DNA of 50,845 nucleotides from Candidatus Levyibacteriota bacterium. Lineage in GTDB: Bacteria; Patescibacteriota; Microgenomatia; Levybacterales; UBA12049. Positions within the stretch are counted from its first letter, which is position 1; every line of letters starts with the position of its first letter. The position numbers and the translations under genes are program-made. Below the pieces are notes generated by a model. It was not told the DNA's origin and did no database searches. It saw only the letters and a list, made by a program, of their open reading frames with translations. Positions 1-50,845 of this stretch are shown here, one piece after another. The stretch is from positions 1 through 50,845 of the forward strand of contig JACPGQ010000003.1 of the NCBI GenBank assembly GCA_016188975.1. The letters run 5' to 3'.

Positions 1-43
1 CATTATATCAAATTTGATATAAAATGCAAGAGCCAAAAAGGGA

Positions 44-523
44 TTACTGCAGAGTTACTGGGACTGTGACTTTGTCGACTCTAGAGCCGTCTTTAGCTGA
101 GTAATCGAAGACTTCAATAGTTATTTTTCCCATCATAAACTCTCCCAGGTCTTTAATCGTAATCGTAAACGGACCATACTCTCCAGCATCCGGAGCATTG
201 GCATAGGTATTGCCCTGACTCAACACATTTCCCTTCTCGTCTTTGATACGGTAGTTGAGCTGATTTTCAAAAACACGAGCCTGACCGGTGATAATCATCG
301 GGAGCGAGACACCGTCCCCCGGTTTTGGCGATGTGACGATGATATTGACATCCTCTGATATCTGCGTCGGACTGATCTCTGAAGGAGTTTGTGACACATT
401 GGCCGGAGGTGTAGGAGTAATGACCGCAGGTTCATTCACTTGCTTCTGAAGAAACAGATACACACCGGACACACCCAAGATGACAAGAAAAACGACTATT
501 ATGATGATAGGATTTCTCCGCAT
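44..523 (-). CDS. membrane-anchored Gmad2 immunoglobulin-like domain protein
   Basis: 159-aa ORF. An N-terminal TM helix (IIIIVVFLVILGVSGVYLFL) is followed by VTSPKPGDGVSLPMIITGQARVFENQLNYRIKDEKG...GEYGPFTITI, a pattern I associate with Gmad2 Ig-like domains. Called from memory. Confidence 0.55.
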   Translation of the reverse strand: MRRNPIIIIVVFLVILGVSGVYLFLQKQVNEPAVITPTPPANVSQTPSEISPTQISEDVNIIVTSPKPGDGVSLPMIITGQARVFENQLNYRIKDEKGNVLSQGNTYANAPDAGEYGPFTITIKDLGEFMMGKITIEVFDYSAKDGSRVDKVTVPVTLQ

Positions 524-595
524 ACGTCTTATCGTTAGTGAAAAGTGACAAGAAGATTTTACACTCCAACGTGTTGCATGTTACTTGTTACGTTT

Positions 596-967
596 TTACT
601 TCACCTGAAGTTTATCCTTCAATGTTTTCCCTAAATTTCCTTCGCCGGTAACGTGTACTGGCGGCAGCGTCGTCTGGATATTGTTAAGTTCTATCGGTTT
701 AAATTCCTTCTGGGACTGTGTGCCAAGTGTCTGACCATCTGGCAAAGCAGGGGGTGTTGGCGATTTGGGTGATAACAACAATAATAGCAATATAACAATG
801 ATAGCAATTACGGCAATTTTCCGCGTCCGCGGTGAAATCGTACGTACCTCACCGCTCGCGCTTCTTCCCACGTCAACAACGCCTCTTTGAACTTGCCGAT
901 GCAATAGTGGCGCTACCGGTCTGGGGTGTTGGAAGAGCTTCTTCCTTCGCTCGCGGCGGGATGACAT
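596..967 (-). CDS. hypothetical single-pass membrane protein
   Basis: 123-aa ORF with a basic N-terminus, one strong TM helix (IAVIAIIVILLLLLL) and a Pro/Thr linker. No recognisable domain. Confidence 0.4.
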   Translation of the reverse strand: MSSRRERRKKLFQHPRPVAPLLHRQVQRGVVDVGRSASGEVRTISPRTRKIAVIAIIVILLLLLLSPKSPTPPALPDGQTLGTQSQKEFKPIELNNIQTTLPPVHVTGEGNLGKTLKDKLQVK

Positions 968-1056
968 GGGTTCATTTTGCTAAAAAAGAGGAAGAATGTC
1001 AAACAGTATCCGAATACATCCGAATTTAGTTTGGATTGTCGCCACTGCCTTTTACT

Positions 1057-1260
1057 CACCACAACTTGTGATGGAATAACCATTTAGCCTCGATTTTCAC
1101 CACAACAGTTGTGGTGACCCACCACAACTGAGGCTAATTCCACCACAACCGTTGTGGACCACAACCTATAGTTGTGGTGGTTTGAGGCTAGATTTGTGGT
1201 GGTGTGATGACTTAAAAAGTAGCACATGCATTTTTGTGGTGAAGTTATGGTGGCCACAAG
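1057..1260. repeat. array of about 12 CCACCACAAC / GTTGTGGTGG boxes, several forming palindromic pairs
   Basis: Forward boxes start at 1057, 1098, 1118, 1140 and 1158. Reverse boxes start at 1066, 1108, 1151, 1171, 1194, 1234 and 1247. The 19-nt palindrome CACCACAACAGTTGTGGTG spans 1098-1116. The outer units TAGCCTC..CACCACAAC (1086-1106) and GTTGTGGTGG..GAGGCTA (1171-1187) are inverted copies. The 67-aa ORF 1084..1287 is made of these repeats and is probably spurious. Confidence 0.85.
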
Positions 1261-1402
1261 TAGTATTTCCAACTGAATAGGTTGCAAGAAATCAGAATCG
1301 TCACAAAGTATAATACTATGTAGTACTATACTCTAGGAAAATAATGTTTATATATCCTGTCCTTGCAATCTAATTACGAGAAGAGTAGAATCACCTTAGT
1401 TT

Positions 1403-1978
1403 ATGGAACGCGCAAGATCTTGGTCGAGCATTGATAATCTAAGATTACGATCCCCTATTGAGACACAATTGGACGAAATTGCTGTTGATGCACGAATAGT
1501 AGTAGATGATCTTCGCCGCTCTCCTACTCTAGCTCCATACCTTATAGGAGATAGTGGACTTCCAGGATCTTTCTCACTTTTTAGAAGAATACAGCAAGTA
1601 CTACAAAGAAATCCCGACTTGCTCGATGAGCTTAATCGTGTAGCTGATGCACACCCAGATCATGTAGCACTCTTAGTAGCACCAGATGTCTCCGAAGGAC
1701 AACCACTCATTCTTTCTCGCTATGGAAATACAACCTCAGCTGTCGTACCAATACTTGGGTGCACGAGAATGGCGATGAAAGATACGTGGGGCAATAAACG
1801 TCCACAAGAGGGTTATGATCTTTTTTTATCTGACAACGGTCTTATGGAAGACGCATGGGAAATGGCAGAAGCTACGGATGGTGATGGCATAATGACATAT
1901 CATAGGACAAAGATGAGTCCTGAAGATTATGTTGGTTTAGCATGCAAGGAGTATTTTACAATGAACCTCTTAGATTAG
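1403..1978 (+). CDS. hypothetical protein
   Basis: 191-aa ORF with no recognisable motif. A TAGAAT box at 1386-1391 lies 11 nt upstream of the ATG. Confidence 0.45.
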   Translation: MERARSWSSIDNLRLRSPIETQLDEIAVDARIVVDDLRRSPTLAPYLIGDSGLPGSFSLFRRIQQVLQRNPDLLDELNRVADAHPDHVALLVAPDVSEGQPLILSRYGNTTSAVVPILGCTRMAMKDTWGNKRPQEGYDLFLSDNGLMEDAWEMAEATDGDGIMTYHRTKMSPEDYVGLACKEYFTMNLLD

Positions 1979-2011
1979 CCTTCGATCAGGCGCAGATGCT
2001 TGCAGAGTAAA

Positions 2012-2773
2012 TCATTTTTTCCTCAATAAATACTTCTTCCGCTCTTCTTCAGAAAAGTGTTCTATAGCATAGCGGAGAGCTGTACGGCCCATCTCGTGTT
2101 TGTGTTTGGTGAGAAAATTCTTGAGGTCTTCCCGACTCACTCTCTTCCCTACTTCCCGAAGCATCCAGCCGACTGCTTTTTGGATGAGGTCGTTTTTATC
2201 ATGAAGCAATAGTGTCGCAATAGTTATCGCCTCATCTGATTTACCGTTTTTGATAAATGCGTAGGTCGAGATCATCGCAATACGGCGTTCCCAGAGAGAG
2301 GGAGATTTGGCAAGGGTTTTGAGAAGATCAAGGCTATTGTCACTTCGCCCGCCTTTGGCGAGGCTTCGCTCCTTCCTCGAAGAGTAAAGATACTCTCCCA
2401 CTATCTTATCGGCGCTGAGATCAACCAGATCCCAATTGTTTATATACTTCGTATGCGCCAGATAAAAATCAACTAGTGCGTTTTGCTCCTTAGGATCAGC
2501 CTTTTGAAATTGCGCAACCAAAATAAGTAAAGCAATCAACCGCTCTTCATGAATTTCCGATTGCAATAATGTCTCAACATCCTTGAATGGAAAATCTTTG
2601 TACTTTTTTGCAATATCTCGTGACTGCGGGACAGTAAGTCCTACAAAGACATCTCCTTCTCCATACTGTCCTTTTCCCGTTTTAAAGAAACCTGAGACAA
2701 ATGCAGCTTTTTCTTTGCTGGCTAGCTTTGCTACCTCTCTACGGAGTTGTTGTAAAAGATTTTGTTGCTTCAT
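2012..2773 (-). CDS. DNA alkylation repair protein (AlkD-like HEAT-repeat family)
   Basis: 253 aa. It shows GEGDVFVGLTVPQSRDIAKKY, HEERLIALLILV, NNWDLVDLSADKIVG, SLWERRIAMISTY and KAVGWMLREVGK, which are characteristic of the DNA_alkylation family. Confidence 0.75.
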   Translation of the reverse strand: MKQQNLLQQLRREVAKLASKEKAAFVSGFFKTGKGQYGEGDVFVGLTVPQSRDIAKKYKDFPFKDVETLLQSEIHEERLIALLILVAQFQKADPKEQNALVDFYLAHTKYINNWDLVDLSADKIVGEYLYSSRKERSLAKGGRSDNSLDLLKTLAKSPSLWERRIAMISTYAFIKNGKSDEAITIATLLLHDKNDLIQKAVGWMLREVGKRVSREDLKNFLTKHKHEMGRTALRYAIEHFSEEERKKYLLRKK

Positions 2774-3918
2774 GCCAGAAGACGTTTCTCTTTGACAAAC
2801 ATGAGAAGTACTACGGCGAGTGCTGTCAAACCAAACGAGAAGTAAAGCGGCACGAGCATCCCAAACCTATCCCAAAGAATCCCAGCTAGAAATGAGGCAG
2901 GAAGACTCATAAGGCCTATGACCATCTGAAACCCGCCGAGAGTTGATGCGACAAAATCCTTGGGTGCTAGCTCAGCGACAAAGGTTTTTTGTACGGGCTC
3001 TATAGCTCCTTTGTGGAGCCCGTACAACACGAAAGCGACAATAACGACAAACATCTTCTGTGAGAATGCCAGAGAAAGTAGCAGCATTGCCCAAAATGTG
3101 AGCGAAAGATATAAAACACTTTTTCTCCCAATCCTGTCTGATAGCTTACCGAAAGGAATTGATGTCAAGGCTGCAACAACAGTAAAGAGGAGATACAAGA
3201 GTGGAAGTGATGCTACTTGAAACCCTTCGCCACTTGCAAAAATGAGCAAAAACGAATAGCTGAAAGCTCCGAGTGAAAAAAAAGCGTTTGAAACTGTGTA
3301 GAGCAAAAGGTCCTGACCGAAATGAGAAAAAGATATTCCTTTATATAAACGTATATAAGGCGTCTTGTGTTCTTTTATGACAAAGAAAACAAGCATCACT
3401 GCAAGGAGTGACGGGATCGCGGCAACAAAAAAAAGCGTTCTGTACCCGATAAGCGGAAGGAGGAAAAAAGCGAGAAGAATACCAACGACCGCTCCCGCAT
3501 TATCCATCGCACGGAGAATCCCAAAGTGTTTTCCACGATTGGTGTTGTCTGAAACATCTGAAATAATCGCATCTCGTGGAGACCCCCGCATCTTCCCGGA
3601 TCTGTCCAAGATCCGAAACGGGATAAGATACTGCCAGGCAGGAGAAAGTGCGTATCCGACATGGGCAATTGCACCAAAAAGGTACCCGGTCCAGATAAAC
3701 ACCTTGCGTTTTTTCAGCCGATCCGAGTAGTACCCAGATACTGCCTGTGAAAGAGAGACAACAGCATCCCCAAGCCCATCAATAAACCCAAGCGTTGCCA
3801 TGTTTGCACCAAGAACCTGCGTAACAAAAACAGGCCAGACAGAAAAAACCATATCTGACCCGCAATCGTGGAGAAATGAAGCAGCCGAAAATGTCCTAAC
3901 TGTTTTTTTCGCTTCCAT
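2770..3918 (-). CDS. MFS transporter
   Basis: 382 aa with about 12 predicted TM helices and the loop motif SDRLKKRKVFIWTG between TM2 and TM3. Its stop overlaps the start of the downstream gene by 4 nt. Confidence 0.8.
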   Translation of the reverse strand: MEAKKTVRTFSAASFLHDCGSDMVFSVWPVFVTQVLGANMATLGFIDGLGDAVVSLSQAVSGYYSDRLKKRKVFIWTGYLFGAIAHVGYALSPAWQYLIPFRILDRSGKMRGSPRDAIISDVSDNTNRGKHFGILRAMDNAGAVVGILLAFFLLPLIGYRTLFFVAAIPSLLAVMLVFFVIKEHKTPYIRLYKGISFSHFGQDLLLYTVSNAFFSLGAFSYSFLLIFASGEGFQVASLPLLYLLFTVVAALTSIPFGKLSDRIGRKSVLYLSLTFWAMLLLSLAFSQKMFVVIVAFVLYGLHKGAIEPVQKTFVAELAPKDFVASTLGGFQMVIGLMSLPASFLAGILWDRFGMLVPLYFSFGLTALAVVLLMFVKEKRLLA

Positions 3919-4020
3919 ACTTCAATAATAATCTTATTGTCCGGGCCTGTCCACCAAAGCAGAATTCACATGTTTTTATATGCTACCCAGCATCTTTGTG
4001 TAATAAAAATATGAACTTGT

Positions 4021-4054
4021 GGAAAAAGGAAAGCCGGAGACTTTCGTCCCCGGC
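4021..4054 (-). terminator. candidate intrinsic terminator (minus strand)
   Basis: On the minus strand the hairpin GCCGGGGAC-GAAA-GTCTCCGGC (4033-4054) is followed by TTTCCTTTTTCC (4021-4032). It lies about 500 nt downstream of the stop of the GNAT gene. Confidence 0.45.
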
Positions 4055-4455
4055 CCGTATGCGTGTGTGATCATAGCAGCTCTACAAATGACTTCGATTG
4101 TCCCTCGACCCGCTCGGAATCACGAAAATCTTTGTAGGGCTTGATTGATTATATGAATAGTCTTTGTTGAAAAAAAAGTTTGAGGGAGAAATCGATGTGA
4201 CATAGGGCGATAATACAGGAGAGAACGTGTATCTATCATAAAAATGATGTAAAAACTTCGTAAGGACTTCTGTGCTTACACCTACGGAATTTCAGGGGTT
4301 TAGCAGAGTTCTGAAATTCACAAAGTTATCCATCTACAATTGTCCCACCTCATCACCTCCGACGTCGTGTTTTACAGATCCCAATCAACCTATCTCAAGC
4401 GGTTAGTTGTGTGTTCGACAATCCTTTAAATGCTTTAAGCAAGCAAATCCACTTC

Positions 4456-4507
4456 GTTTCTATCCACCCCCGGGGTGGAAGTAGCTTTACACCCGCGGAG
4501 GATAAGA
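4456..4507 (+). repeat. 52-bp direct repeat, copy 1
   Basis: GTTTCTATCCACCCCCGGGGTGGAAGTAGCTTTACACCCGCGGAGGATAAGA is identical to 7480-7531. It contains the near-palindrome CCACCCCCGGGGTGG. Confidence 0.95.
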
Positions 4508-4558
4508 ATTGAAGACTTTTATAGTATCTTATACAAACTTATAAGTGAGTGAAACTTA

Positions 4559-5029
4559 TTACAAATCAAGTCCATCTATTTCCGCAGCATATTCAATATA
4601 TCCAGATCGTTTTAATCCAATCTTTTCATACCAGCTCTTCGGAAATTCTTTTCTCACGTCAGTTAATAATCTTACTCCTGTGATCTTTTTCTCTCCTGCT
4701 ACCTCAATGGCTTTCTTTAACAATCCTTTTGCAACTCCTTTACCTCTATACTCAGGTTTTACTTGAATTGAAATAACAAACAGAACATCACTTTGAAAAT
4801 ATGGATTGACGAGATTAAATATTCCTCCCATACAAATTCCAGCTTCGTCTAATGCAACGAAACTATAATCTGGAAAGTAGTTCCAGCATGTCTCTAAGCT
4901 CTCCTTTGCTTTCTCATAGCTCCACTTATGTGTTTCGTCTTCAGAGTATTCATTTTGATAGAGCCTAACCATTTCATCGGTGTATTTTTCTTCAAATTTT
5001 ACAATTTTCATAAGATTACAATAGTGCAC
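4559..5029 (-). CDS. GNAT family N-acetyltransferase
   Basis: 156 aa with the acetyl-CoA motif A IQVKPEYRGKGVAKGLLKKAIEVA. Confidence 0.8.
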   Translation of the reverse strand: MHYCNLMKIVKFEEKYTDEMVRLYQNEYSEDETHKWSYEKAKESLETCWNYFPDYSFVALDEAGICMGGIFNLVNPYFQSDVLFVISIQVKPEYRGKGVAKGLLKKAIEVAGEKKITGVRLLTDVRKEFPKSWYEKIGLKRSGYIEYAAEIDGLDL

Positions 5030-5897
5030 CGCTAAGAATCCTAAATTCTTTGTTGGTTTCCCAAATTTTCTTTAGTTCATCAAAGTTCTCATCAAGATTC
5101 TTCATCAACTCTGCAAGATGATCTATTTCTTTCAATTTCTCTTTTGAAAGATTTTTGAAATTATTAAGCATGACTGGGACTGGATGATGTAGATAAATGA
5201 TCTCGCTATTCATGAGGCAGTGGAAGTCATAAAAAAGCTCCCATGCAATACAGACCAACCCATCAAATCCTCCAGCATTTCTAAAATGCTTGCCATCTCT
5301 TTTTCCATGTCGTACATCAAGCCACACATCAGCTGAAAAATCGAATTTACCTTCCGGCATGTCGTACATATCAAACCTAGTTCTGTGCCAACTACCGTCT
5401 ACATCTATTGTTATCCATCTATTTTTAGATCTGTCCCGATACTGATTTATCCAATGATCCCAAGCATCGTTTGTTCCCTCAAAATATGCTGCAAACCCGG
5501 ATCTTACTCGTGCTGGGACACCTTTTGCTTTAAGTATTGAAGCCATAAGTATTGCAACATTTCGACATGTCAGAACGAGTTTGTCCTCAGCTTTTCTTTC
5601 CACAGTGATTCCTCGTCCATCTCGACGAAAAAATTCTGCAAGCATGGCGGCTGTCGTCACAAGGTTGTCATCTTCTGCCTGTCTCCACCAGGGAATTTTC
5701 CTCATATCGCCATACTTGAGATCAATATTTGTCCCAACATTACCAGCCTCTAAAGTTGTACGATGAAGAAAGTTCTTTCGGAGAAGTTCACCTAATTCTT
5801 TTACATCGTCAGGCAGTGTTTTTAAATAATCCTCATATAAACCAGGATATGTGAACATTCCACACTGTAAATAATAATCAAGTATCTTTTGTTGCAT
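5016..5897 (-). CDS. transglutaminase-like domain protein
   Basis: 293 aa. It has LTCRNVAILMASILKAKGVPARVRSGF (catalytic Cys context) followed by WDHWINQY (His), as in transglutaminase-like cysteine protease folds. A TATACT box lies 6 nt upstream of the ATG. Confidence 0.7.
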   Translation of the reverse strand: MQQKILDYYLQCGMFTYPGLYEDYLKTLPDDVKELGELLRKNFLHRTTLEAGNVGTNIDLKYGDMRKIPWWRQAEDDNLVTTAAMLAEFFRRDGRGITVERKAEDKLVLTCRNVAILMASILKAKGVPARVRSGFAAYFEGTNDAWDHWINQYRDRSKNRWITIDVDGSWHRTRFDMYDMPEGKFDFSADVWLDVRHGKRDGKHFRNAGGFDGLVCIAWELFYDFHCLMNSEIIYLHHPVPVMLNNFKNLSKEKLKEIDHLAELMKNLDENFDELKKIWETNKEFRILSGALL

Positions 5898-5947
5898 GAG
5901 CTTAGTATAGCTTTTATTATTTTATAATCAACTAGAATCCTTGGTGA

Positions 5948-5953
5948 TATAAT
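5948..5953 (+). promoter_or_regulatory. extended -10 box (TGaTATAAT) 6 nt upstream of a start codon
   Basis: TATAAT at 5948-5953 is preceded by TG at 5945-5946. The ATG is at 5960 and there is no Shine-Dalgarno sequence between them. Confidence 0.45.
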
Positions 5954-5959
5954 CCTTTT

Positions 5960-6487
5960 ATGCAGTCACCAACCTTTTATATATTCTGTGGTCTTCCTTT
6001 TGCCGGGAAAACTGTTCTTACGAAGAAGCTAATAGATAAACTTGGCTTTGTGCCTGTCAACATTGACGATATTAAATTCGCTCGTGGTTTTGAAGGAGTT
6101 TCAGATGATGATGTAAGTGATGAGGATTGGCAAAAGATATATCAGAAATCATGTGACATCTCTCATAAGTGTCTTAATGAAGGAAAAAGCGTATTGTATG
6201 ATAGTTCTAACTTAACAAGAGCAATAAGGGATGACATTAGAAAAAATATGGCAAAATGTAACTTTTCAATAAAAGTCCTCTGGCTCGATATACCATTTGA
6301 CATTGTGAAGGAAAGATACCAGAAAAACAAAATAAAAAAAGAGAGATTTGATATTCCAAATAACATTTTTCAAGAAGCCATTGATACTTATGAGCCGCCA
6401 ACGGAAGATGAGAATATGATTCTTTACACCCAAGATATGGATTTTGATACATGGATCAAAAAGAACTTCTACATAGCTGCAGAATAA
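5960..6487 (+). CDS. P-loop kinase / AAA family ATPase (AAA_33-like)
   Basis: 175 aa with Walker A GLPFAGKT near the N-terminus. Size and layout resemble small-molecule or polynucleotide kinases. Confidence 0.6.
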   Translation: MQSPTFYIFCGLPFAGKTVLTKKLIDKLGFVPVNIDDIKFARGFEGVSDDDVSDEDWQKIYQKSCDISHKCLNEGKSVLYDSSNLTRAIRDDIRKNMAKCNFSIKVLWLDIPFDIVKERYQKNKIKKERFDIPNNIFQEAIDTYEPPTEDENMILYTQDMDFDTWIKKNFYIAAE

Positions 6488-7399
6488 ATGAATACAGAGA
6501 TTTTTAACAAATACTTACCAATCATTAATATATATTATCCTGAGTGTACGAGTGAGAAGGTAGCACTTCTTGACGAGGGGCATGATCACTATGTCTTTCT
6601 TGTCAATAAGATGCATGCATTCCGTTTCCCTCGAACAGATGCACATGGTAAGCAAGATCATGTGATCAATGCATTTTCTCAAAAATTCGCTCCTATTTCT
6701 CCTGTTCCAATCCAAAAAATGGCTGGCCATGTTGACCCAAAGACTAGTATAAAATATCAAACATACGACTTTATTCCAGGTGTTACTCTTTCAAGAGAAC
6801 TCGCTGCTTCTTTAACAGAAGGTGAGTTAATAGAAATTGCAAAAGATATGGGAGGTTTTCTTTCTCGTCTGCATACATTTCCTCTTGATCAGGCAAGAGA
6901 AATGCAAATGGACGAATTGGTTAGTCCACCAGATTATGGCGAGTATTTTAAAGATTTTCTTAAGAAAGATAGAATTGCTTTCTTCTCATTGTTATCAGAA
7001 AAAGAGCAAGTTTGGATCGATCAGTCAATTGAAGCATTTTATAATTTAACGAGAGAGCATTCTTTTCCGTTTACTGTTACGCATTCAGATATGCTTGCTG
7101 AGCACATTCTCATTGACGAGATAACCCACAGACTCAGTGGTGTTATCGATTTTTCACTACGTATTGCAGATCCTGCAAATGATTTCAAGGTTTTTGATGG
7201 ATATGGTGAGGCATTTTTGAAAGCAGTCTACGAGAACTATCTTCCCGTCGATGAGTACTTTGATAAAAGAAGAGCGTTCTACGCGGGAAATCTCCCTGGA
7301 GCAAATCTCTACCAAGCAATTGAGAGAAGTGACGCAAAGATGGTTAATCAGTACTTGAGAGAATTAAAAGAATATATCAGTAACCATCCATCAACTTAA
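6488..7399 (+). CDS. aminoglycoside phosphotransferase (APH) family kinase
   Basis: 303 aa with the catalytic loop HSDMLAEHILID and GVIDFSLRIADPANDF (Brenner and DFG-like motifs). It starts 1 nt after the stop of the preceding gene. Confidence 0.8.
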   Translation: MNTEIFNKYLPIINIYYPECTSEKVALLDEGHDHYVFLVNKMHAFRFPRTDAHGKQDHVINAFSQKFAPISPVPIQKMAGHVDPKTSIKYQTYDFIPGVTLSRELAASLTEGELIEIAKDMGGFLSRLHTFPLDQAREMQMDELVSPPDYGEYFKDFLKKDRIAFFSLLSEKEQVWIDQSIEAFYNLTREHSFPFTVTHSDMLAEHILIDEITHRLSGVIDFSLRIADPANDFKVFDGYGEAFLKAVYENYLPVDEYFDKRRAFYAGNLPGANLYQAIERSDAKMVNQYLRELKEYISNHPST

Positions 7400-7458
7400 C
7401 AGCTTCTTGTCATTCATTAAAGATAATCTTACCAGAAGCTACCTCTTTTATCATAAAA

Positions 7459-7908
7459 TTATTCTTTGGAATTTCTAGTGTTTCTATCCACCCCCGGGGT
7501 GGAAGTAGCTTTACACCCGCGGAGGATAAGAGGATAAGAGTGAGGAGTCACGATATTTATTGATTGATCGCGGAAGTACTCTGCAAATCGTTGCATCAAA
7601 ACTTCAAATGTTCCTCGTTGTATAAGAAGCGAATTTCTATAGTCAATAGCAAGCTCCACCGGGAGTGCAGGATCGCCTCCGTTTTCAATATAATAAAATG
7701 GAACGTCAGGCATTCGATAAATGAAAAATGGCGATATGACTCCTGGCACCATCCCGAGCATACGAGTTGGGTCAAAAGTTGATAAGCTCGTGCCAATAGT
7801 CGTAACAACCGTATACCGTGGTGAGTTGCCGATAAACTTGAGAGTAACTGTGCGGACTGGTTCTGGAGGAGTATCTGAATCAAAATGCATCCGTGTGTAA
7901 CAGTTCAC
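7459..7908 (-). CDS. hypothetical protein whose C-terminal 17-24 residues are encoded by the 52-bp repeat
   Basis: 149-aa ORF with an alternative start (an ATG lies 6 codons in). No known motif. Its 3-prime end runs through repeat copy 2. Confidence 0.4.
   Translation of the reverse strand: MNCYTRMHFDSDTPPEPVRTVTLKFIGNSPRYTVVTTIGTSLSTFDPTRMLGMVPGVISPFFIYRMPDVPFYYIENGGDPALPVELAIDYRNSLLIQRGTFEVLMQRFAEYFRDQSINIVTPHSYPLILRGCKATSTPGVDRNTRNSKE
7480..7531 (+). repeat. 52-bp direct repeat, copy 2
   Basis: Identical to 4456-4507. It is followed by a local duplication of GGATAAGA. Confidence 0.95.
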
Positions 7909-8062
7909 ACTTCGGACAAATTCTGCCGATTGGGAAAATTTGTCAACGTTATGTTAAAAAAATCGGTTTCTAAATTATGTAAGAAACTATCAAGAACATG
8001 ATGAGTTCTCTGTGCCTAGATACTGTATATAGTATGTAGGACGGCTAAAACCTTGATTACTA

Positions 8063-8113
8063 CTGCAAGAGAATTGTGAGAATATTGCAAGAATGCTTCA
8101 CAATTGTAAGAAA
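8063..8113 (+). promoter_or_regulatory. direct repeats TTG(C/T)(A/G)AGAA with 11-bp spacing upstream of the response-regulator gene
   Basis: The boxes are cTGCAAGAGAA at 8063, TTGTGAGAAT at 8074, TTGCAAGAAT at 8085 and TTGTAAGAAA at 8104. A TATACT box sits at 8120-8125. Confidence 0.35.
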
Positions 8114-8131
8114 ATTGCGTATACTACACCC

Positions 8132-8803
8132 ATGACACAAATGGTACTCGTTGTCGAAGATGACAAATCCCTCCAGCAGTACCTCAAAGACATCCTCCTT
8201 GACAACAACTACACTGTACACGTCGTTTCAGATGGCCTGACGGCAATGAAGTACGTCAAAGAAGTAAAACCAGAACTCGTCTTGTTGGATCTCGGGCTTC
8301 CAAACGTGAGCGGCGAAACTGTCTGCAAAGAAATCCGTAAAACCTATCCGGATCTCCCTATCATCATGCTGACAGCACGACAAGGAGCAGCTGAGGTCGT
8401 ACAGGGACTGAGCCTCGGAGCTGACGACTACATCACCAAGCCCTTTGTTGCTGATGAGCTACTTGCACGCATCAAAGCCCGGCTTAGGGAGATAAGATCC
8501 GATGTACCCACGCTCAAACTTGCAGATTTGGAGGTAAACACCCAAAAAGTACAGGTGAAACGCGGCGGAGAAAGCATCTCGCTTACCCCACATGAATTTA
8601 GGCTCTTAGTGTATCTGCTGCAAAATAACGGCGTTGTCCTTACACGGGAAATGATATTAAATAAAATCTGGTCGTACTCACTAGATGTGGAGAGTCGGGT
8701 CGTCGATGTTTACATGGGGTACCTGCGTAAAAAAATCGATGCAAACCACAAGAAAAAGCTCATCCACTCAATCCGCGGGTTTGGGTATACGATTAAAGAA
8801 TAA
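8132..8803 (+). CDS. OmpR-family response regulator (receiver plus winged-helix)
   Basis: It has MVLVVEDD, LVLLDLGLP and KPF receiver motifs, and the C-terminal LTPHEFRLLVYLLQN...GFGY motif of Trans_reg_C. The ORF track starts at 8093. I prefer the ATG at 8132, which lies 6 nt after TATACT. Confidence 0.85.
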   Translation: MTQMVLVVEDDKSLQQYLKDILLDNNYTVHVVSDGLTAMKYVKEVKPELVLLDLGLPNVSGETVCKEIRKTYPDLPIIMLTARQGAAEVVQGLSLGADDYITKPFVADELLARIKARLREIRSDVPTLKLADLEVNTQKVQVKRGGESISLTPHEFRLLVYLLQNNGVVLTREMILNKIWSYSLDVESRVVDVYMGYLRKKIDANHKKKLIHSIRGFGYTIKE

Positions 8804-9463
8804 CTAGTTCTTTTTTTGCCGAAGCGGCAGTATCACACGAATCACCCGCGCTTTTTTTACCGTCCTGTCCTCAAGCTTCCCACTATGTTTGGAAACTGCA
8901 AGAGATGCTATAGCAAAAAGCAATGCACGCTCAACACTCGATTCTGACTGATCGTGCTTACCAAAACTCTTGTGGTCCGTAAGAAAGAGAAAAATAGCCC
9001 TCCTCTTCTCAACTGAAATATCGATTGAGAGCATTTCTCTAGCCTGCAGGACAAAAAGTATGACCCCTTTCATAGCCAGAGTGAGTAAAGCTTTATCTCC
9101 CATCATTTCTTTCGTTGCAGTTTTTTCAAAACGAATCTGCCGCTGCTCATCGGCATGGAGTGAAGAAACTGCATCATTTAGTATGTCTTGCACAGAAAAA
9201 AACGAATAGACAAATGCAGGATTATCCTCATGGAGCCGTATGTATTCCACTACCTGGGTTGTGCGCTCTGTCAGAAGATTGACCTTTTTTTGGAGACTTT
9301 CAATCTGAGGAAGATAGCTTTTATGCTTCTCTTTTTTCAGCTGTCGCTCCAGTATAAAAAGCAGAGATTGTACGCTAGCAAGAGGCGACTTGAGGTGATG
9401 CGCGAGTATCCCATACGGTACAACCAAAGGGAAATGAGTTTTCTTTGGCATAGAGAGAAACAA
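8804..9463 (-). CDS. histidine-kinase-like protein with a DHp H-box but a degenerate ATPase domain
   Basis: 219 aa. It has the H-box ILAHHLKSPLASVQSLL, no TM segment, and no clear N, G1 or G2 boxes in the C-terminal half. Confidence 0.5.
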   Translation of the reverse strand: MFLSMPKKTHFPLVVPYGILAHHLKSPLASVQSLLFILERQLKKEKHKSYLPQIESLQKKVNLLTERTTQVVEYIRLHEDNPAFVYSFFSVQDILNDAVSSLHADEQRQIRFEKTATKEMMGDKALLTLAMKGVILFVLQAREMLSIDISVEKRRAIFLFLTDHKSFGKHDQSESSVERALLFAIASLAVSKHSGKLEDRTVKKARVIRVILPLRQKKN

Positions 9464-9502
9464 GTATACTATAGCAACGTAATCTTGTCAGAACGAAGTC
9501 AT

Positions 9503-9883
9503 TCAAGCAATCACGGGGAGCATGTGTGTTCGAATTATCTGTAAAAGTTCTTCTGTGTCAAAAGGCTTTGCGAGATAACCAGCTATCCCCAAATTAGTTG
9601 CCTCCTGCTGCCCGGAAGGATGGGCTGAAAACATAACAATTGGGATATTTTCTGTCCTTTTATCATGCTTCAACTCCGTTGCAATCTGCTTCCCGTCCTG
9701 TCCGGAAAGAAAAAGATCGAGAAGCACTATGTTTGGAGCAAATCCACAAACCGTTGCAACAATATTCTCAGCCTTTCTTACCGCCTTGACAATGTAGCCT
9801 TGGTCCTGCAGACAATAGGTAAGCGCCTCAACTATTGACTCATCGTCATCGATCACAAATATCTTACCACTGTTTTTTGCCAT
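9503..9883 (-). CDS. single-domain response regulator (CheY-like receiver)
   Basis: It shows KIFVIDDDESI, VLLDLFLSGQDG and AKPF motifs. The start is set at the internal ATG (MAKNSG). The longer ORF to 10066 overlaps the upstream gene. Confidence 0.8.
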   Translation of the reverse strand: MAKNSGKIFVIDDDESIVEALTYCLQDQGYIVKAVRKAENIVATVCGFAPNIVLLDLFLSGQDGKQIATELKHDKRTENIPIVMFSAHPSGQQEATNLGIAGYLAKPFDTEELLQIIRTHMLPVIA

Positions 9884-9945
9884 TCCATTATTATCGCACA
9901 CGAAATAGAAAGCTGGTAAAAAAAATGTAAGAGACACGTAAGAGC

Positions 9946-11622
9946 TTAGTGCTCTATCGCGTGGAGCACGGGGAGATACATTCTCTCGATGTAGGCTCTG
10001 AACATTCGCGTCGCGCTGAATTGGTTCAGAGACATTGCTCGGGCATTTTTCATATGCGCCACCCACTCGTCTCTTTGCTCAAAATACATCGGAAGAATCT
10101 GGTCATGTAAAGCATTGTGAATACTTTTGCTAATACTATCATTATCAAGTATCCATCCAATTCTGAATAGCTCTGCTTCATCTACCCACCCGTCTTTCGT
10201 ACTTACCGGAATTGTTCCGTTTAAAGCAGCTTTCATGCCGCTTGTGCCACATGCCTCAAATCCGACGACTGGGGTATTGATCCATATATCACACCCAGCG
10301 ACCATCAACCGGGCAAGTTCCAGGTTATAGCTTGAAAGATACACGATTATATCTTTCAGCTCATTTTTTGCCAAATGAACAATCTGTTGCATAAGAGAAG
10401 CACCGTCGACGTCCCCCGGAGGCGCAAATCCAGATACAACGACGCGGACTCTTCTTCCCTCTGCTGTGGCCAGAGACTTGAAACGCTCTACGTCTTGAAA
10501 GAGGGCGAGGGGCCTTTTGTAGGGAACCATCCGTCTTGCCCACCCGATAACAAAATCCTCTTCGTCCCACGACACTCCCGTCCGCACGTGAAGATATGAG
10601 AGGAGTTTTTGCTTTTGCCCTGTATGGTACGCAAGAACATCATCCCCAACCTCTCCATCCCAGGTTGGGATGTGTACGCCATTTGTTACAATTTCCATGG
10701 GATGGTCAGCCCAAATCTCTTTTGCTTTCTGTTGGTGAATCGTGCTGACCGCATTTATCCTGTTTGCGATCCTAAGCGAAAGCATCGTCATCGAAAATCT
10801 GCTTGAATCCTGAATCAGTCCGAGATTGACAATTTCATTTGCGGGGACCTGCAGTTCTTCAGCGTATTTGTGAAGCATTGTCGAAACCAAATCATTACTA
10901 AACACTTCATTGCCTGCACTTACAAGCGTGTGGTTTGTAAATACGATGTGACGTTTTGCAAGCGAGATTGCATCCTGAAAACTCACCTGACGCCTGACCA
11001 TCTCATGACGCATCAGGTCCAGAATAAGCATTGCTGAGTGCCCTTCGTTGAGGTGATAAACGGATGGGTGAATCCTCAGCGCTTCCAAAAGCCGTATGCC
11101 CCCAATCCCTAAAACCATCTCCTGTTTCAGCCGTGTTTCCTTATCCGTCGTGTATAGCCTGCTGGTTATCGCTCTGTCCTCAGCACTATTTTCCTCAACA
11201 TTTGTATCCAGAAGAAAAACGTTCACATTTTTGTAGGAGTACTTCCAGGCGGAAACAAGAATATGCCGGTCTTGGATTGGGACCGTGAGCTTGATCGGAT
11301 TGCCAAAAGTATCATTCACAGGGACGATTCCGCTGTCTTTTGGGCCGAGCACTACCGTCCCGTCCACAATACTTCCGGTTTCATCAACTTTTTGTGAGAC
11401 ATATCCTTCTCGATAATAAAGCCCCAATGCAACAAGCGGAAACGACCGGTCTCCCGCTTCTTTGATAGTATCCCCTGACAAAACCCCCAGTCCGCCTGCA
11501 AAAATGGGGAGCTTGTCGGACAAAGCATACTCTGCGCTAAAATACGCGACCGGCTGAGTCTGAAACTGCTTGAAATCGTCAGTCTGGAGAAAAGAAGAAA
11601 ACCAATTCAGATCATCCTGCAT
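9946..11622 (-). CDS. glgP: alpha-glucan (glycogen/maltodextrin) phosphorylase family protein, GT35
   Basis: 558 aa. FSAEYALSDKLPIFAGGLGVLSGDTIKEAGD and EACGTSGMKAALNG (PLP-Lys region) are typical of the short alpha-glucan phosphorylases. Confidence 0.85.
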   Translation of the reverse strand: MQDDLNWFSSFLQTDDFKQFQTQPVAYFSAEYALSDKLPIFAGGLGVLSGDTIKEAGDRSFPLVALGLYYREGYVSQKVDETGSIVDGTVVLGPKDSGIVPVNDTFGNPIKLTVPIQDRHILVSAWKYSYKNVNVFLLDTNVEENSAEDRAITSRLYTTDKETRLKQEMVLGIGGIRLLEALRIHPSVYHLNEGHSAMLILDLMRHEMVRRQVSFQDAISLAKRHIVFTNHTLVSAGNEVFSNDLVSTMLHKYAEELQVPANEIVNLGLIQDSSRFSMTMLSLRIANRINAVSTIHQQKAKEIWADHPMEIVTNGVHIPTWDGEVGDDVLAYHTGQKQKLLSYLHVRTGVSWDEEDFVIGWARRMVPYKRPLALFQDVERFKSLATAEGRRVRVVVSGFAPPGDVDGASLMQQIVHLAKNELKDIIVYLSSYNLELARLMVAGCDIWINTPVVGFEACGTSGMKAALNGTIPVSTKDGWVDEAELFRIGWILDNDSISKSIHNALHDQILPMYFEQRDEWVAHMKNARAMSLNQFSATRMFRAYIERMYLPVLHAIEH

Positions 11623-11741
11623 TCCTTAAAGTATAACAAACATAAAGAGGTTCGGTAAGCGGTAACGAAGCCCGTATCGGTAACGTTAAACGTATAACGT
11701 TTTACGAAACTGGCATCGTAACCGAAAAACGCTAAACATCA

Positions 11742-13451
11742 TTACGCGGTCGCTTTATATGCAGGGTGCGGTGTTTCACTCACCGCACGTTTACGGCTAG
11801 CGATCACCTGCCGATACCACAAATCATACTCTTTTGCCGCGTGTTCCCATGAAAAATCACTCTCCAAACAATCAATAACAAGTTTACGCCACAGTGTTTT
11901 CTGCCGGTAAAAAGTCAGTGCTTCAACAATTTTCGCGTAAAGCGCCCATGGGTCGATTGAAGAAAATGAGAAACCGTTGCCGCTTTGTTTCTCAGGATTA
12001 AAATCCTCAATGATGTCATTGAGTCCGCCAGTCCGACGGACCAGAGGAACACAACCATAGCGAAGTGCTTCCAAAGCGACAATTCCTCCCGGCTCAAAAT
12101 AACTTGGGATGAGGATTATATCCCCGCCTGCATATAGCTTTCGGGGAAGACGAAAGTCGCCGCGAAGATGAAGACCAATTTGCTGCGGAAAATCTTGTTT
12201 TAGCAGCTGCAGCTTGTCCCGATAATTTGATTGGTCACTGCTCCCCAGTGCAATGATCTGAAGACCAGGATAAATAGTAAGTACATGAGGCAAAACTGTC
12301 AGTAACAAATCCCACCCTTTCTGCGTTGAGAGCCTTCCGCAACTCACGATGACTGGTACGTTCTCATTTTCTGGAAGAAAAAACAGCTTCTGCAGGTCTT
12401 TTTTGTTCGCTGCTCTTCCTCTCTGAAATGTCTTAATTCCATACCGTCTCTTGATGATGGGATCTGTCGTCGGATTAAATTCCTTGGTATCAAGACCATT
12501 GAGAATTCCTGCTAACTTTCCCCGCGCTTTTATGAGCTCCTCTTCAAGCCCCTCGGCAAACTCGGGAGTCAGCACCTCAACGGCGTGCGATGGACTGACT
12601 GTACTTATCGCATCTGAGAATCTAATTCCCCGAAGGAGCGCGTTCTGTTTTTGCATTTTTGTATCCAGCATCGGGAGGAGCTTATCGTTACCATTATCTT
12701 TATCGGCAGGTGGAGCATAGCGAAAATCAAAATTTCCCTGATATGCAAAATTATGCACTGTATAGACAACTGGAATTTTTTCAAAAACAGGGGCGTATCG
12801 CGGGTCTCGCCTCATCATTTCGATAAGGTATCCCGTATGCCAATCGTTGCAGTGGATGAGATCAGGCCACCATTCAAGCTGCTTATTTTCACTATCTTCA
12901 GACAATCGCTTTATCTGGAGAAAAAACTCTAGGAAGCCTTTTGACAGGAGCGCAAATCGTATATGGTCATCACCATACCCGAAAACATTTGCCCGGAGTT
13001 CGTAGTATTCCCTGTTCTCAAGAAAATAAATATCAGGGTCTGATTCTTTTGCGTGGAAATATTTGACATTGCATATGAGAAAATCTTCTTTGTCTTTACC
13101 CTGAATTTCAACCTGTCTCGACTCACCTACGGGAACACGAAGCCCCTCATAAAGCATGGTAAACTTCCATTTTCCGCTGACATTTTTTTCATCAATCACG
13201 CCGTATTTAGGAGTAAAAATGCGGACATCATGCTTCATGTGTCGGAGTGCTCGGGGAAGAAAATACATGACTTGTGACAACCCGCCAACTGTCGAAAATG
13301 GCGCCACTTCAGCCGCAACAAATAAAATCTTCATGTCTGTATTGTAGCATACGCAAGTTGGATATGCAACAATCGCGATTGCAAGAAGCAGTATTGCTCC
13401 AACGAGGTAGAACACTTTGAACCAGTCAAGATTTAAATACCACTCAATCAT
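11742..13451 (-). CDS. glgA: glycogen/starch synthase (GT5) with a possible N-terminal TM extension
   Basis: The canonical N-terminus KILFVAAEVAPFSTVGGLSQV begins at the internal ATG 13334. The longer ORF adds a TM helix and is ATGA-coupled to the upstream small gene. Confidence 0.85.
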   Translation of the reverse strand: MIEWYLNLDWFKVFYLVGAILLLAIAIVAYPTCVCYNTDMKILFVAAEVAPFSTVGGLSQVMYFLPRALRHMKHDVRIFTPKYGVIDEKNVSGKWKFTMLYEGLRVPVGESRQVEIQGKDKEDFLICNVKYFHAKESDPDIYFLENREYYELRANVFGYGDDHIRFALLSKGFLEFFLQIKRLSEDSENKQLEWWPDLIHCNDWHTGYLIEMMRRDPRYAPVFEKIPVVYTVHNFAYQGNFDFRYAPPADKDNGNDKLLPMLDTKMQKQNALLRGIRFSDAISTVSPSHAVEVLTPEFAEGLEEELIKARGKLAGILNGLDTKEFNPTTDPIIKRRYGIKTFQRGRAANKKDLQKLFFLPENENVPVIVSCGRLSTQKGWDLLLTVLPHVLTIYPGLQIIALGSSDQSNYRDKLQLLKQDFPQQIGLHLRGDFRLPRKLYAGGDIILIPSYFEPGGIVALEALRYGCVPLVRRTGGLNDIIEDFNPEKQSGNGFSFSSIDPWALYAKIVEALTFYRQKTLWRKLVIDCLESDFSWEHAAKEYDLWYRQVIASRKRAVSETPHPAYKATA

Positions 13452-13672
13452 GAGACTCCTTTCAAAAGAAGCAGGCTTAGCAAGAAAGCTAAGACTCCTG
13501 CGATCAATCCCAACCCTAGCATAAACAGATCAATAGTGTCAACTCGTGCGAACGCCGGAGCAAGAAATGTTCCGAAGAAAAAAAGACTGAGGTCTTTTGC
13601 ATAATCGGACAATTGCTGCAATTGCGCTTCGTTGAGCCGTGACCGTTTATACCGTCTGATCAACAAAATCAT
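13448..13672 (-). CDS. small membrane protein
   Basis: 74 aa with two hydrophobic helices. Its stop overlaps the glgA start (ATGA). Confidence 0.4.
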   Translation of the reverse strand: MILLIRRYKRSRLNEAQLQQLSDYAKDLSLFFFGTFLAPAFARVDTIDLFMLGLGLIAGVLAFLLSLLLLKGVS

Positions 13673-13727
13673 GTTCGTTTTGTATCACAAACATGCACCC
13701 AATGCAAAATATGCTAAATACCAGCAA

Positions 13728-13991
13728 CTAGTTCTTACCCTCCCCCGTCTGCTTTCTCCCCTCAGTCATCGCGAGGAGATTGCCAAATTCTTTGAGGAAT
13801 TTTTTGGCATGCTCCCTGCTCATTCCCATGCGGGCAACAATCCTCAGCTGATTTGTAGCACCGATTTTCTGTCCGAAATCGAGTACGACACCGTCTTCAT
13901 TTGTCGTCATAAAAATGTTGTCTGTATACAGAATCGGGGTCGTGTCAAGATTGAGATTAATTGAAACCTGTTTCTCATCTTTTTTGTCCAT
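13728..13991 (-). CDS. DUF3467-like protein
   Basis: 87 aa. The segment ILYTDNIFMTTNEDGVVLDFGQ resembles DUF3467. It is one of the few genes here with a clear GGAGGTGA Shine-Dalgarno sequence upstream. Confidence 0.55.
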   Translation of the reverse strand: MDKKDEKQVSINLNLDTTPILYTDNIFMTTNEDGVVLDFGQKIGATNQLRIVARMGMSREHAKKFLKEFGNLLAMTEGRKQTGEGKN

Positions 13992-14161
13992 ACATCATCA
14001 CCTCCATCCACAATGCGAATAGCGTATGGCTCGTTGCCCTAAGGCGAACTTCATAGCAAATGGTCCAAAAAACCATACGCTATATGCCATAAGCCATACG
14101 CAACTTTCTGTGCTAGCAATTATACCCTTTTATAAAGAAGATGTGCTATGCTACACCTTAG

Positions 14162-15322
14162 ATGAAAACCGTTGTGTCGCTCTTCATAGGTGCAGCCATC
14201 ATTACGGTCATCCTCCTAGGCTTTGCCAAATTTCGGCAAGATACTGTTTTTGAAAAACCCGCTCGACCGACCTCACCTCCCTTATCTGCTCAGAAGACAC
14301 CGGAACAAACCGCGCCGGTAACAACAGTAGCTACTGGCCTTGAGGTCCCCTGGGCGATTGCTTTCCTCCCTGAAGGAGGCGATATGCTTGTCACCGAACG
14401 CTCAGGAAGCGTTCGGTTAGTACGAAAAAGTGGCGGACTTGACCCAAATCCTTTGCTGACTATAGAAGACGTTGAAGAAATAGGTGAAGGAGGACTTATG
14501 GGAGTAGCAATCCATCCGGATTTTCCTCAAAAACCGTATGTCTACTTCTACTACACGACCGGACAACGTGGAAGCCAAACGACAAATCAGCTCGTACGCT
14601 ATACGTTTGAGGACGGGGCATTTTCAGATAAAATTGTACTCATAGAAGCTATACCTGGCGCACCAAATCACGACGGAGGAAGAATTAAATTCGGCCCTGA
14701 CTCCTTTCTCTATATTACGACTGGAGACTCGCAAGAACCCTCGCTTGCCCAAAACCGCAATTCATTTGCCGGGAAAATCTTACGCGTCACAGATGAGGGA
14801 AAACCGGCACCTGGTAATCCGTTCATAAGTGGCGGGGGAAATCCCCTTGTCTATTCGTATGGACATCGCAACCCGCAAGGCATCTCGTGGAATAGTAGCG
14901 GTAATCTCTGGGCAACAGAGCACGGACGGTCTGCTCCGACAGGACTTGATGAAATAAACCTGATTGAGAGTGGCCAAAACTATGGCTGGCCGACAATCCA
15001 AGGAGATGAAACAAGATCTGGTATGGTAACACCGAAACGGAACTCAGGACCGACGACAACATGGGCACCATCCGGCGCTGCCTTCGTCAATAATTCTCTG
15101 TTTTTTGCCGGACTTCGGGGAGAAACACTGTATGAAGCAGCAATAAAAGGAGACAACGTCACGCAACTCAAGGAACATTTCAAAGGACAGTTTGGCAGAC
15201 TCCGCGAGGTCGTCCTCAGTCCCGACGGCATGCTCTATGTCACGACGAGTAATAGAGATGGCAGAGGAAGTCCGAGTAATGAGGATGATAGGATTATAAA
15301 AATTGACCCCAACAAACTTTGA
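14162..15322 (+). CDS. PQQ-dependent sugar dehydrogenase (soluble aldose dehydrogenase-like beta-propeller)
   Basis: 386 aa with an N-terminal TM or signal helix, plus GLEVPWAIAFLPEGGDMLVTERSGSVRLV, HDGGRIKFGPD and YSYGHRNPQGISW. Confidence 0.8.
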   Translation: MKTVVSLFIGAAIITVILLGFAKFRQDTVFEKPARPTSPPLSAQKTPEQTAPVTTVATGLEVPWAIAFLPEGGDMLVTERSGSVRLVRKSGGLDPNPLLTIEDVEEIGEGGLMGVAIHPDFPQKPYVYFYYTTGQRGSQTTNQLVRYTFEDGAFSDKIVLIEAIPGAPNHDGGRIKFGPDSFLYITTGDSQEPSLAQNRNSFAGKILRVTDEGKPAPGNPFISGGGNPLVYSYGHRNPQGISWNSSGNLWATEHGRSAPTGLDEINLIESGQNYGWPTIQGDETRSGMVTPKRNSGPTTTWAPSGAAFVNNSLFFAGLRGETLYEAAIKGDNVTQLKEHFKGQFGRLREVVLSPDGMLYVTTSNRDGRGSPSNEDDRIIKIDPNKL

Positions 15323-15375
15323 TTCAAACTCAGAAAATAGTCTACCCAGAATTCTCTTCGCACGTTTACTGAAGA

Positions 15376-15387
15376 TATACTAGTATA
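15376..15387. promoter_or_regulatory. TATACTAGTATA palindrome downstream of the TrpR-like gene
   Basis: This 12-nt perfect palindrome has the same core as the 32-nt palindrome at 15827-15858. Confidence 0.3.
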
Positions 15388-15393
15388 CTTGCA

Positions 15394-15828
15394 CTATTCA
15401 TCAAAAGCTCCTTGAAGGAACTTCGCACGAGCGCGCATATCTGTTTTCGAACGAAGTGCTAAGTCCAATGGCTCAAATGCTTTCTCAATTTTTTTCCAGA
15501 ACTGCCTATTCTTTTCCAGCTTGATTAGTTTTTGTATTTTCCTTATAAATGGTGCTCGTTTATTTTCTAATAAGTACTTATGAGAACGAACTGTTTCAAG
15601 ACTGATTGAAAGACTATTCTGAATTTCTGAGCTCCGAAAGCCTTTTTGTAACATCATATACAAAACAAGTCTCTTTCCTAGCATTGTTCTTTCTTCTTGT
15701 GTTAAAAACTCACCGAGAAATTGATGTATCTCATCTTTTCCTGAGAATGACACAATAAGCGTATTAAGCTGTTCATCAAGCTCTTTCTGTAATTCGACGT
15801 TGATTTTCCTCTTCGAAACCCTCCCCAT
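15394..15828 (-). CDS. TrpR/YerC-like helix-turn-helix protein
   Basis: 144 aa. LTQEERTMLGKRLVLYMMLQKGFRSSEIQNSLSISLETVRSHK resembles the Trp-repressor-like YerC/YecD family. Confidence 0.55.
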   Translation of the reverse strand: MGRVSKRKINVELQKELDEQLNTLIVSFSGKDEIHQFLGEFLTQEERTMLGKRLVLYMMLQKGFRSSEIQNSLSISLETVRSHKYLLENKRAPFIRKIQKLIKLEKNRQFWKKIEKAFEPLDLALRSKTDMRARAKFLQGAFDE

Positions 15829-15858
15829 ACTACAAATATACTAGTATATTTGTAGTAT
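15827..15858. promoter_or_regulatory. 32-nt perfect palindrome at the divergent promoter of the TrpR-like gene and the malic enzyme gene
   Basis: ATACTACAAATATACTAGTATATTTGTAGTAT was verified base by base as self-complementary. It overlaps the ATG of the TrpR-like gene by 2 nt. Confidence 0.6.
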
Positions 15859-15919
15859 TGTAGTAAACGCAAGAAAACGTATGATTAGTATTTATTAGAA
15901 AATATCGTACAATACATCT

Positions 15920-17101
15920 ATGGACGTGTACGAAGAATCGCTCAAACTTCATAAAAAACATCAAGGCAAACTTGAAACGACAGGAATTGTTCAGATAACG
16001 AGTAAACAAGACCTTGCGATCTACTACACCCCAGGAGTCGCTGAGCCGTCACGACAAATTGCTAAAGACAAAACGCTTTCATTTGACCTCACGCTTCGCG
16101 GGAGAACTATTGCAGTCATCTCAGACGGATCTGCAGTACTTGGTCTTGGTAATATCGGAGCAGAAGCAGCACTTCCCGTCATGGAGGGAAAATCACTACT
16201 TCTCAAAAAGTTCGGTGGTGTCGATTCATTTCCACTCGTCATACATGTAAGAACCCCTGAAGAAATCATCCATTTTGTCAGAGATGTCGTACCGACATTC
16301 GCCGGGATACTGCTCGAGGATATTGCAGCGCCAAAGTGTTTCCAGATTGAGGAACAGCTACAAGACCTTGGGATTCCAGTCTTTCATGATGACCAACACG
16401 GGACGGCAATTGTCGTCTCAGCTGCTCTCAGAAACGCGGCCAAAGTCGTCGGAAAACCATTTGAATCACTCAATGTCGTCATAGTCGGCGCTGGAGCTGC
16501 AGGACTTGCAGTTGCACGGATGCTTCTGGGACTTAACTGTGCTGAAGACAGATGCGATCGTCTCCCTGGAAGTAGGTCGGTCAGTGAGGTCATCGTCGTT
16601 GACTCCAAAGGCGCACTCTACTCAGGACGTGATGGACAAAATATCTATAAACAAGCTGTTGCAGGACTTTCGAATAAACAGAGAAAATCCGGTCCTCTTG
16701 AGGAGGTTATAAAAAACGCCGACGCAGTTGTCGGTGTCTCAGGGCCGAATACTATTACGAAGGAGATGGTGGCGAGCATGGCTGACAAAGCAATAGTCTT
16801 TGCGATGGCAAATCCAATTCCTGAAATCATGCCGGATGATGCAAAAGAAGCAGGCGCGTTTGTGATTGCTACAGGACGCTCTGACTTCCCCAATCAAATC
16901 AACAACGTCCTTGCCTTCCCCGGCATTTTTAAAGCTGTAGTGAAAGGAAGACTAAAAACAATCACGCATGAAATGAAAGAAGCAGCAGTTGATGCGATCG
17001 CCAATCTCGTCCCAAACCCGACACAAGAATCCATCATCCCCGACCTCTTTCACCCAGGTCTTGCTGAGAAGATTAGTGAGGCAATATTAAAAGTTAAATA
17101 G
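15920..17101 (+). CDS. NAD(P)-dependent malic enzyme (short form)
   Basis: 393 aa with DLAIYYTPGVAEP, ISDGSAVLGLGNIG, FHDDQHGTAIV, VIVGAGAAG and NNVLAFPGIF. A TACAAT box lies 6 nt upstream of the ATG. Confidence 0.85.
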   Translation: MDVYEESLKLHKKHQGKLETTGIVQITSKQDLAIYYTPGVAEPSRQIAKDKTLSFDLTLRGRTIAVISDGSAVLGLGNIGAEAALPVMEGKSLLLKKFGGVDSFPLVIHVRTPEEIIHFVRDVVPTFAGILLEDIAAPKCFQIEEQLQDLGIPVFHDDQHGTAIVVSAALRNAAKVVGKPFESLNVVIVGAGAAGLAVARMLLGLNCAEDRCDRLPGSRSVSEVIVVDSKGALYSGRDGQNIYKQAVAGLSNKQRKSGPLEEVIKNADAVVGVSGPNTITKEMVASMADKAIVFAMANPIPEIMPDDAKEAGAFVIATGRSDFPNQINNVLAFPGIFKAVVKGRLKTITHEMKEAAVDAIANLVPNPTQESIIPDLFHPGLAEKISEAILKVK

Positions 17102-17429
17102 TGTGCTGAGGCTTACAGAAAGCGAAACAAACTACCTCATAAAATGATATAGCAGCGAATTGTTGAAGCAACACAGGATTGCTTTGTCCAACCTTAATCA
17201 ATCTATCAGTAGTCTCGTGAAAGGCAGCTTTCAGTTGTTCTTTTTGCTCACCCGACTCTGCATAATGATAAGCAGATATTCCTCTTCCTGCCTCATGCAA
17301 TAAGAATTTTGCATCTCCATTAAGTTGAAGTCCAGCTTCAGCCACGAAGTTATTAAATATCCCTACTCGATCGCGTAATGGAAGGGATTTAATATCTACA
17401 GTTGGTCCCTCACGATTCCCTCTTCTCAT
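17094..17429 (-). CDS. hypothetical protein
   Basis: 111-aa ORF with a TATAAT box 6 nt upstream of the ATG. No recognisable domain. Confidence 0.4.
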   Translation of the reverse strand: MRRGNREGPTVDIKSLPLRDRVGIFNNFVAEAGLQLNGDAKFLLHEAGRGISAYHYAESGEQKEQLKAAFHETTDRLIKVGQSNPVLLQQFAAISFYEVVCFAFCKPQHTI

Positions 17430-17489
17430 AAAAATATTATAACAAATTTATTTGATAAAAAGAATATTATGGGTTAAACAAATTTGAAC

Positions 17490-17577
17490 TGGCGGAGAGG
17501 GAGGGATTCGAACTCGCGGTATCTTGCGATACGACGGTTTAGTAAACCGTTACCATAGACCACTCGGTCACCTCTCC
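17490..17577 (-). tRNA. class II tRNA-Ser-like gene, anticodon read as ACT, weak T-stem
   Basis: The minus strand reads GGAGAGG-TG-ACCG-AGTGGTCTA-TGGT-A-ACGGT-TTACTAA-ACCGT, then a long variable arm (GTATC-GCAA-GATAC), then GCGAG-TTCGAAT-CCCTC-CCTCTCC-G-CCA. The acceptor, D and anticodon stems are good. The T-stem has 2 mismatches in 5 pairs. Confidence 0.65.
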
Positions 17578-17679
17578 ATAAGATGTTGTCCTCTTATCCG
17601 CCTTTGGCGGACGACCACCCCGCCAGAGGCGGGCAGGTATGCGACCTCTCCAGATTATTGCTATTATACGCAAAATCCC

Positions 17680-17847
17680 TTAGATCAGAGTATAGATAAA
17701 TGGCGCAACTCCCGTTGCCTGGGCGAAGATGAGGATGAAGCTGAAGATAAGAAGGACTACGATGAGGGGTATAAGAAACCACAATTTTGCTTTCCACAAA
17801 TACACAAGCAATTCCCCTGCCTCACCAAAACGACTAAAAAAGCTCAT
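17680..17847 (-). CDS. DUF5989-like small membrane protein (55 aa, below the ORF-track cutoff)
   Basis: My translation is MSFFSRFGEAGELLVYLWKAKLWFLIPLIVVLLIFSFILIFAQATGVAPFIYTLI. The C-terminal APFIYTL motif and the position next to a carbamoyltransferase match my memory of DUF5989. Confidence 0.6.
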   Translation of the reverse strand: MSFFSRFGEAGELLVYLWKAKLWFLIPLIVVLLIFSFILIFAQATGVAPFIYTLI

Positions 17848-17898
17848 AAATTCTTTATAGCATATTTTGTCTTTACAGTCTTCAGATTCTACAACTCT

Positions 17899-18052
17899 AA
17901 AATTTCTAATTTCTAAATCCTAATCCGTCAGTTGACGGACTAAACAAACCCCAATAACCAAATCCAAAAAGGTTTTGAACTTTTATATCTTGAACTTGTT
18001 TAGGATTTCGATATCAGGATTTTATTAGGTAAATTAGAAATTAGGTTAATTA
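17899..18052. mobile_element. MITE-like intergenic element with AATTTCTAATTTCTAAATCCTAA / ATTAGAAATTAGG termini
   Basis: It has the same termini as 26983-27168. An inner core of about 45 nt is about 80 percent identical, in inverted orientation, to 19858-19920. The right end overlaps the carbamoyltransferase stop codon. Confidence 0.6.
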
Positions 18053-19840
18053 GATATTCTCCAAATCTTCTTTCCTCACCACGTAATTCTCAAGTACTAG
18101 ATAATCCAGCTCCGATTTACGGAATGTGTTTAGGGCATTTTCTGGAGAGTTCACGACTGGCTCACCTCTGAGGTTAAAAGACGTATTCATCAGCACATAT
18201 ACACCGGTCAGGTCACCAAATGCTTTAATAAGATCGTAATATCGGGCATTTTGCTTTCGTGAAACTATTTGTAACCGTCCGCTTCCATCAACGTGCGTTA
18301 CCGCCGGAATGACTTTCCTTTTCTCTCTTTTTACCGGAAACACTCCCAACATATAATTCGTCAGATTTTCATGCTCTACTTCTTCAACATCAAAATATTC
18401 TGCAGCTTTTTCGGAGAGGACAACCGGAGCGAAAGGCCGGTACGGTTCTCTGAATTTTATTTTGGTATTCACTATCTCCTTCATTTCCTCCTTCCGCGGG
18501 TCGGCAAGGATTGAGCGATTCCCAAGCGCCCTTGGCCCCCACTCAGCCCTTCCCTGAAAAAAACCGATGACTTTTCCATCTGCAATTTCTTTCGAGAGAA
18601 ACGCGAATAATTTTCCTTCTGTCATTTGTTTATACGGAATATGTTTCGTTTTGAGAAAACGTACAATCTCTGCTCTTGTGAAACCTTTGCCAAAATATGC
18701 ATCCTTCATGACGAATTTTCGCTTCTTTTCCAGAAGGCCATGGTGTGCGTAGAGTGCGGCTCCCATTGCCCCTCCATCGTCACCTGCTGCCGGTTGAATA
18801 AAGATGTTTTTGAATGGCCCTTCCCGAAGTAGCCTCCCGTTGGCGACGCTATTGAGCCCCACGCCTCCAGCAACGCATAAATTCTCTTTCCCGGTTTTCT
18901 CCTTCACCGTTTTTGCAAACTTCAGGATCGTCTCCTCAGTAAATGCTTGTATTGACGCCGCAATATCTGCGTAAAATTGGTTTTGCTTACAAACCTTCTC
19001 ATAGTCACCCGGTTTGTCACCAAAATATTTTGGGTACCCTGATTTTTTGGTGAAAAAATGGAGGTCCCTCGGTCTGGGCTTGCCGAACAGGTTTATAAAT
19101 TCATCGCCATACGCCTTATCCGCAGATTTGTGATATGAGAAATATTTCATGCGCATCTGGAATGACCCATCAGGAAATCGCCGGACTAATTTTTTTACCT
19201 TGTCGATATACAAAGGCCTTCCGTATGGCGCCATCCCCATGACTTTGTATTCACCGTCATTTACCTCAAACCCTAAAAACGCTGTAAAGACAGAATATAA
19301 AAGTCCAAGACTGTGCGGGAACCGCATCTCTTCGATAATCTCTATTTTTGTACCGTCACCTACACCTATTGCAGTTGTTGTCCATTCACCGACTCCGTCC
19401 ATAGTCAGTATTGCTGCGTCGTCAAACCCTGAAGGATAAAACGCCGACGCGGCGTGTGATATGTGGTGCGGGACAAAAAGTATTTTTTTGCGGTCTATTT
19501 TTAACTCCTCGGAAATTGTTGACCTCACCCACAATTTCTCAGTAAACCAGTTGATCATTCCCTTCGCAAAAAGTTGCGACGAGGAGGGATATGTTGCTAG
19601 TGAAGAGAGCAAAATCCTCTGGAATTTCCAAAACGGTTTCTCATAAAAGACGACATAATCAACCTGCTCGACTGAAATATTTGCCTGTCTAAGGCAAAAC
19701 TTCACGGCCTCTTTTGGGAATCCCGCGTCATGTTTTTTTCGGGTAAACCGCTCCTCTGCAGACGCCGCTACGACAATACCGTCTTTTAGAAGACACGCTG
19801 AGGATTCATGGTAGTAGCAGGAAATACCGAGTATATGCAT
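18050..19840 (-). CDS. carbamoyltransferase (NodU/CmcH family)
   Basis: 596 aa. It has MHILGISCYYHESSACLLKDGIVVAASAEERFTRKKHD, a HHISHAASAF segment and a C-terminal NTSFNLRGEPVV. Confidence 0.9.
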   Translation of the reverse strand: MHILGISCYYHESSACLLKDGIVVAASAEERFTRKKHDAGFPKEAVKFCLRQANISVEQVDYVVFYEKPFWKFQRILLSSLATYPSSSQLFAKGMINWFTEKLWVRSTISEELKIDRKKILFVPHHISHAASAFYPSGFDDAAILTMDGVGEWTTTAIGVGDGTKIEIIEEMRFPHSLGLLYSVFTAFLGFEVNDGEYKVMGMAPYGRPLYIDKVKKLVRRFPDGSFQMRMKYFSYHKSADKAYGDEFINLFGKPRPRDLHFFTKKSGYPKYFGDKPGDYEKVCKQNQFYADIAASIQAFTEETILKFAKTVKEKTGKENLCVAGGVGLNSVANGRLLREGPFKNIFIQPAAGDDGGAMGAALYAHHGLLEKKRKFVMKDAYFGKGFTRAEIVRFLKTKHIPYKQMTEGKLFAFLSKEIADGKVIGFFQGRAEWGPRALGNRSILADPRKEEMKEIVNTKIKFREPYRPFAPVVLSEKAAEYFDVEEVEHENLTNYMLGVFPVKREKRKVIPAVTHVDGSGRLQIVSRKQNARYYDLIKAFGDLTGVYVLMNTSFNLRGEPVVNSPENALNTFRKSELDYLVLENYVVRKEDLENI

Positions 19841-19990
19841 AACTATAAATCAGAAATCAGAAATTAGAATATCGAAACTCGAAACAAATTCAAAATATAA
19901 GTGTTCAAAATCGAAAACAGTTTTGAAAATTTGTGTTTTTGTCATTTGGTATTGTCTCGGATTTCGTGTATATGATTTCGAATTTACTAG
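19841..19990. mobile_element. MITE-like intergenic element related to 17899-18052 (inverted)
   Basis: CAGAAATCAGAAATTAGAATATCGAAACTCGAAACAAATTCAAAATATAAGTGTTCAAAA aligns with the reverse complement of 17961-18025. Confidence 0.5.
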
Positions 19991-20226
19991 AAGGGTTTTC
20001 TTGCTTCCTCCAACGTCTCCATTTGGTGTTCCCATGGTGAAAAATTTGTTTTTTTCTTAAGGGATGTTCCATAAACCCGCAAAGGATCGCTAAAGAGCCG
20101 AAACGGAATTCCCATGACAAATAGGATTAAGAAATAAAAAACACTAAAAAATATTTTCGCCTGAAAATTGCCAAGCCGATTGGCAATTTTCATCCAGTAT
20201 TTCCAAAGGGTTTTAAGGAACTTCAT
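19987..20226 (-). CDS. SxtJ-like small membrane protein
   Basis: 79 aa. WMKIANRLGNFQAKIFFSVFYFLILFVMGIPFRLFSDPL resembles the C-terminal half of SxtJ-family proteins that neighbour carbamoyltransferases. Confidence 0.5.
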   Translation of the reverse strand: MKFLKTLWKYWMKIANRLGNFQAKIFFSVFYFLILFVMGIPFRLFSDPLRVYGTSLKKKTNFSPWEHQMETLEEARKPF

Positions 20227-21302
20227 TTCTTCATCGAGGCAGGGATTACTGGGGCAAGTTTAGCATAAAGAAGATCAGCAATGATAACTTGAATTTTTTC
20301 ATTGGGGTGATAATCATACCTGCTCACAACAACATCAGATGCATGCATTTTTTTCACTGCCGGATACACGTCTATCACTTCCAGACCGTTACCGGTAAAC
20401 ATCTTTTTTATTTCGTCATACTTGTCCGATAATGGATTATCGGGAAGGAACTTGAAAAAAGGGAGAAGCAAGACAATCGCCTTCCTATTGTCTTCTTTCA
20501 ATATTTTGGAAAACGTTTCGACGTCGTTTTTATGTCGTGCAAAATTCTTTGTGTCCCGATACGAGTCTATATCAACCTGACGAAGCTCTAAAAATGCTTC
20601 GTCATATTTTGCTTCTAATCTCCAGTAAAGATAATCTAAAAAAAATGACTTACTTGTAATTTCCCGTGCAAGGTCGCTTTGTTTTTGTTGTCTGATTAGT
20701 ACTTTTGTACCGGTACTTGCTTTCGGCTGAGCATCATTAAGAAAATACTGCCAGACCACAATGTCGAAATGCATGTCCTTCACCTTCCGGAATTCATCGA
20801 TTTCGTTCCATGTGTCGTATCCCGATTTTCCAAGGTTGTATACTTCTACATTTCTGCCGGAACCCCGAAGTTTTTTCTCAAGAATACTTGAGAATCGATC
20901 TTCCGTATTTTTTATCCCATACCCAAAAGTCATCGAATCTCCCACGATACCGATTCTGGTAACTCCCGGTTTCTTCTCACGAGTAAAATCCCTGTCACGA
21001 TAAAAATAGCTATTATATACGACGTGACGCTTAAACCACCTTTCACTTATTTTCAAGAAACCCAAACTATCCGATTCATCAAACCGGTATCTGAAAAATG
21101 CTTCAAAACCGGTAAAGATGAAAACTGAAAAACAGAAAAAAGTTACAGCCATCAGAAAGGCTTTCTTCTTTCTCTCGCCAATCTGTGATTTGACTATTCG
21201 GACAATTGCGAAAAGGAGAAACGGGAAAAAAACAAAATCAAGAAGGAGAAACGGCCAAAAATCCATCAAGAAGTATGATCCCTTAGCGTAAACTAAAAAC
21301 AT
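20223..21302 (-). CDS. membrane-anchored SGNH/GDSL hydrolase
   Basis: 359 aa with N-terminal TM helices, block I IGIVGDSMTFGYG and block V DYHPN. Confidence 0.7.
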   Translation of the reverse strand: MFLVYAKGSYFLMDFWPFLLLDFVFFPFLLFAIVRIVKSQIGERKKKAFLMAVTFFCFSVFIFTGFEAFFRYRFDESDSLGFLKISERWFKRHVVYNSYFYRDRDFTREKKPGVTRIGIVGDSMTFGYGIKNTEDRFSSILEKKLRGSGRNVEVYNLGKSGYDTWNEIDEFRKVKDMHFDIVVWQYFLNDAQPKASTGTKVLIRQQKQSDLAREITSKSFFLDYLYWRLEAKYDEAFLELRQVDIDSYRDTKNFARHKNDVETFSKILKEDNRKAIVLLLPFFKFLPDNPLSDKYDEIKKMFTGNGLEVIDVYPAVKKMHASDVVVSRYDYHPNEKIQVIIADLLYAKLAPVIPASMKK

Positions 21303-21382
21303 CTAATAATAATACTCTATCAATTGATAAAATCAAGTGGCTCCCGAAATTATTTACTTGTTTTATCTTCCTACATTTAGGT

Positions 21383-21388
21383 TATAAT
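21383..21388 (+). promoter_or_regulatory. -10 box TATAAT 8 nt upstream of the GTG start of the ABC exporter
   Basis: The sequence is gtTATAATagaaactcGTG, with no Shine-Dalgarno sequence. Confidence 0.4.
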
Positions 21389-21396
21389 AGAAACTC

Positions 21397-23166
21397 GTGA
21401 AGAACATCATTAATATCATCAAGATTTCAAAACCGCTGCATCATCTGGTCGCGATTTTGGGAGTTCTTATTCTCGCATCCTCTGCTCTAGCTCTCGTCGC
21501 ACCGATTCTTTCCAAATCAATTGTCGACCAGATTGTCGCCCAAGTGCAAAACAAGGGCGGCAATATGCAGGAGCTTATTCTCCTCATCCTCCTCTCCTTT
21601 GGCGCCAACCTTATAAGCCTTGTCCTGACAACGCTCAGCAATAGAATCGGTGATCACTTCGCAGGACGCTTGAGAAAATTCCTCACTGAAAAATTTTACG
21701 ACAAAGTTCTCACCCTTCCTCAGTCGTATTTTGACTCTGAGGTCTCCGGAAAAATCCTCAATCAGCTCACCCGCGGCATCATGACGATTAACAGCTTTCT
21801 CAACATGGCCAGTAACTTCATGCTGCCGACATTTTTACAAGCAATCTTCATCGTCATCGTACTCTCCTACTACAACCTTCCCATTGCTTTCTTCACCTTT
21901 ATCCTCTTCCCAATCTATCTTGTCCTCTCATACTACTCAACAAAAAAATGGGGTGAAAAAGAAGTCCTGAAAAATCAGATTGAGGACAGGATGCGAGGCC
22001 GCATGCAAGAAGCGATCGTCAACATGAGTCTTGTCAGAAGTTTCACGAGTGAGCCTCGGGAGTTTAAGCTTGTTGAAAAAAGCCTTGAAGAAAGCAACGA
22101 ACTCTACAGAATACAAAGTACTACCTACCACAAATTTGATTTCTTCAGAGGACTTTCTCTCAATATCATTCTTTTTGCGATAAGTATTGTTGTCTTTTAC
22201 AACACATTCCAGGGCATCCTCTCAATAGGCGAAATGGTTCTTATCCTGCAACTCTTCAATCAAGCAAGACTTCCGCTGTTTGCGATGTCTTTCATCCTCA
22301 CCCAAATCCAAATGGCAGAGGCAGGTTCCAAAGAATACTTTGAGATTCTCAATCTGAAGTCTACGGAAAACTACAAGAAAAAAGTTGACGGCAAGCACAT
22401 TACAGACCCTTCGATCGAATTCAAGAATGTCTCGTTCCAGTACGAGACATCTGGCATTGTGCTCAAGGATGTTTCATTCAAGCTAAACCCCAACGAGATG
22501 GCTGCACTCGTTGGCCATAGCGGCGCCGGTAAGTCAACGATTATTAATCTCATTCTTAAATTTTATGACCCGACCCGGGGAAACATTTTGCTCAAAGGCA
22601 AGAACTACAAAGACTTGGATCATGCGTTTATCCGCAACAACATCTCACTTGTTTTCCAGGAAAACGAACTCTTCTCGACAACGGTGAGGGAAAATGTCGC
22701 ATACGGCAAACCTGATTCATCTGAGAAAGAGATCGTCACTGCCCTCAAACTCGCCAACGCCTACGACTTCGTCATGAAGCTACCAAAGGGTCTAGATAGT
22801 GAAGTCGGAGAGCGCGGAGTCAGACTCTCTGGTGGACAGAAACAGCGGATTCAAATAGCACGCGCAATTTTGAAAAATGCCCCGATTCTCATTATGGATG
22901 AGGCGACATCAAGTCTTGACGCAAAATCAGAAAAAGAAGTTCAAGTAGCTCTGGAGAATTTGATGAAAAACAAGCTCGTCATCGTTATCGCGCATAGGTT
23001 CTCAACGATCCAGAATGCCAATAAAATTCTCGTCATTGAAGACGGCAAAATCACAGAATCAGGAACGCCACAGGAACTGGCAAATACAAAGGGTCTTTAC
23101 AGAGAGCTTCTCAACTACCAGGTCGAAGGCAACAAAAAGTTACTGGAGAAATTTGAGATATACTAA
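21397..23166 (+). CDS. ABC transporter, fused permease/ATPase (MsbA-like exporter)
   Basis: 589 aa with six TM helices, Walker A GHSGAGKST, signature LSGGQKQR and Walker B ILIMDEATS. Confidence 0.9.
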   Translation: MKNIINIIKISKPLHHLVAILGVLILASSALALVAPILSKSIVDQIVAQVQNKGGNMQELILLILLSFGANLISLVLTTLSNRIGDHFAGRLRKFLTEKFYDKVLTLPQSYFDSEVSGKILNQLTRGIMTINSFLNMASNFMLPTFLQAIFIVIVLSYYNLPIAFFTFILFPIYLVLSYYSTKKWGEKEVLKNQIEDRMRGRMQEAIVNMSLVRSFTSEPREFKLVEKSLEESNELYRIQSTTYHKFDFFRGLSLNIILFAISIVVFYNTFQGILSIGEMVLILQLFNQARLPLFAMSFILTQIQMAEAGSKEYFEILNLKSTENYKKKVDGKHITDPSIEFKNVSFQYETSGIVLKDVSFKLNPNEMAALVGHSGAGKSTIINLILKFYDPTRGNILLKGKNYKDLDHAFIRNNISLVFQENELFSTTVRENVAYGKPDSSEKEIVTALKLANAYDFVMKLPKGLDSEVGERGVRLSGGQKQRIQIARAILKNAPILIMDEATSSLDAKSEKEVQVALENLMKNKLVIVIAHRFSTIQNANKILVIEDGKITESGTPQELANTKGLYRELLNYQVEGNKKLLEKFEIY

Positions 23167-23167
23167 G

Positions 23168-23563
23168 TTACCTGATCTTCTTCGAGTGTTTTTTAAACCA
23201 CAAAGCAATTTCTTCAAAATCTAAGTGCGTATTCTCTGCACGGAGAGGAAATGCAACAAATTCTTTTTGTGAAACATCTAATTCATAACCGTTCACTGCA
23301 AGAAACCGTGCAGTTACTACCATTGATGTCCTCTTGTTTCCATCGACAAACGCATGGTTAAACAAAAGTGAATGAAACAGGGCTGCGGCTTTGCTAAAAA
23401 TGTCCTGATATAAATCTTCTCCACCAAACGATGATTGCGGTCTTGCGAGAGCTGATTGGATCAGTCCTAAATCGCGGATGCCAAAACTCCCGCCATATTC
23501 TTCAATCATGCTGTCGTGAATCGCAATGAGAGAATCGAGAGTGAGATAGACTACGTCTTTCAC
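23168..23563 (-). CDS. doc: type II toxin, Doc (death-on-curing, Fic fold)
   Basis: 131 aa with the Doc motif HAFVDGNKRTS. It overlaps the upstream antitoxin gene by 4 nt. Confidence 0.85.
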   Translation of the reverse strand: MKDVVYLTLDSLIAIHDSMIEEYGGSFGIRDLGLIQSALARPQSSFGGEDLYQDIFSKAAALFHSLLFNHAFVDGNKRTSMVVTARFLAVNGYELDVSQKEFVAFPLRAENTHLDFEEIALWFKKHSKKIR

Positions 23564-23805
23564 TTTTTTGCGAGCTCCGTGAGGGCATTTTTGTATTTCG
23601 CATTAAATTTCTCAAGCCACTCAAAAAATTCAGGTGTTAAACCGGAATGCGTACCATTCGTTTTTGTCCTGATTTGCACTAAACCAAGCTTAGCGCTTGT
23701 CTCAACATCAATTATCTGCCCAGGCTTAACCTTTCCTTCTTTCACAAAAGCTTGAGGAAGTGTAACTGCGAGCGAATTTCCTACTGTAATAACTTTCTGT
23801 TTCAT
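23560..23805 (-). CDS. AbrB/MazE/SpoVT-type antitoxin
   Basis: 81 aa. The N-terminal swapped-hairpin motif is VITVGNSLAVTLPQAFVKEGKVKPGQ. Confidence 0.8.
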   Translation of the reverse strand: MKQKVITVGNSLAVTLPQAFVKEGKVKPGQIIDVETSAKLGLVQIRTKTNGTHSGLTPEFFEWLEKFNAKYKNALTELAKK

Positions 23806-23828
23806 AGTGTCACTGAGTTAATCGAATC

Positions 23829-23865
23829 GTTATAACATATTATAACACTTCGTAAGATTTGTCAA
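23829..23865 (-). promoter_or_regulatory. toxin-antitoxin promoter with a palindromic operator
   Basis: On the minus strand TTGACA (23865-23860) is followed by a 15-nt spacer and TATAAT (23844-23839). The inverted repeat GTTATAA-CATA-TTATAAC (23829-23846) overlaps the -10 box. Confidence 0.5.
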
Positions 23866-24012
23866 CCCGTTTTTTCGTGATCAACTACCAATATACCAAT
23901 ATATTGGTAGTAAAGACAGTCTGCTTAAAAATACCAGATATAACTTTGTAGAATTGACGAGGAGCTGGAGAAATTTGAGATTTACGAGAAATAGTGCTAT
24001 TATAGGCCTATA

Positions 24013-24654
24013 ATGGCAGAGGCGTATAGACCCACTCCGCAATCAATTATTGATGTAGCAGGGCGAGCCTCATTTCCTATCGTCGAAGCAGAAATCGATG
24101 AGGTATTCCCTGTTTATAAACTCAACTCCTGGGTGTTTCGAGCTGGCGCAGTTGTATACAAGATTCGTTTAGCTACAACCGAAGAACAGAAAATTGCTTC
24201 GGCAAGAGAGGCAAGAAATTTTCAAAGCCTTCTATCATTCTATCGAATGAAGGGGGTTGACTTTGGCCGAAGCGAAGGTCTTACAGGTGACGGTTATACA
24301 TTGCTTCGAATGCCATATCTCGGGATAAGTCTCCATGTAATCGGCCAACAACTTGACCTAGTTAAGCTAGGATATAATTCAGCTGCACTCTCGAATATAG
24401 AAGATCGTTTCTCTCCTGAACGGTTATGCCATTTAGTCGAACAGTTCAAGAGAGACCAGGCAGAATTTGCGAGTGTGTTTGGTCTTGTACACTGTGACTT
24501 AGCACAAAACAACGCTCCAAACAACATTGTCTATAACGAACCGCTGGATAGACTAATCCCAATTGATGCGGAAGCATTTCGAGAGTATGATCCTGAAGCA
24601 TCACAAACATTCCGTGACCAGGTTGCCGCAGTAAAAACCTGGTCCCTTGCTTAG
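24013..24654 (+). CDS. hypothetical protein, possibly a kinase-like fold
   Basis: 213 aa. LVHCDLAQNNAPNNIVY followed by IPIDAE resembles an HxDxxxxN...D catalytic arrangement. This is a weak call. Confidence 0.35.
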   Translation: MAEAYRPTPQSIIDVAGRASFPIVEAEIDEVFPVYKLNSWVFRAGAVVYKIRLATTEEQKIASAREARNFQSLLSFYRMKGVDFGRSEGLTGDGYTLLRMPYLGISLHVIGQQLDLVKLGYNSAALSNIEDRFSPERLCHLVEQFKRDQAEFASVFGLVHCDLAQNNAPNNIVYNEPLDRLIPIDAEAFREYDPEASQTFRDQVAAVKTWSLA

Positions 24655-24739
24655 TTTTTACCCAGCTTTCATTTCAATAACTGGAAATCAGGCTAAAACT
24701 GGATTTCTCGAAGAAAATTTACTATAATCATTTCTTACT

Positions 24740-25480
24740 ATGAGTCGTAACTATTTAAATAAACAAGTGCTTCGCGAGAATGCGCTTGTCTACGATGATT
24801 ACTACCAATCAGGCATTATTGATGGTTGGGAGGAGCATGATAAAGTATATAATTTTGGACATCTTTTCAAGATAGCAAAAAAAGCGAAGATGTCGCTTTG
24901 CAACGCATCAGTCCTTGATGTCGGTTGCGGCACAGGAGATATTATCCCCTACCTTCAAAAACAAGGGGTAAAAAAATATATAGGGATTGATATCTACAAA
25001 CCAGCGCTGAGAATCGCGAAGAAAAAATATCCGCAAGAAACGTTCGTCCTCATCGATATTCTCGACACTACTTCGTCATCTTCGCGAACGCGAAGATCTA
25101 GATTCACGGTCCCACTAAAAGCGAGGCTCGCCTTTGGCGGCAAGTCGGGAATGACAACGAATAAGTTCGACTTCGTCCTCTCCTCGGGTGCAATCAGTAT
25201 CAAATTGAAGAGTCTTGATAATTATGAGTTTTTGGAGGCCATGGTGAGAAAAATGTGGAAGATGAGCCGACACGGACTAGCATTCAATGTCCTGACAGAC
25301 GAAGACATCGCGCCAGCCAAGCATCTTTTTTATTACTCAATTGAAAAAGTCAGAAAACTTTGTAAACAGATTGCACCAGATGCAAAGATTGCAATCAGAC
25401 GTACGCCCATTCACAATCGCGGGTACGAAGATGAAGCGCAAATCCACGTGTACATGACAAAAAGCTCCCAACTATCCTAA
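24740..25480 (+). CDS. class I SAM-dependent methyltransferase carrying an internal insertion
   Basis: 246 aa with motif I VLDVGCGTGDI, beta-2 YIGIDI and beta-4 FDFVLSSG. The spacing between beta-3 and beta-4 is unusually long. Confidence 0.75.
   Translation: MSRNYLNKQVLRENALVYDDYYQSGIIDGWEEHDKVYNFGHLFKIAKKAKMSLCNASVLDVGCGTGDIIPYLQKQGVKKYIGIDIYKPALRIAKKKYPQETFVLIDILDTTSSSSRTRRSRFTVPLKARLAFGGKSGMTTNKFDFVLSSGAISIKLKSLDNYEFLEAMVRKMWKMSRHGLAFNVLTDEDIAPAKHLFYYSIEKVRKLCKQIAPDAKIAIRRTPIHNRGYEDEAQIHVYMTKSSQLS
25067..25165 (+). repeat. hairpin-rich in-frame insertion within the methyltransferase CDS
   Basis: It encodes TTSSSSRTRRSRFTVPLKARLAFGGKSGMTTNK. It contains the palindrome ATCTTCGCG-AA-CGCGAAGAT and the hairpin CGCCTTTGGCG, which is also present at 2349-2360 and 17598-17610. 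Confidence 0.5.
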
Positions 25481-26980
25481 ACTCTTTCTCAGCCTTGCGG
25501 CTTCTTCTATAAGTTTCCCAAGCGTCTCCCCTTTGACCATCTTCTTGTAAATTTTGTCAGTCAACTTCAAGTGCTGTTTCTCAGCATCGGTTTTCGGACC
25601 GAGCGGTTTTTTCAGATATGCTTCTATTGCGGCGGTATCCTCAATAACTCCATTCCACGCTTCATTTTCTTTTGCTAACTTCTGCAGATTATCTTTATTG
25701 AGAAATCTTCCTGATCGGTCGAGATCATCTCCAAGCTGCAGATAATATTTTTCAATAAGAGCAATCTTTCCTTCTTTTTGCGCTCGAGCAATCCCCCTTC
25801 CCGTCCCGATAATCTCAGGCGGAACACCAAGTGAATAAAGTGCTCCGGTAAATGAAATTGCTCGCGGCAGCTTTACCTTCCCGACTCCCCTTGAATAACC
25901 AAAAAGTCCTATGTGCAACACTCTTTCCCGCCGTTTCGGGATATGCCTGGCAACAGCATTGATTGTCTCGGCGATCGACTCAATTGTCTGTGCATAAAGC
26001 GGCTCAAAAAGCTCACTTGCCTTAAGCAACTCTTTTTCATCAGCACTGTTCACAGTTTGCGCTTGGCCTTCTGGCAGTAGCTTCTCAAGTCTTGCAATTG
26101 CATGGATTACTTCTTCTTTGTCATAGTCATACCGAAACGCGCTTTGGATGACTGCGGTCCTGATACCTTCATATTCCTTGGCAAATCCTTCGACATTGTG
26201 TGGAGTCAATCCCCCTCGAAACGGCAGTGAGGCACAGCCTAAGATCGGATACATCTTCACGCCAGTTTCTTTCTGCAGTTTTTTGTATCGTGAGAGCGCA
26301 ATTTTTATTGCTAGTACTGTCGGGACGATGCCGGAATTAAGCGCTGGATCAGACCTCGCAAGAAATGGACGGAGGTAGTGAGGGTACTCGCCAAACCTTT
26401 TGAGATGGCGCTTGAGGTACTCGCGTAAGATCTCATCAGACGTCGCGATCGTTTGGATATCCTCAAAAAGAGGGATCAGGCTGACATATTTTAAGCTCTC
26501 ACTGTCAAAACGAAAAAGAAAATGCTTGAGGTTTGCTATTTCTGAGAACGCTTCCTGGACATCCATCATCAGCTCTGCACTTTTTGTCATTGGCAAGATG
26601 ACCTCAAAAAGAGGCGGGCTGTGGAGTCCGACCTGCTTGGCCATCGTCGCTGCAGACAAAAGCCCCATAAACGTCCTCCCCAACCGAAACTCCGTCTCAA
26701 CAACGGGGTTTGGAAGCCTGAAGGTGATAAATTTGTCACGCCCCAGCTGCATGTCCTTAAAATACGCAAAATGCTCAGAAAGCATCCGTTCCATCACCGA
26801 CTCATCAACGAGCTTACCCTCCCAATCCCACATATACTCAGATGCGCCAAGCTCTGAAAAAGAGAGAAAACACTCTTTTGTCTCATGCCGAGTTTCAATA
26901 AATGTACTGCTGTGCCAATACGGCACACCAGCATGGTCCGGATGCTGGGAAACCATAGTGGCGGGTATTTTCCTTTTCAT
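25472..26980 (-). CDS. ppcA: archaeal-type phosphoenolpyruvate carboxylase
   Basis: 502 aa. The N-terminus KIPATMVSQHPDHAGVPYW and the overall length match the PepcA family rather than the roughly 900-aa bacterial Ppc. Confidence 0.8.
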   Translation of the reverse strand: MKRKIPATMVSQHPDHAGVPYWHSSTFIETRHETKECFLSFSELGASEYMWDWEGKLVDESVMERMLSEHFAYFKDMQLGRDKFITFRLPNPVVETEFRLGRTFMGLLSAATMAKQVGLHSPPLFEVILPMTKSAELMMDVQEAFSEIANLKHFLFRFDSESLKYVSLIPLFEDIQTIATSDEILREYLKRHLKRFGEYPHYLRPFLARSDPALNSGIVPTVLAIKIALSRYKKLQKETGVKMYPILGCASLPFRGGLTPHNVEGFAKEYEGIRTAVIQSAFRYDYDKEEVIHAIARLEKLLPEGQAQTVNSADEKELLKASELFEPLYAQTIESIAETINAVARHIPKRRERVLHIGLFGYSRGVGKVKLPRAISFTGALYSLGVPPEIIGTGRGIARAQKEGKIALIEKYYLQLGDDLDRSGRFLNKDNLQKLAKENEAWNGVIEDTAAIEAYLKKPLGPKTDAEKQHLKLTDKIYKKMVKGETLGKLIEEAARLRKSLG

Positions 26981-26982
26981 GT

Positions 26983-27168
26983 AATTTCTAATTTCTAAAT
27001 CCTAATTTCTAAACTCCACTTCGTTCTAAAGTACTTCGTGGAGCAGGCAATATCAATTTGCTGTGCCCTTCCGAAGTCCCGATTCAATCGGAACGAAGGA
27101 GGGTTTAGAATGTAGGTATTAGGATTTAGGATTTGATTAGTCATTAGAAATTAGGTCAATTAGAAATT
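26983..27168. mobile_element. MITE-like element with terminal inverted repeats, copy A
   Basis: The left end is AATTTCTAATTTCTAAATCCTAA and the right end is TTAGAAATTAGGTCAATTAGAAATT. Its core is about 90 percent identical, in reverse orientation, to 47970-48126 apart from an indel of about 20 nt. The right end encodes the last codons (KISN) of the aminotransferase. Confidence 0.7.
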
Positions 27169-28439
27169 TTAACGAATCGTTTGATTCGTTTCACCGCTTC
27201 CTCCAACACATCATCCGCTGCAGCAAATGAAAGTCTCACCCACCCCGGATACAAAAATGCTTCACCAGGAACGAGTGCAACGTGTTCTTTTTCCAAAAGC
27301 CCTGTGCACCAATCGCTCGATGTTTTATACTCTTTACCCAAACATTTCGTAACGTTTATAAAAAGGTAAAACGCACCTTCAGGCGGAACAACTGACAATC
27401 TATCAAGATCCGCAACAAAAGCCTTTAGGAGAAATCTCCGGCGTTTCGCAAACGCGTCTGCCATTTTTTTGATACTTCGTTGAGATCCGGTCAATGCTTC
27501 AACTCCAGCATACTGTGCGAGCGATGAAGTATTTGACGTTGTCTGGCTTTGCAAATTAATCATTGCTGAAATAACTTCCTTTGGTCCTCCTGCATACCCT
27601 ATCCTCCACCCTGTCATAGCATACGATTTGGAGAAACCGTTGATGGTAATCGTCCGGGCTTTTATTTCTCTGCCAAATGATGCAATTGAGATATGTTGTA
27701 TTTTTTTTACTTTGTCATCCCGAACTTGACGGGTTACCGTACGGTACCCGTCTTGTTTCGGGATCTCTTTAGATGCTGAATCAAGTTCAGCATGACGGCG
27801 AGTGTCCATATACAAAATCTTCTCATAAATCTCATCAGCAATAATCCACACATTTTTTGCCATGGCAAGTTTTGTGATATTTTTTAATTCCTCCTCTTCA
27901 ATCACTGCTCCAGTTGGATTAGCGGGAGAATTTAAAATAATCGCCTTTGTCTTTTTGGAAATTTTTTTCTCAAGATCTTTTACTGTCAGCTTAAATGGAG
28001 GCTTCATTTTAGCCTCGCAAGGCGTGGCCTTGCAGAGTTTGATCTGTTCAATATAAGTACTCCAGGTTGGTACAGGGACAATAACCTCATCCCCTTCATC
28101 GCACAAAACCATCAATGCGTTGTAAAGCAGCTGCTTGGATCCAACGCCAACGACAATCTCTGATGGATCATACGAGATATGATTTTCTTTTAAAAACTTC
28201 TTTGCAACTTCCTCTCGAAGTTTCGTAATGCCAGCAGTTGTCGTATAATGCGTATGTCCTTTCTGCATCGCTAGTATCGCTGCGTCTTGGATGTTTTTGG
28301 GAGTATCAAAATCCGGCTCACCGAGTGAGAGATTGAGAATTTTCTTTCCTTGTGATTGCAATTTTTTGACAGTCCCGTCAACCGCCAACGTCGCAGAGGG
28401 AGCAAGAGTGCGTACTCGTGCGGATAATTTCGTCTTCAC
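27156..28439 (-). CDS. pyridoxal-phosphate-dependent aminotransferase, class I (aspartate aminotransferase-like), carrying an internal insertion
   Basis: 427 aa with a GTG start. It has LSLGEPDFDTP, NSPANPTG, IIADEIYEKILY and NGFSKSYAMTGWRIGY (PLP-Lys). Confidence 0.9.
   Translation of the reverse strand: MKTKLSARVRTLAPSATLAVDGTVKKLQSQGKKILNLSLGEPDFDTPKNIQDAAILAMQKGHTHYTTTAGITKLREEVAKKFLKENHISYDPSEIVVGVGSKQLLYNALMVLCDEGDEVIVPVPTWSTYIEQIKLCKATPCEAKMKPPFKLTVKDLEKKISKKTKAIILNSPANPTGAVIEEEELKNITKLAMAKNVWIIADEIYEKILYMDTRRHAELDSASKEIPKQDGYRTVTRQVRDDKVKKIQHISIASFGREIKARTITINGFSKSYAMTGWRIGYAGGPKEVISAMINLQSQTTSNTSSLAQYAGVEALTGSQRSIKKMADAFAKRRRFLLKAFVADLDRLSVVPPEGAFYLFINVTKCLGKEYKTSSDWCTGLLEKEHVALVPGEAFLYPGWVRLSFAAADDVLEEAVKRIKRFVKISN
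27711..27803 (-). repeat. hairpin-forming 93-nt in-frame insertion within the aminotransferase CDS
   Basis: It encodes TRRHAELDSASKEIPKQDGYRTVTRQVRDDK between the conserved IYEKILY and HISIASF blocks. The DNA carries TCCCGAA...TTCGGGA arms around GACGGGTTACC-GTAC-GGTACCCGTC, plus GCTGAA-TCAAG-TTCAGC. Confidence 0.7.
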
Positions 28440-28485
28440 AAGCTCTTACATTATCGAAACCAAACCTTTTTTGCAAGCAGAAATA

Positions 28486-28917
28486 TTACTCGGAGGAATC
28501 AGTCGTTCCGACGGTGATGACGATGTCATACTCCCCACCATCTGGGAGAGAGGTTACTTCGGTGACGGTGTAGCCTGAGAGAGCTGACTTTAGTTTCTCA
28601 AAAACTGCATCAGAAACATCACTTTTCATTGCGACTTCGGTGTCAGTAAATCCATATTCACTCGCATTACCTGTCGAAGTTTGCGTAAACCCGGCATCAT
28701 TAAGCAAATCCTCTGCGGCTCCTGCTGCACCTGAGACACCTGTCCCATTTAGAACTTGGATATCGTAATCAGCGGGATTGATAGCGACTTCTGTAGGAGA
28801 TGGTTTCGGAACATCTGTGGGAGTCGGTGTCGCAGGCATACAATTAAATGTTTTGCTGAGGCCTCCTCCATCTTGCTGCAAGAAAGAGTCGGGACGAAGA
28901 GACACTTCTTCGGACAA
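28486..28917 (-). CDS. LytR_C domain protein (C-terminal part, possibly one half of a split gene)
   Basis: 143 aa with a TTG start. YDIQVLNGTGVSGAAGAAEDLLNDAGF...DIVITVG is typical of the LytR C-terminal domain. Confidence 0.6.
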   Translation of the reverse strand: MSEEVSLRPDSFLQQDGGGLSKTFNCMPATPTPTDVPKPSPTEVAINPADYDIQVLNGTGVSGAAGAAEDLLNDAGFTQTSTGNASEYGFTDTEVAMKSDVSDAVFEKLKSALSGYTVTEVTSLPDGGEYDIVITVGTTDSSE

Positions 28918-29332
28918 CTGCGTATTCCGAAGGATTCTCTGTCGTTATCGCTTCAGCAACATTATGCGCCGTAATCGCATCGGCTGTCTCTGAACTTTCT
29001 TCTGCAGACTCAGAAGTATCGGCGGAAGTTATAGGGGGCGCCTTTTCTACGGACTCGGTAGGTGCCTCGCTCGTTTTGGTTGCTTCCTTCTCTTCTGTGA
29101 CATCAACTGATACGTCTTTGACCTCAACGACGACATGTCTGGGAGAGCGACTGGTCTGCTCATCTGTGATTGGTGGAAGTATTTTTTCCTCCTGTTGTTT
29201 CGCGGCTTCCTGTTCTTCAAGCTTTTTAAGCGCAGCTGCTCGGACTGCCTGCACAGCGGCGCGAACAGGCCTTCCGGTATTTTTGCGCTTTTTAGCGTCA
29301 GGTTTTTTCTTCGACGGAGCAGCTTTTGGCAT
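28844..29332 (-). CDS. Lys/Glu-rich low-complexity protein, possibly the N-terminal part of the LytR_C gene
   Basis: 162 aa starting MPKAAPSKKKPDAKKRKNTGRP. It overlaps the next ORF by 74 nt in a different frame. A TATACT box lies 8 nt upstream of the ATG. Confidence 0.4.
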   Translation of the reverse strand: MPKAAPSKKKPDAKKRKNTGRPVRAAVQAVRAAALKKLEEQEAAKQQEEKILPPITDEQTSRSPRHVVVEVKDVSVDVTEEKEATKTSEAPTESVEKAPPITSADTSESAEESSETADAITAHNVAEAITTENPSEYAVVRRSVSSSRLFLAARWRRPQQNI

Positions 29333-29385
29333 ATATCATCAGTATATACCCCTCCGCTTTCAAAATGCAACGATATAATGCCTAA

Positions 29386-29440
29386 CGTAACAGTTCACTC
29401 TTCCGAGCGAAGCGCTACTGCCACGATTTTGTCATTTCGA
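29386..29440 (+). repeat. 55-nt conserved element, copy A
   Basis: CGTAACAGTTCACTCTTCCGAGCGAAGCGCTACTGCCACGATTTTGTCATTTCGA matches 43971-44025 at 53 of 55 positions. Confidence 0.85.
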
Positions 29441-29533
29441 GTCTTCGACCCGCTTCGCCAAATGCGAATTTACTGTGTCCTTCCGTAGTTTTAACGAAGG
29501 AGGATTTCAGCATGACAGGTTTTGAAATGATTT

Positions 29534-30313
29534 CTAGACAGCAACTATCCCCTCTGCAACTTTCTTGCTCGTTTGCACAATTGCATCAAGTGGCGTATCC
29601 GGATCCATACGAAACGTCTCAAGGACCATCGATTCGATCGTATGCGGGAGCTGACGACGGAGCTTGTTGATTGTCTCCTCCTGCCCACCTATCAGGATAA
29701 ACTCTGTCTCATATCTTCTGACCGCCTCATCCAAAGCAGCGACAATGACGTGCAAATGCCTATGGAGATGGTCTTCAATATGACGGTATATCTTATTCGG
29801 GCGTCCGTAGAAATCCCTTTCATTTGCTCTCACATTCTGCGGGACGTTTCCGTCTGAGACAACAATTTTCTCCTCTACCTCTCCAAGGTGAATGACAAAG
29901 ATAACTGCTTTTTTCCGATCAACGAGCACAACCAGATACGGACGGTACAAAGAAACCGCCTTGCTGATAGGAGTCAAATACGGTGAATATGACACAACAC
30001 AAAGAGACGGAAGATAAAATTCAAACGAGAGAATCTCAAAGAGTTTTTCAGAATCAGTAAAAAGGACAACTGTCCGCCTGCTATGCGTGTCGTACTCCTC
30101 ACGAAGAAAAGCATCAAATGTTGCAATTGCTCTGGCAAAATATTTTCTTTCTTCAGCACTTAGAGACGAGTGGACTAGTGAGTGAAGTCTTGTGAGGAGG
30201 AGTCTGGGGTGGGGTGTATGTTTCTCCGCTTCTCCAAGATAAATACTAAGCACTTTTTTTGTTTTCGGAAGGGTCGTGAGTTTTGCTATTTTTGCATTGA
30301 TATCTTGTTGCAT
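29534..30313 (-). CDS. hypothetical protein (possibly eRF1-like / host-attachment-like fold)
   Basis: 259-aa ORF. The His-rich segment IYRHIEDHLHRHLH and the overall layout loosely recall bacterial eRF1-like families. This is a weak call. Confidence 0.35.
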   Translation of the reverse strand: MQQDINAKIAKLTTLPKTKKVLSIYLGEAEKHTPHPRLLLTRLHSLVHSSLSAEERKYFARAIATFDAFLREEYDTHSRRTVVLFTDSEKLFEILSFEFYLPSLCVVSYSPYLTPISKAVSLYRPYLVVLVDRKKAVIFVIHLGEVEEKIVVSDGNVPQNVRANERDFYGRPNKIYRHIEDHLHRHLHVIVAALDEAVRRYETEFILIGGQEETINKLRRQLPHTIESMVLETFRMDPDTPLDAIVQTSKKVAEGIVAV

Positions 30314-30709
30314 AATCTTTATTCAAAAAGTTTCTTTACTTTCTCTAGTACTGTATTTCATTGATGTCCCAGGTTGATGAATTGATTTTAGGTTGATAGA
30401 ACAACTAACATGGCAAGATACACCTAGGAAAATTAACGAAATACAGTACTAGGTTGCGTTCCAAATAGTATTTCCCGACTGATGAGAGACGAAGATGCTT
30501 AAAAGAAAGTGTACATTTCATAGTCTTAACTCAGTAATAAGTCCTGGTACGTTTTCGCAACCCTAAGAGACACGTGCACTAAAAAGTGTCAAACCAATAC
30601 GTACAGCATGTACGAAATCTTTGTACCACTGACACAGAAACAGGAGAAAGTCGATAATCATAATGCTCCTACCACACAACAAGAATAAACGAGTTTGCGA
30701 AAACACTCA

Positions 30710-30723
30710 GTGACCACTGTCAC
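30710..30723. promoter_or_regulatory. palindrome GTGAC-CACT-GTCAC upstream of the Crp/Fnr-family gene
   Basis: The 5-4-5 inverted repeat lies 48 nt upstream of the ATG at 30771. Its half-sites resemble CRP-type TGTGA/TCACA. Confidence 0.3.
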
Positions 30724-30770
30724 AATTAGAAAGTGCCGAACCCTCGTGCTATACTTACATCGAGAAACGT

Positions 30771-31433
30771 ATGGATAGAGCCGTAGCAAAAAAGCTTGAC
30801 TTGTTTTTTTCCCATGGCACGCTCCTTTCCTTCCGTAAAGGAGATTTTCTACTTCGCGCGACTGACTCCGTAAGCGCCATCTTTTTTTTGAAAAAGGGAC
30901 ACGTTCGCCTGTTTATCGACACCGAAGACGGCCAGGACCTCACGCTTCACCTTTTCAAACCAGGGTCCTATTTTCCAGTGATGCTGCTTCTGAGCCGTGT
31001 ACCGAATACATACAATCTTGAGGCAATCGAGAGTGTTGACGTATGGAGGGTGCATTCGGAAAACGTGTTGGATTTTCTCCATGAAAATCCCGATGTTCTC
31101 TATGACCTAACGGTCCGGCTCGCACAGGGCATTACCGGACTTCTTGAAAAAATTGAAAAGGCGACTTTTTCATCAGCGTATGAAAAAATCATATCCATCC
31201 TCCTCTACTTGGTGGAAAAATACGGAGAAAAAAACGAGGATAAAAGACTTCTGACTATCTCGTTAAAACTTACCCACAACGATCTGGCATCATGGACTGG
31301 TATGCAACGGGAGACAGTAAGCAGACAACTTGAAAAACTCATGCACAAAGGCATCATTTACGACCACGGCAACATAATATCACTTGATAGAACAATGCTT
31401 CAGGAAGAATACGAAACTGTAAAAATCAAATAG
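30771..31433 (+). CDS. Crp/Fnr family transcriptional regulator
   Basis: 220 aa with an N-terminal cNMP-binding beta-barrel (FFLKKGHVRLF...) and a C-terminal HTH (LTHNDLASWTGMQRETVSRQLEKL). Confidence 0.8.
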   Translation: MDRAVAKKLDLFFSHGTLLSFRKGDFLLRATDSVSAIFFLKKGHVRLFIDTEDGQDLTLHLFKPGSYFPVMLLLSRVPNTYNLEAIESVDVWRVHSENVLDFLHENPDVLYDLTVRLAQGITGLLEKIEKATFSSAYEKIISILLYLVEKYGEKNEDKRLLTISLKLTHNDLASWTGMQRETVSRQLEKLMHKGIIYDHGNIISLDRTMLQEEYETVKIK

Positions 31434-31611
31434 CTTTTTCAAGCCGTAGAGAGTTGTACAGGTGGTATTTCTGCTGGAGAAGTGCTCCCATCCCCAAAAG
31501 CATCACCAAGAATCCGACAATCCATCCGATAACCGGAATAAAGGTTACAACGTAATACGCAAGTAATCCAATAAAAAGACCAGTGCTACGAAGCGGGTTG
31601 AGGATTCTCAC
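31426..31611 (-). CDS. small membrane protein
   Basis: 61 aa with two TM helices. It overlaps neighbouring gene ends and could be spurious. Confidence 0.3.
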   Translation of the reverse strand: MRILNPLRSTGLFIGLLAYYVVTFIPVIGWIVGFLVMLLGMGALLQQKYHLYNSLRLEKAI

Positions 31612-31981
31612 TGAGACTGAGGACTTCTTTTATTTTGTCAGAGACATCTTGCGGAGTAGAATTGGCTTTAAAGAGATAGTAGGCGGGTTTGAGCTCCATC
31701 ACCTGCTGCAGCATCCGTTCATTCGGATCCATAATGGTGAGGATAATCACTGGAACATTTTGCCCCCATGCATCTTTACGAAGTTCAGTAAGCATCGACA
31801 TGCCATCCATTTTCGGCATGGCAATATCAAGAAGAATGAGCGACGGCTTCTTGGAGATTGCCTTTTGTAATCCCTCTTCCCCATCATGGGCAAGAGATAC
31901 GTCAAAACCATCCAGCTGCAACTGGTCCTGATACATTATTGCCAACGTCAGGTCATCCTCAACAAGCAAAATCGAATTCAT
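31586..31981 (-). CDS. single-domain response regulator
   Basis: 131 aa with ILLVEDD, LILLDIAMPKMDG and the KA motif. Confidence 0.85.
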   Translation of the reverse strand: MNSILLVEDDLTLAIMYQDQLQLDGFDVSLAHDGEEGLQKAISKKPSLILLDIAMPKMDGMSMLTELRKDAWGQNVPVIILTIMDPNERMLQQVMELKPAYYLFKANSTPQDVSDKIKEVLSLSENPQPAS

Positions 31982-32012
31982 ATGTCTACCCTACCCTATG
32001 TTATTCGTATTG

Positions 32013-34088
32013 TCAACTGGATGGGTGCTTTGCCGTTTGCTCGTCAACAAGTGAAGCGTTGCTCATCTGCATAACGAGTCTCTGCCTGACATCAAACGCG
32101 AGACGAGTTCCAGATTTGGGCAAAGACAGGGCAAAAGTAGATCCCTTTCCCTCCTCCGACGCAACAACCCACACGTCTCCACCCATGGCTTTTGCGTATT
32201 CACGCGAGATGTAGAGCCCAAGACCTGTTCCAGCGGGGCGGCCAGCCTGTTGTGAGCTCACCTGCTGAAACTTTCTGAACAATCGCTCCTGATTTATACA
32301 CGAAATACCAACGCCAGTATCTGAAACGAAAATGATCATTCTCTCGCCTTTTTCTTCTGAGTGAAGCACAATTTCTCCCGTATCAGTAAACTTCAAGGCA
32401 TTTCCAATCAGATTGGTTAGGATTTGTCCGAGCTTTTGCGGATCAGCTTGCACAGAAACATCTTTGTCAATCTGGTCAGAAAGCGCTACGTGTTTTTCAT
32501 GAATAATCGGCTTGAGGCTTAGGACAATATCCTCAACGACGCTTCGCAGCGGAAAAACGCTTAGTGTCATCTTTAGTCGCTTTGTCTCTATACGAGAAAC
32601 GCTCAGGATGTCATTGACGAGTTCAATCAATCGTTCTGTCGCCATTGCGACCGTCACTAAGGGTTTACGAAGTGGCTCATTCACAACACCGTATTTTCCA
32701 TTCAAAAGCATGGAAAGGTACCCCTTGACAGCAGTCATCGGCGTCCGAAGCTCATGAGATGCCACGGTGATAAACTCATCCTTCATACGATCAAGTTCCT
32801 TCTCGCGGGTTACATCACGGACAACAACGATAATTCCTTGGGGGTTTCCTTTTTTATCATTAAGAAGTGATGCACTTGTCGAGGCAATAAATCGCGAACC
32901 GTCGCGCCTGACAATTGTGTACTCGACACCAGTGAGACGCTTCACCCGGGCGAGCTTAGCAAGGTTTTCCCGTGTACGCTCATGGTCTTCTTTCGCAATA
33001 AACGCGAACGCATCCTTTCCGAGAATATCAGATGGAGAATTCAGCTCCACCATATTCACAGCCTGCTTGTTCACCATCGTTATCTTTGTCTGAAGATCCA
33101 TGACCACTATGGCATCTGGAGATGTATCAACAAGCGTCCGGTAACGATCTTCACTTTTCTGCGCTGATTCTTCGGCCTGTCTTTGCTGAATGACTGCGGC
33201 AGCAAGCATGAGTATCGTTACCGCAAGAGTGTTCATGTATGCCTGCAAAAGAAAAAGGGATGCATTCACCGACGCTCCCTTTGCAAATGGCCCAAAACCA
33301 TTGAGCGTTCCCCATATCGCAATCTCAGAAAGCAAGAAGAGCGCAGTTGCTGTTTCACGCTTGTTGAATCGAAACGCACACCAGAGAAGATAAGGAAGAA
33401 CAAGAAACTCAACCGAGTAATTCCCATTCGAGACAGTTGAAAATCCGCCAAATATCACAAGAGATACAAGAAACAGCAATAAGAAGACAAGAAATATCTC
33501 CATCACATGGGTGATCTTAAGGTTAAGCGTTCTTTTATTGAACCAAGAAATAATAAGTGGAGCGACGATGATTGCCCCACCCATATCGCCTAACCACCAG
33601 GTGAAAAAGAGTGGTCTAAAGTTTTCCCAACTCGCAAAACCGGTAAGCGTGAGGCTGAAAACACCACATAGCGCACTAACTGCTGTACTGATTATCCCGG
33701 CAAAAAGAACGAAACGGAAAAGATCCTGAGGCCGATCCAAACAATTACGGCCATTTGCAAACCTTTCGATAAGCCAAACCGCAATAAACGCTTCAAGCGT
33801 GTTTCCCGTTGCGATACCGAGGGTTGTCAACAAACTCCCTTCATTGGTTATGTTCACAAGAAACGCGCCGATAAAAATTGCAGGCCAGAGCTTTCGTCCT
33901 AATAAGAGAAGCGTCGCAATAGCTATTCCTGTAGGTAACCAAACAACTGAAACGCTAGGATGGACGAAGGCAAGAACTAACCCAATCTTCCCGGCGATAA
34001 AATAAATCGCACTAATAAATAGTATCGCTATAGGGATTTTCAGTTTGCTCAGAAATCCGTACATCTTCTCTACCGTAGCATATGTCAC
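32013..34088 (-). CDS. sensor histidine kinase (MASE1-like membrane domain, PAS, HisKA, HATPase_c)
   Basis: 691 aa with about 8 N-terminal TM helices, a PAS region (YRTLVDTSPDAIVVMD), the H-box ASHELRTPMTAVKG, the N-box LTNLIGNALKF and the G-boxes DTGVGI and GTGLGL. Confidence 0.85.
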   Translation of the reverse strand: MTYATVEKMYGFLSKLKIPIAILFISAIYFIAGKIGLVLAFVHPSVSVVWLPTGIAIATLLLLGRKLWPAIFIGAFLVNITNEGSLLTTLGIATGNTLEAFIAVWLIERFANGRNCLDRPQDLFRFVLFAGIISTAVSALCGVFSLTLTGFASWENFRPLFFTWWLGDMGGAIIVAPLIISWFNKRTLNLKITHVMEIFLVFLLLFLVSLVIFGGFSTVSNGNYSVEFLVLPYLLWCAFRFNKRETATALFLLSEIAIWGTLNGFGPFAKGASVNASLFLLQAYMNTLAVTILMLAAAVIQQRQAEESAQKSEDRYRTLVDTSPDAIVVMDLQTKITMVNKQAVNMVELNSPSDILGKDAFAFIAKEDHERTRENLAKLARVKRLTGVEYTIVRRDGSRFIASTSASLLNDKKGNPQGIIVVVRDVTREKELDRMKDEFITVASHELRTPMTAVKGYLSMLLNGKYGVVNEPLRKPLVTVAMATERLIELVNDILSVSRIETKRLKMTLSVFPLRSVVEDIVLSLKPIIHEKHVALSDQIDKDVSVQADPQKLGQILTNLIGNALKFTDTGEIVLHSEEKGERMIIFVSDTGVGISCINQERLFRKFQQVSSQQAGRPAGTGLGLYISREYAKAMGGDVWVVASEEGKGSTFALSLPKSGTRLAFDVRQRLVMQMSNASLVDEQTAKHPSS

Positions 34089-34155
34089 GTTGCTTACTCA
34101 AGGAGGTTACCCTCCATCCACTTAGCATTCTCCGATTACGAGTGCTTGACGTATC

Positions 34156-34164
34156 TGGTATAAT
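34156..34164 (+). promoter_or_regulatory. extended -10 box TGgTATAAT 9 nt upstream of the htpX ATG
   Basis: The sequence is ctTGgTATAATagtgaatacATG, with no Shine-Dalgarno sequence. Confidence 0.45.
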
Positions 34165-34173
34165 AGTGAATAC

Positions 34174-35016
34174 ATGGGAAACATGCTCAAAACATTTTTG
34201 CTTCTGGGTGTCCTCAGTGTCCTTCTCGTTACACTTGGTGGATTTTTTGGCGGACAAAATGGCATTATGACAGCCTTTTTCTTCTCAATGGTCATGAATG
34301 TGGGAATGTATTTTTTTTCGGATAAACTCGCCCTCTCCATGAGTGGAGCAAAACCATTACCTCAGGGAAAATATCCCAAACTCTTTGCCATGGTACAAGA
34401 CATCACAAGACGTATGAGTATGCCAATGCCCAAACTCTACATAACTCCCTCACCTCAAGCAAATGCATTCGCCACAGGACGCGGACCAGGCCATGCATCA
34501 GTAGCTGTGACTGAAGGAATTCTCCAAACGCTTCCAGACGACGAACTCAAAGGAGTCTTGGCTCACGAGCTGGCTCATGTCAAAAACCGTGACATTCTCG
34601 TAGCGTCAATAGCAGCGGTTTTAGCAAGCGCGATCTCATTTATCGGCAACATGGCAATGTGGGGAGGACTTTCAGGTGGACGGGACGATGAGGACACTAA
34701 AGATGCGGGAGCAGTGGGTATCTTAGCAGCTATTCTTCTACCAATTGCAGCGTCTCTCGTGCAATTAGCGATCTCTCGTCAGCGTGAGTTTGGAGCCGAT
34801 GAATCTGGAGCTAGAACACTGGGTGATGGTGATCCTCTCGCACGCGCTCTCGTAACGATCCATAATTCCACAAAAAAAAGCCCAATGCGTATCAACCCTG
34901 CATTCTCCTCACTCTACATCGAAAATCCTACAGGAGGACTTGGCGGAACGCTTATAAACCTCTTCTCCACCCACCCGCCAGTTGAGGAACGGGTGAAGCG
35001 ACTCGAAAAGATTTAA
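34174..35016 (+). CDS. htpX: zinc metalloprotease HtpX (M48)
   Basis: 280 aa with four TM segments and the HELAHVKNRD zinc motif. Confidence 0.9.
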   Translation: MGNMLKTFLLLGVLSVLLVTLGGFFGGQNGIMTAFFFSMVMNVGMYFFSDKLALSMSGAKPLPQGKYPKLFAMVQDITRRMSMPMPKLYITPSPQANAFATGRGPGHASVAVTEGILQTLPDDELKGVLAHELAHVKNRDILVASIAAVLASAISFIGNMAMWGGLSGGRDDEDTKDAGAVGILAAILLPIAASLVQLAISRQREFGADESGARTLGDGDPLARALVTIHNSTKKSPMRINPAFSSLYIENPTGGLGGTLINLFSTHPPVEERVKRLEKI

Positions 35017-35143
35017 TCCACAGGTCAATCACCATCAATTTGCAATTGAAGTTCCGCTTAGTTCCGCGTGTAGTTCAGCAAGTTCGGCTTTAAGCGCCTG
35101 CAACGCTTCTTACTTCTCTTTTACACGCTCTTCATTGATTGGG

Positions 35144-35159
35144 TATACTACGTAGTATA
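35144..35159. promoter_or_regulatory. 16-nt palindrome TATACTACGTAGTATA abutting the PBP1A start codon
   Basis: This is a perfect palindrome. The TATACT box at 35144-35149 lies 9 nt upstream of the ATG at 35159. The arms ATACTAC/GTAGTAT are the same as the outer arms of the 32-nt palindrome at 15827. Confidence 0.45.
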
Positions 35160-37375
35160 TGGTAGAACGAGTACGCCAGTTTTTTCTTACGTTCTTCCAT
35201 CATCCTAAAAAACGAATGGAGCTTATTAAAAAGCTATCGAAAGAGCTGTGGCTCATCGGAAAAAAGCCGCTTTTGCTGCTTCTGCTTGGGCTATTTATTC
35301 TGCTCCTCCTCACTCCAGTTGCAACGTACTTCTATTTTATAAGGGATCTTGGAAGCAAAGAACGAATCATGAATCGCAACAACGAAGGGGTTGTGCTTCT
35401 TGACCGCACCGACAAACCTTTTTTTACGTTTTATGAAGCCAAAACAAACAATACAATTCCCTTTGGGGAGATTCCACAATCAGTCAAAAACGCTGTCGTT
35501 TCAGTCGAGGACAAAGATTTTTACCGCCATGCCGGCATCTCTCCAACAAGCGTTATTCGCGCTGCACTTGCCGATATCAGAAACCAGGAAATCACACAGG
35601 GTGGCTCCACAATCACCCAGCAGCTTATTAAAAACGCACTTTTAAGTCCTGAGAAAACGTTTCTTCGTAAGTACCAAGAGGCAGTTCTTGCTCTTGAAGT
35701 AGACCGCAGGTATAGCAAAAACGATATTCTGGAGATGTATCTCAATACTGTTTACTTCGGAGAGGGAGCTTTTGGAATTGAAGACGCTGCAAAAGCGTAT
35801 TTCGGCAAATCTGCATCAGAGTTGACACTTGGAGAAAGCGCGCTTCTTTGTGGAATTTTACCGGCTCCATCAGCACTTTCCCCAATCTCTGGTGATGCTG
35901 AAGCTGCATTTCGAAGACAACAAAGAGTCCTGGGTCAAATGGTTGACCAAGGATACATAAGCGCCGAGGAAGCGGATGCCGCAAAAGAAGAAGAAATCGC
36001 CTTAAATCCCCAAGGAAAAGAGCTAAATGTCAAAGCGCCTCATTTCGCGCTTATGGTAAAAGATGAACTCGTAAAAAAATACGGTGAGCAGCGTGTCGCA
36101 CGATCAGGTTTCATCGTCAAGACGACACTTGACCTGACAAATCAAGAATACACCGAACAAGTTGTCAAAAACCAGGTTGCTCGGCTTCGTGTGAATAAAG
36201 CCACCAACGGTGCTGTCGTCGTCATGGATCCAAAAACCGGGGAAATTCTTTCACTAGTCGGGAGTCATGACTGGTTTGACGAGGAAAACGGCAAAATCAA
36301 TATGACCATCCGTCCGCGCCAACCCGGATCGTCATTTAAGCCAATCATGTATGCTGACGGATTGCGAAGACGCCTTATAACACCAGCGACAGTCCTTGAT
36401 GACAAGCCTATCACCTTCAAAGGCGGCTACAAGCCAAAAAACTACGACGGGAAATTCCGTGACCATGTCCTCGTACGCTACGCGCTCGCAAATTCCCTAA
36501 ATATTCCATCTCTTCATGTCATGGAGCGAGTGGGGGTCAAAAATGGCGTTGAATTTGCAAGACGGCTTGGCTTAACGACACTCGATCCTGATCAGGATTA
36601 TGGCCTCGCACTTGTCCTCGGCGCTGGTGAAGTCTCACTACTGCAGATGACAGATGCATTTGGCGTTTTTGCGAGTCAGGGATATCTTGTTACGCCGACG
36701 ACAATAATTGAGGTTAGGGATAAAAACAAACATGTAATATTTACTAATAAACCAAAAAAAGAATTTGTCCTCGATCAAGGGGTTGCATTCCTCATCTCCT
36801 CAATTCTCTCAGACAACGAAGCCCGCAAAGATACGTTTGGCAATGCGCTGACAATCTCTCGTCCGGCTGCTGTAAAAACAGGTACGACAGAAGATTACAG
36901 AGACGCACTCACCATAGGCTACACACCCAATCTCGTCGTCGGCGTGTGGGTCGGCAATAACGACAATACGCCTATGGATAGTGTTGCAGGATCCCTCGGT
37001 GCTGCACCTATCTGGCGGCTTGTCATGCAAAAATTTTTCCAAACACTTCCGAATGAGCCATTTGCCAAACCAATAACAGTCATTCGTCAAGAAGTATGTA
37101 AAGAAGACGGCAAGAAGGCTGAGGCAGCAACAAGCAGCGCATATCCTGAATTTTTCCTCTCAGGGACTGTACCAAAAGACGTATGTTTTGAGGGAACTCC
37201 CACCGGCGAACCGACACCCTCAGACGAACCAACACCGACCAATACTACCGAACCGACTCAGACGCCACAACCTGAGCAACCAACACCTACAAATGCCCTC
37301 CCAACCACAACGGCAATGCCAACCCCAACTGAATTTATTGCTCTCCCTACCCTCACCCCGCTCCCGACGCTCTAA
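35159..37375 (+). CDS. penicillin-binding protein 1A (bifunctional transglycosylase/transpeptidase)
   Basis: 738 aa with an N-terminal TM helix, the GT51 motifs VSVEDKDFYRHAG and GGSTITQQL, the transpeptidase motifs SSFKP and KTGTT, and a Pro/Thr-rich tail. Confidence 0.9.
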   Translation: MVERVRQFFLTFFHHPKKRMELIKKLSKELWLIGKKPLLLLLLGLFILLLLTPVATYFYFIRDLGSKERIMNRNNEGVVLLDRTDKPFFTFYEAKTNNTIPFGEIPQSVKNAVVSVEDKDFYRHAGISPTSVIRAALADIRNQEITQGGSTITQQLIKNALLSPEKTFLRKYQEAVLALEVDRRYSKNDILEMYLNTVYFGEGAFGIEDAAKAYFGKSASELTLGESALLCGILPAPSALSPISGDAEAAFRRQQRVLGQMVDQGYISAEEADAAKEEEIALNPQGKELNVKAPHFALMVKDELVKKYGEQRVARSGFIVKTTLDLTNQEYTEQVVKNQVARLRVNKATNGAVVVMDPKTGEILSLVGSHDWFDEENGKINMTIRPRQPGSSFKPIMYADGLRRRLITPATVLDDKPITFKGGYKPKNYDGKFRDHVLVRYALANSLNIPSLHVMERVGVKNGVEFARRLGLTTLDPDQDYGLALVLGAGEVSLLQMTDAFGVFASQGYLVTPTTIIEVRDKNKHVIFTNKPKKEFVLDQGVAFLISSILSDNEARKDTFGNALTISRPAAVKTGTTEDYRDALTIGYTPNLVVGVWVGNNDNTPMDSVAGSLGAAPIWRLVMQKFFQTLPNEPFAKPITVIRQEVCKEDGKKAEAATSSAYPEFFLSGTVPKDVCFEGTPTGEPTPSDEPTPTNTTEPTQTPQPEQPTPTNALPTTTAMPTPTEFIALPTLTPLPTL

Positions 37376-37572
37376 TTGTCAAAAGGAAATGTTTTCCCTG
37401 AGGCATTGATCGAAGGGTCATTGCGAGGAGGTTCGCCGAAGGCGACCGACGAAGCAATCTCAATACAATGTCATTGCAAACGTAGTGAAAAATCTGTTTA
37501 AATTCCATGTGAAGGCAGTGATAACAAAGTAAACGTCAAAAACTTAGCAAAAATATACGACTAACTACTTGG

Positions 37573-37598
37573 TGACCAGTATACATGTATACTGGTCA
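37573..37598. repeat. 26-nt perfect palindrome, copy 1 (intergenic)
   Basis: The sequence is TGACCAGTATACATGTATACTGGTCA. It lies 24 nt beyond the stop of the minus-strand gene 37622..38167. Confidence 0.95.
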
Positions 37599-37621
37599 AA
37601 AATACTCACCGCTGTACGAAA

Positions 37622-38167
37622 TCAAATAACCCTTAGTTTCGGCCAAATCGTTAACCACCTTTTATCAGTAATTCTTTTTTCAAACAGTTTTTTGGGGATT
37701 TTTGCAAGTATATTTTGTCGAATGACTAACTCTACTAAATCATCAATTCCCAAAGGTGCAGCAAGAATTAACTTTCCTTTTTTATCAAGCCGCACTCCGA
37801 CGCACGTCGCGGTCTCAATCCACCTCGACAATCCATCTTCTGCATTTTTATATGGCTCGTCACCACGAACTAGCGCCATTCGCGCCTGATTTTTAACAGA
37901 CCATGGAAGGTCGGGTCGGAGTTTTTTTAACTGTTGCTCAATCCGCTTTTCATCTTTCTCTCCAACATTCTTTTCGTCGAAATAAATAACGTCGATATCA
38001 TTTAGAGGAGTGCTCTCCTTATATCCATGCAGGACGTCCCAGACTTTATTCCGTACAAACCCCGCCCCTATCGACCAATCAGGAAGTCTTAGAGAAACAA
38101 CAGCAGAGAGCACTTCCATCATCCATGAATCGTCTTGAACTGCCTGAAGTATTTCTCTTTGCGTCAT
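37622..38167 (-). CDS. nucleotidyltransferase family protein (NTP_transf_6-like)
   Basis: 181 aa with LPDWSIGAGFVRNKVWDVLHGY and NDIDVIYFD. Confidence 0.6.
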   Translation of the reverse strand: MTQREILQAVQDDSWMMEVLSAVVSLRLPDWSIGAGFVRNKVWDVLHGYKESTPLNDIDVIYFDEKNVGEKDEKRIEQQLKKLRPDLPWSVKNQARMALVRGDEPYKNAEDGLSRWIETATCVGVRLDKKGKLILAAPLGIDDLVELVIRQNILAKIPKKLFEKRITDKRWLTIWPKLRVI

Positions 38168-38457
38168 GGATTACTTGTAGCTATTTGGTATAAACGTAAC
38201 GGGGACCATAATTACGCAACCTTGCTTTCCTCCCTATCCAAAAAGATAGCGCCACGTGACTCGTGCGTGAGCTTTCTCCACTTCATACTGAGGAGAAAAA
38301 ATGAACGTAATCAGGTAAACACCTTTGCGTACATATATATCACTATAGTAGCTAGAATTTCGAGGGGAATCCAGTGCAAATTTTCATCCCAGTTGATACT
38401 CTAGTAAGTAAGAGAGAATAAACTATAGGTTGAAGTAAATCGTCAAATGAACTATAA

Positions 38458-39636
38458 TTGTTACAGAGCATGAGCAAAACAATTGAGGCTGGGAGTACAC
38501 TCTTACAGCAACCCAGAATAGAGGTCGTTTACCTGACATACCCACCAAGCACGCCCGAGCAAGAAACTCAATGGAGACGGGCATTTGTTGCTACCATTCC
38601 CTCACCTGACGCGTTTCCCATTATTGAACGAAGAATTATGGAGCATGCAGTTGATGCCCTCCTCCAAAGAAGAGATTTTACTACATCAGAGGCGTCACGT
38701 GCTGCATATGAATCCCCTGACACAAACCCGCAATATGTTCGCAACATGAAAAGAGCACTCAATACACGACTAGGTGTCAGTAGCTTGTCGCTTACGACCA
38801 TAGAGCCTTCAAACCCAAAAAGAGAAGCGACTACCCGCCTCACACCGACCGGATATGATCCGCATACGCCCTTCCCCGACGCAATTGCCAAACGAATCGT
38901 ACAACTAGCAACCGGTGAGATTGTCAACACAAACCGTGAGAGAAAAAATAAGAACCGCGCTCTTCAGAGAGTTTTTAGCGAAAATCCAACGTCTCAGGAG
39001 TTGGCCTATGTTGCAGCTTTCTTTACCTCGCATGATAGGCTTAAGGAAGTTCCAGAAGCATATCGGCCATTACTGGCTCTTACTCGCGACCGTTTTATGG
39101 CGCAAAGACTATTTACAACAGAGAATGCTGCAGAGGCACTCCTGCAAGATACGACCACCTCGTCAATAGCACTTACTCGCGAAGCACGCCATGTGCTTAA
39201 TCGTTTCCTGAAAGGATACAACCTTGTCATCAGCAACACAAATCACGCTCCGAATCCACATAGTCCTCATACGTATCGACTTGCGATACGAGATAGTGAT
39301 TTGATCAATTTTTCAGTCGCCACCGCATTAAAACCGCTTGATTCACAGCCCCTCAGTGAACTCGAAGCCAGAGCACTCTCTCTCATACAAAACTCTCAGT
39401 CAGGCAAAACCTCATCAACCATTTGTGTACGACTCTTTGGCCAGAACGGCATCAAAAAAGTTGGCCTCGTCGCTGAGACCTTGCTCTCTCTAAGAATCAG
39501 AGGATTGATAGGAGTCTCCCAGAATGAAAAACACCAAAATATCTATACGAGTATCCCTCAAGGGAGAGTGCTACAAGAAGGAGTTGATGAACTACTACCA
39601 GCTTCCTCCGCCTCCTCCACCGAAACCGCCGCCTGA
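38458..39636 (+). CDS. hypothetical protein
   Basis: 392-aa ORF with no recognisable motif. The likely true start is the ATG at 38470, 11 nt after TATAAT (38453-38458). Its 3-prime end overlaps the convergent DUF2207 gene by 42 nt. Confidence 0.45.
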   Translation: MLQSMSKTIEAGSTLLQQPRIEVVYLTYPPSTPEQETQWRRAFVATIPSPDAFPIIERRIMEHAVDALLQRRDFTTSEASRAAYESPDTNPQYVRNMKRALNTRLGVSSLSLTTIEPSNPKREATTRLTPTGYDPHTPFPDAIAKRIVQLATGEIVNTNRERKNKNRALQRVFSENPTSQELAYVAAFFTSHDRLKEVPEAYRPLLALTRDRFMAQRLFTTENAAEALLQDTTTSSIALTREARHVLNRFLKGYNLVISNTNHAPNPHSPHTYRLAIRDSDLINFSVATALKPLDSQPLSELEARALSLIQNSQSGKTSSTICVRLFGQNGIKKVGLVAETLLSLRIRGLIGVSQNEKHQNIYTSIPQGRVLQEGVDELLPASSASSTETAA

Positions 39637-41457
39637 AGAGCCGCCCGAGGAAAACCCGCTGCTTTTGGGTGCTGAGGCAATAGCACTGGACATTGAGATT
39701 GCAAAACTATTCATGCTTGAGTTAAATGAAGCGTAATTAAATGGATGCGTGCCATAATACCAACCATTTGCCATATATTTTTCAGGAAGGCCGATATCCT
39801 TCATCGCCTGGGCAAATTTTGCTGTCAAACCAAACAAAATTGCATACGGCAGCACTTCATTAAACAAGTTTTTCTTCTCAAAAAACCGCTGCCTGTACTT
39901 TTCTGCTGATGCAATAAAGAGCTGGTATCCACTAACGCGCCTAAAAAGCTCCCTCCCATGCGCACTTCGCCGTGACATAAATGGTGAAAGTATCAGGAGA
40001 AATAATCCTGTTGCGAGTAACCCAATCCCAAAGTCTGTAACAAAAACACTCTCTCTGGATATTCCGTTGGTCAAAACAAAAAACCCAATCGCTCCGAGAA
40101 TAATGCCAATTATTAAGTACTTCACTCGCATGCTTTCTGGGTTTTTTGGGAAGAGCTTCTGAGTAACCACCCTTTCATACAACGCTTTCTTCACTTGCGC
40201 GAGATCTTCATAAAATGTCCGTTTGAGCGATGAGACTTTTACCTCTTTTTTCCCGTCAAATAATTTGTCAAAGAGCAACGTCTCGTAATGAAGCAATCCG
40301 CTTGCATCAAAGTTCTTCATCTTCAAGGTGTAATCAGTGCTCCCAAATACCCATTTCTTTGGTACTTCAGTTATTGTCAAATATCCACGTGCTGCGAGGT
40401 CAATAATCGTCGCGACCACATCAAGCGTATCTGCACGTTCGTCTGTGAGAACGCCAATTTCTGCAGGACGGAGTTTCTCAGGCGGCTCATACTCTACGAC
40501 AACTGTTTCGTTCTCACCAATGCCTCGTAACCTCTCTCCACTGGGATCATCTAAGACTGATCGGCGGATAAATGAATAATCACGACCATTTCGAAGCCAC
40601 AAGAAAAAAGCTGTACTGACAGCACCAATGAGCATGATCCCGAGGAAAAGTAGTGAGTTTGTCTCAAGCATTTTTTCACCAAAACTCTTCGGCTTAGGAA
40701 CAGTGATAAGTGGAATAACGCCCTTTTCATACCCCGTGACGATTGTTAGTCCTTCATGGGGTTGAAGTAAACGTGTTGCAGCATACGTCGCAACGGTTTT
40801 ATCTAACGAGGTTTCGTCTTGACACCCTTCTGTGTACGTTGCATATCCCTGAAAACATGTTATTTGCAGAATCGAACCTTCCTGCATCTTCACTCTGGCA
40901 GTGGCTTTATTGATCGGTACTCCCCACTCGTTACCCGTAACGTTCCAATACAATTCGTCGTAAGTTTCAAAACCTCGCAAAATGCCTTTGGCGGTGTATG
41001 AGATGTGATACGTGTGTTTGCCGGAAATAGTTTTATTCCCGTCACCAATTTTTATCCTGAGGTTATTTTCATTTCGCTGGATTTCATATTTCGCACCTCG
41101 CTCATCCTGCAAAACAGCATCAACGTTTATTTCTGTGTAATACGGTTGTCCCTCAAGATCGTAAACAACCGGCAGATCACGGTATATACCGTGTTTCTCC
41201 AGAGTCCCAAAATCGATAGCGATATCCTCTGCCATAACCACTTCGCCTGTCTTCATGATGACAAGCTCTGCATGAAATGAGTCAATTACCCAGCCGGTGT
41301 CTTGGGCAAAGACTTGAGGGATAAGTATCCCCACTTCGCTAAAGCTTCCTCCTTCGCACAAGGCTTCGGAAGGACACAGTCGAGGGGCAAGGAAGAGAAA
41401 GATGAGGAGGAATAAAAAAAGACCAAAGCGCCGCCTCATATTTGCATTGTAGCACAT
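39595..41457 (-). CDS. DUF2207 domain membrane protein
   Basis: 620 aa with a signal or TM helix, a large N-terminal ectodomain, three TM helices and the characteristic Gly-rich tail SSGGSSGGGFGGGGGGSW. Confidence 0.75.
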   Translation of the reverse strand: MCYNANMRRRFGLFLFLLIFLFLAPRLCPSEALCEGGSFSEVGILIPQVFAQDTGWVIDSFHAELVIMKTGEVVMAEDIAIDFGTLEKHGIYRDLPVVYDLEGQPYYTEINVDAVLQDERGAKYEIQRNENNLRIKIGDGNKTISGKHTYHISYTAKGILRGFETYDELYWNVTGNEWGVPINKATARVKMQEGSILQITCFQGYATYTEGCQDETSLDKTVATYAATRLLQPHEGLTIVTGYEKGVIPLITVPKPKSFGEKMLETNSLLFLGIMLIGAVSTAFFLWLRNGRDYSFIRRSVLDDPSGERLRGIGENETVVVEYEPPEKLRPAEIGVLTDERADTLDVVATIIDLAARGYLTITEVPKKWVFGSTDYTLKMKNFDASGLLHYETLLFDKLFDGKKEVKVSSLKRTFYEDLAQVKKALYERVVTQKLFPKNPESMRVKYLIIGIILGAIGFFVLTNGISRESVFVTDFGIGLLATGLFLLILSPFMSRRSAHGRELFRRVSGYQLFIASAEKYRQRFFEKKNLFNEVLPYAILFGLTAKFAQAMKDIGLPEKYMANGWYYGTHPFNYASFNSSMNSFAISMSSAIASAPKSSGFSSGGSSGGGFGGGGGGSW

Positions 41458-41463
41458 GAGTAG

Positions 41464-41979
41464 CTACGCTTGAGACGATTGTGGCAATGCAGGAGGAAAA
41501 ATATTCTGCAACATTGTAACTATACCTCTCTTTTCGTGATCTTTTAATGTGATATCTAGCTCTGCATTTGTCTCGCAGTCATGCGTTGCATTCCAAGGAT
41601 CTGAAAAACGAGAAACTCCTAGTTCTCCAGTAGGCTTCTCAAAAAAAACTAGATCAACATATCCTTCATTGTCTTCTATTGAGAGAGTTAAAGAGTCATT
41701 TTGATCGTAAAAATCACCTGAGATTTCAACCGATGACTTTCCATAATTTAGCAACCAACTTCCTGTATCAGCATATTTCTCAGCTCTTCTCACCGTTTGC
41801 ATTCCACGTAAGACACTTGCGACGTTGTCTGGAGTAATATATCCTGCGGCAAGATGGGAAAGAAACGTAAGCTGAGCGGCAACGCTCTGTCTTGTTGGAA
41901 CTGGTGCAACGAATTCTGCAGGCAGCGGTATTTGTTCACCCATAAATGGAATATTAACGAGAATAGGCCAGTATGTCAA
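41464..41979 (-). CDS. hypothetical protein
   Basis: 171-aa ORF located 6 nt upstream of the DUF2207 gene. No motif recognised. Confidence 0.4.
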   Translation of the reverse strand: MTYWPILVNIPFMGEQIPLPAEFVAPVPTRQSVAAQLTFLSHLAAGYITPDNVASVLRGMQTVRRAEKYADTGSWLLNYGKSSVEISGDFYDQNDSLTLSIEDNEGYVDLVFFEKPTGELGVSRFSDPWNATHDCETNAELDITLKDHEKRGIVTMLQNIFPPALPQSSQA

Positions 41980-42051
41980 GAAGATATGCTGCTAAGACTA
42001 ATATACATGTATATCAGTCTTATAGATCGATTGCTAAATAAATGCTGGGAG

Positions 42052-42600
42052 TTAATTTTCTTTTATCGAAACTGCTGAATAGATTGCTTTGAGAAATCTG
42101 GAGGGTTCGGTGGCAAGAAGTTCTGGCGGTTTAAATCCTGACTCGTGACATATTGTTTTAAAAGTTTCAAAAGAAAAGGGGTGTGGAACCCAGAGATTGC
42201 CATGATCAACATTGTATTCGACGATCAGTAACTTCCCCTTTGACTTGAGGTATTGTTTTAATTGCTTCAAAATGCCGACTCGGTCTTCGACGAAATGCAA
42301 TGAATTTGCAGCGAGGATGCCATCAAGAGGTGGAAGATCAAGATGTTTTGTAAAATCCGAAGAGATGTAATGAATATTCGTCCCAGGAAATTGCTGATCA
42401 AACGCTTCTTTTTGTTTTCTTAAACTTCCAGCATTCTTATCGATTGAAAAGATCTCAACTTCCTGGCCCACGACATCGCGAAGTGCTAAAGTGAACGCAC
42501 CCTCACCAGATCCCAGATCAGCCCAAACTTGCTTTCCAGGTTTAATCGCCTTTAGAATCAATCGCACATGGTCCTTATGAACCATATGACCAGTATACAT
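42052..42600 (-). CDS. class I SAM-dependent methyltransferase
   Basis: 182 aa with motif I WADLGSGEGAFTLAL and a later DGILAANSLHF block. The alternative start ATG at 42585 gives MVHKDHV. Confidence 0.75.
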   Translation of the reverse strand: MYTGHMVHKDHVRLILKAIKPGKQVWADLGSGEGAFTLALRDVVGQEVEIFSIDKNAGSLRKQKEAFDQQFPGTNIHYISSDFTKHLDLPPLDGILAANSLHFVEDRVGILKQLKQYLKSKGKLLIVEYNVDHGNLWVPHPFSFETFKTICHESGFKPPELLATEPSRFLKAIYSAVSIKEN

Positions 42601-42611
42601 GTATACTTGGT
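42587..42611. repeat. 26-nt palindrome family, copy 2 (degenerate, at the methyltransferase start)
   Basis: TGACCAGTATACATGTATACtTGGTA has a one-base insertion and a diverged end. Its central CATG is the annotated ATG of 42052..42600. Confidence 0.85.
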
Positions 42612-42637
42612 AGGACAGATAAAATTAGAGAGGATGC

Positions 42638-43288
42638 TTATGCTGAGAGCTCATCGTCGTTGACTTCTTCTATTGACCCAAAGGTGTCTTTATGCTCATC
42701 AACGTTCGGCAGCAATCCTTCAAGGATACGAAGGTAGCGCATCGGGTTGTGGACTGCGTAGAGGTCAGCCATTTTAGAAAGTCGCCAATCAAAGATACTC
42801 ACTGTACCGTAGTTGAGAACACGACCTAAAACGCTTTGAGTAATTTTCACCTGTTTCACATTTTGAATGCCGTACTTATCAACTTTTTTAAAAAACACTC
42901 CTCTTTTATGCGCGATATTGTAGGCAGAAATTTCGTAATATTCCGAGACCCACTGCAAAACGACATACACTGTCAGGCAAGACTCGATAATCGTCACTGC
43001 GATAAGACCTGCGATTCCAAATGCTGGATTATTCACGTCGAGTAACTCAAGTAAATGAAATGAGGAGAGTATATAGTAGAGAGCAACCAATGCAATTGTC
43101 GTGAAAGAATCTGCAAAAATCAGCTTCATCACAAGAAACGATATGCTCAGCCGGACATTGACGTGGTCGACGCTGATTTTCTTGGTCTCTTTCTCTTGTG
43201 GTGCCATTAATTTCAATCGTAAATCGAAGTGTCGAAAAAAACAAGGAGGAGTATAGTAAGCATTCAGTTCTTTCCAATAGGTTGTCAT
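42638..43288 (-). CDS. membrane protein with a bacterial PH domain (bPH_2 / YdbS-YdbT-like)
   Basis: 216 aa with two TM helices, then YEISAYNIAHKRGVFFKKVDKYGIQNVKQVKITQSVLGRVLNYGTVSI. The true start may be further downstream. Confidence 0.65.
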   Translation of the reverse strand: MTTYWKELNAYYTPPCFFRHFDLRLKLMAPQEKETKKISVDHVNVRLSISFLVMKLIFADSFTTIALVALYYILSSFHLLELLDVNNPAFGIAGLIAVTIIESCLTVYVVLQWVSEYYEISAYNIAHKRGVFFKKVDKYGIQNVKQVKITQSVLGRVLNYGTVSIFDWRLSKMADLYAVHNPMRYLRILEGLLPNVDEHKDTFGSIEEVNDDELSA

Positions 43289-43364
43289 TTCGAGGTCGCC
43301 TGAGGCGACTGAGAAATCCCTTCAGGGTGAACCCCAGGAGATCTCTCGCTACGCTCGAGATGAC
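43284..43364. repeat. short hairpin element GTCATTTCGA...TGAGAAATCCC...GAGATGAC
   Basis: Its termini GTCATTTC and GAGATGAC are inverted. It has the internal hairpin GGTCGCC-TGA-GGCGACT. A related copy lies at 44017-44076. Confidence 0.6.
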
Positions 43365-43406
43365 ACATTCACCAGAAAGAACTGAATACGTACGGAGTTA
43401 TAGGGG

Positions 43407-43917
43407 TTACTGGACGATCAGCTTGCCGACCATGCCCTGCTGGCGGTGGTTACCAACTGAGCAGTAGTATTCAAACGTACCTGCTTGATCAGCATCGTCT
43501 CGCTCTGGCCTGCCTGAAGCTGCTTGGTTTTTGCATTAAATTCGTCAATAATAAAATCGTGGAAACCACCTTTGTTTGTGAGTGTTATTTTTACCGTATC
43601 TCCCTTATTTACCGTAATCGTGGCTGGATTAAACTTAAAACTGCTTGCTTCAACGGTAAACTCCTTGACTTCGCCCTCAGCTTCACCCATCGCTGCTCCG
43701 CTTGGTGAGGCTTCTTCGGTCACCTTAACTACTGCGCCTTCTGCAGTCGTTGGAGATGGTTGAGCGGCTTGGGAATCACAGGAGTAGCGCTTCTTCTCCC
43801 CATAAGGACGATGAAACCGATAACGCCGACGACAATCAGGACAAAAAGCCCGATAAGCATCATGTTCTTGTTGCCGCCCGACTGCGAAGCAGGAGGGGTA
43901 GATGTATTCTCGTCCAT
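43407..43917 (-). pseudogene. cupredoxin-domain (plastocyanin/amicyanin-like) gene disrupted by two frameshifts
   Basis: Three frames are needed to read it. The TM anchor MDENTS..MMLIGLFVLIVVGVIGFIVLMG reads from 43917. The cupredoxin core EFTVEASSFKFNPATITVNKGDTVKITLTNKGGFHDFIIDEF is in the frame of ORF 43418..43924. The copper-ligand end ADQAGTFEYYCSVGNHRQQGMVGKLIVQ-stop, ending at 43407, is in a third frame. Confidence 0.7.
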
Positions 43918-43970
43918 GTGACAATTACTATACTACAGCAAAATTGTTTTTGTCAACAGAACAGTATTTT

Positions 43971-44025
43971 CGTAACAGTTCACTCTTCTGAGCGAAGCGC
44001 TACCGCCACGATTTTGTCATTTCGA
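43971..44025 (+). repeat. 55-nt conserved element, copy B
   Basis: It matches 29386-29440 at 53 of 55 positions. Like copy A, it lies about 55 nt upstream of a minus-strand start codon. Confidence 0.85.
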
Positions 44026-44080
44026 TGGTCCAGGCGAAGCGCTAACGCTGGACCTGAGAAATCCCCTGGAGATGACAATT

Positions 44081-44215
44081 TCAATCGCTAATTGGCACAA
44101 CCGGACCACGCAAAAGCGTCGATTCCTTGAGTGTATTCCAGTTTAGAAGCATGTATGTACAAATAAACAAAATCAGCCCAATCAAAATCACAACAGCTAT
44201 AATTTCTCGCTTCAT
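44081..44215 (-). CDS. possible 44-aa membrane peptide
   Basis: MKREIIAVVILIGLILFICTYMLLNW... starts at the internal ATG 44215, directly downstream of the glycosyltransferase gene. This is a weak call. Confidence 0.25.
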   Translation of the reverse strand: MKREIIAVVILIGLILFICTYMLLNWNTLKESTLLRGPVVPISD

Positions 44216-44232
44216 ATTCAAAGTATACCAAT

Positions 44233-45540
44233 CTAAGATGGGTGCACGTATCGATACGTGATTACAATCGTTGTGAGGAGAAAGAAGATAAAGTAAAGAA
44301 AACTCAATCTTCCAAACCAAACATCTTTCTTGAAAAGAAAAAGCAGAATGAGGGGCAAGAAAAGAAGACCGAGTAATACTCGATACGTCAGGGATGAAAA
44401 CCCAAAATATGGTTCAAAGAAATACTGAATCTGTGAGATACCCACAAGAAAACAGACGATCAAAAAAGCAACATTCTTCTTCTTCAAAACGTCAATGACA
44501 AATATTGCTGTCGCAATTACCATGAATGGAAACATCGGAATCATGTACCACCCACTTTGCCCTGCCTGAGAAAGTGATGAAAGAAGAAAGAGAAAATACA
44601 CAGTTGCGGGGATAAGGATAAGGAGATGCTTTTTATAATTAAGACTCAAAAACCCAAGTGCCAGAAATCCCACAAAATACCACCCGTCGTAGTAGACTTT
44701 GTTGACAATAACAGGCTGTAACAAAAGCATTTGGAGCGCTTCAGGTCCAATGTCTCGACTCGATTGAAGTGCTTGAATCTCCCAGAATAACTGCCAGTCG
44801 TAGTAGGCTGCATAGATAAATAGCAAACCAACAAAAAACATCCACGTGATGACCAGTATACATGTATACTGGTATTTCACTCTGTTCCAAAGAAAAAGAA
44901 GTACTAAAAAAACAAGGAGTGAAAGCCCCATTATCTTTGTTAGAAAAGTAATGCCCGCAATAACACCAAGAGCTACTACTCTTCTTCTCGTGAGCTTTTT
45001 CTTCCAACGGGAAAAAAGATAGATTGCAAATACAAATAACAGCGCTAATTGGTTCTCAGCCACAGAAACCCGTTGGTTCATGACAAAAATGGTGACTGTT
45101 GAATAAAGAAAGAGCGAAAGAATTGCAACTGAAAACCGGTACTCCCTTTTGACAAAGAAGAAAATGAGTATTCCGGTCAACGTGCTGAGTATAATCGGCA
45201 TCAAGCGGATTGTTGCAAGCTGTTGGGACTCAAATGCGGCCTGTCCAGAGGCGAGGAGAAAGGATCCCAAGATGAGAGCATATCCTGGCGGATGATCAAA
45301 ATACGGTGAAACGATCGGAAAATATATACCATCAATCGTCAAATCAATCCGCTTCGGGTATGCACGAAACGCGGACCAGGAAACTGGTACTCCTTGTGAC
45401 AATAAGCTTGTCCCCAGAAACGAGTACGTATATTCATCAGACGTCGCGCCTCGCTGGGGAAAATAGGTGTAATGATAAAACCTCACCCAAAGACTGAGAA
45501 AAATGATGAGAATGAAGAGAAGTTTTTGGAAAAATGTCAT
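44233..45540 (-). CDS. polytopic membrane glycosyltransferase (GT39 / ArnT-PMT-like)
   Basis: 435 aa with about 11 TM helices and the N-terminal loop YFPQRGATSDEYTYSFLGTSLLSQGVPVSW, as in PMT_2-type enzymes. Confidence 0.65.
   Translation of the reverse strand: MTFFQKLLFILIIFLSLWVRFYHYTYFPQRGATSDEYTYSFLGTSLLSQGVPVSWSAFRAYPKRIDLTIDGIYFPIVSPYFDHPPGYALILGSFLLASGQAAFESQQLATIRLMPIILSTLTGILIFFFVKREYRFSVAILSLFLYSTVTIFVMNQRVSVAENQLALLFVFAIYLFSRWKKKLTRRRVVALGVIAGITFLTKIMGLSLLVFLVLLFLWNRVKYQYTCILVITWMFFVGLLFIYAAYYDWQLFWEIQALQSSRDIGPEALQMLLLQPVIVNKVYYDGWYFVGFLALGFLSLNYKKHLLILIPATVYFLFLLSSLSQAGQSGWYMIPMFPFMVIATAIFVIDVLKKKNVAFLIVCFLVGISQIQYFFEPYFGFSSLTYRVLLGLLFLPLILLFLFKKDVWFGRLSFLYFIFFLLTTIVITYRYVHPS
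44850..44874. repeat. 26-nt palindrome family, copy 3 (inside the glycosyltransferase CDS)
   Basis: In TGACCAGTATACATGTATACTGGTA the 22-nt core at 44852-44873 is perfect. It is translated as KYQYTCILVIT. Confidence 0.95.
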
Positions 45541-45591
45541 ACCAATATCCTATGCTATCGCCTCTTTAGGAAATTGGCAAGAATAATAGTC

Positions 45592-46641
45592 TCATTCACT
45601 AGTGGGGGTTGATGTCGGCTTTGAAAATGTTGAGCGGTAAAAGTCAATACTTCTTAATACGGCAAGCGGCCAACTGCCGTTATTGAAGTTATGGTTTTCT
45701 CCAGGGTAAATAAAATACTCATGTTTAATTTCCTTTTCCGTCAACAATGCATCAAACTGATCCGACCAGCGCTGAGGTACTGCCTCATCGGCTGATCCCT
45801 GATTGAGCTGAAGCGGCGCATTAATCCATGACAGATATTTTGTCACCGAATAGTTGTAGACATCATAGTCGCGCTCAAAATCGGCAACAACTTTTCGAAG
45901 CGCCTTGCCTTCATCATCAAACTCATCAGTAAAATACAATATGTTATACGGGAATGGTTTTGAGACGGGAGCCCAGAGCACGGTAGGAATCGGCTTTCCC
46001 GTAATCGCAAGGATACTGAGTGCGATCTGCCCGCCGTTACTATGTGCCCATATACCGATCTTATTGATATCTGCTTTTTGAGTAATCGTATCATTTTTAC
46101 TTATGACTTGATTCAGAGTTTGCACAGACGACATGATTGAAAGAGCAGTCGTATAGGTTTGAAACCGTTCTTCAATTGATTTTTCAGAAGGCATGTCTGA
46201 TTCACCATACCCTAAGAAATCAGGAGCGAGTGTGATAAAACCATTGCGAGCAAACTCCTCTGCAGTCCTTCGTGTTCCTTCACCGGATGTGAACTGTTCC
46301 CGCTCGACAAATCCACGAAACATCACAATGACTGGGAACGTCTCTTCTTCTCTCGGCAAATTCAAAAGCCCACTGACTTTCTTATCACCATCATGAAAGT
46401 AAAACATGTACGAGGTGAACTCTTCATCCTTTTTCACGACGTCACCGAGTGTAATAGATCCTGCAGAAACCTTTGCGATCCTGAGGCGTTCAAATGAGTA
46501 CTTTGCGAGAGGCTTCTCAAAAATCGTTTTTTCCTTGGCAACAGGATTCACGATCCTGTCGGTGATAGTGTTTTTAAAAACGTACAAAAGAGCTGCAACG
46601 GAAAGAGATACTACGAAGATGAGCAGAAAGAGTTTTACCAT
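45592..46641 (-). CDS. alpha/beta hydrolase (S9 / dienelactone hydrolase-like) with an N-terminal anchor
   Basis: 349 aa with a TM helix, the nucleophile elbow GIWAHSNGGQIAL and a late HNF motif. Confidence 0.7.
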   Translation of the reverse strand: MVKLFLLIFVVSLSVAALLYVFKNTITDRIVNPVAKEKTIFEKPLAKYSFERLRIAKVSAGSITLGDVVKKDEEFTSYMFYFHDGDKKVSGLLNLPREEETFPVIVMFRGFVEREQFTSGEGTRRTAEEFARNGFITLAPDFLGYGESDMPSEKSIEERFQTYTTALSIMSSVQTLNQVISKNDTITQKADINKIGIWAHSNGGQIALSILAITGKPIPTVLWAPVSKPFPYNILYFTDEFDDEGKALRKVVADFERDYDVYNYSVTKYLSWINAPLQLNQGSADEAVPQRWSDQFDALLTEKEIKHEYFIYPGENHNFNNGSWPLAVLRSIDFYRSTFSKPTSTPTSE

Positions 46642-46813
46642 GGAAGTGCGTGGTGTATACTATACCACTTCGCTTTGATTTTGCGAAATTTAGTATATAC
46701 CTTCGTAGCAATCAAAATGATATTATGTTTGCGGCGTAGTTCTCGCACTCGGAAATCAAAGCTTCGCTGGGTATTTAACTGTGGATTTTGATTGCGAAGA
46801 GGTATAACAGAAA

Positions 46814-47200
46814 ATGAAACCAATTACTATAATCACGCATAAAAAGGATGAAGTTGTTGATATCACTGATGAGGTGGAGAAAGTACTTCGCGAACAGTCA
46901 AAAGAAGATGGAGTGTGTTTGATTCACGCCCTTCATACAACCTGCTGTATTACAACAGCTGATTTAGATCCGGGAACTGACAAAGATCTTCTCGACTTTC
47001 TCAGAGCTATAGAACCAAAACTCACCTACCGCCATCCTCATAATCCAGAACACACTCCTGATCACCTCATCTCTTCTATCATCGGTCCGTCGATTAGCAT
47101 TCCGTTCCAAAACAAAAAGCTACTTCTCGGCACGTGGCAACGGGTCATCCTCATCGAACTCGACGGGCCGAGAGAAAGAGTGATAACAGTTACCGTTTGA
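46814..47200 (+). CDS. yjbQ: YjbQ/UPF0047 family protein (secondary thiamine-phosphate synthase-like)
   Basis: 128 aa with GVCLIHALHTTCCITT, HNPEHTPDHL and LLLGTWQRVILIELDGPRER. Confidence 0.85.
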   Translation: MKPITIITHKKDEVVDITDEVEKVLREQSKEDGVCLIHALHTTCCITTADLDPGTDKDLLDFLRAIEPKLTYRHPHNPEHTPDHLISSIIGPSISIPFQNKKLLLGTWQRVILIELDGPRERVITVTV

Positions 47201-47288
47201 GACACACATTCTTTTGAAAACCCACATCTCTACGCTATTGCGTATAATTGTGAAATTATGTGTTAGTAGTTCTCGAAAAAAGAAACCT

Positions 47289-47969
47289 TTACTTTCCGAA
47301 TCTTCTTTCTCTAGCTGAATACTCATCGAGTGCTTTTTGAAATTCCTTAACATCAAAATCCGGCCAGAGAGTATCAGTGAAATAGAGCTCTGCATATACC
47401 GTCTGCCACGGCAAAAATCCGCTGAGCCTCTGTTCACCACCTGTTCGAACAATCATATCTGGATCAGGCATCCCAGCAGTAAAAAGATAATCAGCAAACG
47501 TTTTCTCATCCACGTTTTTGATCTTTTTTCGCAAAATCTCTCCTATCGCTCTGAGAATCTCGAACCGACCTCCGTAATTGAGGCCAAAGACGACGGTTAC
47601 TTTGGTATTTTCGCTGCTTTGTTTTTTTATCTCCTCAAGCCTTGTAAAAATGTCTTGCGGAAAAGCAGAAATGTCGCCAATTGTTTGGACGCGAATGCCT
47701 TTTTCCATCATTCGCTTAATCATCGGGCCATTAACCAGGTTACGAAACACAGTCATCAAATCGTCTACTTCTTCTTTTGCCCTATTCCAATTCTCAGTTG
47801 AAAATGCCCAAAACGTCATGTAGTCGATACCAAGTTCCGAAGCATACTCTACCAATTCTTCGACGCGGTCCACGCCCTTGTTGTGCCCCATGATGATCTG
47901 AAGCTGATTCCTTCTCGCCCAACGGCGATTGCCATCCATAATAAATGCGACGTGTTGAGGAACTTTCAT
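47289..47969 (-). CDS. uppS: isoprenyl transferase / undecaprenyl diphosphate synthase
   Basis: 226 aa with HVAFIMDGNRRWA, TFWAFSTENWNR and RTGGEQRLSGFLPWQ. Confidence 0.9.
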   Translation of the reverse strand: MKVPQHVAFIMDGNRRWARRNQLQIIMGHNKGVDRVEELVEYASELGIDYMTFWAFSTENWNRAKEEVDDLMTVFRNLVNGPMIKRMMEKGIRVQTIGDISAFPQDIFTRLEEIKKQSSENTKVTVVFGLNYGGRFEILRAIGEILRKKIKNVDEKTFADYLFTAGMPDPDMIVRTGGEQRLSGFLPWQTVYAELYFTDTLWPDFDVKEFQKALDEYSARERRFGK

Positions 47970-48126
47970 AAATTGACCTAATTGCTCTAATTATTCTAAT
48001 TGACCTAAACAAATCCTAAATCCTAAGCACTACATCCTAAACCCTCCTTCGGGAGGGCACAGCAAATTGATATTGCCTGCTCCACGAAGTTCTTTAGAAC
48101 GAAGTGAAGTTTAGAAATTAGAAATT
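47970..48126. mobile_element. MITE-like element with terminal inverted repeats, copy B (inverted relative to copy A)
   Basis: The 63-nt stretch GGGCACAGCAAATTGATATTGCCTGCTCCACGAAGTTCTTTAGAACGAAGTGAAGTTTAGAAATT differs at 2 positions from the reverse complement of 27021-27083. Its end encodes the last codons (ISNF) of gene 48111..48623. Confidence 0.7.
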
Positions 48127-48623
48127 ATCTTCACAGCCTCAATTGCCCACGGTGTATATCTCTCGGGATTGTTCTTGACATCGATAATAAATGCGTCTTT
48201 AGGCATCCATTTATATTCATAGATAACATCGTTATTGGGAGAAACTTCTCCATTATATTTTCCGACTAACACCGCGCAATATTCATTCTCACAGTGTGCA
48301 TGGTATTTTGCAAAATAATTGAATCCTCCGATTTTTTTTATTTTGACATTTGAGATACCCATCTCATCTTTCAGTGATCGATTTACAGCCTCTTCATACG
48401 TCTCGTCATGACCTTCAGCAAAGTGTAACACGTGACTGATAGCAGTCAGATCCCAAAATTTATCCCACCTGACATGTTTTCGGAATTGCAGTAAGACTTC
48501 GTCTTTACTGTTCTCAAGCAAAACCACAAATGCACGGTGATGAATCCCTGTCCCAAAATGACACTCTCCTTTGTCTTCGTACTGCCCTGTCGGAATATCT
48601 TCTTCATCAACAATAATAAGCAT
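48111..48623 (-). CDS. NUDIX hydrolase, type-1 isopentenyl-diphosphate isomerase-like
   Basis: The start is set at the internal ATG (MLIIVDEED). It has HRAFVVLLEN..LLQFR and a Nudix-box-like ETYEEAVNRSLKDEMGI. The position that aligns with the catalytic Cys of E. coli Idi (WTNSVCGHP) reads WDLTAISHV. Confidence 0.6.
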   Translation of the reverse strand: MLIIVDEEDIPTGQYEDKGECHFGTGIHHRAFVVLLENSKDEVLLQFRKHVRWDKFWDLTAISHVLHFAEGHDETYEEAVNRSLKDEMGISNVKIKKIGGFNYFAKYHAHCENEYCAVLVGKYNGEVSPNNDVIYEYKWMPKDAFIIDVKNNPERYTPWAIEAVKIISNF

Positions 48624-48737
48624 TTGACGACTGTTCACCGTTGTATTGTAGCAAATTAAGCATGACGAGGAGGCGGAAGTTGCATGCAAGCTGTACACAC
48701 AGGATGTGTGTGATAGGTAGACACATCAGGAACGTGG

Positions 48738-49808
48738 TCAAAATAGATGCTGGTTAGCTACTCGAGCTCCGTTTGCAGGATAATTAATAATAACCTGCTT
48801 CACTTCTGGAAGTTGTTTTACAAGTTGTGTTACTTTTTCAGCATCCTTTTTTTGACAAATTAAATGAATATTCTGCCCTGTATTTACTGACCAGTATACA
48901 TGTATACTGGTCATCCTCCATTGTTTTACTTGTTTCATCAGGATAATCGTCGCCGGGTACCAATAGATAAGGGAGGGGTGTGATGTCAGCATGATTGCGT
49001 GCATTTCGAGTGCTTCGGCTTCGACAAGTTCGCCGAATGCTTGAAATTTTTTAGTTTTGAGATAGTCTTTGATCTTTGCAATTTTATTTTTGATCTTTTC
49101 TTGTCGTATGGAAAAGAAAGGGCTCGTATGTGCCAGTTTTTGTCCTTCAGTCGTACTGACATCTTTCACCTGATCGGTCAAAACGACTGCAATATCTACG
49201 ATATCCCAGTGCTCTGGAGGATACAATGAAACTGCATATGATGTGTCTGATGTATCCCCATCAAGCCACTCGACGAATCCGTCAGGAATCGAGCGACACG
49301 CAGATCCTGATCCCTGTCGAGCCAAGATGCTTAATTCTTTTTCGGAAAGATCAAGTCCCGCTGCTTTTGTCGCTGCCACAGTCAGCGCTGCGAATCCGGA
49401 TGCGGATGAAGACAAACCAGTCCCTCGTGGAAATGAGTTTTCAGAAACAACTTTTGCCTTATCAGAAATCCCTGCGAGTTTGCGGATACGATCCAGATGG
49501 GCTATGACTTTCGGGTCATTTTTTATTGTTCGAGCGAACGAAGTGAGTCGAGAACTCTCGAATCCATTGCTGTATTGCTTTATTGCTCTCTTGCTACTTC
49601 TCGATTCGTCACTACGTTCCTCACTCGAAGAATAAATAGTAATATCGTCTTCCGTATACTCAGAAGAAAACTCCACCGTCGTCGTTGTCGTGAGCCCCGA
49701 CAAATTCATCGAGATGCTTCCATTTGCAGGCAGTTTCAATTCCTCATCCTTTCGCCCCCAATACTTGACGAAGGCAATGTTAGATGGCGCGATAGCTGTG
49801 CTTTTCAT
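48738..49808 (-). CDS. mvaD: diphosphomevalonate decarboxylase homologue (GHMP family)
   Basis: 356 aa with APSNIAFVKYWGRKDEE, the GHMP motif GTGLSSSASGFAAL and GSGSACRS. It carries an internal hairpin insertion and a copy of the 26-nt palindrome. Confidence 0.8.
   Translation of the reverse strand: MKSTAIAPSNIAFVKYWGRKDEELKLPANGSISMNLSGLTTTTTVEFSSEYTEDDITIYSSSEERSDESRSSKRAIKQYSNGFESSRLTSFARTIKNDPKVIAHLDRIRKLAGISDKAKVVSENSFPRGTGLSSSASGFAALTVAATKAAGLDLSEKELSILARQGSGSACRSIPDGFVEWLDGDTSDTSYAVSLYPPEHWDIVDIAVVLTDQVKDVSTTEGQKLAHTSPFFSIRQEKIKNKIAKIKDYLKTKKFQAFGELVEAEALEMHAIMLTSHPSLIYWYPATIILMKQVKQWRMTSIHVYWSVNTGQNIHLICQKKDAEKVTQLVKQLPEVKQVIINYPANGARVANQHLF
48888..48913. repeat. 26-nt perfect palindrome, copy 4 (inside the decarboxylase CDS)
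   Basis: TGACCAGTATACATGTATACTGGTCA is translated as MTSIHVYWS. Confidence 0.95.
49531..49630 (-). repeat. hairpin-forming in-frame insertion of about 100 nt within the decarboxylase CDS
   Basis: It encodes roughly SSEERSDESRSSKRAIKQYSNGFESSRLTSFART. The arms CGAGCGAACGAAGTGAGTCGAGAA and TTCTCGATTCGTCACTACGTTCCTCACTCG are imperfect inverted repeats. Confidence 0.6.
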
Positions 49809-50470
49809 ATATGAAATATTGTTAATAATTGCTGCGGGGTATTAGCAATAAAATCCGGCTTAACTTTTCCTAGTCGTATCTTACCATGGTAGCCCCACAC
49901 TACAGCAACAGTCTTCATGCCAACCTCCTGCCCTTCTCGTATATCCCCTGATGTGTCTGTAATAAAATAACTCTCCTCGCTCCTCATATCTTGATCGGTA
50001 ATGATTTTTTCCAATTTCTCCTTCTTTGTACCCTTCTGTTCAGCTCCAACTATTTCATTGAAGCAATCCTTTATGCCATTTTTTTCCACATACCAAGCAA
50101 CAATATCACGATAATTTGAAGATACTATAGCAAGACGATAAGTATTTGACAGTTTTCTTATAACGTCACATATCTCAGAGAAAACAAGCAGCGAGCTTTC
50201 AGCATTCTGAAATGCAGAGAGAAAATCCTTTTGATACGATGCAAGCGTATTAGCAGTGACGCCTTTGCTCTCAAAATATCTCCAGGGATTGTCTTCAAAC
50301 ATTTCCTCAAAATCCTCTCTCACAGTAACTGGAAAAACACCATACTTTTGGGTTAATTGTTTCGTCAGATCAAATGCAAAATCAAATGTGTCCAGAATGA
50401 CGCCGTCAAAATCAAAAACGATCAGTTTTTTATTTCTCAACTCGTACTCCCTCCACATTCGTCGCAACAT
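49805..50470 (-). CDS. HAD-superfamily hydrolase
   Basis: 221 aa with motif I LIVFDFDGVILDT, motif II VSSN and a late motif ITDTSGD. It is ATGA-coupled to the downstream decarboxylase gene. Confidence 0.75.
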   Translation of the reverse strand: MLRRMWREYELRNKKLIVFDFDGVILDTFDFAFDLTKQLTQKYGVFPVTVREDFEEMFEDNPWRYFESKGVTANTLASYQKDFLSAFQNAESSLLVFSEICDVIRKLSNTYRLAIVSSNYRDIVAWYVEKNGIKDCFNEIVGAEQKGTKKEKLEKIITDQDMRSEESYFITDTSGDIREGQEVGMKTVAVVWGYHGKIRLGKVKPDFIANTPQQLLTIFHI

Positions 50471-50845
50471 CGATCACCTGCCTACCAGATTGCTCAATCG
50501 CTTTCTTAACTGCTAGCGCTTTCCCCTTCTCATAAAGCGCTATGATGCAATCCCCGCCTCCTGCCCCCGACAATTTCGCGCCCAATGCTCCCGCCTCACG
50601 CGCGGCGTAAATCATCGATGACAATTTGCCAGTGCTGACCCCAATTGCTTCCAAATATCCTTGGTTGAGATTCATAAGCTCGCCGACTGTTTTCCAGTCT
50701 TTCTCAATAAGGGCAAATTTCGCCATGGTTGTGAGTGCTGCAATTTGGTCAAAAATTGAGGTAAAAAGCTCTGGAAATTGCGCAGCTTTTTCTGAAACAA
50801 GTTTAATGTATTCTGTCGTATCTGCCTTCACACCGCTATACCCGA
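50430..50845 (-). CDS. mvk: mevalonate kinase, C-terminal part (gene continues beyond the window)
   Basis: The GHMP C-terminal motif GALGAKLSGAGGGDCIIAL is present and the reading frame is open to the window edge. Confidence 0.7.
   Translation of the reverse strand, partial: GYSGVKADTTEYIKLVSEKAAQFPELFTSIFDQIAALTTMAKFALIEKDWKTVGELMNLNQGYLEAIGVSTGKLSSMIYAAREAGALGAKLSGAGGGDCIIALYEKGKALAVKKAIEQSGRQVIDVATNVEGVRVEK

Follow-up and report, generated by a model that had tools for sequence, protein, structure and literature searches.

REP/RAYT (TnpA_REP) systems, also called REPtrons, are described for short palindromic repeats and their transposases (PMC2817692, PMC3333891, PMC5581495, PMC6006769). 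The repeat family presented here resembles them in its short G+C-rich palindrome, dispersed mostly just outside genes, in having repeat copies on both sides of a Y1 HUH transposase gene, and in a patchy taxonomic distribution in which motif and gene co-occur. It differs in having about 12 copies rather than tens to hundreds, a flanking pair that is often direct rather than inverted, a conserved 20-nt tail after the hairpin, a protein below the NCBIfam RAYT cut-off (50.8 versus 80 bits), a CPR/Microgenomates genome as host, and one copy pair that brackets cargo genes. No earlier description of a REP/RAYT-like system in CPR was found in the literature searched, where no paper joined RAYT, REPIN or REP with Patescibacteria or CPR.

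Other known systems share parts of this arrangement. IS200/IS605 elements (IS608, ISDra2, and non-autonomous derivatives) likewise have subterminal same-strand hairpins at both ends and a Y1 HUH enzyme, with neither terminal inverted repeats nor target duplication; the block studied here differs in having no transposase inside, in being single-copy, in carrying four passenger genes, and in ends that are identical over 52 nt. Integrase-type islands, with att sites at a gene 3′ end, match it in direct repeats and in an insert that deviates in composition and carries accessory genes, but here an integrase is lacking and the repeat belongs to a dispersed family instead of being a conserved gene end. 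In integron cassettes, too, a hairpin-forming site (attC) recurs in the same orientation to either side of accessory genes that look promoterless. The 52-bp repeat, however, starts GTTTCTA rather than with the GTTRRRY core site, and reading of its sequence reveals no inverse core (RYYYAAC); no integron integrase was identified, and the four enclosed genes run in both directions.

The window analyzed is a 50,845-nt stretch of a Candidatus Levyibacteriota genome (GCA_016188975.1, contig JACPGQ010000003.1, positions 1 to 50,845). Its features of interest are collected in Table 1. The explanation that we consider best, at a probability of about one half, is that acquired accessory genes (encoding GNAT, transglutaminase-like, P-loop kinase, and APH(2″)-like kinase proteins) entered as a cassette at a REP-like hairpin already resident there, duplicating this hairpin on entry.

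Table 1. Coordinates of the repeat pair, the enclosed genes, and flanking features in the window
Feature	Position	Strand	Remarks
Variable stretch (~7 kb)	968..8092	.	Relative to same-genus genome G002
ORF-free left flank	3919..4455	.	40.6% GC
Terminator-like hairpin	4056-4031	-	Inside ORF-free left flank
Tail-only motif remnant CTTACACCTACGGA	4272-4293		Inside ORF-free left flank
52-mer copy 1	4456..4507	+	REP-like core 4463-4499; core in order: hairpin TCCACCCC/GGGGTGGA, then AGTAGCTTTA, then CACCCGCGGA
Low-GC four-gene block	4508..7479	.	2,972 bp, 36.0% GC
GNAT acetyltransferase, 156 aa	4559..5029	-	Acetyltransf_1, E 9e-11
Transglutaminase-core-like protein, 293 aa	5016..5897	-	
AAA_33 P-loop kinase, 175 aa	5960..6487	+	
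APH-family kinase, 303 aa	6488..7399	+	Closest solved structures are APH(2″)-Id
ORF149	7459..7908	-	Truncated relative of a 240- to 290-aa family; function of family unknown
52-mer copy 2	7480..7531	+	Identical to copy 1; core 7487-7523
GGATAAGA	7532..7539	+	Last 8 bases of copy 2 repeated in tandem

A preliminary description of this DNA had reported identical 52-mers enclosing 2,972 bp of AT-rich sequence, and both points were confirmed. The two repeats lie on the plus strand, agree at 52/52 positions, and are spaced 3,024 bp apart; the chance expectation for such a pair is ~6e-23, and the 1.31-Mb genome contains 2 matches in total when up to 3 mismatches are allowed. Look-ups with flank and block proteins yielded nothing but k=31 Logan unitigs, and those from four runs (SRR12113424, SRR12113430, SRR4343428, and SRR4343430) end exactly 30 nt into the 52-mer. 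These breaks are the behavior of a k=31 graph at a true repeat and count for gain at a resident hairpin; the unitigs do not separate the integrated form from the excised one (circle plus empty site). A unitig from SRR12113384 ends precisely at position 4455. The 8-bp tandem beside copy 2 has no explanation and counts against gain at a resident hairpin.

In the windowed composition check, GC is 36.0% in the block and averages 43.4% over the genome (z = -3.5 among 3-kb windows, within the lowest 0.4%), and the tetranucleotide distance of the block has z = +3.4. GC3 is 0.29 to 0.32 in the block genes versus 0.38 to 0.53 in neighboring genes. The four gene identities given in the preliminary description stand, but the two pairs, called convergent there, diverge from 5897/5960: they form two operons that run outward, each with its 3′ end at a border of the block. 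It occurs once in the genome and is without paralogues. The transglutaminase-like protein has more than 1,400 homologues, those named being from Roizman- and Levybacteria, and its gene was found in only 1 of 40 relatives. At one further locus (L019), an AAA_33 gene (34% identical) lies divergent from a transglutaminase-like gene (85% identical). The best homologues of the APH-family kinase stand in gene contexts that are all different and motif-free, and the block is therefore not a conserved operon. Searches of viral contigs for the transglutaminase-like protein and the motif returned no match. The APH(2″)-like kinase and the GNAT protein are candidate small-molecule or antibiotic modifiers. 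Together, the four genes constitute a horizontally acquired accessory cassette in a variable chromosome stretch.

No integrase had been seen inside the block, and profile searches (PF00589 and PF00239) extend this to the rest of its contig, where no recombinase gene was found; Y1_Tnp also had no match on this contig. Genome-wide, Phage_integrase (PF00589) matches are confined to contigs C43, with a tyrosine recombinase in a 400-aa frame, and C53, and Resolvase (PF00239) has no match.

Each 52-mer holds a 37-nt motif, TCCACCCC-NN-GGGGTGGA-N10-CACCYGCGGA. The strict pattern of this core has 10 matches in the genome versus 0 for a reversed control, and nhmmer finds ~12 distinct copies. The pair of 52-mers represents sister copies of a small, dispersed REP-like hairpin element. 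Copies in this genome are mostly extragenic and usually lie just downstream of stop codons; as REPs are usually at gene 3′ ends and both operons of the block end at its borders, two separate insertions could mimic a bracket, a point against gain of the cassette at a resident hairpin. The identity of the 52-mers extends past the conserved core; neither their 7-nt nor their 8-nt flanking part recurs at the other copies, which leaves the extent of the mobile unit undefined and also counts against gain at a resident hairpin. One copy, on contig C7, is in frame within a coding loop of a GatD-like gene, evidence that members of the family do insert. Because every relative is hypervariable in that loop, this copy does not delimit the mobile unit. 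In many copies the palindrome GTAGCTAC lies 3 to 4 nt from the hairpin foot; the copies flanking the RAYT-like gene read GTATTG at a position where GT[AG]G was looked for. Davies- and Levybacteria genomes also contain the motif, and elsewhere there are 1 to 8 motif loci per genome. Among species-representative genomes, paired copies within one 8-kb locus were found only around the RAYT gene and rpsB. Only one bracket around cargo genes exists, and this counts against gain at a resident hairpin.

The REP-like family flanks an IS200/RAYT-type HUH (Y1) transposase gene, both here and in related Microgenomates. In this genome the RAYT-like gene is assembled as two fragments only, which counts against gain of the cassette at a resident hairpin, with one motif copy upstream of the N-terminal fragment (C26) and another just 3′ of the HUH-bearing C-terminal part (C71). 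At four loci of related genomes (L024, L033, L048, and L059), a 215-aa RAYT-like gene lies between near-identical direct motif copies 712 to 724 bp apart; at three others (L047, L061, and L063), the pair around the gene is inverted. The protein passes the Pfam Y1_Tnp cut-off (33 bits, cut-off 23), and its best NCBIfam match is the REP-associated tyrosine transposase (NF047646). Motif and gene are found together in three genomes (G008, G010, and G011), and neither was found in the same-genus genomes G001 and G002. At the orthologous cobA-like locus of L057 there is one REP and the RAYT is absent, which counts for gain at a resident hairpin.

On the minus strand, copy 2 encodes the last ~24 codons of ORF149, as first described, and conceptual removal of the block and one 52-mer does let this frame read on to ...GVDRNEVDLLA*. 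The proposal that the repeat restores the 3′ end of a target gene is not supported: ORF149 is truncated, and its homology stops at about residue 120 to 125, at the start of the 52-mer and about where the family naturally ends. None of 40 relatives has a homologue, so ORF149 is not a conserved target; exact-protein look-ups with ORF149 and the response regulator returned no record. Neither the left ORF-free flank nor the region upstream of ORF149 resembles any other part of the genome or any sequence in G002 or G203. The left flank and the exact 37-mer were sought in public metagenome contigs with no match, and no close relative was found. G002 is syntenic on both sides of the variable stretch, and between orthologues of window positions 596-967 and 8093-8803 it has 2.4 kb of unrelated genes. 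No empty site with one repeat was found in G002, where unrelated DNA spans the whole stretch, or in scans of public contigs, and neither a circular junction nor a strain without the block was seen; this counts against gain of the cassette at a resident hairpin. What survives of the integrated island originally suggested is its foreign composition, its sister direct repeats, the lack of a recombinase inside it, and its location where a genome of the same genus differs, but not integration at a gene end.

Gain of the cassette at a resident hairpin could have proceeded as follows. The cassette would have arrived as a circle with one REP copy and recombined with the REP already present at the end of ORF149, probably a decaying gene; such a Campbell-type insertion would leave one copy per side. 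Recombination between both copies should then remove the block and leave a single REP. Candidate catalysts are a Y1 transposase that cuts and joins single strands at the hairpin, homologous recombination (RecA) across the 52 bp, or an integrase acting in trans. More broadly, and more speculatively, a RAYT-like HUH transposase and its hairpins might serve cassette exchange in CPR/Microgenomates, a segment between direct copies being excised as a one-hairpin circle and re-inserted at any hairpin. Both the transposase gene itself and accessory genes, those of the four-gene block among them, could be exchanged in this way. We regard this wider reading as doubtful.

A non-autonomous transposon of IS200/IS605 type, in which positions 4456-7531 moved whole by peel and paste, with the two hairpins, both on one strand, forming its left and right ends and Y1 supplied in trans, is an unlikely source of the bracket. 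It would account for the shared orientation of the hairpins, the absence of any visible duplication outside the 52-mers in the window sequence, and the same direct bracket around a Y1 transposase gene in four related genomes, and the genome has 5 to 6 Y1_Tnp genes. The block, however, is single-copy with no second insertion site known, and the RAYT-bracketed units occupy one conserved locus with no sign of transposition as units. The ends of IS200/IS605 elements are similar hairpins and not 52-nt identical segments, as in IS608. It is also improbable that one mobile REP variant inserted twice independently, once at each 3′ end of a resident block, leaving a bracket incidental to the arrival of the genes. 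The preference of the family for positions just past stop codons, the coincidence of the operon 3′ ends with the block borders, and the in-frame copy on C7 would all suit such insertions. Against them, the exact variant occurs only twice in 1.31 Mb, both times within 3 kb, the repeats coincide with the composition boundaries of the block, and the bases adjoining the two copies share no common target motif.

We do not favor a dedicated integrase that targets a gene end. Under that model, a tyrosine integrase supplied in trans joined a 52-bp attP to the 3′ end of ORF149, which was restored in the process; direct repeats around a low-GC insert, a single-copy reconstruction that stays open to EVDLLA*, and the tyrosine recombinase on C43 agree with it. 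The lack of an integrase on the block and its contig, the end of ORF149 homology before the repeat, the absence of this gene from all 40 relatives, and a repeat core that belongs to a dispersed family tied to a Y1 transposase rather than to a gene end make it a poor candidate. The preliminary description had alternatively proposed a structured RNA or regulatory module used twice, and reuse of a module is indeed what we see. That the 52-mer is a terminator or mRNA stabilizer placed after both operons, with no role in mobility, is nevertheless very improbable. Its position directly past stop codons, the T-run after many copies in other genomes, and the two competing hairpins that it can form speak for such a role. 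It has no Rfam match at the gathering threshold (tRNA was the only Rfam match), was not flagged by the terminator scan, has no T-run at the window copies, and gives weak fold z-scores; moreover, the two copies face opposite ways relative to their upstream operons, and their identity runs beyond the conserved core. Least credible of all is an assembly artifact in which a separate molecule, or the block of a second organism, was threaded into the contig via the shared 52-mer. The k=31 graphs would look the same for the integrated form and for a circle plus an empty site, but the contig continues across both junctions, the same sequencing runs contain the block and its flanks at 99.7 to 100% identity, and ordinary reads are longer than a 52-bp repeat.

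The genomes of CPR bacteria are tiny, with few recognizable mobile elements and widely varying accessory genes, and the flux of these genes is poorly understood. The present case ties a compositionally foreign cassette to a REP/RAYT-like hairpin system. If the hairpins are not recombination sites, the finding reduces to an unremarkable small islet of acquired DNA with two REP copies as chance borders. If they are portable recombination sites, they would offer a concrete mechanism for accessory-gene flux in CPR bacteria and would widen the known roles of domesticated Y1 transposases. Cassette exchange, if true, would amount to integron-like gene gain and loss via single-strand HUH chemistry instead of a tyrosine recombinase.

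The four-gene block is an acquired accessory cassette between two sister copies of a REP-like element. As the preliminary description had reported, perfect 52-bp direct repeats bracket it, against a chance expectation of about 6e-23 for such a pair. The genome (G000; 1.31 Mb, 76 contigs, 94% complete; the window is all of contig C68) was searched for further copies as that description had proposed; only these two were found genome-wide, even with up to three mismatches tolerated.

Features of the block and its borders
Feature	Position	Strand
52-mer copy 1	4456-4507	
GNAT acetyltransferase	4559-5029	minus
Transglutaminase-core-like protein	5016-5897	minus
AAA_33 P-loop kinase	5960-6487	plus
APH-family kinase	6488-7399	plus
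52-mer copy 2	7480-7531	
ORF149	7459-7908	minus

Each 52-mer holds a 37-nt motif, which was traced from weaker matches on other contigs in a DNA search with the left junction as the query. The motif consists of a hairpin, T[C/A]CACCCC-NN-GGGGTGGA; ten variable bases, often including the palindrome GTAGCTAC; and the tail CACC[C/T]GCGGA. The strict pattern produced 10 genome matches versus 0 for the reversed control, and nhmmer identified about 12 distinct copies, the majority just downstream of stop codons. Motif copies are unlike each other beyond the core; the two window copies agree over 7 nt preceding and 8 nt following it and are therefore sister copies of each other. Contig C47 opens with the same copy as that in contig C7, so the hairpin also breaks assembly. 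The C7 copy (C7:525-561, locus L006) lies in frame within a GatD-like glutamine amidotransferase gene, encoding ...LLHPRGGLVATPAE... within a hypervariable loop; five relatives differ there in both length and sequence. A tail-only remnant, CTTACACCTACGGA, lies in the ORF-free left flank at 4272-4293 (weak nhmmer match, E 1.5). In several other Microgenomates genomes (L030, L046, L049, and L069), a second conserved module, GCGGATTTTTnAnnnTTTTTGAGGCTAG..., follows the motif, making the repeated unit about 80 nt long in those genomes.

The enclosed DNA (2,972 bp) has a GC content of 36.0% versus 43.4% for the genome, placing it in the lowest 0.4% of all 3-kb genome windows (z = -3.5), with a tetranucleotide distance z of +3.4 and GC3 values of 0.29 to 0.32 in the four genes versus 0.38 to 0.53 in their neighbors. 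These values bear out the AT richness first noted by eye; the gene pairs, described as convergent, in fact diverge from the block center. Among solved structures, those of APH(2'')-Id are closest to the APH-family kinase (E 7e-13); its top homologues (67 to 69% identity) come from three unrelated contexts that all lack the motif. For the transglutaminase-like gene, more than 1,400 homologues at 60 to 85% identity are known, the named ones from Roizman- and Levybacteria; among 40 relatives of G000, just 1 was found to carry it. Next to its 85% homologue is an AAA_33 kinase; the surrounding stretch also encodes an APH, an Erm-like methyltransferase, a GrpB protein, and a TrwB/VirD4-like gene. 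Given these differing contexts, the block is a mosaic of widely exchanged accessory genes.

Contig C28 of the relative G002 is collinear with window positions 8093-17101 and 44-967. Between these anchors, G002 has 2.4 kb of unrelated genes versus 7.1 kb in G000 (968-8092: ORF191, an AlkD-like gene, an MFS transporter, 537 ORF-free bases, the block, and ORF149), and the corresponding region of G002 contains no motif copy. The block thus sits within a larger variable stretch. Copy 2 forms the 3' end of ORF149 as described, and conceptual deletion of the block reproduced the predicted ending ...GVDRNEVDLLA-stop. ORF149 has no homologue in the 40 relatives, and an exhaustive HMMER search returned only 10 distant ones, of 240 to 290 aa save a 905-aa protein with a short repeated match. 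In alignment, ORF149 is missing about 150 residues at the N terminus and about 45 internally. Its homologues stop within a few residues of the 52-mer start, so the repeat adds a read-through tail to a decaying gene and is not a conserved gene end of the kind an integrase targets; the proposal of a regenerated target-gene 3' end is not supported. Conceptual removal of 4456-7539 (3,084 bp, a multiple of 3) yields ...VTPHEVDLLA-stop and a length near that of the homologues. Two tandem units of GGATAAGA make up 7524-7539; the last 8 bases of copy 2 are the first of them.

The window contains other repeats. GTAACAGTTCAC has three exact copies and one with one mismatch (7897-7908, 29387-29398, 43972-43983, and 46289-46300; 0.13 expected); two head a 55-nt repeat, 96% identical (29386 and 43971), which the region at 7896, overlapping the annotated ORF149 start, resembles. 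A perfect 26-nt palindrome, TGACCAGTATACATGTATACTGGTCA, with four copies over 11 kb (37573-37598, 48888-48913, 44848-44873, and 42580-42612) looks operator-like. Inverted repeats of 81 and 47 nt (26996-27140 and 48005-48127; 94% and 89% complementary, 21 kb apart) and related AATTTCTAAATCCTAA-type repeats at 17901-18058 look MITE-like. The sole tRNA is a tRNA-Ser with anticodon ACT (17490-17577; ARAGORN; Rfam, 43 bits).

The 52-mer repeat belongs, as a REP-like element, to a RAYT/IS200-type system of this CPR genome. On contig C26, an ORF starting MPSRAFPFVNDEYYHVFNRG has a motif copy about 25 nt upstream; on C71, a copy lies directly 3' of an ORF, cut by the contig end, that contains PNHFHFLL (HUH motif) and SRYIHLNP and matches Pfam Y1_Tnp above cut-off. 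Four more Y1_Tnp genes occur in the genome. The RAYT-like gene is split in the assembly: the C26 portion (535-942, locus L007) has the N-terminal 52 codons followed by AT-rich DNA with a methyltransferase gene, and the C-terminal C71 portion (2329-2867) is ended by the contig edge. Disruption or polymorphism may affect the transposase locus itself. When one genome per species was scanned, the motif turned up at 47 loci, whose informative record titles give Davies-/Levybacteria or Patescibacteria group. At four loci (L024, L033, L048, and L059), a 215- to 216-aa transposase homologue lies between two near-identical direct motif copies 712 to 724 bp apart; at three (L047, L061, and L063), the pair is inverted. 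This protein matches Y1_Tnp at 33 bits (cut-off, 23), and its sole NCBIfam match is "REP-associated tyrosine transposase" at 50.8 bits, under the equivalog cut-off of 80. Motif and RAYT-like gene co-occur among the relatives examined: both are in G008, G010, and G011, and neither was found in the same-genus G001 and G002 (89 to 90% complete). This is the REP/RAYT pattern reported from Proteobacteria (PMC5581495, PMC6006769), except for a low copy number, an extra conserved tail, and flanking pairs that are often direct instead of inverted.

Logan contigs of exactly 3,032 bp from SRR12113424 and SRR12113430 comprise the block with 30 nt of 52-mer sequence at either end. A stop 30 nt into the repeat is also seen in block-left contigs (SRR4343428 and SRR4343430) and in left-flank contigs (three SRR12113xxx runs, at 4485); a true repeat is expected to break a k=31 graph there. 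Several runs therefore share the architecture, or at least two 52-mer contexts, in graphs that look alike for the integrated form and for a circle plus empty site. Among runs, the identity of block and flanks is 99.7 to 100%. A SRR12113384 unitig (locus L087, window 2343-4455) ends exactly at the base before copy 1; either missing coverage at the G+C hairpin or a variant junction could account for this.

We favor, with a probability of about 0.5, Campbell-type gain, in which a circle with one REP would have integrated at a REP already present; reversal should also be possible. This preference derives from the repeat-segment-repeat layout, which also encloses the transposase gene in four related genomes, and from a cobA-like/ribonucleotide-reductase-like intergenic locus that is REP-RAYT-REP in some genomes (L033, L048, and L059). 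In one genome, the orthologous locus (L057) has a single motif copy, an unrelated 148-aa gene, and no transposase gene. On the cobA side, the flank of this copy shows clear homology to the proximal copy's flank (47 to 50 of 70 bases, versus 18 of 70 for distal copies); on the far side, it has only TTTGTGC in common with the distal copies, at an equal offset (with L048, TTTGTGCTT), a match that is no more than suggestive. These sequences indicate that switches between REP-X-REP and single REP occur in the motif family. Candidate activities would be cutting and rejoining of the hairpin by a Y1 HUH enzyme, RecA action across the 52 bp, or an integrase in trans.

A cargo transposon with REP ends would share the layout seen around the transposase genes and is unlikely. 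Two independent REP insertions, one at the 3' end of each operon in the block, would agree with the usual position after stop codons and sit poorly with a variant that occurs just twice in the genome, both times within 3 kb; we consider them just as doubtful. The integrase-mediated island of the preliminary description is only partly supported and slightly less probable: the low-GC block between direct repeats stands, the conserved gene end does not, and contig C68 has no tyrosine or serine recombinase; two tyrosine recombinases lie elsewhere (C43 and C53), with no resolvase match in the genome. A purely regulatory module, to which placement after stop codons might point, is very improbable, and an assembly artefact, set against the joint occurrence of block and flanks in the same runs, is the most improbable of all.

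REP/RAYT systems and islets flanked by direct repeats are both known kinds already; the present case, with Campbell-type gain as the favored route, hints that such hairpins can carry cargo.

Follow-up and report, generated by a model that had tools for sequence, protein, structure and literature searches.

An in-frame insert in the aspartate-type aminotransferase gene of a Candidatus Levyibacteriota bacterium is, to judge from its sequence, a head-to-head dimer of CGTC-tagged REP hairpins. The best explanation, and one that we consider probable, is that the insert represents a non-autonomous copy of a widespread CGTC-REP dimer with motifs of the Ssn NTS/SRM type, which is tolerated in frame by its host gene. 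The element is a clear further example of an already described and very widespread repeat family. In the following, the window is the whole stretch of DNA that was analysed, i.e. the 50,845 nucleotides of contig JACPGQ010000003.1, and all positions refer to it.

Host gene and limits of the insertion

The host gene (27156..28439, minus strand) is an ORF for a class Ib aspartate/prephenate-type aminotransferase of 427 aa (P0001), which matches Pfam PF00155 with E = 8e-76 and has 6f77, 1j32 and 5wmh among its sequence relatives in the PDB. The residues N174, D202, Y205, K271, R279 and R402, invariant in an alignment with 61 homologues, are all kept. An AlphaFold2 model of the protein reached a mean pLDDT of 91.1, with values below 50 confined to residues 215-220 and 222-241, and Foldseek comparison of the model with class Ib AspAT/PAT structures gave TM-scores, normalised to the target, of 0.92-0.96. 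The modelling thus predicts a normal aminotransferase fold in which the insert alone is disordered and forms a surface loop. A previous reading of this DNA from its letters alone (the sequence-only reading) had described an in-frame insertion into an otherwise intact essential enzyme, and with an open frame, retained catalytic residues and a normal modelled fold this description stands. The gene order LytR_C - AspAT - PEPcase_2 - methyltransferase is common to the window and the contigs L001, L002 and L125.

The same reading had proposed a 93-nt element. The 31 residues in question (TRRHAELDSASKEIPKQDGYRTVTRQVRDDK) are indeed in frame and correspond exactly to 27803..27711 on the minus strand, but the repeat unit is an 83-nt dimer and the net gain of the gene is 105 nt. 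The insert could be delimited by alignments with 16 and with 61 homologues, where all homologues but one read Y-GG-K-H at this position, and the limits of the segment were set by DNA comparison of filled and empty sites together with the protein alignments A1 and A2. Compared with the empty orthologues, the whole extra segment (27699..27809, minus strand, approximately residues 211-247) has 111 nt in place of the 6 nt GGn-GGn, so that the excess amounts to 35 codons. A loop of the same length shared by the orthologues would have spoken against an inserted element; the close orthologues are without the loop. Besides the core element, 19-22 nt of unrelated flank are also new in both filled aminotransferase genes; one flank measures 13 or 10 nt, the opposite one is an A-rich stretch of 15 nt, and the A-rich flank lies on the same gene side in both.

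Two tagged hairpins in opposite orientation

The core element (27714..27796, minus strand, 83 nt) is a head-to-head dimer of two CGTC-tagged REP/Ssn-related hairpins with the outline GTCAT...ATGAC, bounded as (C/T)GTCAT...ATGAC(A/G). Hairpin G (27772..27797, minus strand) reads C-GTC-ATGCTGAA-CTTGA-TTCAGCAT-C, that is, a tag, an 8-bp stem starting with AT, a 5-nt loop and a C after the palindrome, and it is translated as RHAELDSAS. The 6-nt spacer TAAAGA (27766..27771, minus strand) separates it from hairpin C (27713..27765, plus strand), T-GTC-ATCCCGAA-loop-TTCGGGAT-C, which also has an 8-bp stem and in the gene frame reads IPKQ...QVRDD. Because the tag of hairpin C is on the strand opposite to that of hairpin G, the tags face outwards. 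The hairpins are as the sequence-only reading had drawn them, TCCCGAA...TTCGGGA around GACGGGTTACC-GTAC-GGTACCCGTC followed by GCTGAA-TCAAG-TTCAGC, and its opposite-strand translation VIPNLTG..LFRDL / MLNQVQHD was also correct; the signature of tiny hypothetical ORFs (MLNQVQHD, RHPELVSGS) is the translation of these hairpins. A literature search with such peptide signatures (KQVQHD, RFRGND, AFAGMT and others) gave nothing relevant.

The 116-nt stretch containing the insert folds at -39.8 kcal/mol as RNA (z = -5.40) and at -23.1 kcal/mol as DNA (z = -5.39), and none of 200 shuffles folded as well. A search of Rfam at the gathering threshold gave one tRNA as the sole match, with nothing at the insert. 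Perfect CGTC-type hairpins with 8-bp stems occur three times in the window, against 0.01-0.13 expected from dinucleotide shuffles; they belong to two dimers, and two degenerate GTCAT...ATGAC stretches are also found on the 50.8-kb contig. With two dimers in 50.8 kb, the genome shows no obvious richness in repeats.

A nested palindrome (27728..27752, no strand assigned), seen as 27 extra columns in alignment A3, brings the loop of hairpin C to 32 nt. The loop is exactly 27 nt longer than in other copies (5 nt in L001, L127 and L145), and the extra block is bracketed by repeated CAAG. No second copy of the inner 25-mer was found, either in the window with up to 3 mismatches or in the 170 fetched loci, and other long or hairpin-forming loop inserts are present in L158, L170, L120 and L148. 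The 27-nt palindrome would represent a later, separate and frame-preserving event.

A second in-frame dimer, GTCATCTTCGCGAACGCGAAGATC ... GGGAATGAC (25075..25155, plus strand), lies 2.5 kb from the aminotransferase insert inside the ORF 24740..25480 (plus strand), whose methyltransferase domains were confirmed. It comprises 81 nt, or 27 codons; its first hairpin is a perfect CGTC REP while the second arm is degenerate. The methyltransferase orthologues in L001 and L002 are without exactly these 27 residues, so that this gain of precisely 81 nt belongs to the window lineage alone, and no target duplication is visible at the junctions.

Comparison with related genes

In an aminotransferase orthologue with 66% identity, the codon that is filled in the window gene holds these two hairpins as well, oriented the other way round. 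The equivalent aminotransferase insert is found in L001, an independent assembly from ENA, where the core is 65 nt long; the window core matches the L001 element when the latter is read on its antisense strand, all 25 positions of hairpin G and the arms of hairpin C being identical. The spacers of the oppositely oriented copies share nothing. The three inserts measure 105, 84 and 81 nt and contain no stop codons. Empty aminotransferase sites were found in P0002, P0003, P0004 and P0007, which include the closest relatives of the window gene. In an NJ tree the filled P0001 from the window pairs with the empty P0002 (74% identity), and the filled P0005 pairs with the empty P0007 (81% identity). 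As seen from this distribution of sites, the insert evidently entered the aminotransferase after this lineage had split from its closest sequenced relatives, and in a related lineage this tight turn evidently received the same pair of hairpins, oppositely oriented.

The loop of hairpin C, in turn, occurs in the variants ACAAG (window and L127) and ACGAG (L001 and L145). A pair of GatA genes of about the same divergence (66%) also has the dimer at the same position in opposite orientations, and in Berkelbacteria-like genomes the GatA loop carries many different REP-type inserts at several positions.

Dimers in other genes and other genomes

The sequence-only reading would have been undermined if the element had no other copy anywhere, and copies turned out to be abundant in other genomes. 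Exact copies of the hairpin G 25-mer were found in more than 120 genome contigs of many phyla; in 89 of the 140 matches an inverted partner hairpin lies at most 150 nt away. The dimer of hairpins G and C was met in 44 metagenome contigs, using a search pattern that admitted spacers of 3-25 nt only. Spacers vary in length and sequence, from 6 to 25 nt among the metagenome dimers, and are longer among the genome-contig dimers. In the flanks of about 40 dimers a T is preferred before GTCAT and an A after ATGAC, which lengthens the inverted repeat by one base; no longer target motif was seen in these flanks. Half-site duplications adjoin many copies.

About 9 of the roughly 37 distinct metagenomic G-C dimers are in frame within genes, the hosts being GatA, ThrRS, a class I tRNA synthetase, histidine kinases, GT2 and an Rsm22-like protein, and a similar in-frame dimer is also present in TsaD. 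The identical 25-mer is found in frame in a class I aminoacyl-tRNA synthetase from a Rickettsia endosymbiont (L033). All intragenic copies examined keep the frame open and have a total length divisible by three; only frame-open insertions are seen in such genes. A literature search for in-frame palindromic insertions in CPR yielded nothing specific.

Relation to CGTC REPs, Rickettsia elements and REPINs

CGTC REPs have been described as an unpaired (C/T)GTC tag followed by an 8-9-bp stem starting with AT, a 4-5-nt loop and a short tail, with TGTC and CCTC as tag variants (Di Nocera, De Gregorio, Rocco 2013, BMC Genomics 14:522, PMC3733652). They occur mostly as dimers with outward-facing tags, and intragenic dimers encode 20-30 residues; the survey lists five phyla, Patescibacteria/CPR not among them, and found no associated enzyme (PMC3733652). 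The window hairpins agree with this description in their tags (CGTC in hairpin G and in the first methyltransferase hairpin, TGTC in hairpin C), in their perfect 8-bp stems starting with AT (ATGCTGAA/TTCAGCAT, ATCCCGAA/TTCGGGAT and ATCTTCGC/GCGAAGAT) and in the inverted GTCAT...ATGAC dimer. The loops of hairpin G (5 nt) and the methyltransferase hairpin (4 nt) fit as well, whereas the 32-nt loop of hairpin C, with its 27-nt nested palindrome, exceeds the 4-5 nt described. The tail is CTA or CTC against the consensus CCA, and the window stems (ATGCTGAA, ATCCCGAA) are A/T-richer than those of the published repeats. Neisseria dRS3 is a member of the same family.

The Rickettsia palindromic elements (RPEs), which had been offered as a comparison, turned out to be more than an analogy. 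According to Ogata et al. (2000, 2002), as cited in PMC3733652, RPEs are palindromes that lie in frame within conserved proteins, where they are believed to give tolerated loops on translation; within the CGTC REP superfamily RPE-6 corresponds to CGTC-1 and RPE-4 to CGTC-4 (PMC3733652), and the link rests on this assignment. Like RPE-4 and RPE-6, the window copies are in-frame palindromes in conserved genes that are not disrupted, here the aminotransferase and the methyltransferase, and the identical 25-mer is in frame in L033 as well. The host phylum is different, however, and the unit here is a two-hairpin dimer of 56-85 nt.

GTAG REPs and REPINs are mobilised by RAYT tyrosine transposases (Y1/HUH), and miniature derivatives of IS200/IS605 are comparable. 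The present dimers resemble these systems in the short tag with a hairpin, the inverted doublets, the small gene flanked by repeats, the recognition of single-stranded DNA and the methyltransferase site without target duplication. The tag, however, is CGTC or TGTC and not GTAG, and the enclosed protein is a GIY-YIG nuclease and not a Y1/HUH transposase, which places the dimers outside the REPIN/RAYT group.

Association with small GIY-YIG nucleases

As described by Chenal et al. (2025, Nat Commun 16:2388, PMC11893778), Ssn proteins are small GIY-YIG single-strand DNA nucleases flanked by NTS/SRM motifs, which they cut. Hairpins of the form CGTCAT + palindrome + ATC flank a single-domain GIY-YIG gene of about 95-100 aa; GTC before the palindrome is critical for cleavage and C after it for binding, and the authors do no more than note an IS-like architecture (PMC11893778). 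The sections of this paper on the repeats and on transformation deal with intergenic copies and leave in-frame ones unmentioned. All three perfect window hairpins have the GTC in front of the palindrome as well as the C immediately behind it. The published SRM pattern, HGTCWYN(0-2)YYVSBRHN(0-5)WNVSBRGN(0-2)RNCYNB (PMC11893778), had 0 matches in the window, failing with hairpins G and C and the methyltransferase hairpin, while a Neisseria NTS control matched. The mismatches concern the stem positions S and B, where the window hairpins have A; the pattern expects G+C-richer stems.

The flanking of a small GIY-YIG gene by hairpins of the window type was met in other genomes and not in the window: in L081, L096, L097 and L119 the hairpin pair encloses a GIY-YIG ORF of about 100 aa (PF01541) in units of 388-465 nt, and in L161 such a unit, with PF01541 confirmed, lies approximately 300 nt from a histidine kinase gene with an in-frame dimer. 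Searches of NCBIfam and PDB sequences gave no matches to these hairpin-flanked ORFs. When four GIY-YIG proteins were used in tblastn searches, no Ssn-like gene was detected (only noise was returned) in the 50.8 kb of the window or in the retrieved portions of contigs L001 and L002, and mobilisation in this genome is therefore unproven. To our knowledge no transposition mechanism has been demonstrated for CGTC REPs.

Discussion

If the insert is a tolerated copy of the CGTC-REP dimer, the element would be transcribed and translated together with the gene, giving a disordered, hydrophilic loop of 35 residues that the enzyme tolerates, as proposed for the Rickettsia elements. Frame preservation and modelling point to such translation as the most likely fate. 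To spread, the element would need a nuclease of the Ssn type, either still encoded in another part of the genome or lost in the meantime, and this enzyme may make its cuts in single-stranded DNA a few nucleotides beyond each tag. With only three residues in the aminotransferase turn, tolerated insertions must fall at nearly the same codon, and the shared insertion point would reflect the few tolerant places in the enzyme rather than targeting of a codon. Site-specific homing into this codon was down-weighted, as the GatA survey shows several positions in one loop.

The same codon is occupied in two lineages, which could also go back to a single old insertion that predates the divergence of the six closest aminotransferases and was later inverted in place once and cleanly removed in four lineages. 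Such a history would imply precise excision and an ability to flip or re-enter where the element had been, similar to homing or to peel-and-paste. The GatA pair (66%) repeats the pattern of same position and opposite orientation, each putative lineage has its own loop variant of hairpin C (ACAAG or ACGAG), the A-rich 15-nt flank keeps its gene side in both inserts, and the methyltransferase insert is without target duplication, as expected of precise cut-and-paste. We nevertheless regard such an ancient insertion as decidedly unlikely, since it needs four independent exact restorations of Y-GG-K-H, with loss of the extra flanks too, in place of two gains, since the spacers share nothing, and since the three-residue turn confines any tolerated insertion to nearly the same codon; moreover, the GatA loop, with many hairpin types at several positions, points to repeated independent strikes on a permissive loop. 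It is quite improbable, too, that the hairpins within genes owe their persistence to some use, be it as single-strand Ssn cleavage sites protecting or modulating recombination and transformation at essential genes or as mRNA structures tuning translation or stability. Such a role would suit the perfect 8-bp helices of both stems despite their coding location, the one cleavable orientation per strand provided by a head-to-head dimer, and the findings in Neisseria that interactions between NTS and SsnA modulate natural transformation and that the repeats are concentrated near important genes (PMC11893778). Yet the insert is missing from sister lineages, the genes that carry such repeats and the places where they sit are varied, the methyltransferase copy has a decaying second arm, and the window contains no Ssn gene.

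The sequence-only reading had left the choice between a surface loop and removal; the loop is favoured by the open frame and the AlphaFold2 fold, and removal found no support. We consider it very improbable that the element is removed or skipped in expression, by RNA-level excision, as a bulge-helix-bulge-like intron or by ribosomal bypass. The hairpins at the site are very stable as RNA (-39.8 kcal/mol), and in phage T4 gene 60 a translational bypass linked to mobile elements offers a precedent. An open frame and a length divisible by three, found in every intragenic copy examined, would however be a needless constraint on a segment that is removed, and removal between the conserved ends would leave a frameshift, as the core of 83 or 65 nt is not divisible by three; furthermore, no Rfam family is found at the gathering threshold, and SsnA is inactive on RNA according to the relevant section of PMC11893778. 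The probability that an error of metagenome assembly placed a repeat in the gene is practically negligible. The insert was seen once on a single metagenomic contig, but it is in frame with colinear aminotransferase sequence on both sides, the independent ENA assembly L001 has an equivalent insert, and dozens of independent contigs display the same phenomenon in other genes.

Possible but unlikely, in our judgement, is a more dynamic variant, in which the hairpin dimers are an active element of CPR/Patescibacteria that is precisely excised and re-enters the same sites in either orientation by means of Ssn-type nucleases. If this were true, the opposite-orientation pairs, the absent target duplication and the half-site duplications would be traces left by a homing-like mechanism or by cut-and-paste of single strands, and in-frame hairpin insertions would remodel CPR proteins on a Rickettsia-like scale.

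As a tolerated copy of a known repeat, the insert has consequences for annotation as well as for the biology of the family. Many tiny "hypothetical proteins" (such as MLKQVQHD, RHPELVSGS, VIPNLFRD) and many unexplained loops of CPR proteins are translations of one repeat family, and recognising them improves gene calls and alignments and keeps such loops from being misread as lineage-specific functional domains. Repeats known from Rickettsia and lately tied to the Neisseria Ssn nucleases also invade the coding sequence of uncultured bacteria with reduced genomes, where the same permissive loops are struck repeatedly, and the pairs of filled and empty sites, together with the two orientations, provide natural experiments on how CGTC-type repeats move.

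A hairpin dimer in the aminotransferase gene

The window is one complete metagenomic contig of 50,845 nt. Its aminotransferase gene (27156..28439, minus strand) encodes a class I/II enzyme of 427 residues (PF00155, E = 8e-76), whose closest solved relatives in a PDB comparison are the class Ib aspartate/prephenate aminotransferases. Alignments with 16 and with 61 homologues delimited an insert of 35 residues; all but one of these homologues read DEIYEK(L/I)LY-GG-K-H-x-SIAS at this place. The sequence-only reading had described a 93-nt hairpin element inserted in frame, and the residues it pointed to, encoded by 27803..27711, are right in place and content, but the size of the gain was set too low. 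When the DNA of filled and empty genes (with and without the insert) is compared, the extra segment spans 27699..27809 (minus strand), with 111 nt in place of 6 nt in empty orthologues.

The insert region folds into two strong hairpins, G and C, with a third enclosed in one of them (RNA, -39.8 kcal/mol, z = -5.40; DNA, -23.1 kcal/mol, z = -5.39; equalled by 0 of 200 shuffles). Hairpins G and C make up an 83-nt core that runs on the coding (minus) strand from 27796 down to 27714 and reads GTCATGCTGAACTTGATTCAGCATC TAAAGA GATCCCGAAACAAG(ACGGGTACCGTACGGTAACCCGTCAAG)TTCGGGATGAC, preceded by C and followed by A. Each stem has 8 bp and starts with AT, and each hairpin has an unpaired (C/T)GTC tag on the outside and a C right after the palindrome on the inside, so that the element starts with GTCAT and ends with ATGAC. 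Empty orthologues also lack the sequence next to the core, 13 nt on one flank and 15 A-rich nt on the opposite flank. In the alignment the loop of hairpin C is exactly 27 nt longer than in other copies, the gain being a near-perfect palindrome between repeated CAAG. No second copy of this palindrome turned up in the window or among the fetched loci.

Insertion history

The order LytR_C, aminotransferase, archaeal-type PEP carboxylase, methyltransferase is common to the window and the loci L001, L002 and L125, and the aminotransferases of these loci are therefore true orthologues. The PEP carboxylase gene (PF14010) adjoins the aminotransferase gene at 25472-26980 (minus strand) in the window, 11258-12766 in L001 and 5766-7274 in L002, a synteny conserved across these CPR-like contigs. 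Among the six closest proteins only P0005, encoded by L001, carries an insert, located in the same turn. Its DNA, GTCATCCCGAACTCGTTTCGGGATC, 15 nt and GATGCTGAATCAAGTTCAGCATGAC between C and A, consists of hairpins G and C of the window, turned the other way round with respect to the gene. Hairpin G matches at every one of its 25 positions and hairpin C throughout its arms; the spacers are unrelated.

In a neighbour-joining tree filled P0005 pairs with empty P0007 (81% identity) and the filled window protein with empty P0002 (74% identity). Two gains make a more economical history than a single gain with an inversion and four exact restorations of Y-GG-K-H. The latter, an ancestral insertion followed by flipping and precise loss, is the minority alternative. 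A coincident position is expected, since the permissive turn measures only three residues. With the closest relatives empty, we regard the segment as an in-frame insertion, as originally proposed, rather than an old loop.

A second in-frame dimer, of exactly 81 nt and with a degenerate second arm, lies in the methyltransferase gene (25075..25155). The L001 and L002 orthologues lack exactly those 27 residues, and comparison of filled and empty sites revealed no target duplication. At least two elements of this kind have thus entered the window lineage since its split from sequenced relatives.

Fate of the insert

All residues invariant in 62 homologues, including N174, D202, Y205, K271, R279 and R402, are kept in the window protein. 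An AlphaFold2 model from the homologue alignment is a confident aminotransferase fold (mean pLDDT 91.1, pTM 0.89; target-normalised TM-scores of 0.92-0.96 against class Ib aminotransferases), in which only insert residues 215-220 and 222-241 fall below pLDDT 50. The insert contains no stop codon in the aminotransferase frame, and each of the net gains (105, 84 and 81 nt) is divisible by three, a property that the cores by themselves, at 83 and 65 nt, lack; 27 nt come from the nested palindrome. Such frame-keeping is expected from selection for read-through and argues against removal from RNA, because an open frame would then be pointless. The nuclease SsnA is inactive on RNA (PMC11893778), and no Rfam family matches the insert region. 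Taken together with the invariant residues, the normal predicted fold and the open frame, this leads us to infer that the insert is translated as a disordered hydrophilic loop.

Other repeats and features of the window

Directly downstream of the aminotransferase gene, an intergenic element of about 150 nt (26981-27155) forms one long hairpin (-56.8 kcal/mol, z = -7.1) and has an inverted copy 21 kb away (48005-48127; the arms, 81 and 47 nt long, are 94% and 89% complementary). Short repeats of the AATTTCTAA/ATCCTAA type occur at its ends and at 17901, and it resembles a MITE-like palindromic repeat of another kind. At 29386-29516 and 43971-44076, a 55-nt direct repeat (copies 96% identical) precedes a degenerate GTCAT...ATGAC stretch, which lies at 29431-29516 in the first case and, with a nested hairpin in its loop, at 44016-44076 in the second. 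Both stretches could be decayed copies of the hairpin family that lie between genes, joined to a conserved upstream block of which 7897-7916 holds a third, partial copy. Two exact copies of a 52-nt direct repeat, GTTTCTATCCACCCCCGGGGTGGAAGTAGCTTTACACCCGCGGAGGATAAGA, lie at 4456-4507 and 7480-7531, separated by 3 kb. The palindrome TGACCAGTATACATGTATACTGGTCA has two full copies of 26 bp and two shorter ones of 24 and 22 bp (37573-37598, 42586-42607, 44848-44873, 48888-48913), which could serve a single regulator as operators or form a further repeat family. The tRNA-Ser at 17490-17577 (minus strand), whose variable arm is long, has the anticodon loop TTACTAA, from which ARAGORN reads the anticodon ACT with A at position 34, unusual among bacterial serine tRNAs.

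A widespread repeat family and its probable nuclease link

Copies of the element in other genomes are abundant, with at least 120 genome contigs matching hairpin G (exact 25-nt match, one loop base free). Carriers among the matches listed include Sphingomonadales, Bacteroidota, Treponema, Nitrospirota, Ignavibacteria, Armatimonadota, Rickettsia endosymbionts, Saccharibacteria, Daviesbacteria, a Nanoarchaeota MAG and others, and 89 of 140 hits among these matches have an inverted partner hairpin within 150 nt, giving dimers of 55-143 nt. CGTC-tagged REPs were defined by a CGTC (or TGTC) tag, stems of 8-9 bp beginning with AT, loops of 4-5 nt and a short tail; they are mostly inverted dimers, intragenic dimers code for 20-30 residues, and Rickettsia RPE-6 and RPE-4 and Neisseria dRS3 were placed within the superfamily, for which no associated transposase was found (Di Nocera et al., PMC3733652). 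The tag, the stems and the inverted-dimer arrangement are exactly those seen here; the loop of hairpin C is enlarged by its nested palindrome.

According to Chenal et al. (PMC11893778), Ssn nucleases are encoded by small single-domain GIY-YIG genes, which are flanked by the Neisseria version of the repeat (NTS, CGTCATTCCCGCGMAVGCGGGAATCYRG) and by related SRM motifs. The enzymes recognise the motif exclusively in single-stranded form and cleave the DNA a few nucleotides upstream, with GTC before the palindrome critical for cleavage and C after it for binding; both are kept in the hairpins of the window. Among the matches listed, hairpin G and an inverted partner surround an ORF of about 100 residues in four loci (L081, Alteriqipengyuania; L096, Flavobacteriaceae MAG; L097, Sphingobium; L119, Mesonia; units of 388-465 nt), and all four ORFs contain the GIY-YIG domain PF01541. 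The metagenomic locus L161 (11034-11770) unites all forms of the element compactly: a histidine kinase gene with an in-frame G-C dimer in the HATPase domain is directly followed by a hairpin-flanked GIY-YIG gene (11384-11683) and another dimer. L142, L148 and L156 also combine dimers with a GIY-YIG gene. This architecture strongly suggests a link between this hairpin type and Ssn nucleases. The A/T-richer stems of the window fall outside the published degenerate SRM pattern, although the Neisseria control matches it, and tblastn with four GIY-YIG proteins found no such gene in the window or in the fetched parts of the L001 and L002 contigs. We therefore file the element under CGTC REPs, with an Ssn link that is strongly suggested by the architecture and putative for this genome.

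Recurrence in other genes

Scanning metagenomes for G-spacer-C dimers gave 44 loci, about nine with distinct dimers in frame within real genes. The hosts encode GatA (L127, L145; Pfam), threonyl-tRNA synthetase (L130, L148), a class I tRNA synthetase (L153), two unrelated histidine kinases with the dimer in the same turn of the HATPase domain (L140, L161), a GT2 glycosyltransferase (L157) and an Rsm22-like methyltransferase (L156). The genome scan added in-frame copies in TsaD of a Daviesbacteria MAG (L090) and a class I tRNA synthetase of a Rickettsia endosymbiont (L033).

The two GatA genes, 66% identical, repeat the aminotransferase pattern: their dimers share a position and point in opposite directions. 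In the 120 closest GatA proteins (P0165-P0284, several labelled Berkelbacteria or Patescibacteria) the loop after RYDGIRYG is K/N-rich and has 18-22 residues in most members; in others it reaches up to 56 residues and contains many different REP-type peptides at several positions (HAELDSAS, RHPELVSGS, IPDQVRND, VDPRFRGDD, SFDSAQDD and others). Berkelbacteria-like genomes have a hotspot here, at which hairpin repeats of several types have inserted in frame. Such a pattern is what recurrent independent insertions, sieved by selection, would leave, and it speaks against recognition of one particular codon.

In both threonyl-tRNA synthetase genes (L130, about 1380-1454; L148, about 1107-1190) the last 21 nt or so of the in-frame dimer, made up of half a stem and TGAC, recur in tandem behind it and translate as repeated (N/K)G(I/V)V(R/Q)DD. 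Similar tag-plus-half-stem duplications lie beside many other copies (L127, L141, L142, L160), and may be a footprint of cutting and repair beside the tag.

Palindromic repeats in frame are already known from Rickettsia since 2000 and intragenic CGTC REPs since 2013 (PMC3733652), and the nuclease link dates from 2025 (PMC11893778). Our incomplete coverage of the literature yielded no papers on in-frame palindromic insertion in CPR. New here are the frequent tag-plus-half-stem duplications beside copies, the filled/empty and two-orientation pairs at the same loops, the nested palindromes in hairpin loops, a clear case of an in-frame dimer in a genome that, judged by its annotated relatives, is CPR-type, and evidence that such insertions are common in CPR proteins.

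Follow-up and report, generated by a model that had tools for sequence, protein, structure and literature searches.

Why does one 26-nt palindrome occur four times in the window (the whole 50,845-nt stretch of DNA analysed), with the unusual feature that perfect copies are written into protein-coding sequence? The palindrome is most likely an undescribed operator, here predicted, of a known regulator family. More specifically, sequence comparisons suggest that a homodimeric TrpR-family repressor of the MPRASK subfamily (~143 aa) probably uses it as its DNA operator.

Palindrome copies in the window

A scan of the window located the following copies, together with a related site and the gene that starts beside copy 2:

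37573-37598, no strand: copy 1, perfect 26-nt palindrome TGACCAGTATACATGTATACTGGTCA, between the convergent genes for PBP1A (+, ends 37375) and NTP_transf_6 (-, ends 37622)
41995-42020, no strand: fifth site, sharing the core: AGACTGATATACATGTATATTAGTCT, near-palindromic over 26 nt (12/13 arm pairs)
42052-42585, minus strand: gene for a SAM-dependent methyltransferase (Pfam Methyltransf_31/11/25), start revised to the probable Met6
42587-42612, minus strand: copy 2, imperfect, innermost 16 nt (42592-42607) perfect; the minus strand reads TATACT-GGTCAT-ATG
44850-44875, no strand: copy 3, exact 22-nt core at 44852-44873, inside the gene for a GT39/PMT_2-like membrane protein (44233-45540, -)
48888-48913, no strand: copy 4, perfect 26-nt palindrome TGACCAGTATACATGTATACTGGTCA, inside the gene for an MVD homologue (48738-49808, -)

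The scan bore out the perfect 26-mers, the 22-nt core, and the one-base-insertion copy of the original prediction; the insertion is one extra A in one arm of copy 2, whose minus strand is TACCAAGTATACATGTATACTGGTCA. The copies did not arise by chance, as had been argued, given zero matches in 100 dinucleotide shuffles, and within the window the 10-nt half-site is confined to the palindromes. The two-fold symmetry of the 26-mer is perfect, centre included; it contains two GTATAC sub-sites, 8 bp centre to centre, and TATACT is present in each arm. Since the sequences flanking the four copies are mutually unrelated, the repeat unit is only ~26 nt. The assembly is not at fault either: a Logan contig from a separate sequencing run (L010), which represents a 99.3%-identical strain with 17 mismatches in 2563 nt, retains copy 4 as a perfect palindrome. 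The core had no match in the literature searched, and the earlier statement that no element with this sequence has been described stands.

The shorter core TATAC-NN-GTATA has seven exact matches in the window, including 15376, 15837, and 42002, and 11 matches with at most one mismatch compared to 0.6 expected. The original claim that the first 37 kb lack copies is thus correct for the exact palindrome, but overlooks the core at 15376 and 15837 and a predicted sister-type operator at 23883-23912. The genes around the copies (MVK, MVD, IDI, UppS, GT39, and PBP1A) make up an isoprenoid-carrier and cell-envelope cluster, within which copy 4 lies ~265 nt upstream of the IDI/Nudix start (48623).

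Association with TrpR-family genes in other genomes

Other Microgenomates-type genomes also contain the 20-26-mer, with ~1-5 copies per MAG, a number that suits a small regulon. An unbiased scan of a sequence collection with the 20-mer core gave eight sites in three related MAGs and two metagenome contigs; the core therefore recurs beyond the four sites, which is what counting in related genomes had been proposed to establish. In these genomes a ~143-aa TrpR-family gene (PF01371, TrpR fold) carries the palindrome 4-10 nt ahead of its ATG, and the regulator's promoter is itself overlapped by the site in at least five genomes besides that of the window. This gene usually has another copy at or beyond its stop codon, and a few other loci carry further copies. 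Three sites each precede a 143-aa PF01371 gene, 8 nt from its ATG (L001, L006, L007), one is ~80 nt away on the 5' side of another such gene (L008), and one is ~115 nt 5' of a YerC-like TrpR gene (L004). Across distinct loci encoding family members, a long palindrome or near-palindrome with a TATA[CT]-N2-3-[GA]TATA core stands just 5' of the ATG in 12 of 12, and a second at or 3' of the stop codon in nine of the 12; elsewhere in these loci (10-20 kb each) the core is absent. In L028, three copies with shared genome-specific flanks (GTCCGGTATACTAGTATACCGGAC) are found before the 143-aa gene, after it, and before a YerC-like gene. Judging from L004 and L028, the YerC-like (~100-aa) TrpR paralogue, not the 143-aa protein, could be the binder.

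A further site lies within the TyrRS genes of L003 and L009. Their flanks are ~65% nt-identical and the site is identical at 25 of 25 nt, including synonymous positions, which suggests selection on the DNA sequence itself. In the TyrRS frame, TTA or ATA stands for the outer TGA, thereby avoiding a stop codon. Related TyrRS proteins encode similar peptides at the same spot (e.g., IPVYQYIG), making a stepwise origin from similar pre-existing sequence plausible.

A TrpR-family regulator and its predicted operators

The window encodes a single member of the operator-associated family, P0003, with its own set of sites:

15376-15387, no strand: TATACTAGTATA core, just 3' of the P0003 stop codon, second site of a bracket architecture
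15394-15828, minus strand: P0003, TrpR-family regulator of 144 aa, MGRVSK subfamily (tblastn, Pfam, AF2 model)
15827-15858, no strand: predicted sister-type operator, a 32-nt perfect palindrome of 13-4-13 structure, ATACTACAAATATACTAGTATATTTGTAGTAT, overlapping the P0003 ATG
23883-23912, no strand: second predicted MGRVSK-type operator, AACTACCAATATA-CCAA-TATATTGGTAGTA, intergenic, flanked by a Fic/DOC pair and gene 24013 in divergent orientation

P0003 shares 41% identity with the L006 regulator (tblastn) and scores 30.1 bits against PF01371 (cut-off 27). The top 36 PDB fold matches of its AF2 model (pLDDT 83) are without exception TrpR or TrpR-like proteins. Against TrpR structures, among them the DNA complexes 1TRO and 1TRR, target-normalised TM-scores are 0.7-0.8; sequence-profile matches are 3KOR, 3G1C, and 3FRW. 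The operator at 15827-15858 has the core TATAC-TA-GTATA, and MGRVSK-type genes in L018 and L021/L022 are flanked on both sides by its TACTACAAATATA arms.

Operator sequence varies jointly with regulator subfamily and with genome. The MPRASK subfamily, which is widespread in Microgenomates/CPR, has the recognition helix S[RK]ET[IV]R.HK and pairs with GTATAC-AT-GTATAC operators, and the MGRVSK subfamily (S.ETIRWYK) pairs with TACTACAAATATA-N4-TATATTTGTAGTA. Counting against the operator reading, no MPRASK-type regulator is encoded in the window. Since P0003 is of the MGRVSK type and has operators of its own (15827, 23883), a cognate MPRASK-type regulator is predicted elsewhere in the genome; it is less likely that P0003 binds both operator types through the shared TATAC-NN-GTATA core.

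Predicted control of the methyltransferase promoter

Genes in the window are mostly leaderless. In these genomes a -10 box (TATAAT or TATACT) stands 6-10 nt ahead of the ATG, and many genes of the window share a spacing of 6-9 nt; the earlier description of TATACT as -10-like agrees with its occurrence at leaderless promoters. The ATG at 42585-42583 (Met6) is 6 nt beyond the TATACT of copy 2, as in other window genes, and the true start of the methyltransferase is therefore probably ATG 42585. The ATG in the central CATG of copy 2, given originally as the annotated start, is indeed the first of the open reading frame, but Met6 is the likelier start. Copy 2 and the -10 box of the predicted leaderless methyltransferase promoter overlap.

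A bound repressor dimer would be expected to occlude RNA polymerase, such that copy 2 may control the methyltransferase promoter. The next gene, 41464-41979, may likewise be controlled by the core-only site at 42001, which lies between its start and the stop codon of the methyltransferase gene. Copies 1, 3, and 4 might serve as auxiliary operators, roadblocks, or controls of internal or antisense promoters, though this is guesswork given that no start codon lies at leaderless distance from them on either strand. Against the operator reading, copy 2 and the core-only site are the only ones at gene starts, and three of the four copies match the consensus perfectly, more uniform than typical regulons.

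Origin of the intragenic copies

The three frames of the palindrome read *PVYMYTG, DQYTCILV, and TSIHVYWS, the sole stop being the outermost TGA, beyond the 22-nt core. Copy 3 encodes YQYTCILV (aa 223-230 of the GT39/PMT_2-like protein) and copy 4 encodes MTSIHVYWS (aa 299-307 of the MVD homologue); both leave the frame open, as first reported. By comparison with related sequences, the intragenic copies are lineage-specific. When relatives of a host gene were compared, as originally suggested, none of 119 MVD homologues carried the copy-4 peptide, and the palindrome is entirely missing from L023 and L024, which are syntenic relatives. In the MVD alignment, copy 4 replaces a Gly conserved in 115/120 sequences and a Phe conserved in 119/120, and it differs from the L024 orthologue at 15 of 26 nt, which is much for stepwise selection of an operator. 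The alignment is ungapped across copy 4, showing that it is not an insertion.

Such copies might instead be spread by a selfish or copy-paste process, in which gene conversion or template switching overwrites sequence with length unchanged and protein binding is secondary or absent. This would account for the lineage-specific copies, the overwriting of near-invariant MVD residues in one lineage only, the perfection of three of four copies, and the genome-specific flanks shared by all copies within one genome (e.g., L028), which resemble concerted evolution. We nevertheless consider it improbable. MVD length is unchanged, similarity among copies ends at ~26 nt so that no variable conversion tracts are visible, and the exact palindrome is rare (~1-5 copies per MAG) and absent from the first 37 kb. 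The lack of a transposase, recombinase, or nuclease, originally noted for the vicinity, extends to the Pfam and gene content of the whole window. Moreover, the strong positional tie across genomes to one regulator gene and its promoter is unexpected for a selfish element, and the TyrRS copy is old and fixed at one position, where similar peptides make a stepwise origin plausible. The ungapped MVD alignment, low copy number, and absence of half-sites, flanking similarity, and transposase or recombinase genes likewise count against the element like RPEs or HIP1 proposed at first.

Alternative functions

It is also unlikely that the palindrome acts as an RNA hairpin (a 3'-end stabiliser, terminator-like element, or RNase processing site in polycistronic mRNA) rather than as protein-binding DNA. 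Predicted stems of 10-11 bp reach -15 to -20 kcal/mol (z -3.5 to -4.4; copy 1 as RNA, -15.5 to -19.8 kcal/mol), and arm sequences vary among genomes with complementarity retained. Copy 1 and the L001:1080 copy both lie between convergent genes, and many copies directly follow the regulator stop codon. However, sequence identity is conserved across genomes beyond pairing, the CATG that would form the loop is a conserved palindrome in its own right, the stem is not followed by a T-run, and copy 2 folds no better than shuffles (z +0.5). Transcription would start downstream of the promoter-proximal copies, which overlap the -10 box, and these would accordingly be missing from the RNA.

A stand-alone compact bidirectional promoter, with back-to-back TATACT -10 boxes serving RNA polymerase alone and no dedicated repressor, is very unlikely. 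It would fit the TATACT in each arm, the TATACT/TATAAT that leaderless genes of the window use 6-9 nt before the ATG, and the matching spacing at copy 2 and the regulator genes. Yet one arm would suffice, leaving the perfect 22-30 nt symmetry unexplained; the outer TGACCAG flanks are far from any -35 spacing, the copies have no -35 box and are not predicted by a consensus promoter scan, operator flanks co-vary with regulator subfamily, and copies 1, 3, and 4 have no open reading frame to drive. Sites for genome maintenance (parS-, dif-, or uptake-like) or for the window's own CRP/FNR-like (30771-31433) or OmpR-type (8093-8803) protein are most improbable: the clustering of four copies in 11 kb, some intragenic, resembles parS clusters and both regulators are encoded in the window, but no ParB, Xer, or competence gene is, the density is far too low for the DNA-uptake signature originally entertained, the linkage across genomes is to TrpR-family genes, and to our knowledge the palindrome is unlike TGTGA-N6-TCACA or parS. 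Among the four roles first suggested, a binding site for a dimeric regulator is the one supported by the evidence.

Comparison with known systems

The trp operator contains two 6-bp ACTAGT sub-sites 8 bp apart, the spacing also seen for the GTATAC pair of the palindrome. The predicted TrpR-family operator shares with those of Escherichia coli TrpR (trp, aroH, and trpR operators) and Firmicutes HisR (YerC) its two-fold symmetry and overlap with the promoter -10 box, and the regulators are all PF01371 proteins with the same small, all-helical HTH dimer fold. In contrast, the CPR proteins (~143 aa) carry an additional helical extension at the C-terminus and a basic N-terminal motif that is conserved (MPRASK or MGRVSK). 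Their predicted operators are longer, at 24-32 bp, in many cases perfectly palindromic around a GTATAC-type core, and flank the regulator gene at both start and stop; promoters are leaderless, and perfect copies occur within coding sequences. The TrpR and HisR operators are palindromic over 20 bp, and members of the family commonly regulate their own expression (PMC9413887).

Repressor sites that are read in frame within genes also have precedents. Lac O2 (in lacZ), gal OI (in galE), and the cre roadblocks of CcpA are embedded in open reading frames, away from the primary operator. The intragenic palindromes differ from these in being full consensus, 2-6 kb from the promoter copy, and gained at the expense of near-invariant residues; looping or roadblock activity is here only putative. 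RPEs, REP/BIMEs, and MITEs are also repeated palindromic DNA able to sit in open reading frames with the frame open, but RPEs and MITEs are insertions of at least 100 bp that add residues, whereas the palindrome is 26 nt and no insertion; REPs are extragenic, with hundreds of copies and a RAYT transposase, compared to few copies per genome and no transposase here. Cyanobacterial HIP1 and DUS/USS are similarly short palindromic or fixed sequences tolerated in several reading frames, though at 8-12 nt and ~1 per kb, compared to 22-26 nt, four copies in 50 kb, and ~1-5 per MAG for the palindrome.

A 26-nt palindrome recurs in the window

The 26-nt palindrome TGACCAGTATACATGTATACTGGTCA is perfect at two positions in the whole window, and two further copies differ from it slightly. 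A fifth site shares the common core and, with the four copies, belongs to the type that we call MPRASK after the N-terminus of the associated regulators. The count in the window is thus four to five, with two sites intragenic:

37573-37598, copy 1: perfect 26-mer
41995-42020, fifth site: common core
42587-42612, copy 2: one additional base in one arm, 16-nt core perfect
44852-44873, copy 3: perfect 22-nt core, inside the GT39-like gene
48888-48913, copy 4: perfect 26-mer, inside the mevalonate decarboxylase (MVD) homologue

No copy lies in the first 37 kb, and dinucleotide shuffles of the window yielded no matches, which bears out the original prediction that the recurrence exceeds chance. The 10-nt half-site has no solitary occurrence in the window. 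The flanks of the four copies cannot be aligned with one another and show no duplication; the repeat unit is therefore only about 26 nt, and a larger repeat, MITE or IS end is ruled out. The only stop codon in the palindrome is its outermost TGA, the other two frames being open and the 22-nt core open in the third, so copies within coding sequences keep their frames, as had been claimed. The MVD copy is also perfect in a separately produced Logan assembly, from a strain that differs at 17 of 2,563 positions; this check, proposed in the original prediction, excludes an assembly artefact as the source of the copies. Rfam gave no match at the copies, and a consensus scan called neither sigma-70 promoters nor intrinsic terminators there. 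Sites can be counted genome-wide with the strings ACCAGTATACATGTATACTGGT and TATACNNGTATA.

The palindrome adjoins genes for TrpR-like regulators in other genomes

A scan of 596 Gb of genomes for the 20-nt core recovered eight sites in three related low-GC MAGs (approximately one to five per MAG), and a metagenome scan added two sites. A single flavobacterial match (Eudoraea, L005) was treated as chance, given that about 0.5 matches to a 20-mer palindrome are expected in 596 Gb. Viral contigs contained no match to the 20-nt core, ruling out a phage origin. Some of the sites lie before regulator genes, others within the gene for tyrosyl-tRNA synthetase (TyrRS):

Positions of the palindrome in other genomes and metagenomes
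L001, L006, L007: 8 nt 5' of the ATG of a 143-aa gene beginning MPRASK
L008: ~80 nt 5' of a 143-aa MPRASK-type gene
L004: ~115 nt 5' of a ~100-aa YerC-like gene
L003, L009: within TyrRS, same codons in both (PVYMYTG)

The 143-aa products belong to a family of 257 proteins of about that length, retrieved by profile search; where names were given, these were 'YerC', 'Trp family transcriptional regulator', or Candidatus Levybacteria. Both the 143-aa and the YerC-like genes match Pfam Trp_repressor (PF01371), with scores of 30.1 and 30.3 bits for the window's family member P0003 and the MPRASK proteins against a gathering cut-off of 27, and PDB profile matches for the family were 3KOR, 3G1C, and 3FRW. 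Above-threshold PF01371 scores and a TrpR fold thus place P0003 and the MPRASK proteins in the TrpR family. TrpR and HisR (YerC) bind 20-bp palindromes and often autoregulate, and HisR, the known YerC homologue, is a histidine repressor (PMC9413887).

The palindrome has the form of a TrpR-family operator: it is two-fold symmetric over 22-26 nt, centre included, which suits a homodimer site of about 20 bp, and it holds two GTATAC sub-sites 8 bp apart, mirroring the spacing of the ACTAGT sub-sites in the trp operator. An exact palindrome or close variant stands 4-10 nt before the ATG of the 143-aa gene in L001, L006, L007, L013, and L014, and ~80 nt before it in L008. These genomes thus place it at the regulator's own promoter. 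Within the window, the P0003 gene bears a different palindrome.

The proposed operator sequence changes with the regulator

We surveyed the loci of family members in 12 distinct genomes, a small sample. In all 12, the ATG is preceded by a long palindrome or near-palindrome built on a TATA[CT]-N2-3-[GA]TATA core; the gap to the ATG is 0-10 nt at 11 loci and ~80 nt in L008. Nine loci have a second palindrome at the stop codon or immediately 3' of it. Three gene calls (P0036, P0077, and P0103) were over-extended and translate the right arm of the palindrome, giving peptides such as MYTGHDMPRASK and MYTGYNMPRASR, a practical warning that such palindromes mislead start-codon calling.

Across these genomes, the operator follows the regulator at the level of both subfamily and genome. 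In MPRASK proteins the recognition helix is S[RK]ET[IV]R.HK, and the operators have a GTATAC-AT-GTATAC core flanked by TGACCAG or by genome-specific variants, among them TGCCTAG, GACAGG, and GTCCGG. MGRVSK proteins, the second subfamily, have the helix S.ETIRWYK and operators of the form TACTACAAATATA-N4-TATATTTGTAGTA. Flanks are common to all copies within one genome in L028, L025, and L013; in L028, three copies of a single genome-specific 24-30-nt palindrome lie before the 143-aa gene, after it, and before a YerC-like gene. Both classes share the skeleton nnACnAnTATA-N4-TATAnTnGTnn, as would be expected of homologous regulators with diverged specificity.

From its sequence and placement, we infer that the palindrome is a real, functional feature, best explained as a putative, previously undescribed operator of the known TrpR regulator family. 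Two-fold symmetry, placement at TrpR-family genes, and covariation with the regulator all favor the dimeric regulator site that was among the roles first proposed. Compared with TrpR and HisR, the Microgenomates proteins are larger, with a C-terminal extension, and their palindromes are longer and often perfect; unlike in the known systems, the operators bracket the regulator gene, promoters are leaderless, and perfect operator copies occur inside genes. The core sequence appeared in no paper in our literature search, in agreement with the original view that no such element had been described, and neither did any description of transcription-factor motifs in CPR bacteria. To our knowledge, almost nothing is known of transcription control in CPR/Patescibacteria. 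The pair offers a testable regulator and operator for a widespread, uncharacterized TrpR-like Microgenomates family and a first regulon for CPR bacteria; the operators fall into two specificity classes and, by a conserved design, flank the regulator gene on both sides.

The window encodes one regulator and carries two putative operator classes

P0003 is the sole family member found in the window and is 41% identical to the L006 protein. Its AlphaFold2 model (pLDDT 83) had TrpR or TrpR-like structures, E. coli TrpR included, as its best 36 PDB matches in Foldseek, with probabilities of 0.92-1.00 and weak E-values of at least 0.015. The protein is of the MGRVSK type, and sites of that type lie at its gene and elsewhere:

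15394-15828, minus strand: P0003, TrpR-family regulator
15827-15858: 32-nt perfect MGRVSK-type palindrome overlapping the P0003 ATG
15376: core copy after the P0003 stop codon
23883-23912: second MGRVSK-type site

Searching the window by tblastn with MPRASK-type and YerC-like queries matched only P0003, which rules out an MPRASK-type cognate regulator inside it. With two operator classes and one regulator found in the window, we therefore predict a cognate MPRASK-type gene elsewhere in the genome. Alternatively, P0003 could bind both classes through their common core; its recognition helix, unusually, has R-S-H-K, as in MPRASK proteins.

Copy 2 overlaps a probable leaderless promoter

Many start codons in the window are preceded at 6-9 nt by TATAAT or TATACT, with no Shine-Dalgarno spacing, and the genes are therefore read as leaderless. 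As most genes show this pattern, translation in the organism appears to be largely leaderless, and leaderless promoters to be pervasive in the lineage.

Examples of leaderless-type starts (-10-like box upstream of ATG)
5897, 5960, 11622, 17429, 24740, 29332, 34174, 35159

Copy 2, read on the minus strand, gives TATACT-GGTCAT-ATG, the ATG being that at 42585; the methyltransferase gene thus has a leaderless promoter whose -10 box overlaps the palindrome. This upholds the earlier suggestion of a -10-like box within the palindrome; the annotated ATG in the center of copy 2 is probably not the true start, which would be that at 42585. Under the standard reading of such an arrangement, a bound repressor would occlude the promoter. 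No start codon lies at leaderless distance from copies 1, 3, and 4, which may be auxiliary operators for looping, transcriptional roadblocks, or elements controlling promoters that are internal or antisense. Convergent genes flank both copy 1 and the site at L001:1080, and many copies in other genomes stand at the stop codon of the regulator gene.

All window copies fall in one isoprenoid-carrier and envelope cluster (MVK, HAD, MVD, IDI, UppS, hydrolase, GT39-like, and PBP1A), which suggests a small regulon of isoprenoid-carrier and cell-envelope genes, joined by TyrRS in relatives. Glycosyltransferase and methyltransferase clusters often adjoin family members elsewhere, a weak hint as to regulon content. 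TrpR-family genes with these operators also occur near hisS and an EamA transporter (L014 478-10468; L028 1753-6988), and in L014 near a full his operon. Together with HisR (PMC9413887) and the TyrRS site, these neighbors hint at an amino-acid-related regulon.

Intragenic copies indicate selection on the DNA sequence

Around the TyrRS site, L003 and L009 share about 65% nucleotide identity, whereas 25 of 25 bases in the site are identical; this therefore points to purifying selection acting on the palindrome DNA itself. The outer TGA is replaced by TTA or ATA where an in-frame stop would result. As transcripts, the copies could also form hairpins, with predicted stabilities of -15 to -20 kcal/mol; against such an RNA role, sequence identity rather than mere pairing is conserved across genomes, the central CATG included, and no T-run follows the stem.

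Across the palindrome, alignments of the MVD homologue with PDB 6N0Z and with 119 Microgenomates homologues have no gaps. The encoded MTSIHVYWS stands in place of the consensus x-E-G-L-x-V-Y-F-T, and the window protein alone among 120 has Ser for Gly (Gly in 115) and Trp for Phe (Phe in 119). Two relatives share the gene order MVK-MVD-IDI-UppS-hydrolase-...-cupredoxin-bPH-DUF2207, with MVD identities of 69% (L023) and 67% (L024). A comparison of orthologues had been proposed and, for MVD, showed neither palindrome nor core in L023 (21 kb) or L024 (15.6 kb); 15 of the 26 nt of the window copy differ from the L024 orthologue. These alignments indicate that the window copies were gained recently and in this lineage alone. 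As both relatives lack the sites, conservation between orthologues is demonstrable only for TyrRS elsewhere and at strain level here. Perfect operators in coding sequence would mean that selection on a DNA site has overridden conserved amino acids.

A perfect 26-nt consensus over near-invariant MVD residues is hard to build stepwise, and flanks are genome-specific; we therefore keep in view, as an improbable route, a 'mobile operator' whose copies are pasted by conversion or template switching tied to the TrpR-like protein or to the palindrome hairpin. Pasting would leave the length unchanged while overwriting some 26 nt already present at the site, conserved codons among them. It would account for the perfect copies, the internally uniform flanks of each genome, and the lineage-specific loss of invariant MVD residues, and would represent a novel means of bringing genes into a regulon. 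The TyrRS case favors gradual origin instead: related enzymes already have IPVYQYIG-like peptides at the same spot, so few changes were needed there.

Known classes of repeat fit less well than a TrpR-family operator. The ungapped MVD alignments and unduplicated flanks rule out an RPE-like in-frame or MITE-like insertion; these alignments and the low copy number per MAG also count against the selfish element first entertained. A REP/RAYT system is rejected on the four to five copies, two of them intragenic, the one to five per MAG, and the lack of a transposase in Pfam scans of the window, where the original reading had likewise noticed none. Uptake sequences (DUS/USS), also suggested initially, and HIP1-type motifs occur about once per kb, against eight sites in three MAGs and an empty first 37 kb. 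A parS/ParB cluster is dismissed, as no window protein has a ParB domain and the palindrome is unlike the parS consensus TGTTNCACGTGAAACA.

Additional observations

The window contains 11 perfect palindromes of at least 16 nt, compared with 0.9 expected from shuffles. ATTATAGGCCTATAAT adjoins the ATG at 24013 and TATACTACGTAGTATA the PBP1A ATG at 35159; such start-codon palindromes suggest further pairs of operator and leaderless promoter, for other regulators.

Further palindromes of at least 16 nt (several adjoin start codons)
23894-23909
23999-24014
35144-35159
41178-41193
44245-44260

The window begins, at 3-22, with a 20-nt perfect palindrome, TTATATCAAATTTGATATAA. An unrelated Microgenomates contig has it as TATATCAAATTTGATATA (L021 10420-10437), immediately upstream of a Gp49 (HigB-like)/HTH_3 toxin-antitoxin pair; the palindrome is probably another conserved operator.

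Three independent Logan assemblies (L014, L015, and L016) begin exactly at the palindrome, at position 1, and in further contigs the palindrome lies less than 200 nt from an end (L002:175; L003:161). De Bruijn-graph assemblies seem to break at such perfect palindromes, so that MAG surveys may miss them. The MAGs CAYMDS01, CAZZCX01, and CAZNVI01 (L001-L004, L006, and L007; GC 33-37%) are titled 'uncultured Gammaproteobacteria bacterium'; the nearest relatives of their TrpR-like and TyrRS proteins are in Levybacteria/Microgenomates, and the label is probably wrong.

In the MVD homologue (48738-49808), aa 308-313 read N-T-G-Q-[ND] in 120 of 120 Microgenomates homologues, compared with D-A-G-P-N in characterized decarboxylases; given this change of the catalytic Asp to Asn, the activity of the clade's enzymes may differ. 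Residues ~59-93 of the window protein do not align to solved structures. An HAD-family hydrolase gene (49805-50470) overlaps the genes on either side of it, those for mevalonate kinase and MVD; in the syntenic relatives L023 and L024, its place is taken by a second GHMP kinase. Finally, ARAGORN called an 88-nt tRNA-Ser at 17490-17577 (minus strand; Rfam tRNA, 43 bits) with the unusual anticodon ACT, GCT being the usual one.
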